Below, piece by piece: positions 1 through 64,000 of a stretch of 64,000 nt of DNA. Source of the DNA: Ylistrum balloti (lineage: Eukaryota); the NCBI RefSeq assembly GCF_031769215.1, contig NW_026782152.1, positions 806,001 to 870,000 on the forward strand, given 5' to 3'. Position 1 is the stretch's first letter, and each line of letters begins with the position of its first letter. A program made the position numbers and the translations under genes. The notes under the pieces are model-generated. The model made no database searches and was not told where the DNA came from. It saw only the letters and a list, made by a program, of their open reading frames with translations.

Positions 1-22
1 TTTGAAGTATATTCTAATACTG

Positions 23-199
23 GCCCCAGTTTCACGAATCTCCTTAATCCAAGGAAATCTTTGCTACCATAGAAAAAACATTACGTAAGTTAAAAACTCA
101 GATTTAAGGAAATTTCCTTAACTTATAAAATGCTTTCCTCCGGGCAATTTTAAGTTCAGGAAAATTACGTAAGTTAAGCAAGATTTATGAAACTGGAAC
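23..199. mobile_element. Short MITE, PIF/Harbinger-like
   Basis: Imperfect 16-bp terminal inverted repeats (gccccagtttcacgaa vs revcomp of 184-199 gttccagtttcataaa) flanked on both sides by CTG (20-22, 200-202); CWG target duplication is known for animal Harbinger elements. Confidence 0.55.
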
Positions 200-1815
200 C
201 TGGACAAGAAATTATATTAATATGTACGGTCAAAGTTAGTGAGAAGCGTTTAGAAAGTCCTGTATCAAAACCGGCATTCTTTCAACACGAAAGTTTTCGT
301 ATTAAGTGAAATTGGTGAGGTAAACTAGGACACGAAAAGTACCATATACGTCAAAACGTCTTTTTCAATACCGAAGATAACACTACAGTGACCTTTCATG
401 GATTTTTTTATGTACGTGGAAACATTCGTTCGAGGTTATTTTCGCTCTTCCAAGAGAATGTTAGAAATTCGCCTAGTATCAAACTCGCCCTTATACCATA
501 GGAACAAATATTTCAGCTTTAGCAAAAGGTTGAAATGGGTGAAAGTTAGCCATAGGTAGAAGTAGTCTGTGTTTAAAGTACATTAACTGATTTATCACAT
601 TCTACAAAGAATGAATTATTACAAGGCTAAGATATACCATACATTATGCATAATTATCTTTGGAATGTCTTGACGTCAGAGTTCTAGTGATGTCATTCCC
701 AATATTTCAGATTATCTTCGTCTTTTAAATTTCGTTTCTAACACGAAATTCCCTTTGCTGTGTATCATCTCATACTTAAGTTACACATGCACTATGACGT
801 TAAATGTCCTAAAAAAGACTTTAATTTGTGTTGCGGAAAAATTCTTTTCACACTGATAAAATTGCACATTACGGTTTTTACTCGGGAACAGTTAAAAGAT
901 TTCTAATCAGAAATGTTGCTTGAATTTTTAAATGTTGATCATGGCCCCATTTTGTTCCACTTAGAGAAGTTATATTAGGGCTGGGTTTATTACGTTAACT
1001 GAAAAAAAATCAGACATCAAAAGCGAGTTGTGCTCTAATTAAACCAAGACCCTGATAGTTCTATAAATATATACACACAAACACCTGGTCATCATAACCT
1101 TCAAATAAGCATTTAAAATCTGAAACATTTAATCGACAATTTCGTTACAGGTAAATAACATACAATTTACTCTTCACACTCCTTCGTAAACACGAAAACA
1201 TGCGAGCCTGTTATTAACTTTACAATGCAGCCGTCGATATCATTTATTGGTTTATGGGTATTTTATATACTGACATATTCTTCATGTATATATTAATGAC
1301 ATGAAGGTCATAAAGGTCAGTCAGCTGATCAGAATGTTTGGTTTTCAAAGATGTTTTTTTTCTTTAAACGTAACAATTAAAAGTTACTTTACCTTCTTAC
1401 ATGAGGTATTTTTGTTACTTTAAAGCAAAATCTCCCGGGTATTTAAAAGACACATTAAATTTGGTTTTGTCTTTGAATGTGTTTGCTACCAAAGTATAAA
1501 TTACAGACCTCAGTGTATCTTTGATCTACGCTCAATATTTCTTTCATAACATTTTTTCTCTCCAATTAATTTCTGATCACATGTATTCTAAAGAAACACG
1601 TGAGACCAAGATTTAAAATAAGAACAATTCGCATCGACGAACATGTAGTTATCAAATATGAAATTAAAAAAAAAAAGTAAAAAATGAATACACAGTAAGG
1701 CTAGTTGACATAATTGCAACAAAATTTTCGAGTTACGAATAACTTAAATATTCTGCGTATTACCTTAAACCAAATACAATAAAACATACATCGTCTCTTA
1801 TTATTTATCAAGTGG

Positions 1816-2070
1816 ACTTGGAGATAAGAAATCGTTCTTCGTCCGACTGTTCGATGAGCTTTTCCGGGCCACAACTTCAAAACCATTCAACCAACCTACA
1901 ACTTGGAGATAAGAAATCGGGCTTCGTCCGTATGTTCGAGGACCTTTCCCGGGCCACAACTTGAAAACCATTCAACCAACCTACAACTTGGAGATAAGAA
2001 ATCGGGCTTCGTCCGTATGTTCGAGGACCTGTCCCGGACCACAACTTGAAAACCATTCAACCAACCTACA
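1816..2070. repeat. 85-bp tandem repeat, 3 copies
   Basis: Units start at 1816, 1901 and 1986 (acttggagataagaaatcg...aaccattcaaccaacctaca); copies 2 and 3 are nearly identical. Confidence 0.95.
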
Positions 2071-3508
2071 AGTCAAGTATTAAAGCCAGCCCAAAAGTTG
2101 TGGTTTTTGCAAGATTCCAATTCTTCTTTTGTTGGCAAAACTTTATACACATGGCTAATACCACATAAGTGGTTTTTACTCTTGACAATATTTCATTCTT
2201 AATATTTCACTACAATAAAAACAAACATCAGAATTACAAAATTTACTGTTTGTCAGATTTTTTTCTGGGTTACACCTCGGAAACTTTTCTGATTTGTATA
2301 CGTTGAACAATGAAGATCTACATCATTAAATGGTCGATATGATATTTCTACTTGGGTTTCCAAACCAACAATGAGTTTGGCTCGAAGGTTTAATGCTCTG
2401 TTTTGTGGCTCTTTGTTTACAATTCAAGTATCTTCCGTGTTAATTCCTAGGAACGGAAACAGAAACAGGTTTGTTAAGATCAAGGGGAACTTTTTAAGCA
2501 TGTGGTTGCAGATCTTCCACGTACGTCCTGAATGCTGAATTAAGTGACGGCATCGCTGTCTTGTAAGGGATGAAACTTTCTTCAAGTTCAAGTCCAGTGC
2601 GATGCTGAGATGTAAATAGACATGCTGACCAACCTGAACGATTCTCGGTAAGACTTCATCAATATAAATACCAAACGTGTATTTGCACAAGAACAGTATT
2701 TGCTAAGAAAATTAAAGTTCTGGTTTGACGTGTGTCGAACACAGGTGTCAGAAAGGCAAGTGTCAACAACTTAATTGGACTTTGGAATTCGGTCGACAGG
2801 AGCGACATTAACAATAAATGGACCCACACCGTGCAATAGATATTTCTAATGATAGACCTGTACAGATAACATATCCTTGTGATATCTATTAATCTAATAC
2901 AGGCGTAGAAATTACAGGTAATTATCGGTAATTAAGGTACGGGTATGTTTAATTATATCGAATATCACGGAATATAACGAAAGATTTTTTCATCTCAAAA
3001 TATCGCCCGATGTAGATCTTAACTCGGATCAAATTCTTTTCACCATTGTACGTGAATGTGCCTTTTTTTTGGCTATTGATATTAGAACTTGTATGCAATG
3101 TTCTCTATTCTATAAATAACATAAAAAACAAAGTCGTTGGCATCATAGTACTGATATTTGTCAATGTTTCGTCGGAAGGTGCATGGACAGATGAAAACAA
3201 CATAACGACGTTAACAAAATTTTAATTTTAAATCCAAAAGTAGGGATGTCCTTGGAAGCGTACAAGGAGAATGGGACCAGGTGATATTGAAGGGTAAGCG
3301 TCTTCTGATACATCGATGACATTGCAATGTTATTCTTGGTTAAACCAATTTAAGTATTGTAACGTTCTCAAATTAAGAGCAGATTATAAATATACATGAA
3401 TGATGTACTAATTATAAATTGTTAATGTGATGATACTATTTCCTTTCATCATCCAATCATTGGTAGACCTTACTATGTCAAGATTAAATTCCTCTAAATT
3501 TTTGTTTT

Positions 3509-3603
3509 CTGTTGTTTTTTGTTTGTTTTTGTTTTTTGTTTGTTTGTTTGTTTGTTTGTTTTTTGTTTTTGTTTTTGTTTTTGTTTTTTTGCTATTTTTT
3601 TTT
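3509..3603. repeat. (GTTT)n/(GTTTTT)n low-complexity tract
   Basis: Directly visible; it explains the spurious F/V/C-rich ORFs 3427-3718. Confidence 0.9.
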
Positions 3604-4272
3604 CATTAAAAAAATAATAACAAGGAATCTCGGACTATACGAACACCATAGCGCCCGTCAAGTTGTACAAAATGCTAGGTGTAAATGGAAATGTAAAATG
3701 ATTTGGCCTGTTCCATGAGTAGGCCTGCACTGAAAAATGTTTGTTATATACTAAAATTATTTCATTATGTTGTACAGAAGAATGTTTGTGAACACGTCTG
3801 TGAAATATCAGATCTTTCGGAAAAGGAATGCTGGCTGTAGAGTGCTGACATCCAAAATTCATTTTCTATTTATAGTAACGGTGACCTGGTTTTTAACTGC
3901 AGAATGTTGAAATGCGAACTCGCACACAATGTGATAGTTGTGGACACGTGTTTAATATGTCGTGACACTTGAATTAAAGATACAATATATAGAGCAGTGA
4001 CGCCGTTTGGTACACGAACGTACGAACAGATCAGTATATCTTTGAAGATTTTTGTCGCGAGGGTATGAAATTTAAAGAGGCACGGGGGGAAGTGTACATG
4101 TAGAGGAAGTTAGGAATGATCTGTAAATGACTTATTTTGATATTTATATGTAAATAAGATATAAATGCGCCATGATTGGTAATAGTGGTTTGTATAAATT
4201 GACTATTAAAAAGCACTGTGTCATCTCTGGACATTATTTACAAACACATTGCAAGAAAAAAAAAAGCGTCGA

Positions 4273-4544
4273 CAGTGGCGTACCGCCCTATACGCAAAAA
4301 CGCAAGTGCGTACACATAAATTGGTCCGCATATTTAAAATTTGTAATTAAGCTCCAATTTGTATCAAAAATTTAACACGAGAAGGTATTGTATATCTGTC
4401 TCAAAATGCAGAAAAAGCCGTTTTGAAGCATATAGATTTTAAAATTTTCCGGGGGAGCATGCCCCCGGACCCCCTTAGCGTGGTTGCGCCTTCGGCGCTC
4501 CAAGTTTGCGTACCCATATATAATCAGGTCACGGTACGCCGCTG
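4273..4544. mobile_element. MITE with CAGTGGCG-type TIRs (hAT-like non-autonomous element)
   Basis: 13-bp TIRs cagtggcgtaccg (4273) and cggtacgccgctg (to 4544), one mismatch; internal GC-rich ggggagcatgcccccggacccc block. No target duplication seen, so the superfamily is tentative. Confidence 0.6.
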
Positions 4545-4779
4545 GTAGAACTAAAAATATATTCATTTTGCACTCATCAATCTTACCTTCAGTTGACGAA
4601 GACAAGTGCAAAGACGGTACGAGTAATCTCCCTTTATGAATTCAGTGATGTATTCTTTTATTTATGAATACGATCGTGCTCTATAGAAGTAAATGAATTC
4701 ATTAGAAACAAAGAAAACACAGGATAGTGAAAAATGTGTGTTTTAATGGCTTATATAGTTTGTATTTTAATATAGGTTT

Positions 4780-5070
4780 GAATTTTTGAAAACATAAACA
4801 ATTTATCAACAATAGAAGTTCCTTGTACACTTGTGTAAGTTTCTGAAAGAATGTTAGTACTATAGTGAGAAATTTAAATTCATATTTATTTTCAGACCAA
4901 ATTTGATTAAAATCCGCACACTCGTTCATGACTAGTTGTAGTTTTTTAGGAAAAATTGATAGACGACGGACGACGGACGCCGAACGCCGGACGCCGGACG
5001 AGGGATGACGGACGCCGGACGCAGCGGTATCCCTATATCTTACTTGGCCCTTCAGGCCAGGTGACATCAA
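4780..5070 (+). mobile_element. Helentron-associated non-autonomous element (HINE/DINE-like)
   Basis: accaaatttgattaaaatcc core-type sequence, (GGACGCC/GGACGAC)n microsatellite 4965-5025, terminal hairpin cttggcc-cttca-ggccagg (5043-5061) then T/A run. The left boundary is approximate. Confidence 0.65.
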
Positions 5071-5577
5071 ATGGTGAAAACATTATTTATCAGATTCAGT
5101 GTACTCCAGTGCCGTATATGGAGTTTACCATCTCAGCATCACATGGGAATGAGAGGAGATATGATAGACGTCAAAGGAATTAGTCACAGAGACAAGCATT
5201 GAGGAGTCAGTCAACGAAAATACTTCTAAAACAATCTCAAATCAGTTTCCTTATAAGCCAACATGAATATACTGGTCTCAGCACCGACCTGATGCTCTCG
5301 TATATAATGCCAATTATGAATTCCAACGTCAGAATATCTATTTCTTGATTTATCGTTTTAACTTAGTAAAATCAATTTGTAGGAGTTATTTCCCTTCACT
5401 AATAGGAGGTTTACCGAATCTTTCTCCAATTCCGTTTTTAACCATACATTTGAATTAATACCAAAGTTAGGAAAGAGATCTTCTTGGCCTTTTGTTTCAT
5501 AAAAAGGATAATTCTTATGAACACAAATAACAAATAAAAAAAAACAGCGGTTGTAAAGAAAGCAATTCAAGTTTATT

Positions 5578-5580
<3 letters not shown>

Positions 5581-5639
<59 letters not shown>

Positions 5640-5657
5640 TTCTTCTTCTTCTTCTTT
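5581..5657. repeat. Compound microsatellite (TCA)~19(TCT)~6
   Basis: Directly visible; lies between the stop codon (5677) and an AATAAA on the minus strand (5572-5577) of the coiled-coil gene. Confidence 0.97.
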
Positions 5658-5676
5658 TTGTCTTAACCCTCGCCGT

Positions 5677-6468
5677 CTAAATTTCTAATTTAAATGACGA
5701 TGGTAAAGGTGTGCTGACGCTTCTGCTTCTTTTAATTGCTTCGATCTTTCTCTCTTTCTTTTCCCATTTCTCCCTCATTCCTTCAATTCGTTTTTCTCTG
5801 TTCTTTCGAGCACGCTCTAATTTCTCTTCTGTTGATATCCTCTGTGGTTTCTCTGTACTTGGAATTCTAGCCAATTTCTTACAGATTTTCTCCCGTCTTT
5901 CTTCTGCCTTCAATTCTCTGTAGATCCGTGCCCTTTCCAGTTTTTCATCCACCTTCACCTTTTCAATTTTGTCGTTCTCATGTGATAGTTTTTTCATCAT
6001 CTTTGCTTCCAGTCGCTTCCGTTTTTCTGCTTGTCTTTCCTCTCTTTTGACTGCCGCCAATTCTCGTCGGTGATCAGACAGTCGAGCCATTTTTCCTTTC
6101 CGTCGTAGTTCTTCGCCCCTCAAAACATCTGCGTCTGCTTCTCGTGTTTTGGAAGGCAGTTTAACAACACTTCTGGTGGTAAGGGGAGGTAACTTTCGAG
6201 GAGGCAAGGAGACTGATTTTATCTTATTTTGTGTGTATTGTGGAACTCCAGGTAGTTGATTATAGGCGTCATTTGAGGTTGACTTGTCTGGAATTTCCTC
6301 ATTTATTTCTACAGTGAATGACACGCCTCCTGATCCCTTATTAGGAATGATCCCCTCCTCTCTCAGCTGCATAAGCACAGTCTGCTCTGTCTTCCGTGAC
6401 AAACCTAACATGGGTGTGCCCTCACTGACTGGAACTCCAACAGGATTCCTAATATGAATGGTTTGAAC
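5677..6468 (-). CDS. Exon 2 of N-acylated coiled-coil protein, stathmin-domain (STMND1)/CCDC198-like
   Basis: Acceptor ctacag|GTT at 6468 is in frame with the 244-aa ORF and adds VQTIHIRNPVGVPVSEGTP. Contains GGVSFTV, PPRKLPPL and repeated EKLERAR..RE K/E/R-rich helices. The family call comes from motif recall, not a search. Confidence 0.8.
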   Translation of the reverse strand, partial: VQTIHIRNPVGVPVSEGTPMLGLSRKTEQTVLMQLREEGIIPNKGSGGVSFTVEINEEIPDKSTSNDAYNQLPGVPQYTQNKIKSVSLPPRKLPPLTTRSVVKLPSKTREADADVLRGEELRRKGKMARLSDHRRELAAVKREERQAEKRKRLEAKMMKKLSHENDKIEKVKVDEKLERARIYRELKAEERREKICKKLARIPSTEKPQRISTEEKLERARKNREKRIEGMREKWEKKERKIEAIKRSRSVSTPLPSSFKLEI

Positions 6469-6872
6469 CTGTAGTGGGAATGAAAGTCTGGAATAATGTG
6501 ACTGGACTTTTATAAATGATTTGATAAGTACGTAATACTTTCTTACATAGTTAAAATGAAAGAGGAATTCTATAAAAAATCAATGAAACCGACGTATTCG
6601 GTCTATTGAGGTTACATTATATAGAAGATAATGACATATATATAAATGTACTTCAGATATTTGACAAAGTATACTGTTGAAATTTTGGCGTCGTGGAAAT
6701 GGAATACACAAATTGGATAAAGTCCAGATATGAAATGGATTCCTATTGTTTTGTCGAAACGTTTAACATATTTTGACTACATCGCTTCAGAGCGTCTCCA
6801 TAATACCTTGTCTGCTAGAGCTTCCTGTCTGACAAAATTACAACTGTTGTGAGCATTTTGTTTTCTAATTAC

Positions 6873-6968
6873 CTTGTTACGTTTGTGATCCCTTCCAAAC
6901 AGCGCCCTCAATCGGCCTCTCTTTGGTTTTTCTTCAAACTCGATCGTCCTTGTGTATGTGCATCCCAT
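6873..6968 (-). CDS. Exon 1 of the same gene (MGCTYTRTIEFEEKPKRGRLRALFGRDHKRNK)
   Basis: ATG at 6968, 96 nt, phase-0 donor AAG|GTAATT matching the phase-0 acceptor at 6468; total 295 aa. Confidence 0.8.
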
Positions 6969-7031
6969 GATTTGCGGAGAAATGTACAAAGCTGCTTTTG
7001 CGAAATGCTTTAAGCATACATAGAAACAAGG

Positions 7032-7125
7032 TATTATGACGTCATAATATTAAAGAACATTTGACGTCATAATGTCGCGGAACTTCCGCTGGACCGCATT
7101 GACTGCTGTTAGATCAACGATTGGC
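7032..7125 (-). promoter_or_regulatory. Proximal promoter: two full CRE sites, an ETS site and a CCAAT box
   Basis: Perfect 18-bp palindrome tattatgacgtcataata (7032-7049), second TGACGTCA (7062-7069), GCGGAAGT on the minus strand (7082-7089) and ATTGG near 7120; all 60-160 bp upstream of ATG 6968. Confidence 0.6.
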
Positions 7126-7414
7126 TATAGTGTTGAGAACTAATGTTTCAAAACTGAATTAAGTATTGTATCAGTCAATGAAAAATTAACCATAACAATA
7201 ACACTGAGCATTACTGCGTTTTGCAGCCAATTATATATTTGCTAGCAAAGCTCTGTCATTCAGAAACACCATAAATGCCATAGCATAACAGTTCAGCGTT
7301 TATATTTATATTCTCTAGACAAATTGCTGGGGTTTTTTTTACATTTTCTTTAGGTTGATAATGTCAATAGAATAGAGGTTCTTGTTTAACACTTGGTCAT
7401 TTAAAGAAATTTTA

Positions 7415-7945
7415 GGAGAATGTGTATACGAAATCGGATGCAAAAACTGCGACGCATCATATAACGGAGAAACAGGCAGGAGATTCGGGGTTCGACTCAA
7501 TGAACATCAGAAAGACGCGGAATACCAAGATCAATAAATCTTCACTTACAGATTATTCCACATGGCAAAATCATATCGTTGACTGGGAAAATTAAAACAA
7601 AATAGTCGACAGGGAAAACAACCTTTTTCAGACGGTTGGTTAAGGAAGCCATCTGGATACGCCGCAGCGGGCCAGTACTTAATAGGGACAATTGGGGCCA
7701 AAGACTATCGCACATTTAGACCAAGTGTTAAACATAGTGTTGCCGAATTGACTACAGTACATGGTTACCATGTAGTGCATATTTTGGTCTTTAATCTGTT
7801 TACCATCTCGTCACACTATTTTCGACCTTAGTGTACATAGGAATATCCGTACCATCTCGTACACACCTTACGTCAGTGCTAGTATGCTCCACGCTGGTCA
7901 TTTGTCTGATGAAAGTGAAAGTGTAGTCATCGAATCTTTACACTC
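7415..7945 (+). mobile_element. Penelope-like retroelement 3' remnant (GIY-YIG endonuclease plus tail)
   Basis: Translates with stops and frameshifts as CVYEIGCKNCDASYNGETGRRFGVRLNEHQKD...NHIVDWE..KIVDRENN..RRLVKEAIWIRRSGPVLNRD, the typical PLE GIY-YIG C-terminus; decayed CTGATGA...GAA motif at 7906-7935. Confidence 0.88.
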
Positions 7946-8514
7946 AAATCTTTTACTAATTATGTTGTAAGAACTATTCTATATTGCTGTTTTATACCAA
8001 TCATAACTTGATTTCAATCAAACTAACAATCAATATCGAAAGTGTACTTCGTCATACGGTTCATCCATTTTAACGGCAAACCATTCCCGTTTTTATCCCC
8101 ACAAAACTGATGTCATAATGGTCGCACGCTCGCGATGTCATTGGTAGTACCTTAAATTTATTTCAATTGATATCAAAATATTCTCATGGTGACCTAAACT
8201 TTCTGCACACGGTAAAAACTGTTTTCTTCTAAACCGAAACATTTTTTAAGTATACCTTGCATAAACATGTATTCGGTACTCGTAATTATTGCCCGACCGT
8301 CATTTGATCAGTTCTGTAAAATGTAATATTTATCCAACCAGTTTAGGCTGAGAAAGAGCGATAACAAAATTGCATTGTGAAAATCCTCGTTGGTTACCTT
8401 TTCTAATAATTCCCGAAATCAAGTGTACAAAGGGAAACCGTTGAAAACCTAAATACGAAATTTGAAAAAGGTCCATCAGAACTTCATAAGAAAACTGGAT
8501 AAACATTCATAGTT

Positions 8515-8745
8515 AAAATCCAAGATGGCCGCCTGCCATCCATTTCGTTTTCCCGATCAATCCCAAGATTTGCAGTGCATATCAATGCATTAAGTAGTAC
8601 CTACATATGTAATATTAGAATGACCATTCATTACTTCTCCAGACTACACTGTGAAAACCAAAATAGTGGCATGGCAGCAATTTTGTTTTTCGATCAGTCC
8701 TGAAATAACTACGCAAAACCATCGCTTAAGGGATCAGTCCTAAAA
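8515..8745. repeat. HINE-type internal repeat remnant (about 2 units)
   Basis: aaaatccaagatggccgcc...ccattt...ttcccgatca followed by a similar degenerate unit (aaaatagtggcatggcagcaattttg...ttcgatcag). Confidence 0.45.
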
Positions 8746-8764
8746 TAACCACGCAAAAAACCGT

Positions 8765-8999
8765 TCTCATGCTCAAGCACGAATTTTGTGCTCAAGCCTT
8801 ATGTCTTGTTTAAGTTAAAAATTAATATATAAGACTGATTTTGCCAAAGATTTAAAAAAAGGACTCCAGGTCAAAGTTATATTCAACGTTTATAATTGAC
8901 ATTTGTATTATTTTATATGATTTATGCGAATTATAAAAAAAATTTGCTTGAGCACAAAATCTATGCTTGAGCTTGAACATGATTTCATGAATACGGGCC
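8765..8999. mobile_element. Truncated MITE related to the one at 23-199
   Basis: Inverted subterminal blocks (gctcaagcacgaattttgtgctcaagc / gcttgagcacaaaatctatgcttgagc) and right end ttcatgaatacgggcc followed by CAG; left TIR missing. Confidence 0.45.
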
Positions 9000-9457
9000 C
9001 AGGTTAAAATCATGACGGTAAGAAATCCTTTCTCAAATAATCAGAAAGTCGTCTCCATATGGTGTCGTTATACAAATGCGCAGTGGCAATTAATCAACTG
9101 CCAGGACATCTTTACAGGAACGACTAGAAAAAGAATGTCCTAAAAAGACACACAGGTGAATGTCACCTGTAGTTATGAATATAAGTATAGATATACGGTA
9201 AAACAACCCTATTGATGAAAAAAAACTAATTCAGATGTAGGTGTTTCCATACATATATCATTTATTTCAATTTAGGCGTATTTCTTTTAGACGATCCCTC
9301 TTGATTGAGATGTCCGTAACCTGTACATGGTTTGCTTTTAAAAGCTTTAGATTAAGGAAACGGAATTCAAAATATGTCATGTGAGAAATTAAGGCAGAGA
9401 CTGGTAGCAAAGGTCTGCGTAAGAGTCGTGAACGTTTATCCATGCCGAGTGCAGCTG

Positions 9458-9580
9458 TCATTTAGAATTAGAACTCTTCTTTTTTATTCGTCTCACCGAT
9501 GACTTCAAGCGAGAAACATCCTTTCGAATTGAAGTTAATGATTGTTCGAGCTCAGTCATCGACATCTCTATGTTCTCAAT
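9458..9580 (-). CDS. Orphan coiled-coil exon B, paralogous to exon 21083-21214
   Basis: Acceptor ttttcatttacag|ATT; IENIEMSMTELEQSLTSIRKDVSRLKSSVRRIKKKSSNSK-stop, compared with IENIQRRLIALEEAVTDMEGEIIQITDDLKS in the Ig gene. An internal phase-0 donor TCG|GTGAGA sits at 9497/9496. Confidence 0.65.
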   Translation of the reverse strand: MENIEMSMTELEQSLTSIRKDVSRLKSSVRRIKKKSSNSK

Positions 9581-9819
9581 CTGTAAATGAAAAAAAGTTT
9601 AATATTATTATTACAATAATGTCAGTTATTCTTATGTTTACATAGCAATCGGATACTGAACATCTTTACTGGTAAAACAATAACAATATATCGGAGCTTA
9701 ACACATGCATGGGACGGCTTCCTATTCGTAAAGATAGAGGCCTTGGCATTGTGACGTCAGAGATCAGGTGATAGTGTCCTCAGAGATGAGAAAGTGGAGT
9801 TTGGGGAAAGTTTTATATT

Positions 9820-10000
9820 GTTTAACGTCTTATCAACATCTAAGATCATAAAGAATTGGTCTTCCCATGTATGCGAAATGAGTACATGTGTTTTGTATGT
9901 GTGTTTGTGGGAGGCTGCGATATATGTGTAAACCTTTTTTATGATAGTGCGAAACTGACTCCGACTTTATAGTGCTATCACACTGAAGTACACTGTCGAT
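9820..10000 (-). mobile_element. tRNA-derived SINE copy (partial)
   Basis: Central motif cttcagtgtgatagcactataaagtcgg (revcomp of 9961-9988) and gacgttaaa-type tail shared with other copies in the window. Confidence 0.6.
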
Positions 10001-10200
10001 GGGACCCTGAAAATTTCATACGGTTACATTATACTGGCGATGGACAAACACGTTTCACAATATAGCTGATATGTCCTGGCTGTTTTGAGAACGTAAAACC
10101 TCAAACATACTTATGTCCTTGCATCAGTAATACGTAACTATATGAACACGACGTTTTATCTGTAGGGTTATCCAAGGACTTAGGAAGTGGACATGTTTAC

Positions 10201-10284
10201 CTGGGTTTTCCTTGGTTCCACCTGGGACTCTAATGCGTCCAATCCAGACTTGACTTCTCCGTACTTCGTCCATATATCATTGAT
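10201..10284 (-). CDS. Orphan coiled-coil exon A, paralogous to exon 21941-22024
   Basis: 84 nt, AG before 10284, donor CAG|GTAAAC at 10201, phase 0-0. INDIWTKYGEVKSGLDALESQVEPRKTQ vs LDLLWSKYGDVRSQLAVLESERSAERDK (same length and phase). The true 5' boundary could extend to about 10379. Confidence 0.7.
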
Positions 10285-11942
10285 CTTTTTATAAACAAAT
10301 ACGATATTATTTAACATTTCAAACAAATCCGCATTCTTTGATACTACAGGGGTTACTAACAATCCCGCGCTCTGCACCTCTAGAACGTGTAATAGTTAAA
10401 ATGGAAAGCACAAACGAAATAATTTGATTGGTTCCAGGAGAAGAAAACCTGACCAATCAATGACTGATGCGCTCCTTCCGAAAATTACAAAGGAGCGACA
10501 CCCAACCAAAGCCATTACAATATACGATCATGCGAGATTCGTTGATGTACATCAAAGGATCAAATTAGTTATATTGTCTTGTCCACAAGGTGTCGCCAAT
10601 AGAACCTTCAATTTTGCCATGACATGTTCCAGGGGTGCAGAGAGCGAAGTGATCATAAACACTAGAATATTTGCTAAATAATATGCGGACAAAACAAAAC
10701 ACATTAATGTTATTTATATTTATAACTGATATCGCATCACCTTAATGATTGAGATAAACTCTAAATATAGAAAACAAACACTTTTTAGTTTGATAATATC
10801 GACATGGAAAAGAAAACTTGAACCATCTGTGTAACAATGTTATTACAAATAATGATTTGATATATTTCACTTTGTTTTTTCTCTAGATATTTAGCACGTT
10901 GTATAGAATATGACTTCTTCTGCGATGACTTACCTCCCCTTGAATGACAGCGGTTTTACTGGACGTCAGCGGGGTTACGTGCAGTGCGATGACCAGTAAA
11001 CTGGCCAGTGCAATCCTGTAGGCCATGTTGTAAACATACTCCATCTAAACAGAACCACTCATTCGTAACGAAATCATGAAAATGCCTTCAGTCAAACCCA
11101 ACTCAAAATGTTAAACGTTCATGCTATTTTAAACACAATTACAAAATTGAGGTGTTGACATTTCGTATGTAATTTAAATTCCTTCGAAAGTAAATCGGTT
11201 ACTGAAATTATTTTCCGTTTTTGTAAACAACATAGTGTTGCATTTGTTTCCTGTTATTGAAAGACATAATCATCGTCTGTGAATGATTTCGGTTATAAAT
11301 ACATCTTCCTGTAGTGTCTAATGCCTTGCTAGTCGGTACTCGTGCAAAATGTTTTGTTTATTTTTTCCCCATGTGTAGTAAAATGTGTTACCTACCAGTA
11401 TTGTACCGTCACACATTCAAAGATTGCATTGAAATATAGAGTACAATATTTGCACGAATAATACTCCAAGAGAGAGAAAAGGTTTTAAATTCGTTTTCAT
11501 TTGATGTACGATTTATGAAAATGTCATTTTTCATTCCACAGCTTTTCATAAATGCAGCTTGTTTATCTGCCCGCTATACCATAACGCTCACTAGTGCGTG
11601 TTGAAGGGGAAATTGTCATTTGTACAACATGATATCACTTATTATATACTTAAAAGGATAAAGATACGGAGGGTAACTTTATTTGCAATATCCTGTGAAC
11701 ACGATGTCAAAAAACAATGAAAATCGGTCAAGTAACTCTCTAGGGTACAGTGCACGTGGTCCTGTACCAAATGATGTATTCTTGTATTGCGTGAAGATGT
11801 CTTCCGGGAAGCACGAAACGGGAAATTTTCGTGCACAGCAGTGTTCTGACATTAAGTTACATTGCTCTTCAAACCATTTGGTAGTCTTCATAGAGACATA
11901 TCATTTTCTAATATTTTGATTAACTTCTGATAGCATTAAACA

Positions 11943-12475
11943 ATGGCACGGCTGACGGAAGTTCAGAGGGCAATTGTGATGATTATGCAAAGTCAAAGGT
12001 AAATATAGATTGCCAGACATTTCGGTGTTCATATTTGCACTATAGATTGTCTTGTTAGACGTCTAATGGAAACTGGGCGGGTTGCTGGCACATCATACGT
12101 TTGAAGGTCTGCCCCTTACTGTTGCTGTCGCCAGCGTCGTATGGCTTGGGTGGCGGCACATGCCCCCAGAATATTCAGATTGTGGCAGTGGAGGCTGGTC
12201 TAGTTTACTGATGAGTCCCGGCTCACCCCGTTTCGAGCAGACGGTCGACGTCGTGTATACCGACGTCGTGGAGAACGTTCTGCCGACTGCAGTAGAGATA
12301 TGTTTGAGGGTGGATCGGCTGAGGAAGTGTGGGGAGGAATCTGACATGGAGTTAAATCACCACTGGTTGTGTTCGTGAGTAATTTAGCTTCCGCTAGGAT
12401 GAGATCAGCCGACCCCATGTTGTCCCATTATTGCAGCAAAACAACCTCACATTCCAGCAGGATAATGCTTGGCCT
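11943..12475 (+). mobile_element. Tc1/mariner transposase remnant
   Basis: Across frameshifts: MARLTEVQRAI..IARHFGVHICTIDCLVRRLMETGRV (HTH), RRMAWVAAH..WRLV*FTDESR..FRADGRRRVYRRRGER..GGS..VWGGI*HGVKSPLVV and HVVPLLQQNNLTFQQDNAWP (first two DDE Asp motifs); stops and internal deletions. Confidence 0.92.
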
Positions 12476-13587
12476 GTTCCCACAATCAGTCCATTTCGAT
12501 TTCAGAGCTCTCTTTCAATTCTCTTCAATTAGCTCTTAATCACTTACAGATACAAATTGTTGATTTTGCAGTTTGTTACTTTAAAATATTGAACATTATG
12601 CTCAACGTCTTGCTTAGAATCATCTTCAAAGTTTACCCTGCGTTTCTTTATCCCTTGAGTATATTAACTGCAAATTTCAGTTGGGTTGTCTATGCTTTGC
12701 ACATGCAAATCGGTATTTTGATCATGTCGCTCTTTTATTTATCTATTTATGTTTTTATATTGGTTTGATAGTATAATATTATTTATTTTAACAACCTTTC
12801 TATATCCATCAATTGTTGTCCGTTTCCGCAAGGAAAATAACAATTATATACTAATACCAGATTTGCTGTTAATTCGCTTTTTGGAAGAAGTAAGTGTCAT
12901 TGTTTTTATACGTACGTCAACATTTTAACGGGTCGTTTAATGGTATGGTGTTGCCCGTCCATGCGTCGTTAACTGTATTAACTGTTTTGTGTGTCGGAGA
13001 TCTCTCTAAGCTTTCAATCTTAATTAGCTTAATCACAATGACATGAAGATGGTTTGATCTGTATGTCTGAACGTTCTATAAATACGTATGGTAATTTAAG
13101 AACGGTTTCCCGGTGTTACGGAGCGGTGTTTTCCTGAATGGCAATTTAATTCAATTTTACAATGTATTTGATAAAGTTGTTTCGTAATCTTAATTTTGCC
13201 ATGTGATCTGTTTTCAAATTGTATAGATTTAAGAACTATGACATAAATATAGTTTTCCTGAACGGCATTTTGATTGAGGAATTTTATGGAAGAGTTATTC
13301 ACCTTTGTTTTGTTTTTGTTTTTTTGTCAGCATTGTTTTCTCTCCTGACAAGTTTTTCGATTTCTAACCTATATTTTTGAAATTTGATAGGGTTAATAAC
13401 CATGGAATAAAATTGTGATTTACTACTAAACGACATTTTTGTATTTAGCTGAATCACTGTTTAGTGAAAGTTTTGTCAGTAACTTAATAAGAGTTATCTC
13501 CCTTGGACAACTATCTAGAGTTTGGTCCAGGTAGTTTGTAATTAATTGTAGTATAGAGTTATCGTTCTTGGTTTTTATTAGAACTCT

Positions 13588-14250
13588 TCTGGTAGCAGTA
13601 CACAGTTTCTCGGTTTCTCGGTGTGGCCATGGGTGATTTTTTTGCTCATTAGATTACCCCATTATAAAGGTTTTAATTAAAAATGAAAAAAAAATCCTTG
13701 CTAAAATTGGTCCTGTCATGTTAAAGTGGACAATGTGGGGTTTCATTTTTTTCAGGATAATATTTTAGCTTTGTGTTGGAGATTACTATTTGGGCAGTCT
13801 CGAATCTGTGTCTACGCACCAAAAACTAGCTTTACAGGAAGTGAAATTTTCATAGTGTTCACATGTGGTCATGTTATGAAGAATTTCCGAGTTGGAATTT
13901 GCTGAAATGTAAGTACTTTGTTACCATGACAGTGTTGTTGATTGTAAGATAGGTGTTTAGAATTAAATTTCTCCTAGAAAGTTGTAGTGTTGGGTTGGAA
14001 TTAGCAGTATTTTTTGCATTTTTAGCATTTTTTCAGTAGGTAACCATGACAATCAAATGTCAGAAATCAGAGGAAATTATTTTTTTTACACAAATTTCAT
14101 CTCTCTACTGTTAATGTAATTGTTATATAGTTTATAAATGTATATACATGTAATGATGTATTTTCCATAACCAATCTGCTATACCTGTATATCTCAAACA
14201 TGACAAATAATTTCAGGAAAAATGCAAATTAACTGTTTACTGCTACCAGA
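13588..14250. mobile_element. About 660-bp MITE
   Basis: 20-bp inverted repeats, tctggtagcagtacacagtt (13588-13607) vs revcomp of 14231-14250 tctggtagcagtaaacagtt (19/20); no coding capacity seen. Confidence 0.7.
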
Positions 14251-15690
14251 GTGTAGAAGATAGTTCAATGTTTATTAGGAAAATCGCCGCGCTAGTTGTA
14301 AATCGTAGCCGAGCATCGCAGTTAATACTTGTTGATTAATTGAACTATCTTGAATCGCCAACATGTTTGTGTTGAACCAAAGTGTATGTGTAGTTTCGTT
14401 AGGTTGTAGCATGTTTATTTGTTGATGTATTATCTTAAGTCAAGTACATGAAGTGATTATTTTTCCATACTCGAGCTCAAGCAGTTTCGCTCAGCAGACG
14501 ACTTGTTTTATATGTTGTGAAATCGTAGAATATGTGTAATTACCGTAAATTATGTGCGATTTTGTTTATATATAATGATGCTATTAATAGTTTACGTCAA
14601 CTGAGTAACGCATGTTTATCGTTATAGTTTATTCATAGCGCTAGGTTAACCCGTTGATTGATTGAGTCAGTTTGTGATTTCTTTATTTGTCATTTTGTGT
14701 ATTCGCGACTTAATGTTTGTTTTGTTGCAGTCCCTTACGCTTATCAGTACACTAACAAGTACAAGACGAGTTGTCTTATTTGTTTACACGCACAGTTACA
14801 TATTTTGTTATGATGAAATGATTGTGAAAATGTTGTTCCCTTTCATTATTTCATTCATGATGATACAATGATAATACAATGATGAATTTCTCTCTGGGTT
14901 TGGGAGAATGTATATTGTTCCGCCCAGCGGTAGTGTTGACTTGAGATGGAATTTTTCGAGGATTCAGAAAGTTACCTTTTTACCTCTGTTAACCTTTCAT
15001 GTCAGGCAGAAGTGTATTGTTTCAACTGTACATGGAGATGCATATTAGAGAAAAATCCTTAAAAAAATCCTGAAATTTTATTTTGTGAAAGAATTATTTT
15101 ATCCCATCCAGCCTACAAGACAAAAAAGAAAAAATAAGACCCTCTTGTATACGATATTACTTTTATCTCCTTAAAAAAACTGAACAAAAATGTAGATTTG
15201 ATCTGGAACAAACCTTCTCAAAATTTTAATTGATGTTAATTCTGATGTTATGTTATTACGTTTAAAACTTATTTATTAGCTCTTTGGAAATATCTTAAAT
15301 TCAGGTTGAAACATTTGTACCAAGCAGTCAGCTTTAGTTTCTGTCCTTTATTGCAATCATGATCAGACATGTGATACTTTCCTTCTGAAATGAATAAAAT
15401 GTCATTCACTTTATCCTTTCTCTAAACCAAAATACAAGGCTTCATTGGGGAAGTACTGTCAAATCATTTTTTTTTTTGTGATAATCAATTTTCCTGGGTT
15501 TACAAATAAAACCCCACTTGATTTCGTTGATAAATACAGCTCAATAAGCCTGATGCTAATAGTTCTTGCAGATATGATGTCGTGGATTAAAAAAGCGTAC
15601 CATATCAACGAAAATAAATCTCCCGCGAAAATTGATGATATTACAGTTACATTGAGTCGATATTACATGGCTGGTTTTGAATACTTTGTG

Positions 15691-15945
15691 TTAAAGATGA
15701 ATTGGTACAATTATTCTGTCGACGCCATTGACACTCATGACCTGACAGACAAATTTGGTAGGTGGAGTAGAAGTTGCAGCCATGTTGACATTGAAAGTGA
15801 CTGTATATCCGGTATCTGTTGAGGTCTCATTGGCCGTGTACATTGGGGATTTTCCCCAGATGAAGTCACCCCAGTCGTCATTCTCTCGACAGCTGACGGC
15901 GGGTTTAGGGGGATCTGAACGTTTCACAAACAGCTTAACCACAAC
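15691..15945 (-). CDS. Terminal exon of secreted coiled-coil/Ig-like protein (last Ig-like domain)
   Basis: Acceptor ttgtag|GTT (phase 0); VVVKLFVKRSDPPKPAVSC...KFVCQVMSVNGVDRIIVPIHL-TAA; AATAAA on the minus strand near 15350 and 15275. Confidence 0.85.
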   Translation of the reverse strand, partial: VVVKLFVKRSDPPKPAVSCRENDDWGDFIWGKSPMYTANETSTDTGYTVTFNVNMAATSTPPTKFVCQVMSVNGVDRIIVPIHL

Positions 15946-16133
15946 CTACAATAACAAGAATATAACACATAGGTAGAGATGCAGAAGACCCGAGCTTAGA
16001 GCCTGATTTTATTTACACATTCTTTTATTGTTTTATGAGACAATCTTCAAAGCATTTCATCACTATCAGCAAATATCGATACAATATTAAACTTCTTCAA
16101 TTATAAAATCAACTTTCAGTAAATCAAACCCAC

Positions 16134-17071
16134 ATTTTCATCTGGTCCTCGAAGAACCTCGTATTTCAGGAATTTAGGAGGAATAACAATTCTTGTAGGT
16201 AACGACAGCCGGCGTTCTACTCCATTCGATGTGGCAGCACATACAAAACTAATGTTAGCAACTTCCGGTTCGGTGGGTTTTATCACGAGAATTACTGAAG
16301 TGACGTATTTTCTGTTTAATACAACCGACGCATATCCGGTTATCGACTCGTGTCCATCTCGGTGAAGTTTTAGTATCGCCATTCTCGGTGGTGGATTACC
16401 CATCGCCACACATTGTATCACACTGCTATCCCCGACGCCAAGTTTGAATTCTGTGGGAAAGAAGTCTTTTAGGTAAACTAATGATCCCTCGGGCAACGTA
16501 GCACCGCCATGCCGCAAAATGTCCGAGTCGTAAATCTGGAACTCAACGCTTTTGAACACGTCATCAAGTCTTTTCACATTAATAAAGCACGATAATAACC
16601 CTCCGTGGTCCATCTCAAGAAGGTCGTATGTGAACCTATAAGTATCACCTAGCAAAGAACCATTGGTAACATTGAGTATCCCGCCACGAGAAGCTAGTTT
16701 CCCATCCAAATCTAACCAACTTCCGGCTGTTATTGCTTTATAAGAAGTCTGGTTTCCATTGAGCCCCATAAAGCCAAGTGACAAACTGATGTCTTTATTT
16801 CTAAGCATTTCTGACCGTAATTCGAAACTACCGGAAGTAACGTTGAATTGAGAATGGACTTGTCCACCTCTGTAGGATACTGTGTAATCATAAACACGTA
16901 GAAAACTGTGTTTAGCGGCATTGAACAGGAGAGCTATGGCAATATCATGATTTTTAACCAGGAGAGATATTACTTTCTGTCCATTCCGGATCGTAGAGGA
17001 CTGGTTACCACGGAGTTCCAAAGTGTGTATATTCCCTCCACTGAATTCAACACGAGTTAACAAATCGTCAT
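16134..17071 (-). CDS. Large exon of secreted coiled-coil/Ig-like protein
   Basis: 938-nt open exon; acceptor ttttaccag|AT (phase 1), donor AAT|GTGGGT (phase 0); Ig I-set-like motif VIQCVAMGNPPPRMAILK...ISFVCAATS; several N-x-S/T sites. Confidence 0.92.
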
Positions 17072-17774
17072 CTGGTAAAAAAAAAAAAAAAAAAAATACA
17101 TTTTTTTATTTTTTATGTTATCCAATGTATCTGTTAGTTTTCGTATTTTGTGAAGGTTAGGGTAAGTGAACGTTCAATATATCACTGGAGAATAACATAT
17201 TTGTTCTCTTATGAAGTTCTTATAAACTTCATTTGTCATTTCTCTCCAATACAACTCTTTTGATGCCTACATTATTATTATTATTATTACATTCTTAACG
17301 ATCCGTCAAAACATAAAAGGTCATCAGAGCCATTAACCGGTGAAACACAATGCGAAAGCTTGTTTTAAAACATGAGTGTTTGCTCGTTCGAATGCCAAGC
17401 ACGATAAATAAAAATGGAAAAAAAATTCAATTAATCATGCCAAGGGAAAATTTACACACCAATGCATATACACGTTTTATTACTGAAGGCTTTTTAGAAA
17501 ATGATTGTTATATCTCAACCGAAATGCCGAAATGAGAAAAAATATTTCGATTGCTTAATGACCTGCAAACGACAGAAAAAAATGTTAAGTATCTCATATC
17601 GTTTTGTTTCCTTTTTTCCTGAAAACAGCTAAAGTTATATAATGTCAGTTTCGAGGCATACTGGAGTCAGGAATGGCCGCTTGTATAGCCATCAACATGT
17701 CACAGCTTGGAAACAGAACCAATAGCTTTTAAGGCAAAGACAAAGTGGTGTCGAATATTTAGTTTTACATACCA

Positions 17775-18120
17775 AATCGTTCTTTCAACAGCTATTGTCA
17801 TTTATAGACGGCCTTTCTATGAATGCGAAATGATCGTGTGAAGGAGGCTGCGTTATGTTCATTTAAACCTTTTGATGGTACGGGACCGATACCAAATTAT
17901 AGTGCTACCACAATGAAGTATACCAATAATTGCGCACAGCAGCACACTCCCTCCAGTCACATTATACTGACAACCAGCAAACCAATCGTTTCCCGACAGT
18001 AATTCTATTTGCTCAGTAAAGAATAATAACCACAATATTTCGCAGATTCTAAGATTACTCGGCCTGGGCTTGGGAAGAAAGTATTTCTCACTTGGGGCTG
18101 ACTTGAATTGAACCATTAAA
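17775..18120 (-). mobile_element. Near full-length tRNA-derived SINE in the Ig gene intron
   Basis: B-box-like ggttcaattc near 18110, central cttcattgtggtagcactataa (about 17900-17922), tail similar to the other copies; accounts for ORF 17859-18116. Confidence 0.6.
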
Positions 18121-18242
18121 AGTATAAATTGTGTAGAACATTAACACAATTACTCAACATTGTTCATACAAATCGAATGATGATGTATCACGATTGCTTC
18201 CAGTTCTTTTTATAGCCAGTAAAAGAACACAGAATTTTACAT

Positions 18243-19250
18243 GTGGTGAATGAAAGTCTTCATATCTATCTTGGTTCACAGTTTTTTGGTCAAGTTACAG
18301 CTGAGGATATAGTAGAACATTTAAATAAAGACTACACCAAACTGAATTCTAATAAAAATAAATTCAAATGGAATGGTCCAAACTTCAACAGGAAATTCCA
18401 TAAACTTATTACAAAACAGTTGAAGAATGACTGTGAATTGCATGCGATTCATAACAGCATTAAATCTGGAACAGTAACTAATGAATTATCTCTTGATTTC
18501 TTTCCGGGAAGTATTTACTTCCCTTACAAAAATTCACCATCCAGACGTGAGGATTTAGAAGAGTTCTCTAGGATTTATGATAGTTGAAAGATGCCTCTCA
18601 AATTTTACAAGTGGCCCAAGAATGTGCTTGTAAAAGATCAATTAAAATATGGCCTATTCTTGTGAATTATGTGCAAGAGATTGAAGCAAAGGAGAAAGAA
18701 AACTACATGTAACTCGTATTTTACCAAAAGCATAACTTGTAATACACTTTAATTTTTCATATTGCTAGCTTGTGCACTGGAACCATTTTTAGGATTTTAA
18801 GCCAGTGTTGTCATGCATGGCTAATGATATTTCGTGTCCTTTGAAAGGTTTGTTGAAACGGTTAATTAGGAATGGTCACGGATCAAGTTCAAGGGTCAGG
18901 AATATCAGTAATGCAGATAATGGATTTTCGACTGGAAGCAAGACAGTTTCTGTGCAACACCTGTACTCAGATTCTTTAGAAGTGTCCCAAATCATATTCC
19001 TTAGTGAGAAATATGTCCTGTCTAGATCACAAGGGAGGAAACAAACAGGGCAGAATGTAAATTCCGATTTAAAAATATACACAGGAATGCAGGAAAGGTT
19101 CATGGCCAAAGTTGTTAAAAGCTTTAATTGCGTATAATGCCTACATTTGACACATTGTGAAAGATCTGATGGAACTGATTGCATCTATTTACAAGGATGT
19201 TCTGCACAAGTTGAAAAATTTCTAATGACCATTGCAACTATTGTCAGCAA
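18243..19250 (+). mobile_element. hAT-superfamily-like (ZNF862-type) transposase remnant, antisense in intron
   Basis: YLGSQFFGQVTAEDI...WNGPNFNRKF...CELHAIHNSIKSG...SPSRREDL..PLKF, LEPFL, LKGLLKRLI and CPKSYSLVRNMSCLD resemble motifs of invertebrate hAT-related transposases; many stops and frameshifts. Confidence 0.75.
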
Positions 19251-20285
19251 CAAAATGTTTTCCTAAGATCAATTTAAAATGGTGAAATTGGTGGAAATAC
19301 CCCCTTCTAATGACAAATTAATCTGTCTAAATAAAGCACATTGTGGAATCTGGAACTAGGTCACTGACTGGTCATAGATTATATGCGAAGGGTTGGATAA
19401 ATACATAGAGCCGGGCACATTTTCACTGACAAATAAGTACACCTGACATCTTCACATATTCAAAATTATCACAATATTATTTTTTGAAGGTTCCCACACA
19501 TGGCATATCTCAATTGTGCCGATATTGAACGACATTCATGTATTATTCGAGAACAGCAAATTTCACCGTATGATGTATACAGAGCCCATTAATTTCAGAA
19601 ACAATACAAAGAAGCTGGTTAAAAGGTTCCCCAGACCATTCAATTATTTAAATAACGCATTCGTGAACAAATGTTGAAAGGGCCAGTAACGGGGTAGCTA
19701 TATGTATATAATTAAGAGGAATGAAGCTCCGTGTACATACATGCAGAAGGTATAGCGTGAAATTCCGTCATCAGACGTTCAGAACTCGGAGTCACCGTTC
19801 AACCGTTTTATTACTATCAATTAGATTGTTACTATACAAGAGGAAAGCGAATGACCCATCAAAGTGATATCTTGTATTATTATTATAATTACTATCGGCA
19901 TGCTAACACATGAAAGGTCATTAGGGCCATCAACCGGTGAACTGAAAAGTTAAATATATCCAACACATTTCGAATGTAAATGTGACTTACAGATTTTAAC
20001 ACTTTGAATGCAAGTGCAATAATCGATTAAATTACTTTTACATGGTCATGCATTTATATTAATTTACAAATAAAAAGAAATAGTATTTTGTTTTGCTTCT
20101 ACATCTAGTATTGGATACGGAGTCAAAAAACTAAGAAAATCTATTTGTACTTCCCCTCTATTTCATGCTTGCCGACTCTCAAGTTCTGATAACGTCAAAA
20201 AAATTTTGATTTTAGCATCTACTGCTTATTAAAGAGTTGAACGAGCTTCATCTATCCACATAACAAGGAACTGTTTGGACATTAC

Positions 20286-20436
20286 CTAGAATAGGAACCC
20301 GGTTCTCAAACCAAAGGTATGAGAAGGGTCGGCTGGTTTCTATGTCAACAGCAAGGACAATGTAGGACGCATTCATTTGAATAGATCCTCTTCTCAGGGC
20401 AAATGGAAATGGTTCCCAGTTCGCAGGTTCCGTCGC
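20286..20436 (-). CDS. Exon of secreted coiled-coil/Ig-like protein
   Basis: Acceptor ttacag|GCG, donor CTAG|GTAATG; 151 nt, phase 0 to 1, matches the next exon (G+AT=Asp); ATEPANWEPFPFALRRG...FSYLWFENRVPIL. Confidence 0.88.
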
Positions 20437-21082
20437 CTGTAATGAAAATAATAATAAAACGCAAACTGAAATGTCAATCTGGACATTAAACGTTTTAGAA
20501 ATTAATAAGCATTATTTCCATGCAAGCTCCATTGTATTCATAGCACGTACTTGGTACACGACTTATTCATCTTTAATACATATTCTATATATTACAGATA
20601 TTTGAATGCGTGAGTCAATGTCTAGTCAGTTGATATTTATCGACAATAGTGAGTCATATATTGAATCATAGAAGAAGTGCTCATGCCATTCTAAATTTTG
20701 ACATTCTTTTCAATCAACGATTTCCATCATCGAAATTAATGCCTTTAGTATCAATGACGATTCATACAAAGACGAATCAGCTATTTTATGTTCGTTAATT
20801 TGGTTCTACTGTATCAAACTTTGAATTTGTATTGAAAGGCGCTTATCATCTGTATCTTTTGTACAATATCCATATCCGTTATAATATATTGATTACCAGT
20901 TAAAGTAATCTAATTTCTTATACAATAAGAACTTATATTTTAGGATTAAAATGGGAAGCGAAATGACGAAATGAATAGAGTACTTGCAAAAATTGGATTG
21001 GAATCATTTTATACGCGAATTCGAAGAAAGATTTTTATGGAGACTCCTGAAAAGATACAATAAGACAGAGTGTTGTATTTAC

Positions 21083-21214
21083 ATTAGTTCCGTCGTCCTG
21101 AGCCGTGTTTGATGCCGCTATACTCTTCAAGTCATCTGTTATCTGAATTATTTCCCCTTCCATGTCAGTTACAGCTTCTTCCAATGCAATCAGTCGGCGC
21201 TGAATATTTTCGAT
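21083..21214 (-). CDS. Coiled-coil exon of secreted protein
   Basis: ttag|ATC ... AAT|GTAAAT, 132 nt, phase 0-0; IENIQRRLIALEEAVTDMEGEIIQITDDLKSIAASNTAQDDGTN, with heptad pattern. Confidence 0.88.
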
Positions 21215-21216
21215 CT

Positions 21217-21222
<6 letters not shown>

Positions 21223-21253
<31 letters not shown>
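21223..21253. repeat. (TA)n microsatellite adjacent to a splice acceptor
   Basis: Directly visible, a few bases on the intron side of the AG at 21216-21215. Confidence 0.95.
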
Positions 21254-21255
<2 letters not shown>

Positions 21256-21940
21256 ATAACCATCTAGATTACGCTGGTAGTCATACCAACTAAGACAAAA
21301 AGATATTAATTGTAGACACTAGATTATCTAGACTATAAAATTTACATCTTAGCTCTTAGTGTATACAGGATAAGGTCAGAAAAAAGACATATCAATTTAT
21401 TAATTAGTATACTAACAACGATTTGACTTGGTGTTCCAACAAGAAAGGAAGACAGCTGTATGATGCAGTGTTTTTCTTATATTGATATGTGCATTGAAAG
21501 GTATTGTTCATTTGGTTGTCATTGGCTGTTGAACATCATAGTAATGGTTGTTGCCCTTTAAGTATAGCATATAAAGTGTTAATCACTTGTGGGTTTTGTA
21601 CAATCATTTACAAGGTTAACTTTGAATCTGAAACAGCGAATCAATCAATGTTTGGAGAAGGCAACAATTATTTGAATTCAATGAAAATAAAAGCAATGTT
21701 TGTAGTCTGGCTTCTTGTTAGTGAAGAAGGTAGGTTCTTGAATTTTGTAGTGATTGTCTTAATTATAGTGTAGTTTCCGTGTTGTGTATACTAATATAAA
21801 CATGCACCTCTCTGGTCTAAAAATAAATCTAGCATTTGTCAATTAAAAGTATCATGTAATGAAATATCATAGTAGGCGTTGCAATTTGAAACTACATGAT
21901 CAAAACACCTTATAAAATCGGTGAAATACATCTGGAATAC

Positions 21941-22024
21941 CTTATCCCTTTCAGCTGATCTTTCGGATTCAAGCACAGCCAACTGGCTTCTGACGTCTCC
22001 ATATTTGCTCCATAGTAAGTCAAG
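21941..22024 (-). CDS. Coiled-coil exon of secreted protein
   Basis: tttttcag|CTT ... AAG|GTATTC, 84 nt, phase 0-0; LDLLWSKYGDVRSQLAVLESERSAERDK. Confidence 0.88.
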
Positions 22025-22392
22025 CTGAAAAAGATTTTTTATCTATGAAAACCAGAATTTGTCGTTCTCAAGTAACAATGCCTTATCCTAATTCATTTAG
22101 TATTGACATGGTAAGCAATTAAAAAACACAAACGCATGTACAGATAAAAGCCTTTTTATATTTATAATTAATTGGCAATTATTGCACGATTTTATGCGCC
22201 TAGTTTCATAAAATGTAAATGAAAAAGGACTGGGGGTTCCAATAAACCTTTTGAAGTTCATTTACACATGTGTATTCTATTAAATGTTTTTCTTCGTTTT
22301 AATGTCATAATAGAATGGTTCATATTATTTTATAACAATTTACAAAGCATATTTATCTCCACACTCTAACAGTTTTGATTCGGATAATTCAC

Positions 22393-22422
22393 CTTGTCTA
22401 TACAAAGGTTCATCACAGGAAC
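22393..22422 (-). CDS. Candidate 30-nt micro-exon (VPVMNLCIDK)
   Basis: Branch-like gctaat plus tccag| acceptor, AAG|GTGAAT donor, phase 0-0; the upstream intron would be only 51 nt. Confidence 0.5.
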
Positions 22423-22473
22423 CTGGACATTAGCGATGATATAACATTGTAAATGTCCTTAATGTGTACTTAC

Positions 22474-22563
22474 TTCTGTTGCCGATGGAGATTTTCTTGT
22501 CGACACTAACTGAACACAAGAAAGACAGGCTGTCATAGAGATAAAATAGAAAATGGTGACCAT
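22474..22563 (-). CDS. First coding exon, signal peptide (MVTIFYFISMTACLSCVQLVSTRKSPSATE)
   Basis: ATG 22563, hydrophobic N-terminus, consensus donor GAA|GTAAGT, phase 0. Confidence 0.8.
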
Positions 22564-23096
22564 CTTTGTTTGGACATACACATGCTACGCCTGCTTTAAC
22601 AAAATGTCGGCTAGCTAACCCGGTTTTAAAATACCGATATGTCGGTCATAATTTTCGTGACATTTAGAAGCAAATGTCGTAGAGACATTTAGTAATGATT
22701 TTAGTACTGTTGAACCCGTGGGATGATTTATAGAACAAACATTTTCATTTTATATCCATCGTCAATATATGATGGGTATTCAAGCTGTAAAATACAAGAA
22801 AATATGTTTCGTTTCCTACTTTGTTGTTAACGTTCAAAACAAAACAAAAAGAAAAAGTCCAATTTGAGAGCTTCTAAAGGTATCAAATTTGATTTTTGTA
22901 TTTCTATTTTCTTCTTCTAGCATTTAGAGGATTTAAGTTTTGAAAAGAGTTTTTTGGTATTGAAAATAATATGTGACTGACTTTGATGTTATGAAACACA
23001 TTCATATATTAGACCCAAATGATAATTTATAGTTATTAACATGCACAAAATTGAAATGAAGCGACAAGTGATAGATTCCTTGGACAGCGAGGCAGA

Positions 23097-23180
23097 CAGA
23101 AATCAGGTTCCTTCAGGACAAACACTGTGGTGGAGTGACAGAAATCAAGTTCCTTCCAAAACAAACACTGTAGTGGAGTA
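23097..23180. repeat. About 42-bp imperfect tandem duplication
   Basis: cagaaatcaggttccttcaggacaaacactgtggtggagt repeated with substitutions, about 550 bp upstream of the Ig gene ATG. Confidence 0.7.
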
Positions 23181-24331
23181 CCAGAACAGGCCAATAACTT
23201 AGACACAAAAGCACGCAAGTATAGGAACCGGAAGGGATGGCAGAGTACATATATCCTCACCTAGGAATGAATGCTACCAAATCTTGAATTCATTCGAATA
23301 GTGATACGATTCAATATATAGACATGTTATCAAGGTTATTCCAAAATTATCAGATATATCTATTTTATCATGGTTCATTGATCGGCTTACGATTGCTGCG
23401 CTGCTATTACTTTGGTGACATTTTTTTTTCAAATTGTGTCAAATTCTGTTTATCCGTGTGCCTTCATCATACTGAGAAATTAACAACACGTACGTTTCGT
23501 CGGTGTACATAACTAGTTGGATTCAATTTCGGAGTGGGTTAAATCATTATTCTTGAAAGCATAAGCAGACTGAAATATAAATTGTTGACAAAAATACAGG
23601 TCACTTTTACTCGATTTACACGTCAGGTATATCACTTGACCTGCAGGTAAGACGTCAAATGACTTGGTCCCTGTCTTTAGACTTCATCAAATTTCCTGCA
23701 CACAAAAAGGATTAGGATTGCCTAATAGTAATAGTAATAATAATAATAATAATAAAAACATTTTTTTCATTATGCAATCTTTTCACAGAAATACATGCTT
23801 CGCTATTACAATCATATGGAATGCCTATTCGTGATATGGATACGGACCTCCCCCGTTTCTAAAACTTCACATTTATCTATATAAACAACGTTTTGTTATT
23901 TGCTAGTCTAGGTGTTCGACCAAACCTTTGTCCAAATTACCAACTAATATTCTTCGAGCTATCAATTAAGTCTTATTGTGGTATTGTTTACTCAAGTGGA
24001 ATAACTGGTACGAGGAATTTAAAGAAATCCAAGTAGCTTTAATATACAGAGGACGGAATAAAAAAAAACGATCGGGTTTCTGGTTAACAACTTCGAGTTT
24101 ATTGGTAAGATCCTCTAACGGACTAAAGCATACTCATTGTTACTATCTGTGCTCTTCTGTTGGCTGACTTGTTTTTGTTTTTATGCGAGGCTGAATGTAT
24201 CGAAGAAATGATAAAAACAGGTCACAAATATGACCTCTTGTCCTAAAATAACAAGACAATGTCCATTGTATCCATCAAAAGCGTAATACTGCAATTTAGA
24301 ATTTTAAGGGTTATAACCAAGCCGTGATTAA

Positions 24332-24570
24332 ATGGTGGATGGTGTTATACACAAATGTTCAGGTTTATACCCAAGCCACGATGAAAGGATCGATGACGTT
24401 ATATCAGAATGTCCAGGTTTAAACATCAGCCTTGATGAAATGATAGTTGGTGTTATAAGACAATGTCCAAGTTTATACCCCAGTCGTGATAAGATGGTGG
24501 ATTTAGTTATATCACAATACCCAAGTTTATACCGATGTCGTGATAAAATAATAGATGCTGTTTTAAATAC
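24332..24570. repeat. 54-bp degenerate minisatellite, about 4.4 copies
   Basis: Units at 24332, 24386, 24440, 24494 and partial 24548; no indels between units. Confidence 0.88.
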
Positions 24571-25572
24571 AAGTATTGTCATATGATTTAGAACCGAGCT
24601 TTGAAGAGCAATGCAGCTTTTTGCTTGATGATCGTTCACTTGTATATTTGATTGAAATAAAGCGGAAAACACTGATAATAAACACGGATGTAAATATCAA
24701 AGGTGTTTGAGTGGAGAGTTTATGCTTTAATTGATTTTAAAACTGTATTCATATATTGTAAAATTAATATGAATGAAAATTAATTTCATGATCATTCTTA
24801 TTATGCATTGTGTATTGAATCGTATAAAGCAGTTATGTGATTTTCAAATATATGCTTATGGTTATATGTAATTTAGGATGCATTGTTTGAAACGTTTGAA
24901 CATATCAAATATCTTAAAGTAAACAATAAAGAATTTATGTCTGTAATTAATGTTGAGTTAGCTTAGTTGTGATTGTTTATTAGATTCGTTTTCCCAGCGT
25001 GTCCTGATCACGGTTATATAGGACCGCGGTTTATAGGAACAAAGGAACAGAATGTATGCTAACATATAAAGGAATGGGTTATACTAACTACGTTGTGTAA
25101 CCATCTTAACAATCTAGTGTTATGGAAAAACGGCATTTCATGAAACGATACATTTCAACTGAACAGACCAGATATGCCAGTGACATCCGAATTGGAATAC
25201 TTTTCATTCAACAGCATCAGTTTATAACAACAAGGAAAAACAGACAAAACAAAACAACAACAAACGGAACAGATAACAAATCGATTGAATTCGTAGAAGA
25301 AACTTTATACAATTCCACTACATGTGATTGAAGATTTCGACACACATAACATTCCAATCAAAGACTAGATTCATGATTCATACAAGAATCAGTTACTAAA
25401 AATTGGTATGCTTCTCGACATAGTAATGCGGTGTTTTTTTAATATCATGATTATTTTTCAGCATTTCTCAAAAATAAAATATTTTCGATATTTGCATTCC
25501 GTTTTGTTTAGCATGTCTACGATTTTGAACTTGACATGTGCAGTTGAAAATGATGATGCTTCACAGTAGATG

Positions 25573-25942
25573 TTATGTTACACTTGAATTACCATTGCAC
25601 GATTTTTCATGTTCACTTTCCAGCACATAAAGTTCGTAACCTTGACAGAGATATCGGACAATGTAAGTAAACACTATATTCCAACTTTCCCGCACTTCCG
25701 GAATGAATTCCTCTCCAATTGCTGTCTCCCAGACGCTCATCAGCACTTTTATATACACAGCGAAATATTCAATGTCAAAACCGTCGAAAGTGGCGTGTCG
25801 TGCGCCAAGCATCAGCAAAGTCTGTTGAATTTCAGTTTTAGGTTTTTCCAAACTATCCACAACTGAATCGACCACCTGCATGAACTTCGTCACGTGATCA
25901 AGAAATATTTTTGACTGTTTCAGGTTGTTTTCGTCCATATAT
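25573..25942 (-). CDS. Globin exon 2 (helices D/E to H)
   Basis: Acceptor tttttcag|A TAT ATG completes the Ser codon of exon 1 (phase 2); FLDHVTKFM (E7 His), LGARHATF (F8 His), EVRESW helix H; TAA stop. Confidence 0.93.
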
Positions 25943-26049
25943 CTGAAAAATACAGAATGACATGGTAAGTTTCCCTTTGGAATACTTTGCTTTTTGTTTT
26001 ACACAAAGAATCCACAAGGGTGCTAAAGGTAATTAAAATCTTATTTTCA

Positions 26050-26600
26050 AATCATGGTTGTCCTGAGGCTGATTTGATAAAAGTACATTTGTTAGTTACC
26101 TCAAGATTAAAATGGGTGTTTTCAATATGGATTATATAAACAATTTCCCTGTCAGAGGTAATTAAGGAAAGTAGGACACAACTGATGCTTACGATAGTTT
26201 CTCGTAAAAAACCCTGACATGTTGTAGTGTCTTTGGAGGGGGATTGATAAATTAGTCACGCGTTTTGATTTTGTGGTTTTTTAATGAAAAAACTAAACAG
26301 CAATTGAGAAAATTTACTTAACTGTTAGGTCACTGGTTTGGAATTATGAAAGAGAAGACACTCAGTGTATAATTGGCAGGATAACGAATTTAAAACAAAT
26401 CTCGGACTGTCTTTTATCATTTTCGTGACCTTAATAACCATATAATGGCATGGGAGTTTTAGTCAATAGTATTCGAAGTGATAAGGAGAAACGGTCATCC
26501 TTGGACAATAAGTCCTTAAGTAACTTTGGATTCAGTCATTGAACTTAGCAGTGTTGTCTCTAGCCTTAGGTCATGAAAAAGTGAGGTATAGGAATGGGCC
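26050..26600 (-). mobile_element. Highly decayed LINE reverse transcriptase remnant (L1/Tx1-like)
   Basis: Frameshifted traces VQG*PFSPY (cf. RQGCPLSP) and MSG..RNYRK (cf. SGLKINYDK) in the expected order. Confidence 0.35.
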
Positions 26601-28149
26601 CAGGCTGTCTAGTTGGTTTGTTTACCGTCCTATAAATAGGTACGTGGTTTTAAAGACGATAAGTACAAGTTCTACGCCATACTTATAGGACACCGAGGTT
26701 GTAAAACAACTATTACGCGTGTCCATAGTTAAATGTGAATGTTCATTTTTTGTAAAGAAATGTTTTTGTCACTTCATAGAATCAACAATACTGGTACTAG
26801 ATGAAGATGATAGACCTACGTTAGGTATGGGTGAATAATCATTAAGTACAACAAAGCTTCAATAGAATTAGACACCCACATTATCTGCGAAATAGACATT
26901 TTGAGATTCTGAAAAATTTTAGCTTTAATAATTTCAACCGGATAGTTACCAATAGATTTAAGAAAAAAACGAGATTGGTGCAGGATGGAATACAAGAGTA
27001 GCCTAAACCTTAATCCTGATGCTTCAGTTAACTATAATCCCGTTAGTCTTGCTCTCTTATCGATTATACTCGTAGTTCCTTTCATCAACATATACATATA
27101 TATTCACGGTACAGTAACGGCATTGTGTGGGTTAGGACACCCGCTGATTGATCAATATGTTATCTCAGTACAAATTATCGAAGGCAATTTTTCACACCCA
27201 TGTTAAGGTCGACATTGATTTAAGTGCGTATGAACCTGTTCCAGAATGTACGAAAAGAATAACAGAAATATAGTTTTCACCTCAAAAATAAAATTCTGGG
27301 GCCCTTACAAATACCAAAGGTTGACCAGTAGCTCGATAATGCAGCATTTCATAATTTTCATATATATCTAATAAATTCGTGTGCATAACCTTGCCACTAT
27401 TCTACTTCATTTTAACCATTTACTTAACTGCAATGTATTGGAGGGTCGATGTATTAATACATCTAGAACTCGTCGATAAACCACTCGAAGCAAGTGTCTA
27501 AACATACCGTCAAACCATATATTTTCCTGAATCTCAATTTTGTTAATTTTTTTCAATAAAAATTCCTATTTCCAGGACAGTTACAATTATAAAATAGCTC
27601 ATACTATTTAATGGACATATGAATTCGTGGACTAAGATTAGCCATCAAATCAATGAAAACTAATCCACGTGAAAATTAATGAGTTTACAGTGTATTAAGA
27701 GACGTAAAAAACAAATGACTATCTGGATAACGTAGATACTCAATGCTCTTTACTTTTGATCGTAAGCTGAGAGATCGTCGTTTTAAGAAAGGGGTTTTGG
27801 TATACAGACATATTTCAGTATCGCACCACTATTAAGTCAGCTTCATTTGCGTACTGTCACAATGAGGCTTACACAAAATCCCATACATTAAATGCATAAT
27901 TCACCGAAAACCGTCCTTAAATGACTCAAGCTCTTAAAAGGACGTTACTCAAAATGAACAAAAAGTACAATGACCTTTCTATGTGTTTTCGACCAATGTC
28001 GTGTACAGGGACTGTAATACCAGGGGAGTCAGCAATGGAAGGGATAAAGAGTAAAAAAGTAGGGCGGTTGGGAGGTTGAAGGCGTTCATTGTTTTGGTAA
28101 GGTAAATATAGAGAAAGTGTAAATCTTCAAAGAAGTGGGAATTAATGAA

Positions 28150-28400
28150 GTTATCTTGTATTGTTTTTTCTTGCTAATACAATTATTTGTTTTCAATATT
28201 CAATGTCTTCCCTTCCAAATAGCTTTACGACTCTCGTATCTTCGCAACATGAGGTCATATTCTTCTTTCATTTGTTATCGTCTGCCATATTTTAATCAAA
28301 TTGAGGTCTCGTTGAACATTTTGCAATTAGATCATCTATTACTTCATGAATGGTTTTCACCATAGCTTCTTTTTCCAACTGAAGCATAAGTTAATCATTT
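28150..28400 (-). mobile_element. Decayed CR1/L2-like RT C-terminal remnant
   Basis: QRDLNLIKIWQ resembles the LQxDLxxIxxW motif of CR1/L2 RTs; little other support. Confidence 0.3.
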
Positions 28401-29319
28401 GAACTTGTTTAATCCTCTCGTTTTCCAAAGCTTCATGTCTATTTTCCTCTTTTCTTAAAATAATAGAATTATCAACCATCTTTACCTAGCAACGAGGAAA
28501 TTAAGCCCCTTCTTTGATCACGTCACATGAATTATTAAGAAAAATAAATTGATTAAGTTCAAACATTTATCGTTATTTGACTTTCGTAAGTAAAGATATC
28601 ATGCTGCAGTTACTCGAAGCGGCCGATCACGGTATTAACCCGCATATATAAGTGTCTGAACATCCTCGAATGTTAGTTAATTCGATATGAAAATGTCATT
28701 TTGACATATTAGAAAAAGAGACAGAAGCACATTCAATCTTGAATTAGCCACAGCGGCGAAGAAGGACGTTATTGCAATTCACATCATTTTGAAAATGCCA
28801 ACTGTAAGTGAATTATTAGCCATGACGCTGTCTTTTTGAAGGACTGCACATGCGGTCATGTATATGGTGTTTTTACAATGAAATTATACCCACTGTCTTT
28901 TGAATGGTCGCTTGAACGACTAAATTTGGGATTTTTACATATATCACTTTCTAACCACTTGTTTTATCCTTAACATTGCCCTATGTTTGGCATTTAGGAG
29001 GATAATTGGTTCTCTCACCCAGCTTTGATATATCAAATAGATTGTAAAAAGGGTAGTAGTGTCTTTGGCGCTCGACACAGACTTGGCTACACAAGACTTC
29101 ATAAACTGATCAACCTATTCACAATAAAATGCCAGTGTACAAGCGATATGAACAGGAAGTTGACTGATCTATCACTTCGCCTCATTCACCATCTTCAAAT
29201 TACCTAAACATGGTGTTGGAAAGTTAAAAAAACAACAACCCGCTTTAATAAACCATTAATCTAAATTGAAGAACCGTGTACTATGCTGATCGTATAACAC
29301 TTCGGTTATAATGTGGTCG

Positions 29320-29440
29320 GATTTGGCGTTATTCTTTGCTAGGCTATGGTATTTCAGTGTGATGACACTATAAAAACGTTCTTAAGTAGCCCAGTCATCC
29401 GCTGACATAGTCTTAAAATGTCTATGTCCAAGCCTCTCGC
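29320..29440 (+). mobile_element. SINE copy (partial)
   Basis: atttcagtgtgatgacactataaaa central motif. Confidence 0.5.
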
Positions 29441-30539
29441 AAGGACATCAAAAAATAAACGAACTGTTTGGAGGTGCACTATGGATTCAATCTTTATATC
29501 AGGTTGAAATGTATAGGAAAAAGGAGACGAATGTCACATTTACAAATACATGATACTTTGCTTGCTAGCTTGTTTTTATGTATATTGCTTTGTTCTCTTA
29601 CAACACAGTTCACTATATCCACTTCGTTAAAGGAACGATTTCGACATCTTTCTTTCAATGATTTTTGTATGTTTTTCCTTGTAGATCTTTATAGTCAAAC
29701 AGTTACTGGTCATTTATGACCGTTTCTGCGTTGATGGACCGTTAAGAAGATGACAATAATATTGTCCTGTGTCCTTTCATTTGAAGACAGCTTCCATATG
29801 TTTCGCATGAACTGGACACATCAATATAAGGATAACTAGCTGCCTTTTCCTTCAGGGCACAATACTCACACAATTAAGCATATAGGTCTATATGTCTTGA
29901 AAGCGTTTGGCGGGATATACATGTCATTTACTGTCCGACGGTCTGCTTTCTCTGTATTCAGGTTATTAAACGCCATTATTGTATTTTAAGTGTCTTTAGT
30001 TAGGAAAGTTTTCATACAAACGAAACACCAGTGTATGTCTATCTAAATCACCCTTTCGTATTTTTCCATCACGCTTTCAAGACCTACGTAGAAAAATCGT
30101 TTTTATTTTATTTTAACGCCCGCGCTGTTTGAAATTAATTGAGCTTTGCTTTTGAGATATTGCTAACATTGTGTAAGCATTTTGCATTTGTAAGAGGCAA
30201 TTGATTATTTTGACCCAGGATGTATATTTGAGTAATCTTGTCTATGATCAGTATAACGATTTTACGACGGTACTGGGTGCTGTTGCCCTGCAGGTAGGGC
30301 GTAAGAAGTGTACCTGCTGTCCCCGTTATATGATCGTGAGAGGCGACACAACTCGGGATATTTATAAATTCACTCATTTCTATTGATCTTTCTCTACTTT
30401 GACACAAACTCCCTTCCGTCCTTTAGCTAAGCGTTCGCCCTTGAGAGGAAGACTACGAGTTTTATCCGGTGGCCGAGACATACATACTTTAAAGGTGCTG
30501 CCTCCTTGCTTAACGTTCAGTATTGTGGTAGCGTTATGT

Positions 30540-30720
30540 TACTGGGGTGTCCTGCTATGAGCGTTCGGCAGCGAAATTCGGTGTGATGGCACTATAAAGG
30601 CGGCTTCAGTACCGCACCATCACAAGGAGGCTTACACGAGGTCTGTACGCTGTTCACTTACAAAGTTATCTGGAACCCTAAACAGCCAGAACGATTATGG
30701 TTTCTCGAAAGACGTTATAA
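30540..30720 (+). mobile_element. SINE copy (partial)
   Basis: ttcggcagcgaaattcggtgtgatggcactataaagg central motif. Confidence 0.5.
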
Positions 30721-32445
30721 AGTTGGCTGGGATTCCCAACAGCCAGACAGAGAATGTTATCTAGATAGACGTAAAGTCTTCAGGGATCCCTAACACTCAG
30801 AACGAAGATGGTTGTCTAGCAAGACATCAACAGGAAGATTAGTATGACGATGGCTGTCAAGGGCGACGCCAACAGAAAGGGTCATATGAAGACAGGTGTT
30901 TAGGGAGACAAAATGGGAGCAACCGATCAGATTTGGTCCATGCAATTTCCAATTTGTAAGAAAGGAAAAATAGTCGTCTCTTACAACAGGCACCGTTAAA
31001 GTGTAAGCATATTCCTTCTCCACTCTTACATGGGTAGGGAATAACTACATCTGCGTTCAGTCTATTACATATTAATTCAATCTGACCACGGATAGATCTA
31101 CAATTAGTCTTAATATGACCCTCCAACCTTGCAAGTTTTTTTAACCAATTAAATCCGTGCAAGGAAGCACGAGCGGTTCACATTCCAAACATTGAATATA
31201 CGCCAAATAAACATATTTATTAGATTCTGTTTATCCTACATTTTTCCATCTGTTTATACTGCAAACGTAGAGGGAATTTTTGTGCATCGGATGTACAATG
31301 TTGTTAAGAGCAGGCGAGATGAGTTTTTGTAATTTGCCAGGACGCCATACACTAAAACGAACTGAGTATTGATAAAATTTGGTGATGGTAGATCGGTCTG
31401 GTTTGGAGATATTCACTTATGTATTCACCTTTCCTACATAACGTATGTGTCTTTCAGGGAGGCGAGTATTCACAGCAGTGACAGTTATGATTAAATCCAT
31501 GTAGCGAAATACTTGGTCTTTTTATTTAATGTTATGGCATTTTAAGTTAACCACTAACTTAGGCAATATCCTAACAAAACAGCATGAGGTTCGAAATGTG
31601 TCATTAATCGCTCAAAATACACAGCAGGTCAACTGATAATATTCCAGCATTTCATTTGGCATTTGTCAACGGCGTCACAGCCACCATACCTATTTATTAA
31701 TGTATATTTAATTTTTTATTAGATACTTGTACTTGTCTTTATCAGTTCTGACTCTAGATATGGATTTATCCATTGGAAGAACCCAGGTTTATTATTACTA
31801 TCACTGATGATATATGGTTGTTGTAAGAATTCGGTCTGATTGATTTTAATTTCATGTCTTTTAAATTGAACCCATTGATTGTTTACGCCATACCCCCACA
31901 AGACAAATCGTACATAGTTTGTTGTTATCGCATCACTAGAGCCAAAGGACAGGTCAACAAATATTTTCAAGGTAAGAACACGTGTGTATTTTGACTTAAT
32001 GTTTGGTATTCCATCACATAGAGAGAATATTGTGTTAACTTCACAACTTTTTTTTCGATAAAAAATCCAAAACAGCTTTAACTTGACATTGACCTAATTT
32101 TGTTAATTAAAAAGAATAGAGGCTTAACTTTGTGACAGAAAATACTGCACTGTGAAATCAACAAGTTGCCAGAGTCCAAAGAGGTCAATGGCCTCTTGTT
32201 TATGTAAGTTGCTTAACAATTTGTTAAGAGGGTGACCGGAACGTGTCTTATAAAGTTCCCTGTTTAACTTACACTTATTTCAAATAATAAACAGCTATGC
32301 TATGAAGTATATTCTATATAAGAAAAAACACACGATGCGTCAGTATATCCTTAACTGATAAATACTAATATTCCTTATTAAAGATATTCTTTCATTGATG
32401 TATTGCCTATATCATATTCCACTGAAGCTTAAACTGTACACTTAC

Positions 32446-32651
32446 GAAAAATTCTTGAAAACCGTTTTGATCCTAGGTTCCTCCAGAAATATCCGAAGGA
32501 ACACCTTTTCTCCGAAGCCAACCATGTCACGTGACAAGATTGGCCAAGTGCTCCGTATCGTGTCAATTTGGTTGTCAGAGAAGTCGGCAGCCTCGTCTTC
32601 AGCAGTGTTGACGTCATTCACTTCAACACTCTTGCTGACGTCACATCCCAT
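32446..32651 (-). CDS. Globin exon 1: N-acylated (globin X/neuroglobin-like) globin
   Basis: MGCDVSK...IRSTWPIL..GEKVFLRIFLEEPRIKTVFKNF (A12 Trp, B10/B14 Phe, C2 Pro, CD1 Phe); donor TC|GTAAGT; with exon 2 gives 191 aa. Confidence 0.93.
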
Positions 32652-35600
32652 ACTGTGGCCACGATTGGCTAATACTCATCATACGTCCTTACTGAAATGA
32701 TAAAAAATGTTATATAGAATGATTTTATAGTTATATTTTTCCTGTATTCTATACTAGAAATTTTTTTATTTTCCCGATACTTCTTTATATTTTATCAATT
32801 GGAAAACCTGCAATACGGGCGACTTTTAGAAACTAACACGGCATATTCAAATTTGAGGCTGAGATAAAATTATTTCTAGCGTCAAGCCCGCTGGAAATTT
32901 GAAACTTTACGAGATTTGTCACAATCCGTGTGCCTTTCTTAGTAATTAAATTTCTCATTTATACAAGTGAACACAATATGAAACGTATTCTCCCAGTTTC
33001 CTTGTTTGATTCCAAAGCAAGTATTCAACAACGATTAGACTGATGAACGAAATCCATGTAACTGTTTAGTAATTCATCAAAATAAACACCTAGAAATTGT
33101 CCGTATATGACAGGGTGTTATGCTTCCATTTCCAGGTTTTGCCATTTGTGAGTGAAGACACTATAAAAGCTTTACTAAGTAGTCCCGTCAGCTATCTACA
33201 CCATCATCATATTTCTAAGCTGTTGCGAAAATGTACTTATTATTATTTCACTAGTAACGGCCATTAACATAGAAAAAGTCATTACTGCCCAGAAAGTTTG
33301 GACAAAAAGGTCAGAGATGAGACGGCATCAAATAGACAATTTTTCTTTAAATCTATGACAAAGCACTCGCACACGAAGGAAATATATGGTTACATCAAGC
33401 AGGTAACTGACAAGTAGCAGGAGATCACTTTGTTACCTATGTTGCATGTCATAGGGATGCCTGATCGATACAATATGTCATTGTTCAAGTCTCATTTGCC
33501 ATTAAACCATGATTCGATGCCCATTTTGTACGTGAATGACCCGGAAACCAATAATTGTTACTATGGTGAAAAGGCACAAGTGTCTTCCGATACGGTTGGT
33601 GGTAGACTCTTCAGAGTCTGGCTAGTATGCAATGAAGCTAGGTACAAATATACCAGTGGTATCACTGCATCGACTATGGAAACCTAAACTACTTGTATTT
33701 AATTCAAAATCGAAGTCTGGCAACCACGCTTGCTTCGATTTCCAGGTCACTTCCCGTGGTCTTTTGTCGGCATACCACAATGTAATTATCTGTTCACGCT
33801 GAATTGCTACCCACTCTAATTAACCCAAACCAATAAGTCAGAGAAGATTAGGCGGATTAATCTCAAACAAAAAGAAGTAAATCAGATGATTTAGGAGCTA
33901 TATATGGTTAGCATAACCAGATGGACTTAGTTACCTCGGTAATACATACGGCGTAATTACAAAGGCAGCTTCATAGAACAACATTACGTTGAAATCCTTA
34001 TCTGTATGGTTTAACCGACAAATACTCGCCGGATTATAATAATTAAAGACTCTTCCTGTGATTTAAAGATGGCGTCAATGGACGTGTACTTGTTATAGGT
34101 ATCAGTTTTATTTCTGAGTATAGTATCATTTTTGTTTTTGTGTACAAGGTTATTTTCCTTTAAAAATATAATTTCAAACCGTAAATGACAAAATAAAAGC
34201 TTTCATATCACACCAAGGCTTTCTGGGTAATCTCTTCATCAGATTTTGATTTATCTGTATCAATGACAGTCTTGAGGTACGGAAGGAAATGGTTACAATT
34301 GGTCTCATATTGCTATATATAAAAAAATGCAACAACCCCAACCCCACCCCCGCCCCCGAAAATGTTGATCCCCGAATACAATGACAAAAAACATGTAATT
34401 TATTTACGTAAGGATAATAAAACAACAACTGATCATATGATTCATTACACAATCTATTTTCAATAAAGATGGCAGTATTTGAATGAAATCATTTGCTTTC
34501 AATTAAAACAGTGATTACATAAAAATAAACTAAACGATGACCGAGGAACGCATTCATATTTTTTTGGGTGCATTACGTAACTGAAAATGGTAGGACGAAT
34601 AGCCTGGGGCTTGATTACAATATAAGTACGTTGTAATATACCGAACAAGTAACTTAAAATGATCAAGAGTACGAGGTTATTTAGCTGCAAGTGCTCAGGT
34701 TCTCCCTATGTTGGTTAGAAATGAGAATCCTTGAGGGTCCCGACGATAGTACATCCACAAATTATCCTGCGAACTCAGCACAATAAGCCGAGCCTATCGA
34801 CCGGTATTCTAATTTTGAACGTAATTTAGCAGAGTTGAAACCAAACTAATAGAATTACGGTTTGTAATAGAAGTACATTGGTTTAGCTTAATCAGTAATT
34901 TTATTCCGTACTAACAGTTGTTCTTATCCCAAATTTAACGAGCCTGTTTGTTTTGTTTAACATTTGAGTCGCAGACCACCGCTACACAATTAGCGAGCCC
35001 CAGCGCATGACATTATACAGTTTTAGACTAGGTAGAAGAGAAGTACTGTAAGATGATTGTTCAGAAAACACAAAAGTGAATAGCAACTTTCATTTCAAAT
35101 TTGAACTTAGATACAGTAAAGCCAAATATTGAATCATGCATTATAAAGCCGTTTCGCTCTTCTAAAACTCGTTAATGATGCCAAGGTCCTAAATATTTAT
35201 GCTTGGGGGTGGGGGGCGATTATAGAAAACGAAATTTGGAAAAAAAACAGAAACGTCAAAATCAATATGGGGAAGTACACTAACCGCATGATTTAAAAAT
35301 AGCAATCTTTATATATCTGATAATTAGAAAAGAACAAGTATCTTCAGAAACTTGTTACTATGCGAATTTATTAAGATGTGACATAGCAACATAAAGGTTA
35401 CAGTTAACCCCTGGGATAAAAAATCAACTAGCAGCGTCTACCACCTACAGTCTCGAAGACTGTACAACAGACATCCAAATCATTAACATCTTTCTACACA
35501 AATGAAGAATGAGAGTAGGACCAAATGATGAATTAAACTGAATCTTTCTCAAGGACCCTTTGGTGATGTTATAGGCCTAAAACGGATGAATTGATTAAGA

Positions 35601-38154
35601 TACTTCAGTGGGATTGCACTAGGAAAGCTAACATGCGTGGCTCCATTTTCTGTAGATACCGGTTTTCACGTGACCTTAGCTTTTGCGAGGACACAAAACC
35701 ACAAACAAGCAAGCAAGCTGATGACCTGGTGACCGGGAGAAATAGTTGAATGGAAAATTCGGTTACCTACTCTATGAAATCAATAAATACCAGAACAACA
35801 GATGTTATGAGTCCTTTGACCTTTCCGAACGCATTGTTTGTCAACGCATATATCTTTCGCCTAAGAAAAGAATTCGATAAGTAAATCATTTTATCCGGTA
35901 CTACCGTGAGCTTGTTAGCATCTACGTAACAGTTTAGTCAAACATTGATTTCATAGAAATATTATATGATGTATTCAACACAATGTGCCTTTTATAATTT
36001 CTAGAAAGAAGTATATGAACTGCATTAGTTATTTTTATACACTCATAATATTAGACGTAGATGTCATTCATTTAGTAATATCCAAAATTTCATTCCTACT
36101 ATGTTTTCCAATACCAGAAATGAATTGTGTTACGTTCTCCGTCTATATCTTGTACAGACATATTTTCCAATGTTTGATTTCACTTACTAACAATGTCCCA
36201 ATGATTTTTTTTGTTTTATCTCTTTCAACAATTTCCAGAGTATCCTTACACGCTTTTAAAATCCGACCTCTCTGCAATTGTGTGTCTATTTTACAATAAT
36301 ATTAGCATGGTTTCCGAATGCACAAATCCATTTCTTGTTCGTGGTTATTTGCAATTTGAACTATATTGCATTTCTCTAGATATTATCAATACTATACAAA
36401 AATCCCCGTTTCTTTGTGTTTTGATATCCTTGTGCATTTCAGAAATATTCATTTGGTGTTTTTGTCAAACACAATATTTCAATAGAATGAAAAGAACGAA
36501 AATCGATTACATACTGGCTTTAATTAGAGTTTCTCCGTTGTCATTGTTGTAGCAGAGAGAAAAAGCTCACTTTTGATATATGACCTCCTGTCTCACCCTT
36601 GTATACAGTAAATTCTATGTTTGATTATCATTCAACCATTTCGCGGAAGAAACACCATTTTTGTAATACTTTCGGTGTTTATGTCTTCCAACCCGTGAAA
36701 AGCTCATATGGAAAATGATTTCAATATTTAGTTTTCATGGTATTATGGAAATCTGTTTCAAATAAACATAACATGCAGTAACGTGCACAGAAATTTCATC
36801 TATTTTAATAATTATGTCAAATATGCTAATATTTTGAATTTAATTTGTCGCAATAAAACACCACATCGAAACTTGCAATAAATTGCCATGTTATGTTACT
36901 GTTGCGAGACAGACGATGCATATATATGATTTTTTCCACAGATAAAACTTTTATTGATCAAAATTATTCGCCATAAAAACCGGTAAAGTATCTAGGGTTT
37001 GTTTGAGTATGGAAGCGTTTGTGAAAAAAGAGTGATTGCAGCAATAAATATCATTTTAAGTGTTACAGATTTGTCGTCATATTTGCAGGGACATGAGATA
37101 TTATTGAGGTTCTGTCAAATATTTGCATGGCTTTATTGTGATCAATGGGGTAAACAGACAACAGTTCAGTGCTTAAAACAACGGAAGTTGATACATTTGT
37201 CATCAAACCATCAATAATCCTCAAATGGATTGAATCTTTTTGTAAAACTTATTGGACTGCATTGACCTTCTGTCTACTCGAGCATGTTTTTATCGTAACA
37301 TTACATATCTTAAAACCCTTTTTGAAACTGTTGAGATTTGTAAAATTCTACATTACCTGATGTTGGTCTTTATAATAGTATATGACGTACCATTTTAATA
37401 TTTTGTGTTAATGTACCAGTTCAAGATTTTTAGCATTTGTCTTCTACCTTTTGCTTTGTTTAATGTTACTTCTTTTTGGATCGCTGTGTGTTTTACCGGT
37501 TGATGGCACTAATGGCCTTTTATGTGTTGACGGGCCATTAAGAATGTCATGATGATAACAATATAATATGTTAAATTGGTCAGTGTGATAAGTCTACGAC
37601 TTGGCTTGAATGAAGATTTGTACAAACGACACATGTAGAAATTTAGAGCTAGATATATATATGTATACATATATACGCCAAATAATTAATTTAATGCATC
37701 AAACAGCTGCGTTGTCCTTCTGATACTCATCAGTGATGGCACAATGGACCTTTGCTATATTATATTTAACACTTGATTTCTTTGCTATAAGATTTTAAGA
37801 GTTTTTACTTTTTAGTTCGAATTTGATGTGTCTTTTCTTGAGCGTCTCTCTGGAGTTCTTCTGGCGCTACATCACTACATGTCGATTGGTATTAAAACCA
37901 AAACAAAAATCAATGTGTATATATAAAATAAATTCTGCACTGGAAATGTTCCAAGTCGTACATAAATTAATGACACTTAAGCATGGTTTTGCCGCCAACA
38001 TTATTGCACGGTAACCGTCACGATATCGGCCGTGAATGATTGTTTCATACGTAGATGAATGCCACCTAAATTCGATTTCATTTCGTTCGGTTTTCCATTG
38101 TTAAACTTCCTTTCAACAACAGACATTTAAAGGTGTCTTCACCGTATATGCAAG

Positions 38155-38155
<1 letters not shown>

Positions 38156-38190
<35 letters not shown>
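38156..38190. repeat. (TG)n microsatellite
   Basis: Directly visible. Confidence 0.97.
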
Positions 38191-38195
<5 letters not shown>

Positions 38196-41100
38196 AGACG
38201 TTTGTGTTGTATTTCTGTTTTACCTATATGCGAGGAGACAGTAAATAATTCATCGTACCAATAGACTAACAGCGAGTTCATCATCCCACGCATGTCATTC
38301 ACATCGGCATACAGGCGTTTCCTTTGAGTACAAAACACTTTCATTGGAAGGTAAAATGATATTCCATATAGAGCACCGATGCCATGCGGTCACGGCCCGA
38401 TGATCAGAAACAGTTCCAGAACCATGAATTTGATTATAATCTTTTGTGCTTTGGTAAATTATATATGATAACGTAGTATATGGGGTATAATTCTCGTTTG
38501 CACTCTTTAACGTAGAACATGAACGTCCCGCCCTTGTATCTATTGTCACATATCTATACCGATTAAATAATGCTAATTTTGACTTTATTAGATTCTATCT
38601 TACATATATAAATACAGATATATTTGACATTGTAACACAATTAACGAAGGAAGACGACTCGTGCTCTGTCCAGACCCCGAACTCGAGATCTACAGCACCC
38701 AATGACCTAACCAAAACTTCCGAACCACCACATCGATATTCCCAAATAGAATGTTTGGAAGTTGTACTGATAGAAAGATGGAAATTATCGACATAATTAA
38801 AGCGGAAAATTGTCTTAATACGTGATATGAACTCCTGGATCGCAAAAATTGATAATACAAATTTACGCAAAAATTGATAAGACAAATTTACCTTTCACAA
38901 GCAAACGTAAGAATGCAACTGTAATAATAAAATAGAAACATCAGTCTCTAAAATTCGAGTTCTTATTTGGTTTTATTCGGCTTAACTTTCTTTACAACAC
39001 CATGGCACAAAATTATGACTTTTGTAAAGACACAAATGGAAAGCATAATTTACTATCACTTTAGATAAGATACAATAGAGCCTAATAATACATTAAACCG
39101 CATCATACAGGTGTTCGCTTTTTTCTTGGATCTAGAACTAATCAGTGAAGTAAATAGTCTGAATGTTAAACCTAAGAGGCAATTACGTTAATCCAACGCG
39201 ATCTAAAGAAATGTCAAAATTTAGAAAGGGAGGTGCACCAATCTTATAATTCAATTTTGTTATTTTCATGTATGAATCAAAACTATCTCGAGAATCTCAC
39301 TCGTTGCCAGTGAAATAAGAACAAATGGAAATTTCGATCATTGTATTTCAGTTGGGTAATACTGAAATCAGCAGAGACAGCGAAACAAAATCATAACTTC
39401 CGACAAATGCTTTTTAATCGCAAGTACATCAGGATAAAGAAAACTGCTAGGATTTTGTCATTAAATGATCTTATGTCGGCCCTGAACATCCAAACAAAAA
39501 ACTGTCAAACCATCAAATAGTCTGACATTTCAGCTTCAGTTTAATATAAGAGGGATGGAATTTTGTTCATGGTTGGATAAAGATTTCAACGACAATGATT
39601 GCAATACCTTTTAGCATGGTAAACATCTCTGAACATGTATACAAACGTTTGCTATAACAGTTGACAGGATCAAACAGAAAATAATAAAGAAGAAAAGGTT
39701 CCAACGTGAATATTTCAAGGACAGAACGGAAGTCGATAAAGACGGGCAACACAAGGAAATCATAGAAGGCCGTTCTCCGGAAGGGTAGGCATGCATTACC
39801 TCCATCCAACACATAGATATGTACTTCAAATGCTTTTATTCATATCACCATGCTTACAGTTCATTAATTGATTTTCGACTGAAAATTTCGAACATACAAA
39901 GCCAAAAAAAATCTCAACTCATGTCATAATGCGCAACTAATTGTTGGAATTCCCTTGCAGGTTTTGAAATCATCAGGTAAATGAAAATTAAGAAGTTTAT
40001 CGAAATAAGAGGTCTTCTGTTTAGGGACATTGGAAAGGTCATGCAGAGGGTCTGCAATATTCTACAGCTTGATCGTAGGAGACAACTAATAGCAAGCTCC
40101 TGCAGAACATTGAAGAGATTGAAAGTACTTCAGAACTCTTTTTTCTTTCATGTCTGTTCGGTGGTAACATCATAATGTCGGCTTCATGTCCTCACTATAT
40201 TGAGGAGTACAAGAACATAATTATTGCAGTCTCATAACAGACGCATTTTCCTTGCATAAAAAGGGGGCGTCCTTACATGCCCAAAGCTGTCGATAGGACG
40301 TTAAACAATATACAATCACATCGAACCTTCATTGTGAAAGTCTTTATATAGGACGATGAATGCTAGGACATGAAAGGACGAAAGAAAAAGACATTCTTCT
40401 TTGTTGGAATTTTTGAAAATACTATATCAAAGTAGTCGCGAATGTCAAAAGGACTCAAGATCTGCATTGTAGTTTGATCATTTTAGTTAACACAACATAC
40501 TCCACTGTTTCTGATTTATGCTTTTTGTGACAAGGTTCTAATAACGTTTTGTAGAATTTTGGAAATTTGCAGGTATTACATTCTGTTGGTGGACTTTTAG
40601 TCGCCGACGTTTGCCGTAACCTGCATGCCACATTATATATAATTGATTCAAATGTGTAATTAACTGTATTCGGAAATGATATCTGGTATATGAACATCAA
40701 TGAAAGTATTGATTTATATGACTAGAGCAACTATAAATTTTGACGGTTTTTTATCACCTTTTCATTGTCTTCTTTCGCCTCGAAGGCTTCAAAATGAATG
40801 ACATAAGCATCAATGACGAGTCCAAGAGGGACGAAATGAAGCAGCTTGATGTTAAATTAATTTTTTGGCTCTACTGTATTCTATTATTTATTTCATTAAA
40901 AGGTGTTCTTAATTTGCCGCTTGTATAACATGGGCACCTAGACACTCAATATTTTCATTCACGACCTGTACATTGTTTTTGGATTCTTGAGGTAGCTATC
41001 TGTGCACCAGGTCATCGGCTATCGTTCCCATAAGGATGTGTTGCACACGCAAAGGTTGGATGTCGCCGGACCAAGTTAATTAATGAATTGATTTCCCTAG

Positions 41101-42299
41101 CTACATACTGCGTCACCTCCATGGATCCTTGTGTTATTAATGACTAGTAATCTACCTCTATTGAACACTCTCTTGAATATAACATCCATAGAAAAAAACG
41201 ACTAGTACAACGCATGCATCAAGTAAAAAGGCTTAACGTGGAACTAATCACATTGATAAAAAAGTCTTTATGGTAACATGGCACGCTAACACACTCTCAA
41301 TCAATTTAGTAGTTTACGCAGAAGCAATTATGCTGGACTATATTTCAAATATGGCAAGCTGTCCAACAAATGACTTCTTCAGACAGACGAAATAAAAACC
41401 ACTTTTGAAGATCACTTAAACATCAGTATTTGTAGACAGAAACAATCTCGAGACGCGTAAGAAGTTTACAGAGACGCGATTGACATATACATTGCAATTA
41501 CGACGGCCTTCAGCTGGTATTGAACATGACACTTTTCTATCAATGTCTAGTGAATGCCTAAGTTATCACCACAATGGTATGCCAAGGACACTAATAAAGA
41601 CGTATACCTTAGTATGGTTTAGACAAATTCTTTGAGTGATTAACTCTAAAACCATTATCACACGCATTTGTCAAATAACCTTTTACATATTTGTTTATTT
41701 TATTCCTTGAAAATTTACCCGTTATTGTTAATACAGTGTAAACATTGTAGTAAATGCCTAAACCAATGACAAGTGTGAACGCGAATATGTTTATGAACGT
41801 TATGACTATTATTGCATAATCACAGCTCAATTTTTCCCCGAAAAAATTCTTTGGCAAGAATACACATATTTCGATTTTAACTTTTAACCTCCAGTGAATG
41901 CATCCATTCATGATGAATTTTACGCATTTTGAAATCAAAACTGGTGAATATTGTTTGTGCTACTGAAAATGACTGCTTTTCAAAAATCGAAAGTGATGAA
42001 CATCGATGTCAATTTTTCGAAAGTGCAACATTGTAACCACAGAAAAATGAAAACGGCTGTTGAAATTAAGTTCAACGTAAAACTTCATTGTGTTAGCGGT
42101 AAACTTACAAACGAGTCATTTACCTATGAATAATACTGTGAACGCGCCTTGACTCTTGGTTGAAAAGTTGAAAAGATTATACAATTCGGCTTCAGTTTCT
42201 AAATAAAACTATTGCCTTAATATCCGCTATTTGTTTTTCTTTTACTGACAAACCTTCTTATGAATGAATGTGGTATGCACCGACTGGTTTTTCCGTTGT

Positions 42300-42510
42300 T
42301 AGGATATTATGACCGGCGGTAGTTTCCTTCTGGTAGACTTCGGCAGTATACTTCAGTACGGTAGCATTATAAAGTCGGCTACAGTTCCGCAATATCACAG
42401 GGAGTCTTACATAAATACATCGCAGCTTTCCAAACCATCGGATCACATGGACTCACCTTGCATACATCGAGAGGCCATCCTTAAATGAAACTAGCGCTTG
42501 ATAATGTCAA
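42300..42510 (+). mobile_element. SINE copy
   Basis: cttcggcagtatacttcagtacggtagcattataaagtcgg motif plus ccttaaatg-type tail; further copies at about 33145, 35600, 47430, 47790 and 54170. Confidence 0.6.
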
Positions 42511-42784
42511 ACCAAACCAAGTAAGGAAATGGTATGCACATGTTCGTTGTAATAATAAGGAAAACTAATTGTGATTCTTACCGGCAATGAAATCGATTGT
42601 TGTTAATATGAAACCTTAATTAATTCAATTGTAAACAAAAAAACCTTAGAAGTATTGTATCATGTCCGGATCATATGGCTGAAATTGAAAGGCGTTCCCA
42701 TGGAAATAGCGAAATTGACAATGCTCTGAAGACTTAGATGAAATATTTTAATTTAGATTGTAGAAAACTTCAATAACGGCGTAA

Positions 42785-43170
42785 AAATCAGTGCCAACAC
42801 TGGATACGAATGGACAAAACACTGTGTGGCACTAGTCAAATCAGGACAAATATTTCACAACGTCAACAATGCAAATCAGTGTCAACACCCGCGTCAACAC
42901 TAACAAGACAAATGATGATCCTCATCATCAACAATGATCACACAAGGACATAGCATTTCACAGTGTCAACACCTGTGTAAATACTCACAAACCAAATGTT
43001 CCAGAGCATTAACACTGAGTACACGTGGGCGAAGCGTATCCCAGTGTCAACACTTGCAAAACATATGATCCACATCAACACTGAGCACACAGGTACAATA
43101 CATATCAGTGTCAACACCTGGGTCAACACTAACAAAACATATATGCATATGTCAACACCTGTGTTAACAC
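42785..43170. repeat. Degenerate minisatellite (about 65-90 bp units) built on gtgtcaacac
   Basis: gtgtcaacac-like motif recurs at about 42790, 42880, 42962, 43043, 43108 and 43150. Confidence 0.7.
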
Positions 43171-43209
43171 GATAATTATTATCATTATCATTATTTCAGT
43201 CTTAACAGC

Positions 43210-44000
43210 CCGTCAACACATAAAAAGGTCATTAGGGCCATCAAGCGGTGAAAACACACAGCGATCCAAAAAGGAAATAACATCAAACAAACTGAAAGAT
43301 GAGAGACAAATGCTACAAAAATTAAATGGTTATATCACAAAAGATTAAAATGGTAAATCATAGTCTATAATATAGACCAACATCTTTCAAATGAACCTAG
43401 AACTTTTTAAATCTCAACAGTTAGACTTGTAAAGTTACGATAAAAAACTCATGAAAAAGTGCGAGGAAAATAAGACTAGGTGTTCCGGCAGAGTAAGCGT
43501 CTTCTGCTTCATCGACGACATCCGCCATGTAAACATTGGTCAATGGCAGTTAGTAATGTTTGAATTAAGATAAAAATTATTTGTATACGAACACAGTTGA
43601 AATCCGCAACTTGTAATATATCAGGATAACGCTTTCATTGATCTATATGGCAAACGGTAACCTTATCGCGTCGCTTCGTAAAATATGTTTGTTGAAAGCC
43701 TGACAATATACCTGTAACAAAAAGACTGTCATGCGGAACTTGTTTTTAATTATTGATGTGGCAGTATATCAGAATATGAATGCTATATATCTGACTTACA
43801 AAGAGACAGATTCTAGTTATTTGTTGAAGGTAATACACACCTAATGAACCTTTTGTCAGTACCTGTAACTGTTTTGAAAAACGTTTTAAAGGAGGCATTA
43901 ATTGTTGACATATTGGGTCATTCGGAACATCAATTATAACTACCACTATCTTGAAATGTGAACACAGGACATACGAGAAAGAGCGAAGACAAGCCATAGG
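43210..44000 (-). mobile_element. Retroposon-derived dispersed repeat (LINE/PLE-type tail)
   Basis: Blocks ccgtcaacacataaaaaggtcattagggccatc and ggtgttccggcagagtaagcgtcttctgcttcatcgacgac recur at about 3290, 17320, 19915, 37500 (inverted), 53660, 55060 (inverted), 58360 and 58645. Family assignment is uncertain. Confidence 0.5.
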
Positions 44001-45199
44001 TAACAATCATTTTGTATATGGTCATGGCTTCGACAGCAAAAATGCTATTGTGATATAAACATCACCTTAACTGTAGGGTGTGGCGATGTACATTGTGCAG
44101 GTGTAAGACGGTTCTTTCACTTTTTGTCGGGTATAATTACTATTCCCCCCTTTTATTTGGCAAATAAACTTTCAATAACCATCTAAAACGGTGTTTTATT
44201 CTAAATAATGAAATAATTATCTTTTAAAAGTTGCAAACTTCCAGCTTAGACAGTTGTATATAGCATTGAAGCAACACTTAATTTGAATAAAATTAAATGT
44301 AACGAGAGTGATTCGTAAAAGTTGCATGAATCCGTTACACAAATTCCGAAATGTCAGTCTTGCTATTCGAATGGATTTGAATGATGCTTCGAAATATATT
44401 TCAGTCACGGCAATTCGGTCTGAAGTTAAATGGCTGAAGCAAGTAAATAGAACATCTGTCTTAATAAACAAGACACAATATCCCTATTAGAGCTTTGTAT
44501 GACATTAACATCAGCCTCGGAAATTCGAGAGAAAAAAAATAGTATACGGAAAGCAGATTCTGGCAAACATAAAATCTATGAGCTAATGTGTTGGTTTCAT
44601 GAATATTTTATTGCAGCAAAAAGCTCCGAATCGGTTGACTGTTAAATATTGTTTCAGAAAGATGCTCGCAGATCATCTCGGTGATAACTATTAGCTTTGC
44701 GAAATCGTCATAAATGGCATAGTTCAGTCAAATACAAAGATATTGATTTCCTGTACTTAGTGGAGATGTAACACACAGCTTCAGACATAAACACCATGTA
44801 GTAGAAACTGTCACTTTAGTCAAAGACCTTACTAGAAATGTGGATTTTCCGTAAAAGCAGCTTCGCGTATGTTTTTCAGATTAAGATAATTGATGTGAAA
44901 ATCACTACTGGAATAATTAAACGCAGATATACAAAATAGAAGCCACTAGTCAATTGATAATTCAGATAGAGTCACTGATCACACTTCATGACAAATATGC
45001 TAAATATATTCGCAGAAACAAAGTATGGTAACGTGAAGGGTTGGCGATATTTTTTTATCAAAGGTTTGATTTATTTTGGTTTTTTATTGCTTAATGTTCT
45101 GTTAAAATAAATCGTCTTTAAAAGACGGTCTCTTCGTATGAACAGGTGAAGGTGTGTTTCGGTAATGGGTATTGTAAGACTCTTCAAAACGTAGTGGGG

Positions 45200-45445
45200 A
45201 ACTGGGGTTGACATTATGATATTACTACATTGAAGCAAACTACCGAGGAATCCAGCAGGACATCACAGCAGAACCAGTCGTTACATTACCAAAAATGCTG
45301 AGTGTAAAGCAGGGATTATCAACTATCATTTTTAAGGATTCTGGTATATCATGAGGAGCGCAAAGAACCAAAATTCTTATTTTGCCGAAAAGGGTTTAAT
45401 GTAAAATCTAGGATTCGAACCCTTTCTGTCAACCGATCGAGCTAA
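45200..45445 (-). mobile_element. SINE with recognisable tRNA-like head
   Basis: Minus strand tagctcgatcggtt (A-box-like) and gggttcgaatcc (B-box), shortened spacing, no cloverleaf; decayed central motif downstream. Confidence 0.55.
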
Positions 45446-48400
45446 AGAGGTGTTCTTTCTAGCCGAACGGTATATTGCTACTATTATTTACCAGAATTAT
45501 ATTAAGATTATCACAATAGCCAGTGCCATAAAAAGGTCAAAAGAGACACCGAGGGTGGACACAGTATAGCACAAAAACAAACAAAAGATGAAATAGAAAA
45601 CAAATCAAGATCCCAAGTGTTGCTGTGGTGGCAAAAGACCGACTTTGGTATCATAAATTTCCTCACATGATGGATGATATTTGAACTAGTGATTGTTTTG
45701 ATTGTTCCGTAAGATATTTCTGCGTCGTAATGATCCCCTATAACTAGACGTATATGATGTCATTTTTGGTGGTTTGCATAGAGCCATAAGAGTTTAAGGT
45801 AATTTTATGAGTGTTGTCATCAATGTTTCAAATTTCTTCGCTTCCGGTCTGTTATGGTTCATGGAATGAATGACTGTTTTCTAACTTATGTTAAACATGT
45901 AAGGAGTTGAAAAGAGAGGACGTGGACAAGTCTTTTGAGATGCAAGAGACCAATATATCCTTCGATATGTTAAAACAGACATGCATTATCTTTTTTTAAA
46001 AAAAGTGCAAAGATGCAAGTCCTTTCGTTGCTTTTGTAGATCGGACCAACCCAGACTATCCAGCATTGCACTGACACTAGACCTGTTACTGAATCTATTA
46101 GTAACAACGCGGGCTGTCTATGCTAAACCATTTCTATCCTATGTTTGTCAGTCTTGATATAGGGGTCCCATGCACTATCGAATACTCCAGAGATGGTCTT
46201 ACTTTGTCAATGTAGGCATGTTTATGGATGTTGAAATTACTTTTAAATTTCTGCCAAGGAAGCTTAGAGTACACAGAATTAGCTTGATTATATTTTTTTT
46301 CCGTATGTATGTATCCTATTTCAAATTGGATTAAATGTTAAGACCTAAATATTCAGCATCATCTACATCTTGGCTCTTCATGTCGTATGTATGTATACTT
46401 GGTAGGAGATTGATTATTACTTAATGACATGACTTACTCGTGTTAGTAAGTATAAAAGACTCCACACTCCTTTAAAACATACAAAATGACACTAACGATC
46501 ATTCATACAAAGGTGAGTGTAGTTTAATTTTGAAAAAAAAACCAGTATAGTTACTCTAGATACATTGACACCTAGACATAAACAAGAATGATCCGATATG
46601 TTTACAAGACATGACAACTTGATGGAATGAAGGTATAAACTATAAACAACAACATCGCCCAGCCTTACCTTTCTCCTCCTCCTACCCCTACTCCTAATAA
46701 CTCCATCACCTTAATTGAATATAAACCTTATTATTAATAAAATAGGCCGCAATGGATATCTTTTCTATTTTAGATATTTATTTTAGAAATGTATTGAGTT
46801 GTTTCCATAAGCGCTGTTGGTGGCCTTTGATGTCTGAAAGCCTCTTACATGCATTTACTTTTTATACCTGTATATATTATACCAAATACGTTTCGCAATG
46901 CTCGGTTCCTGTCAATCAGTAACCGTTGATTTAATTAATTTTCCGATACCCGTTAATACTCTACCATAATCCCACTTGGCTTAAACATGAATACGCAGTA
47001 TGCAACGCCTGGCAAACTTGACAGGGAACAATGTACATCCAATATCATCAAGATTAGATTAATCCGAGATTGACTGAACAAAATCCAAATGTTTTAACGG
47101 AATTGAAGTCTAACTGAACGGAAGACGACGTCGTGTCAGTTTCTCAATCAACAAAATGAATAATAACCAATAACTTATACATTTTGGTCTTCCGCTTTGT
47201 GACTGAATAAGTTCCCTTATCTACCCTACCTTAACAACTGGACAACATGTCAGGTCACATAATATTGACAACGAGCGCACGAAACGTTACATTACTATTA
47301 TACTGAACATTAAGCAGGAAATAGTGACTACACGTCTAAAGACCGTTGGATATGCCTCAGCTTTATCGTAGTACAGCGACTGATTTGCGATATAATGTGA
47401 GCGGTTGTTTAGTCCTGATGGGTGCCTTCGGCAGTATACTTCAGTGTGGCAACACTATAAAATGAGCATATCTGTATTCTGAAAACACAATAAAGACACG
47501 CATTGATTTACACAGCATACATAGGGAAGCCATCTTTAACTGATTTAGATAGGACATTTAGCGATATAGACTGAAAACTAGACAAAGTCCCTTTCACAAA
47601 TCACGTTCGGCCTTTGAGTTGAGTGTCTGTCGTAGGCAAGAAACCATGGCTAAAGCCGAACCATACAAAAGTAATTAAAATGATGCTTTGTACTCCCATC
47701 ACATTCATGGGATGCATACTGACTGGTTAGCTCTTTGTCAGGATTATGTGACCAGTTGAAGCTTCATGTTATCATATTGAGGTTTAAGCACTTCAGTGTG
47801 ATGTCACTTTATATGCTTTCGTCAGGTCATATCGTCAATCTATGGCTATGGCTTTGAGCGCACGTAAAACCCTTGTGTTAGTAGAATATGCAGAAATATG
47901 CTAAGACTACCAAGTGGTCGAATTCTTTTGAACGGCAATATTCCAGCACATGAATCTAAGCATGCAAGGTGGGCTATTCATAAATGTCCCTTATGAATAA
48001 TTGATGCGCGATATCATCTTTTGTTAATGAGGAAGGCAGGAGAGTGTCGTCACGTAATATCACTATGAGTGGTTCTTCAGGGAATAGTAGATATGGAATC
48101 TGAAAAAAGTACTCCTCGTGAAGTGATTAGAAGGTCGAGCTCGGATCGGAAAGGTTGTATTCAAGCACTTACAATTAATACTAAAACATGAAAAGGAAGA
48201 TGTACACAAAGAAATTACACACAGACGAGAAAAATCGTCAAAAAGTTTTTGCACAGGTGATATGTTTTAACTTTTGGTTTTGCTTTAAATTTGCGCGATC
48301 ACTTTCTGTCATATATATTTTGTTTGTAAAAATTTAATCGATAACGGTCACGTTTTGAAATCATAACCTTGCAACCTTTAGATTTGACGCTGCCATTTCT

Positions 48401-51400
48401 CAGTCTTCCAAAATAACGCTTTGACCTTGTCTCGGATGTATTAAGTTAAAAACTAGAAAACTTAACAATATTTGATATAAGTCATTAAGGAAACATCGTT
48501 TCTTTTTGGCGATTAACTTTTGAAAAAAAAAAAATAAAATCATACTTTTCTGATCAGATTGTATACATTTCAGGTAAATGTCTCCCTTGTCAAATAATTT
48601 TCTTAAATATATATGCAGTCAATCTACAGGTCCACAAACACTAATCACACACGTGATTCATATTTAAACAAAGATATGCGCTTCAAGTTTTCCATCTATT
48701 TTTCATTGTTCCATTTAAGAATATCGTCTCATTTAGGAAAGGAACTCATCATATTTTAAACCTAAAATTGAGATTATATATAAAACACATACGCATCATT
48801 TTGGTATTAGCATTAGAGCTCGGCATATCACATATTTTATTGTATAATAAAACCTCCTTTCAACTACAAAAGTGGAAGACGGCACATATCTTTGTCCTTG
48901 GAGTTTTACTTTTTGGAATGAAAATTTGTTGAAGTATTGACTCAAAGAAACACAAATATGTTCTTTGGGCTATAATCACTATAAATATGTTTTGACAACT
49001 GAACAAAACGGAGAACACTGATATCGATATATAATGTAACCGACCGCTGGGCTCAGCCGAGAATATCAATCTTCTTGCCCACACAGCTCTGGTTTCCTTT
49101 TCTATTTCCGGAATGAAAAAAGAAAATATCAATCACAAGCTCCAGGCATGTTTATGCTACCAAAGTATCATTGAGTATATATATATATATGTTTTCTATT
49201 TTGTTCCGTATTGTATTTGATGTTATAACGTAATTTGACGGATTTAGATACCACCAACAATTTAGTCAATCGTTAATTTCTAATGCTATAGACGTCACTC
49301 GAGAAATACAGCAAGATGTCTTTTCAAAAAGGTTTCTGATATTTTGTTTCTATGTTTCGTTTCCCTTCAAATATGTCTTTCCTGCATCTACCCTCTGAGT
49401 AATTCTATTTACAGCAGGTTTTGGTAAAATTGTTCTTGTAAACTATTTACAGTGTACAAACAAATGAATAGGCCATGTGGAATCTGGCATTATCATTGGT
49501 CTCCTTGGTACCTGATCAAACTATGTATTAAATAGTTGCAGAGGCTGGGAACCAACTCGGGCGATTTCAAATCATGCAATTTTTTGTCTGGTAATTGGTT
49601 TGAAGTCTGCGAAACTTGCTACCCAAAGAATTACATTTAATAGTCGATTGTTAAGTATTGATTTTAAGACGATGATACTTGGTTGTTACGTACAGTTGAG
49701 AAGGGCTTTGTCTATCGACCACTCAGGTTTAATAGAATTTGTCCTGTCAGGACCATGTTCATATGTATTTGGAAAATAAAATGCAATTGAGTAAGTAGTT
49801 TATAATTGCTTTTTAAATTGACTAGGATTTTAATTTGCTACTCCTTGAATTTATATCCATACACAATAAATAGTTCCCCTTTTTAAAAATCCTACAACGC
49901 GAGGACTGGTCGATCTGTATATTGTCTACATTAACCATTGAAGTCTATCTATTCCAAATTATTCAATAAAGTCCCTTGTACATATTCTGTGAATGTCAGG
50001 AAGTTACGTGGCTTTGATTAATCATAATTGATTAGAAAGATAGTTAAACACACAATAGACCCACTATAATAATACCCCATCGATTCCTTGTAAAATGCAT
50101 CGGGGAAAGGGATATATATAAATAGTTTGTTTGTTGTCAAGGAAACCGTATTGATTGATGGACGTAATTATTGATATGTCAACTCCGAAACATAATGAAG
50201 CACTTAATGAAAAGGAATTTATATTTACAAAAAGGCAGGTCAATATGTGTTTAAACTTAATCCCCACATAGAATTATATAAATGTAAATTCGATGTGTTT
50301 GTTGTAATGTCTAAGTGATACCGCGCCGTACACAGAACAAGACAGATATTGCTGGTCAAATTACGAGATATCTCTAACATAAACAATGCGTATGTACACA
50401 CTCTCCCAATGAGTAAAGGATTAATGAAACTTATTCTGGTTTAGCGTAATAAAGTAATAAACTATTCAAACCCACGGGACCTAGTTCTAAGTAGATTCCG
50501 AAACCTTCCAGTGTGATATATGAGTAACGATAATTAAATAAAATAAGAGGTTTTCTGAATTCAGTATTTCATTTGCTGCTGCAGAATTTTTCTGAATTCT
50601 AGAATCTAACTAAAAATTAGGTGTACTATTGCAGCCAATAAGAAATACATTAAATACGAGATATTTTAAAATGATATTGGTTATAGCGCAAGAAAAATTG
50701 TCGCTTTAATCACTGCAAACGCTTCCTCTTTTAACCATTGTGTTGTAAAACAGTATGTTTTAAAAATTCTAAATCACATATTCATGATGGAGTGTATTTA
50801 AGGGAGCATGCAAGAAGTACATGTAACAGAAAACATAAGCAAGTAAAAAACAGCAAAAAAACGGAAAACTGTGTACACAATCCATCGATGAAGCAAGCGA
50901 TTCATACCAATCTCTCTCTCTTTACGTGAAAATGTAAATATTAACAGATCTATAAGATGGAATCATTCAAAAGAAATCCAACATGAATTTGTCACGTGGA
51001 ATATATTTCAACTGTACCGTAAATTCACGAAAAAATACACACCTTTCCGATATTTTGAAAAATCGATAGGATAAAGATTGTATTATTATTCAACTATTTG
51101 CGAACGTTGACCCGCACTGGTCAAATGTCAGTCTATACTTAAATTACACTCAATAGCAGCCAAAAAAGACAGATCAAACGAAAACAAAATCAATTTTAAG
51201 AGAAATAGACAGAAATATTCACATTTCCAGTCAGGGTGAGATAACTTCCCTGAACTAGCACGAACAGAGTAGATACGCATGAACCGGAAATGACCTTTGT
51301 TCATGACGTGTCAGGGTCAGACGGGATTATTGGCGCCATCAATAATCGCCATCCGGGCTTCATAAGCAAAATATATTTTTCCGGCGAACAATAATGCTTA

Positions 51401-51885
51401 TGCAGTAATATATTATTTGTTTTCGCTTATCAATAGGTAAAGTCAGGGTTCTCCTCATTGGGTTACCCAAAAAGAATATTCGCCCACGCTTCAGTGGTAA
51501 ACAATGGTTACATCCCTTTTATGTGCTATGGAAATTATAATCTATCATTCCCTGAGGAAAAGACAACAGACGCTTTGACGTCGCCACTCAGAATAGATTC
51601 GTGTCATCACTTTTTAAGTTCGGCACTCTATCACCATCACACAGGGGAGAAATATTCTAGTAATCGATTATACGTCATCTGATGTCAAACTCAGTTAAAC
51701 TTAATTTTAATATACATGTACTAAGAATAGCTTCAGGAATGTATCGCAAAGTACGTCTTCCATGTCAATGTACGTAACATTAGAAATTATGAATAAAGAC
51801 TTCCTGGTTATGCATAGTCAGTGCAGACCTCAAACTTACGAGGACAAACGATTTGTGGTACCAGATTGCCACAATTGAAAATGTA

Positions 51886-52490
51886 TTTTTAGTTCACCTG
51901 CCCATAAGGCAAATGAGCTTACGCCGTGGCGCAGCGTCCATCGTCCGTCCATTCATTGTCCATTTGGCGGCAAATTAGCTCATTAAATGACTTCTTCTCA
52001 ATAACCAGAATATCCAAGGTGCTGATATTTGTTATGTAGCGGTATTCTCGGATGGAAGACTTCCAATTTTGTTCGTTCGAATGAATGGCCTTGGTCCACT
52101 ATCTAGGTCTGTAGTATGCTAAAATGAAGGGTTACAAAGTTCGTTCAAACAAATTACATTGACAAATGATGCTTTCAAGTCAAAGAGGGTCAAATGTGAA
52201 TTAAATCTCTTCTAAACAACTTCTCAATAAGCGAGAGATTCGGAGTAATGATTTTTGACAAGTTTCACACCAATATATAGGACTACCACGTTTGTACAAA
52301 TATATGATCTTTAACAATACGATATCAAGATCATATTTGCTATGAACTTCAAGTTGCTTCTTTTCAATCGCCAATGGTGTCATCATGTTTGCGTAGTAGC
52401 ATTCCTTGCACATGGGCTTTCAAATATGTAAATATTTAATGAATTGGCACATGTCCTCTTAAATCCAGAATGGGCGAACTATGGAGCATT
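51886..52490 (-). mobile_element. HINE/Helentron-associated element, opposite orientation to 4780-5070
   Basis: ttttagttcacctgccc-ataa-ggcaaatgagct hairpin end followed by (CGTC)n microsatellite and aatgacttcttctc core-type sequence. The far end is approximate. Confidence 0.65.
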
Positions 52491-54681
52491 TGGTTTCACG
52501 AAACAATCACTGCATCTTGAGTAAAGTAGATTCAGATGCATAAAAAAAAACAAAAACAAAAATTAATGGCACAAAGCTCTCAACAATTTTGCCGTAATAA
52601 ATGATCCAATGTATAAAAAATAATATATGTTAATATCAAAGTGTAAATCTACACCGTTAATTGATTGTAAATATCTGGTAATTATCTAAATATTTTAATC
52701 GATGATATATTTGCTATCATCGCAAATGTTAAATTTGCATAATTCTGTTGTTGACAAAAGACTTGAATTGCATTTTTTCTGTAATTGCGTACTTCAATGT
52801 ATTTACATACTGGCATTCTCTGGACGTATTTCGTGATCAATGGCCTAGCAAAATGGAACGTTGATGTGAAAACATCTATCAACACTGCATCTGAATGTGT
52901 CTATCAAATTACCAGTCACAGCAATAATGTACCATTGATGGTTTTATTTTCCCAATTAATTAACTATTTATATAATTATTACAATGTAGCCCTGAACTTG
53001 ATGAAGTGCCACTAAATACATGAATACAGATAGTATGGCAGAAAGAAATCAAGTACCAAATCACATCGTGAAGTAGCGTTTCGGGTTATTTTAACCTTTC
53101 TATGACAGATCAATATAGTGCTTAGTGCTTTGGGAACAAAGTCGGTTCGCTCAATTTCGCTTTCGACTAAGTTTTAAGAATAATTAGAACATCTACTGTC
53201 AGCTAATGGTTATGGTATTTTTTTCTCTTAGGTGAGCATAAATGCCTTTAACACGGTTTTTGTAAACGGAATTTACTTTCATCTATTTACCAAAAACTTG
53301 TTTTCAATGTCTTTCCTGTAGACACTGTAATGTTTTAGTTGCTGTCATTGTCACATGTATGGAAACGGATCATACAAAAAACAGCAGATAATGTACAAGT
53401 ATGTGCATAATAATTCCTTGCTAAATATTTTGGCTAGAACACATGAAAATGTTGCCTGCATAGATTACATGGCAGCAACTCAAAACGTGTGCAGTATTAG
53501 AACGAATGTTGAACAGGGAGAAATATTGAAAAAGTACGGGAATAAGACCGTAATCATGCTCAAGTACCCATTTTGTGATCAGGCGCAAATGATTTTGATG
53601 ATAAATTTGGCACCTGAATCCATGCTTGAGCAAGAGAAGGGTTTCCTGAATACGGACCCAAGTGTTCCGGAAGGGTAAAAGTCATCTGCTTCATGGAAAC
53701 ACCCGCGTGTTAAGTTAGTTATTTTCTTAGTTACGAATGGTGCAAGATGTTATGGCGGACAAAAACAAACGTTTACTAAAATGTACCCTGTTGAAATAAT
53801 TATGCTCAGTTACCAATTCCAGATTAAATTGAACTTAAAAAAGACTCTCAAAAGACAGAATCAATTTGATCCCTATTTGAATTAAACCCAAACTGGTAGT
53901 TAAAATTGGAATTAAATATTTTGTTTAATTTGAACAATGAAAAAATGTTCATTGGATTCAATATCATAGGAAAGTAAGTGAAATATAACCATCGGACATT
54001 TTTCTGTACCATAATAAATCGCTGCGTATTTTTATTCACTTGGCATTGTTTTGTTTAAAACACGTCTGCCGAATGTGTTGACATTAATGTCCATTAAAAG
54101 GGAAAACATGCCTAGATCACATCTTATTAAAATATAGAAAATTGTCTTGCTGGTGTATCCGGCAGTAAAGTTCAGTGAGGTAACACTGTAAAGTCGACTA
54201 CTGCACAAACATATCTCAGCCCAACACATGCTCTCTATTCGCACACCACCATGAGAAGGTCCTTTAAAAACCCTGGCTGTTGATATGACGTTTAACAGTA
54301 TAACCTAACTGAAATATACTTTAACATTGCTTTAATTAAGATAATCCTTTGTCCAGCTGATCCATATTAACCAATACAAATATATTGATGAAATTATATG
54401 TAGGAGAGATATGAGATACGGATCCTATGGGAAAACATCCCATTGTTCACGACAGTGAATGATATCGTTGCGGAGATGCCAGAACAGATATGCATGCCAC
54501 GTGGTAGTATTTGAAGTGATTGTAGGATGAGTTCTTATTAATCAATGGACTCATTTACAAATTAATTCTTTATCAATTAATCTTTTTTATACTTTTTCAT
54601 CGTGATGATTTAGGTGATTGATTAGAAAGGTTTTAACATTGATGCCTGGAGCACAACCCATATATATAATAAGATATATAG

Positions 54682-54730
54682 AGCTGGTCAGTTAAGCCTA
54701 CTGACGTTTCCTATAAGGACGAAACAGCTA
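54682..54730 (+). ncRNA. Decayed type III hammerhead ribozyme-like motif
   Basis: agctg-GTC...CTGACG(tt)TCC-tataa-GGAC-GAAA-cagct; the core deviates from CUGANGA-G at two adjacent bases. Confidence 0.4.
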
Positions 54731-55678
54731 TATGATGTTGTTTAATTCGTTGTTTCGCTCTACAGTATCGAATGCTTTATTTGTGATCTCCTTGCGATAT
54801 ATTCTATTTCTATTTCTCTGTGATATAAAGCTGGACGTGTTTAATGCTCGTTTGTTTGCCTGTTGTTGTATACCTTGTTCTCATTTCAGAACTTGTCGTC
54901 GAAGAAGCAAAAGACCCTTACCCTTCTGGACCACCTGGCCTTATTCTACTTTTTTATGATTCTCTATGTAAATGTTTCTTTTGTTTATAGTTTGCCATAG
55001 TTTTATGGAAATTGAGTTTGGATTATCATAATGTTGACATGCTGGTTTTACGTTTTACCGATTGACCGAGATTTACATTGCCAATGTCATCGATGAAGAG
55101 AACACACTTAATCTCCCAGAATACCTGGTCTTATCATACTTATACTTTTTTCAGTAGTCTTCGTTTTATTCATATTCCGCTCTAGGTTTATTGCATTTGG
55201 ATCTTATGTTTAGATTAAGAGCGACTGAATGGGGATGAAAACGCAGCATGTATAACACATTACCAGACCATGTTGTTTGTGGCACTAATCATGATGTCTG
55301 ACTTGGACAGCAGTTAACAGATAAAAGCTATTTGGCGTTGCTCCCCGAATATTCGAGACATGATTTCTCTATAGATGCAGCACCTTTGTTTGTCCCACCA
55401 TCGTTGTTATTCAATGGACACCAAATATTTCATCGTGTCAATTAAACAACAATCACGATATTGATTTATTCTGTATTTAGAAATACACATAAAAAATTTG
55501 GAGCAAGATAAATAACCCATTTAGTTTCGAAAAGTAGTTTTACCTAACAAGTTATAACAAAACAGGGGTCAGATAGTGTCATGACACGAGAAACGGTAAA
55601 ATGGGACTGGTAAGTAAAAAACAGAGGTATGTATGAATTTAGTCAGATATAGTGAGATAACATTATATGTAGTAATAA

Positions 55679-55850
55679 TATGGCGTTAGATATAGAAGTA
55701 TGACATTAGATATAGTAGTATGACATTAGATATAATAGTATGACGTTAGATAAAGTAGGTATGACGTTGGATGTATGAGTATGACATAAGACATAGTAGA
55801 GCACACATCAGATGTAGTAGTATGACGTTAGATATAATAGTATGACGATA
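55679..55850. repeat. 20-bp minisatellite, about 8 copies
   Basis: Unit tatgacattagatatagtag. Confidence 0.9.
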
Positions 55851-58800
55851 TATGAAAGCAGGAAATTTAAGTCTCTCGAAAACATATGATTTTAATGTAG
55901 CCACCGGAAATATTAATGTAAGGACACATCAATGAAGATATACATGTCATTGCAATAGCGATAACACACCACCTGGTAACATTTCATTTGACAGAATACA
56001 TATTGATGTCTTTCTAGAAGGTTTGACGTCCAAGGCAAGAGCATGAAACGAGATATTACCAAGTGATGCAGCAGAAGAAAAAACAAACCTTTAAGCTCGA
56101 ATGGTTGTTAAACAGGTCTACAATTAAACTTATCCGTTGATGGGAAATTGGCAACATGTGAGACTTTAAATATTGTTGAATAAACTTTCATTGGTTATTA
56201 TTAAACATGACACAAGTCTCCTTGAATTCCTAGAATTATACGCTTTAAACAAGGAAGTCTGAATGATAACAGAAAAAAATCTGAAAATAAAGATCCATTA
56301 CAGACTGTAAACGTCGTTGGGGGAAGTTGAAATATGGCAGTGAAAAGACGTGTGCAGACATCTGACTCTGAGCACATCGATGTAGCATGAAAGCAGTTGA
56401 TCTATGTACTTCCCGTACAGGATGTAAACATGTGTTGGATCTGGGATGGAGCCTGCTGTTACCATATATGGTCATAATTACATTTAATTGCATGTTTCCG
56501 TATCCATACAAACTAATCAAAGGATAGTTAAGTGTAAAACCTTATACTCCTACAGAAGTAATTATAGAATTTCTTACAAACTTTCTACTTTTAGAGAAAT
56601 GTTATTCATTTCCTTCGTCAGCGTTTTCCAATACACTGCTGAACTTTCTGTGTCATTTCACCATTGTTTAAGTTCATAGCGCCAATATAAATCTCCCTAA
56701 CAACACTTGCCGCCAGTGCAGCGTTCATTAGAGCGGTATAGTTAGAAATAAAGGTGACAATTACCTATATGTACGAGTGACGGTATTGACTACCCACACA
56801 AGTCTTGTCAACCTGCTGTTTTGAAACATTCTTTTGATCTAGCAATGTTACTTGTTTGGATTCTTTTCCAAACACACTTGCATAAGGTCAATGGATTCCA
56901 TGTCTGGACAAAAGCGTTGATGAGGTCGCTCGCCAACTTTACCACTTGAAAGGACCTAGAAGTTGCAAATGATAAATGATGGTACTGTAACACGGTTTCA
57001 ATGCAAGAAAGGACAATGACGTATGCCACGTGCATCGTAACTAAGACAGATAGCTTCTCATCCAACTGTCAATACCACCCTCTCTATCTTATGTGTATTG
57101 CACCGAGCACAAGAGCCAGGTCTTTTAATAAAACATTCACTTTGAAACAGAGATGAATCCAACCATTGTAATTTTATGACTTGAAAAGAAAGCTTATACA
57201 TTTGCCTTGGAGAATGCGTTATTGGTCTGACGTGGTGTGAATAATTGATATTACCCAAGGGTAAATAAGCTTGTAGCTAGGGAGGTATCGACTTCAAATT
57301 CACGAGTCTTTGAAAATAATTTGGTCCTGGATGTATTTTTATCATTATTTTTTTCATTTCTGATCTTTTTATGCTTTGTGTGGGAGTGTATGCATTTATT
57401 TTATGACTTAGATTTTTTACCTAACATTAATTGAAAAACGTTTGCCTTTGTTTAACTCATCACTGTTACACTGTCTTGCCCTCGTTAGTCTTTAAACATT
57501 TTTATCAACTTCTCTGTGATTTCGTTTCTATCATGAAAGCTTCAAATAATACTCTAACCAAAGTAAAAGATCTACATATTTGATGATAATGATAATTTCT
57601 GTTCGGGCCAGTACCAAAAGCTTTAAAAAAAACGGATTAAGTGAAATATTGATAATATGGACCCTATCAATTTGTATGGGATTTATTAACGAATCAACGC
57701 TATTCTAAGTCAATACACACGTGTCAATTTATGCGAATAGTGGCACGATTAAGAATAAAATTACCCGATCTATAAAATTTATTATTTATATTGGGGTTAG
57801 TGCTCCAATCCATCTACATTTTGGCTTTTGTTTCGAACACATTGCCTCAAAAGCTTCAAAATTTATACCTCTGGCATCACTGACAAGTACTAGAAGGACG
57901 AATCAGCTGTGATATGCAGTTTAATTAACTGATTGTCACTGCTGCATCAGACTCTAAATTTGTATTAAAAGGTGTTATTCACTCGTGTGTATTTTGTACA
58001 ATCTTTGTATTAAAAGACGACTTTCACTTATTTGTCTTTTGTACAATCTTTAGAGAATCTTGCATGAAGAAGTAACGTTAGTGGAATTTCAACGGATTTT
58101 TAACAATGTGTGATAAACAAGAATGGTTTATTCGATGTTGTGATACCAACGATTTTGAAAAAGAAAATAACGTCACGCTGAAACCAAAGCAACGAAAACG
58201 TCACACATGCATTAATCAGTACAGCGAAAGGATAAAAGATCATCACCAAGTTAACAGAACCTTAATTCAACCTCAAAATCAATAAAGCTGAGACAAAATA
58301 TGAACAAAGCCACAAAGGAAATATTTACACCGAGAACCTTAAAAGAGCAAGGATAATAAAACCAGGTGTTTCCGAAGAGTACGCTTCTTTTGCTTCACTG
58401 ACGACACCTCCTTGGTATTTTTGGTAGATTTAATAATTTAATGCCATGTTCTAAAAGGAGAGCAAGGAACAAGGGAACCAGCATGCATATCAACAATAAC
58501 ACTAAAGTTAGCAAGCGGCATACATATTTCTTTATACATTATCAGATTTATGATGAAGGATGTAATCAGTTCTTGGCCAATAGAACCGATTTGTTGCTAA
58601 GCACAGTATTACATTGGTCAACTAATTATATATTCTTTACAGTCCGTCAATACAGAAAAGGTCATTAGCTTCAACACAATGTGAATAGAAAGTTGCAAAG
58701 GAACAACATCAAAGAAACAAATGGGTGAAAGAACAAACCCAATGGGTTGAAAGATAAATGATTATGACATCAACACATTTACATATTATATATCCAAAAG

Positions 58801-59929
58801 AAAATGTGGCTCTACTTCCTTTTATTTATTTTATGGAACAAACAAATAGCTTTCGGGTTATCTACCCCTTGTTGTGTGTTCACGATTCCAAATAATTTTG
58901 TACTGATTGTGTTCTTATGAGAAAACGTCACGTGCAAGGTGAAGGCTAATGCAATCCATTGAAATACGGTTAATCGCATTTTAATGGCATGCCATGCACG
59001 TAAAGAGAAAAAAAACGTATTTGCATTTAACCAATGGACAGCCAAACACAGGACTTTACAAATTATGGATCAATTACAGATCAATATTCATCAGTAAAAA
59101 AGCTCTGAACTATTTATAGCCTTAGGTAATAATCAATACCCATTGGTCAATTTTATGTTATAATAATTTTCCATAAAGATTTGCGTCATGTAATGAAAGA
59201 CTATAATATCGCATTTGGTAAGCTTACCTAAGCCCTGTACAAAGATTGGACATTATTTGGACTGCACGCATGAAACGTATCCGTATGTGGATACAGCTCC
59301 TTTCAACTTTTATTTAAATTCTAAAAGTAGACAGGTTTTAACTATAAATCATTTTGACACGAATATTTAAAGTTTTAAACGTGAATTCGAAACGCTCTCC
59401 TCATTATCAAGGATATGTTGCCGTTCACTATATTCAATTTTCTTATTTTTTTTTAGAAAGAAAGGAACTCACAAGCAATACTCTACAGAGTTGGACAAAC
59501 GGAAATTAACAAGCAGTAAACCATGCTGAAGACCTATATTCTGCGGATTAGAATCCGCATCACGTGAACTGGTTTGTTATTTAGTGTACCTTCCCATGCT
59601 TCCTGTATTTTGATATGAATTACCTTCACGTACATTAGCTAGAGATTTAAGTATGAAACCAATATGGATAACAGCAGGCGTGACTGAAGAACGTGGGGAT
59701 GAAAAGGCGTGGTGATCAGTCTGGCATAGCGCTAATAACGTGTTACACCAAAAATGGATCGACATTACGTTTATATAACCATATTTGAGCTCATAATCTC
59801 AATATAGTGCTTTCCAGAAAAAAAGCCGATATCATATATTTTCACCTAATGGTATATGACATCTTCAATTATATAATGATATTATTCCACACGTATTAGC
59901 AATTGCGGTCATCTCAAGGAATTCCTTGG

Positions 59930-60180
59930 AAAAGTGTGTTTTCTTCTGTAACTTTCAAACATTTGATCTTATAATGAAAAGAATGCCTTGAAAAGGGTGA
60001 TTTTCTGTAGTAATTTCCAAACATTTTAATCCTATCGTGAAACGAATGCATTTGAAAAGTGCGGTTTTCAAAAGTAATTTTGAAACATTTTGATCCTGTC
60101 ATAAAGAGAATGCTACGGAAAACATGTAAAAAATGTTGTTCTACAATAATTACCAAACATTTTGGACCTGTCATAACAGG
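59930..60180. repeat. About 63-bp degenerate minisatellite, about 4 copies
   Basis: aaacattt(t)gatc recurs at 59957, 60019, 60083 and 60155. Confidence 0.75.
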
Positions 60181-61768
60181 GAATTTTATATCGTTTTTAA
60201 TTGAAATAAGATCAGGGAACTCCTAAAATGCTCATTTTGACTTGTATATGCTTCTTAAAACATTCCTAGACTCCTTTCATTTCTTAAAAATGAAACTTCA
60301 AGATTTAAGAACATTTCATCTATAAATCAGTCTTATGTAATCATGTTTATCATACATGTTTCCATTCCGACCGTTCCGTTACATAGTCAAAGCTTCCGTT
60401 TCATGCCATCAACTCTAAGCGATACTGTAATTTTACTATACCCAATATCATACTGAAATACTAAATTATCGGTGACCTTACTGTGAACGGTTTCAATTAG
60501 AGGATAACAAAGTTCATCTATGTGTAATTAAGAATGCCCTGAAGGTTGCATCAGTTGACAAACGCGATGTTATGACTAGAATAGAGTTTACAACTATTTT
60601 TGCCATTATTTTTTTGTGAAAATGTGACAGGATATTGAAAAAGGACAAAAAAATTCATTAACAGAGCAGAAACGAGTACATACATAGCTCTATTTAGCAG
60701 TCATATTGATTACAGGCGCCAGCGTCTTTATTTGAACAGGAACCAGGCCTCGGGCATCTGTACTTTAATCTAATTAATATAATACTATTGATCATATTTT
60801 GTTTGAAGGTTGCCAATTTGATATTTCACATCCACTGATGATTTTATAGGAACCTTTCAGTATAATATATGTCACGAAAAACTATAGAAAAACCTTCTCG
60901 ACAACCAAGGAAATTTGTGCTTCACAAAATTTGTGAATTATGCAAAGTATATTACATTACAAACTGTTGAATAAGACGGTGTTTTGTCATGAAAGAAATT
61001 TTACCAAAAGCTTAAAGTTCAATTTTTGTTGGGAAAATACTCACAAGGCAAATTATCACAAGGCTGAACATAGACAGATAGTTTCTTCACATTACATATC
61101 CGTATTAATATATTATCTTCATCAATATATTTTCTAGTATATTCATAGCATTTGCTATTTATATACTCTATCCCTATTGTTTTCTTTTCTAAATACATTT
61201 TGTTTGTATGAGAGTAATGATGAATTCTAATAAAAGATCAAAACTCAAATTCCATAAAATATGGGCAAAATATGAACAGAAGAAAGGCTTACACGGAGAC
61301 TCATGACAAAGTACAAGGGAAATAAGACCAGATGGTCCGGAGGAGTAAGTCATGTAAAACCTTTGTTAATCCAAGAATGTAATGCCACGTTCTTAAACGA
61401 AAACAAGGTATGCAACAAAGGAACCGTACAGGCAAGCTGTCAAACAAATCGAATACTTCTCAAATAGATCAATTTGGTGACCATGAAACTTTCCCATTAT
61501 TTTCATCAACCTGCATCTTTTGAAACCCGGTGTTACGAGCTTGTCAGTTGACGACTTCTTGCACGAAAATTATGTTAATGGTAACAGGCCCTTGAATATC
61601 GAACCAGCTATACCACAGGATGGGGATGCAGGAATATTGCTATCTAGAAATGGAAATTTCTAAATAAGTTAAATTGAAATCATAACGATTATCATAAAGC
61701 TTAGTGGAAAGCAGTCCATGTTGGTTTCGTTGTAAAAAAAAAGATAGTGATGAGCAGCTGATGTTGTT

Positions 61769-62415
61769 AGACAATCACAATGTCGAGAACATTGAAAAGA
61801 TTATAGACAATCACAATGTCGAGAACATTGAAAAGATTATAGACAATCACAATGTCGAGAACATTGAAAAGATTATAGACAATCACAATGTCGAGAACAT
61901 TGAGAAGATTTATAGACAATCACATTGTCGAGAACATTGAGAAGATTTATAGACAAACACATTATCGGGAGCATTGAGAAGATTCATAGACAATCACATT
62001 GTCGAGAACATTGAGAAGATTTATAGACAATCACAATGTCGAGAACATTGGGAATATTTATAGACAATCACAATGTCGAGAACATTGAGAAGAAGATTTA
62101 TAGACAAACACATTATCGGGAGCATTGAGAAGATTTACAATCACAATGTCGAGAGCATTGAGAATATTTATAGACAATCACATTGTCGAGAACATTGAAA
62201 AAAGTTATAGGCAATCACAATGTCGAGAACATTGAGAAGATTTATAGACAATCACAATATCGAGAATATTGAGAAGATTTATAGACCATCACAATGTCGA
62301 GAACATTGAGAAGATTTATAGACAATCACATTGTCGAGAACATTGGGAATATTTATAGACAATCACATTGTCGAGAATATTGAGAAGATTTATAGACAAT
62401 CACATTGTCGAGAAA
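61769..62415. repeat. 36/37-bp minisatellite, about 17-18 copies
   Basis: Unit agacaatcacaatgtcgagaacattga(a/g)aagatt(t)at, head to tail with no spacers. Confidence 0.97.

Positions 62416-64000: not shown

What the first reader, a model, noticed from the sequence alone, without database searches (positions are those of the whole stretch)
9458..10284. Headless, Ig-less paralogue of the coiled-coil module, 11.7 kb downstream of its parent gene
Seen: two exons match the Ig gene's coiled-coil exons in order, phase and (first exon) exact 84-nt length (INDIWTKYGEVKSGLDALES vs LDLLWSKYGDVRSQLAVLES; IENIEMS vs IENIQRR). Their frames are open and splice sites are intact despite heavy amino-acid divergence, which suggests selection. 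I found no convincing ATG/signal-peptide exon between 10.4 and 15.4 kb and no Ig exons after them. Inference, three options. (a) The phase-0 leader at 22474/22393 splices over the whole Ig block into 10284, giving a short secreted coiled-coil-only isoform that could hetero-oligomerise with or titrate the Ig form. (b) They are a separate small gene with an unrecognised 5' exon. (c) The internal donor TCG|GTGAGA (9497) joins a downstream phase-0 acceptor, including exon 2 of the stathmin-like gene at 6468, swapping its acylated N-terminus for a coiled coil.
Basis: partly seen in the sequence, partly recalled or inferred. Interest (0 to 1): 0.72.

Follow-up and report, generated by a model that had tools for sequence, protein, structure and literature searches.

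The report
Small secreted coiled-coil gene, scallop
The two exons belong to an ordinary, already annotated three-exon scallop gene with its own start exon; it makes a 105-residue secreted protein that is only a coiled-coil helix, an old conserved partial copy of the neighbouring gene, and what it does is untested.

Summary
The two exons are real. They match exons 2 and 3 of the upstream coiled-coil/Ig-like gene in order, strand, phase and the 84-nt length.

The gene is not headless. A start exon lies at 11044-10934, 650 nt upstream. It runs from ATG to a GAG|gtaagt donor in phase 0 and reads as a signal peptide.

The three exons translate exactly to RefSeq "uncharacterized protein LOC132550849 [Ylistrum balloti]" (105 aa). 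Mizuhopecten yessoensis has a 101-aa orthologue. Argopecten irradians has an intact, unannotated copy. In all three the gene sits just downstream of the parent, on the same strand.

- **Selection:** dN/dS is 0.13-0.20.
- **Promoter:** the 300 nt upstream of the start codon align between genera; the introns and the 3' flank do not.
- **Protein:** a signal peptide, one helix of nine unbroken heptads and a basic tail. No Ig remnants follow.

So option (b), a separate small gene, is right. The chimera with the stathmin-like gene has no support.

Whether the protein joins the parent's stalk, like a microProtein, is inference only. No RNA reads were available. The scan holds no earlier report of this gene on other DNA.

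The parts
11108..11231 (-). Conserved non-coding block upstream of the start codon (candidate promoter or 5'UTR). It contains the 8-mer AAATGTCA at 11163-11156.
   Evidence: Local alignment of the 300 nt upstream gives z=21.5 (Y. balloti vs M. yessoensis), 12.3 (vs A. irradians) and 5.1 (M. yessoensis vs A. irradians). Introns and the 3' flank give z between -1.1 and 1.8 (alignment). The 8-mer is shared with the parent promoters.
10934..11044 (-). Exon 1 (coding part): ATG and a 37-codon signal-peptide-like leader, ending GAG|gtaagt in phase 0.
   Evidence: It equals residues 1-37 of RefSeq product P0001. Orthologous leader exons lie at L007 10001-10099 and L009 32265-32348.
10285..10933 (-). 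Intron 1. It holds a high-copy inverted-repeat (MITE-like) element at about 10366-10646.
   Evidence: Inverted arms 10366-10403 and 10609-10646. Contig depth reaches 5585, with opposite-strand joints, in run X1.
10201..10284 (-). Exon 2: 84 nt, phase 0 at both ends, the first four heptads with the W-x-K-Y-G-E-V motif.
   Evidence: It equals P0001 residues 38-65.
9581..10200 (-). Intron 2 (gtaaac...ttacag).
   Evidence: It does not align between genera. In X1's contig, among the differences shown, it carries 18 substitutions against 1 in exon 3 (partial list).
9458..9580 (-). Exon 3 coding part: five more heptads, the basic tail VRRIKKKSSNSK and stop TGA at 9460-9458.
   Evidence: It equals P0001 residues 66-105.
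9261..9266 (-). AATAAA, 192 nt after the stop codon; candidate polyadenylation signal.
   Evidence: and the sequence. Its use was not tested.
15691..22563 (-). Parent gene LOC132550823. Exons 22563-22474, 22024-21941, 21214-21083, 20436-20286, 17071-16134 and 15945-15691. It encodes a signal peptide, the same nine-heptad coiled coil, then about 450 residues of all-beta, Ig-like sequence.
   Evidence: Pfam Ig_3 is sub-threshold only (E=0.018). The AlphaFold model has low confidence: helix 18-83, then beta strands.

Best explanation
Shown (about 0.95):
- This is an independent three-exon protein-coding gene, RefSeq LOC132550849 of the saucer scallop Ylistrum balloti.
- It encodes a 105-residue precursor: a signal peptide, one long helix of nine unbroken heptads and a short basic tail.
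- It arose when the head of the upstream coiled-coil/Ig-like gene LOC132550823 was duplicated in tandem. Exons 2-3 were certainly copied; the leader exon probably was.
- The duplication predates the split of Ylistrum, Mizuhopecten and Argopecten. The copy has been kept under purifying selection since, with its own start exon and its own conserved upstream region.

Inferred:
- A lone 76-residue amphipathic helix cannot stand by itself, so the secreted protein must act by forming a parallel coiled-coil bundle.
- My favoured partner (about 0.4) is the stalk of the parent protein. The small protein would then act as an extracellular microProtein that changes how many Ig-like heads one assembly carries.
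- Self-assembly with a function of its own is about equally likely.
For: - **Gene model:** the exon translations equal P0001 residue for residue. All splice sites are canonical.
- **Orthologues:** P0002 in M. yessoensis is 74% identical over 72% of P0001. An intact unannotated three-exon copy lies in A. irradians. In both, the gene sits 2-6 kb downstream of the parent orthologue on the same strand.
- **Selection:** Nei-Gojobori dN/dS on exons 2+3 is 0.148, 0.133 and 0.196. Fisher p runs from 4e-8 to 1.3e-6. This is as tight as the parent's coiled-coil exons, at 0.17-0.21.
- **Own promoter:** the upstream 300 nt align between genera (z 21.5, 12.3, 5.1). Introns and the 3' flank do not.
- **Fold:** AlphaFold gives one helix over residues 28-103, with pLDDT above 90 over most of it. 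Hydrophobic residues fill heptad position a in 9 of 9 heptads and position d in 8 of 9. The parent has the same register, at 8 of 9 each.
- **Hints of pairing with the parent:**
  - The small protein is basic (mature pI 9.6-10); the parent coil is acidic (pI 4.4).
  - Parent g to small e' charge pairs are 5 attractive and 1 repulsive in Y. balloti, and 4 and 1 in M. yessoensis. Homotypic pairs give 1-2 attractive and 1 repulsive.
  - The 8-mer AAATGTCA lies upstream of both paralogues in every species examined.
Against: - No RNA evidence could be obtained. The one public run that holds the stretch is genomic DNA. Transcription and the splice junctions therefore rest on RefSeq models in two species plus conservation.
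- The M. yessoensis reference reads CG, not AG, at the exon-2 acceptor.
- No copy was found within 10 kb of the Pecten maximus parent.
- Against pairing with the parent: only about 26% identity remains between the paralogues. The small proteins carry a conserved proline in heptad 4 that the parents lack. The reciprocal small g to parent e' pairs are 0 attractive and 1 repulsive. The shared 8-mer is weak evidence, because orthologous promoters are not independent samples.
Confidence: 0.8

Rival explanations
1. It is an independent secreted coiled-coil protein that assembles only with itself. It has a function unrelated to the parent, for example binding anionic surfaces or matrix through the basic tail.
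For: It has its own conserved upstream region, which shows no alignable similarity to the parent's (z about 1). Surface positions have diverged strongly from the parent. A paralogue-specific proline and the basic tail VRR[IL]KxKSS are conserved in three genera. The a/d core is perfect, so the helix is self-sufficient for bundling.
Against: Homotypic g-e' charge pairs are poor, at 1 attractive and 1 repulsive. The N-terminal motif W-x-K-Y-G-[ED]-[VI] and the helix length and register have stayed the same as in the parent since the duplication. Tandem linkage is kept in three genera.
Confidence: 0.4
2. One reading: there is no start exon of its own. The parent's leader (donor at 22474) splices over the Ig block into 10284, giving a coiled-coil-only isoform of the parent gene.
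For: Both sites are phase 0, so the join would be in frame. No RNA data exclude a rare read-through isoform.
Against: A dedicated leader exon with a consensus donor lies 650 nt upstream. The RefSeq model uses it, and it is conserved in three genera together with an upstream non-coding block.
Confidence: 0.03
3. It is a dead partial duplicate (pseudo-exons) whose open frames are chance.
For: It lacks all Ig exons. No transcript evidence could be obtained here.
Against: dN/dS is 0.13-0.20 at dS 0.8-2. The frames are intact, the splice sites are canonical except the CG acceptor in the M. yessoensis assembly, and the exon-2 length (84 nt) is the same in three genera, while the introns are unalignable.
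Confidence: 0.02
4. One reading: the internal site TCG|GTGAGA (9497) is a donor that joins exon 2 of the downstream stathmin-like gene (6468).
For: The donor-like string TCR|GTRAGA is conserved in all three species, and phase 0 fits.
Against: That string encodes the conserved Ser-Val-Arg. The tail after it is conserved as protein, with synonymous changes, so it is translated. M. yessoensis has no stathmin-like exon within 10 kb downstream. The downstream gene has its own ATG exon at 6966.
Confidence: 0.03

Closest known systems
microProteins / small interfering peptides, e.g. plant LITTLE ZIPPER versus HD-ZIPIII and Id versus bHLH (definition in PMC6003976 and PMC5381583; the examples are from my own knowledge)
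   Same: It is small (105 aa precursor, about 76 aa mature). It keeps a single protein-protein interaction domain. It is derived from, and sequence-related to, a larger multi-domain protein, and it lacks that protein's effector domains.
   Different: It is secreted rather than nuclear. The parent is not a transcription factor. Physical interaction with the parent is untested. It sits in tandem beside its parent.
The parent gene family: LOC132550823 (Y. balloti), LOC110455121 (M. yessoensis), LOC117326815 (P. maximus) and an A. irradians protein. These are scallop 'uncharacterized / Ig-like domain-containing' proteins.
   Same: It shares the exon plan for exons 1-3: a phase-0 leader, an 84-nt exon and a coiled-coil exon. 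It shares the W-x-K-Y-G-[ED]-[VI] motif and the nine-heptad register.
   Different: It has no beta-sandwich part. A basic tail replaces the acidic linker. It has a conserved proline in heptad 4. Identity to the parent is about 26%.
Coiled-coil-necked secreted oligomeric receptors of invertebrate immunity: collectin necks, mollusc C1q-domain and fibrinogen-related proteins (own knowledge, analogy only)
   Same: The parent shows the same logic: a signal peptide, an oligomerising helix and binding heads.
   Different: No sequence or Pfam link was found. The small gene has no head at all.

Membership tests
Any curated Pfam family | Score at or above the family's gathering cut-off | tested here: not met
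   P0001 and P0002 hit about 40 coiled-coil families, all below cut-off. The best is NPV_P10 at 21.7 bits against 29.8. This is generic heptad signal only.
microProtein | Small, with a single interaction domain | tested here: met
   The precursor is 105 aa. There is one helix over residues 28-103, nine heptads and no other domain.
microProtein | Evolutionarily related to the interaction domain of a larger multi-domain protein | tested here: met
   Exon-wise BLASTP gives E=1e-7 and E=1e-4. The alignment with four parent orthologues is gap-free over the first 64 columns. The exon plan is the same.
microProtein | Binds the related large protein and alters its complex | not testable with these tools
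   The only support is indirect: charge complementarity and g-e' pair counts. No multimer prediction or experiment was available.
Parent family (scallop coiled-coil + Ig-like secreted proteins) | The all-beta, Ig-like region after the coiled coil | tested here: not met
   The stop codon is at 9460-9458. tblastn finds no remnant of the parent's beta region outside the parent gene in the window.
Processed or dead duplicate (pseudogene) | Disrupted frame or neutral evolution (dN/dS near 1) | tested here: not met
   The frames are intact in three genera, and dN/dS is 0.13-0.20.
Expressed, spliced gene | Reads across both splice junctions | not testable with these tools
   The only run offered (X1) is genomic DNA: its contig runs through the intron. 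Support is indirect, from RefSeq models in two species.

The most novel reading that the evidence does not exclude
It is an extracellular microProtein. The secreted coiled-coil-only paralogue co-assembles with the stalk of its Ig-like neighbour and so sets how many binding heads each oligomer carries. The pair would have been kept as a linked, co-regulated unit across scallops. This would extend the microProtein principle from nuclear transcription factors to secreted receptor-like proteins of an invertebrate.
Probability: 0.3. Interest if true: 0.6.

Novelty: new member of a known kind. Interest (0 to 1): 0.3.

Why it matters
The puzzle that made this finding look striking, a coding module with no way to start translation, disappears. 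The gene has an ordinary start exon and is already in RefSeq.

What remains is a modest, testable case. A lineage-restricted secreted protein has been reduced to nothing but its parent's oligomerisation helix, and it has been kept for a long time beside that parent. If it does co-assemble with the parent, it would be a natural valency regulator of a secreted Ig-like protein. If it does not, it is one more small scallop-specific secreted protein of unknown role.

The work also yields some annotation corrections:
- the start codon of the Y. balloti parent model;
- the 5' end of the P. maximus parent model;
- a missing gene in A. irradians.

Tried and rejected
- **RNA evidence:** The look-up of sequencing runs gave a single run of unrecorded type. 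Laid on 6001-12000, its contig runs through intron 2 and part of intron 1, so it is DNA. No junction information came of it.
- **Own-genome paralogue searches:** the exon peptides, a two-row profile and the parent's large exon found only the two known places, or only themselves.
- **Profile search of 1.84 billion representatives:** apart from the two paralogue clusters, the listed matches are almost all long proteins with several matched stretches, i.e. generic coiled coils. None of the 150 listed carries the W-x-K-Y-G motif at a matching place.
- **Pfam:** sub-threshold noise only.
- **Parent structure model:** too poor (mean pLDDT 53.8) for a fold search, so none was run.
- **Literature:** the five LOC identifiers gave no papers.
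- **Pecten maximus:** no small-gene exons within 10 kb on either side of the parent. The tools could not reach further, so its presence there is unresolved.
- **A frame error of mine:** the parent last-exon dN/dS line was computed one base out of frame and is not used.
- **No joined model:** I neither built nor searched a joined exon model. The joined product came back as database protein P0001 from a search with the exon-2 open frame given by reference.

Full report
**What the sequence shows**

On the minus strand, 10284-10201 is an 84-nt open exon between aaaaag| and |gtaaac. Exon 9580-9458 follows ttacag| and ends in TGA. The upstream gene has, in the same order and phase, an 84-nt exon 22024-21941 and a coiled-coil exon 21214-21083.

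BLASTP gives E=1e-7 for the first pair and E=1e-4 for the second. Their leaders show no significant similarity. Searches of the whole 648.5-Mb assembly with the exon peptides and a two-row exon-2 profile found the exon-2 module at these two places only; each exon-3 peptide found only itself. The parent's large exon is single-copy. The observed paralogy is real and more than chance.

**The missed head**

Reading upstream of 10284, I found an ATG at 11044. It opens a 37-codon frame with a typical signal-peptide shape: a short polar start, a hydrophobic core, and small residues before a Lys. The frame ends in GAG|gtaagt at 10934 in phase 0.

**Database identity**

A word search with the 71-residue open frame around exon 2, given by reference, returned two proteins.
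- P0001 is 'uncharacterized protein LOC132550849 [Ylistrum balloti]', 105 aa.
- P0002 is 'LOC110455106 [Mizuhopecten yessoensis]', 101 aa.

P0001 equals the translations of 11044-10934, 10284-10201 and 9580-9461, residue for residue. I did not build or search a joined model myself; the joined product came from the database. So the window is from the saucer scallop, and the gene is already annotated with a dedicated start exon.

**The parent**

The open frame of the parent's large exon recovered four proteins:
- LOC132550823 (Y. balloti, 540 aa)
- LOC110455121 (M. yessoensis, 552 aa)
- LOC117326815 (Pecten maximus, 534 aa)
- an Argopecten irradians protein (552 aa)

All are unnamed apart from a UniRef label 'Ig-like domain-containing'. 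Pfam gives only a sub-threshold Ig_3 hit (E=0.018). The AlphaFold model is poor (mean pLDDT 53.8) but shows helix 18-83 followed by beta strands. 'Ig gene' is therefore plausible but not shown.

**Conservation and age**

- In M. yessoensis (L007) the parent's exons 3-6 lie at 4197-7875. The small gene lies at 10001-12373 on the same strand.
- In A. irradians (L009) the parent ends at 26156. An intact small gene that the annotation did not call lies at 32265-32348, 32748-32831 and 33063-33179. Its splice sites are canonical and its exon 2 is also 84 nt.
- In P. maximus nothing was found within 10 kb of the parent, and I could not look further.

The duplication therefore predates the common ancestor of Ylistrum, Mizuhopecten and Argopecten.

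Nei-Gojobori dN/dS on exons 2+3:

| Pair | dN/dS | dS |
|---|---|---|
| Y. balloti - M. yessoensis | 0.148 | 0.81 |
| Y. balloti - A. irradians | 0.133 | 1.97 |
| M. yessoensis - A. irradians | 0.196 | 1.56 |

Fisher p runs from 4e-8 to 1.3e-6. This is as constrained as the parent's own coiled-coil exons, at 0.17-0.21.

The 300 nt upstream of the ATG align between genera, with z = 21.5, 12.3 and 5.1 against shuffles. Both introns and the 3' flank do not, with z between -1.1 and 1.8 (alignment). This points to the gene's own cis-regulatory region.

No trace of the parent's beta region lies near the small gene.

**The protein**

AlphaFold predicts the signal helix and then one continuous helix over residues 28-103, with pLDDT above 90 over most of it. 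If exon 2's first residue is taken as heptad position a, hydrophobic residues fill a in 9 of 9 heptads and d in 8 of 9. The four parents hold the same register at 8 of 9 each, and the alignment is gap-free over 64 columns.

The small proteins have features of their own: a conserved Pro in heptad 4 and a basic tail VRR[IL]KxKSS. The parents have an acidic linker at that point. The mature small protein has pI 9.6-10; the parent coil has pI 4.4.

- **(b)** is right.
- **(c)** The donor-like TCR|GTRAGA is conserved in all three species, but it encodes Ser-Val-Arg. The tail behind it is conserved as protein, with synonymous differences, so the exon is read through. M. yessoensis has no stathmin-like exon within 10 kb downstream. 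The downstream gene starts at its own ATG at 6966.

Minor isoforms cannot be excluded. The only run offered was genomic DNA, with a contig that runs through intron 2 and part of intron 1, so no RNA evidence was obtained. In that contig the differences shown are 18 substitutions in intron 2 against one in exon 3 (S101N), but the list was truncated.

**How it probably works (inference)**

A secreted 76-residue amphipathic helix must bundle with other helices. Several things fit co-assembly with the parent stalk, in the manner of microProteins (definition: PMC6003976, PMC5381583).
- The core, length and N-terminal motif have stayed the same as in the parent.
- The net charges are opposite.
- Parent g to small e' charge pairs are attractive in excess: 5 to 1 in Y. 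balloti and 4 to 1 in M. yessoensis. Homotypic pairs give 1-2 to 1.
- Tandem linkage is kept in three genera.
- The 8-mer AAATGTCA lies in the sense strand upstream of both paralogues in all five promoters examined (0 of 2000 shuffles). Orthologous promoters are not independent, and the two upstream regions are otherwise not alignable.

None of this is a test. I give the microProtein reading about 0.3-0.4 and self-assembly with a function of its own about 0.4.

**Known or new**

The profile search of 1.84 billion representatives found only the two paralogue clusters as full-length, single-stretch matches. No paper mentions the loci. The gene model is known. Its origin as a head-only copy of its neighbour, and the possible extracellular microProtein role, appear undescribed.

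**Verdict**

This is an ordinary, annotated, conserved small gene, and the 'headless' puzzle was a reading miss. A modest hypothesis remains that is worth a bench test.

Noticed in passing
window 11163-11156 and 22665-22658 (minus strand); L007 upstream of 10001; L009 upstream of 32265 and of 10001: The 8-mer AAATGTCA lies in the sense strand within 300 nt upstream of the ATG of the small gene in three scallops, and of the parent in the two species where the parent's 5' end was available. Several promoters hold 2-3 copies. It may be a shared regulatory site.
   Followed up: partly
window 10366-10646: Intron 1 of the small gene holds a high-copy inverted-repeat, MITE-like element: 38-nt arms, contig depth in the thousands and opposite-strand joints in run X1. 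Other high-copy repeats lie at about 7200-8000 and 8400-9000.
   Followed up: partly
window 22563-22536: The RefSeq parent model P0003 starts at the second Met (540 aa). The in-frame ATG at 22563 adds nine residues that complete a signal peptide. The M. yessoensis and A. irradians orthologues support this longer start.
   Followed up: partly
L008 9992-10150 (Pecten maximus): The P. maximus parent model P0005 begins inside the sequence just upstream of exon 2 and has no signal peptide. Its true first exon is probably missing from the model.
   Followed up: no
L007 11218-11219 (Mizuhopecten yessoensis): The exon-2 acceptor of the annotated small gene reads CG instead of AG in assembly GCA_002113885.2. 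It may be an allele, an assembly error or a non-canonical site.
   Followed up: no
L009 32265-33179 (Argopecten irradians): An intact three-exon orthologue of the small gene is present but was not called as a gene in GCA_041381155.1.
   Followed up: yes
window 6966-5677 (minus strand): The downstream gene starts with Met-Gly-Cys, a possible N-acylation motif. Its large second exon is Lys/Arg/Glu-rich and has no Pfam match.
   Followed up: no
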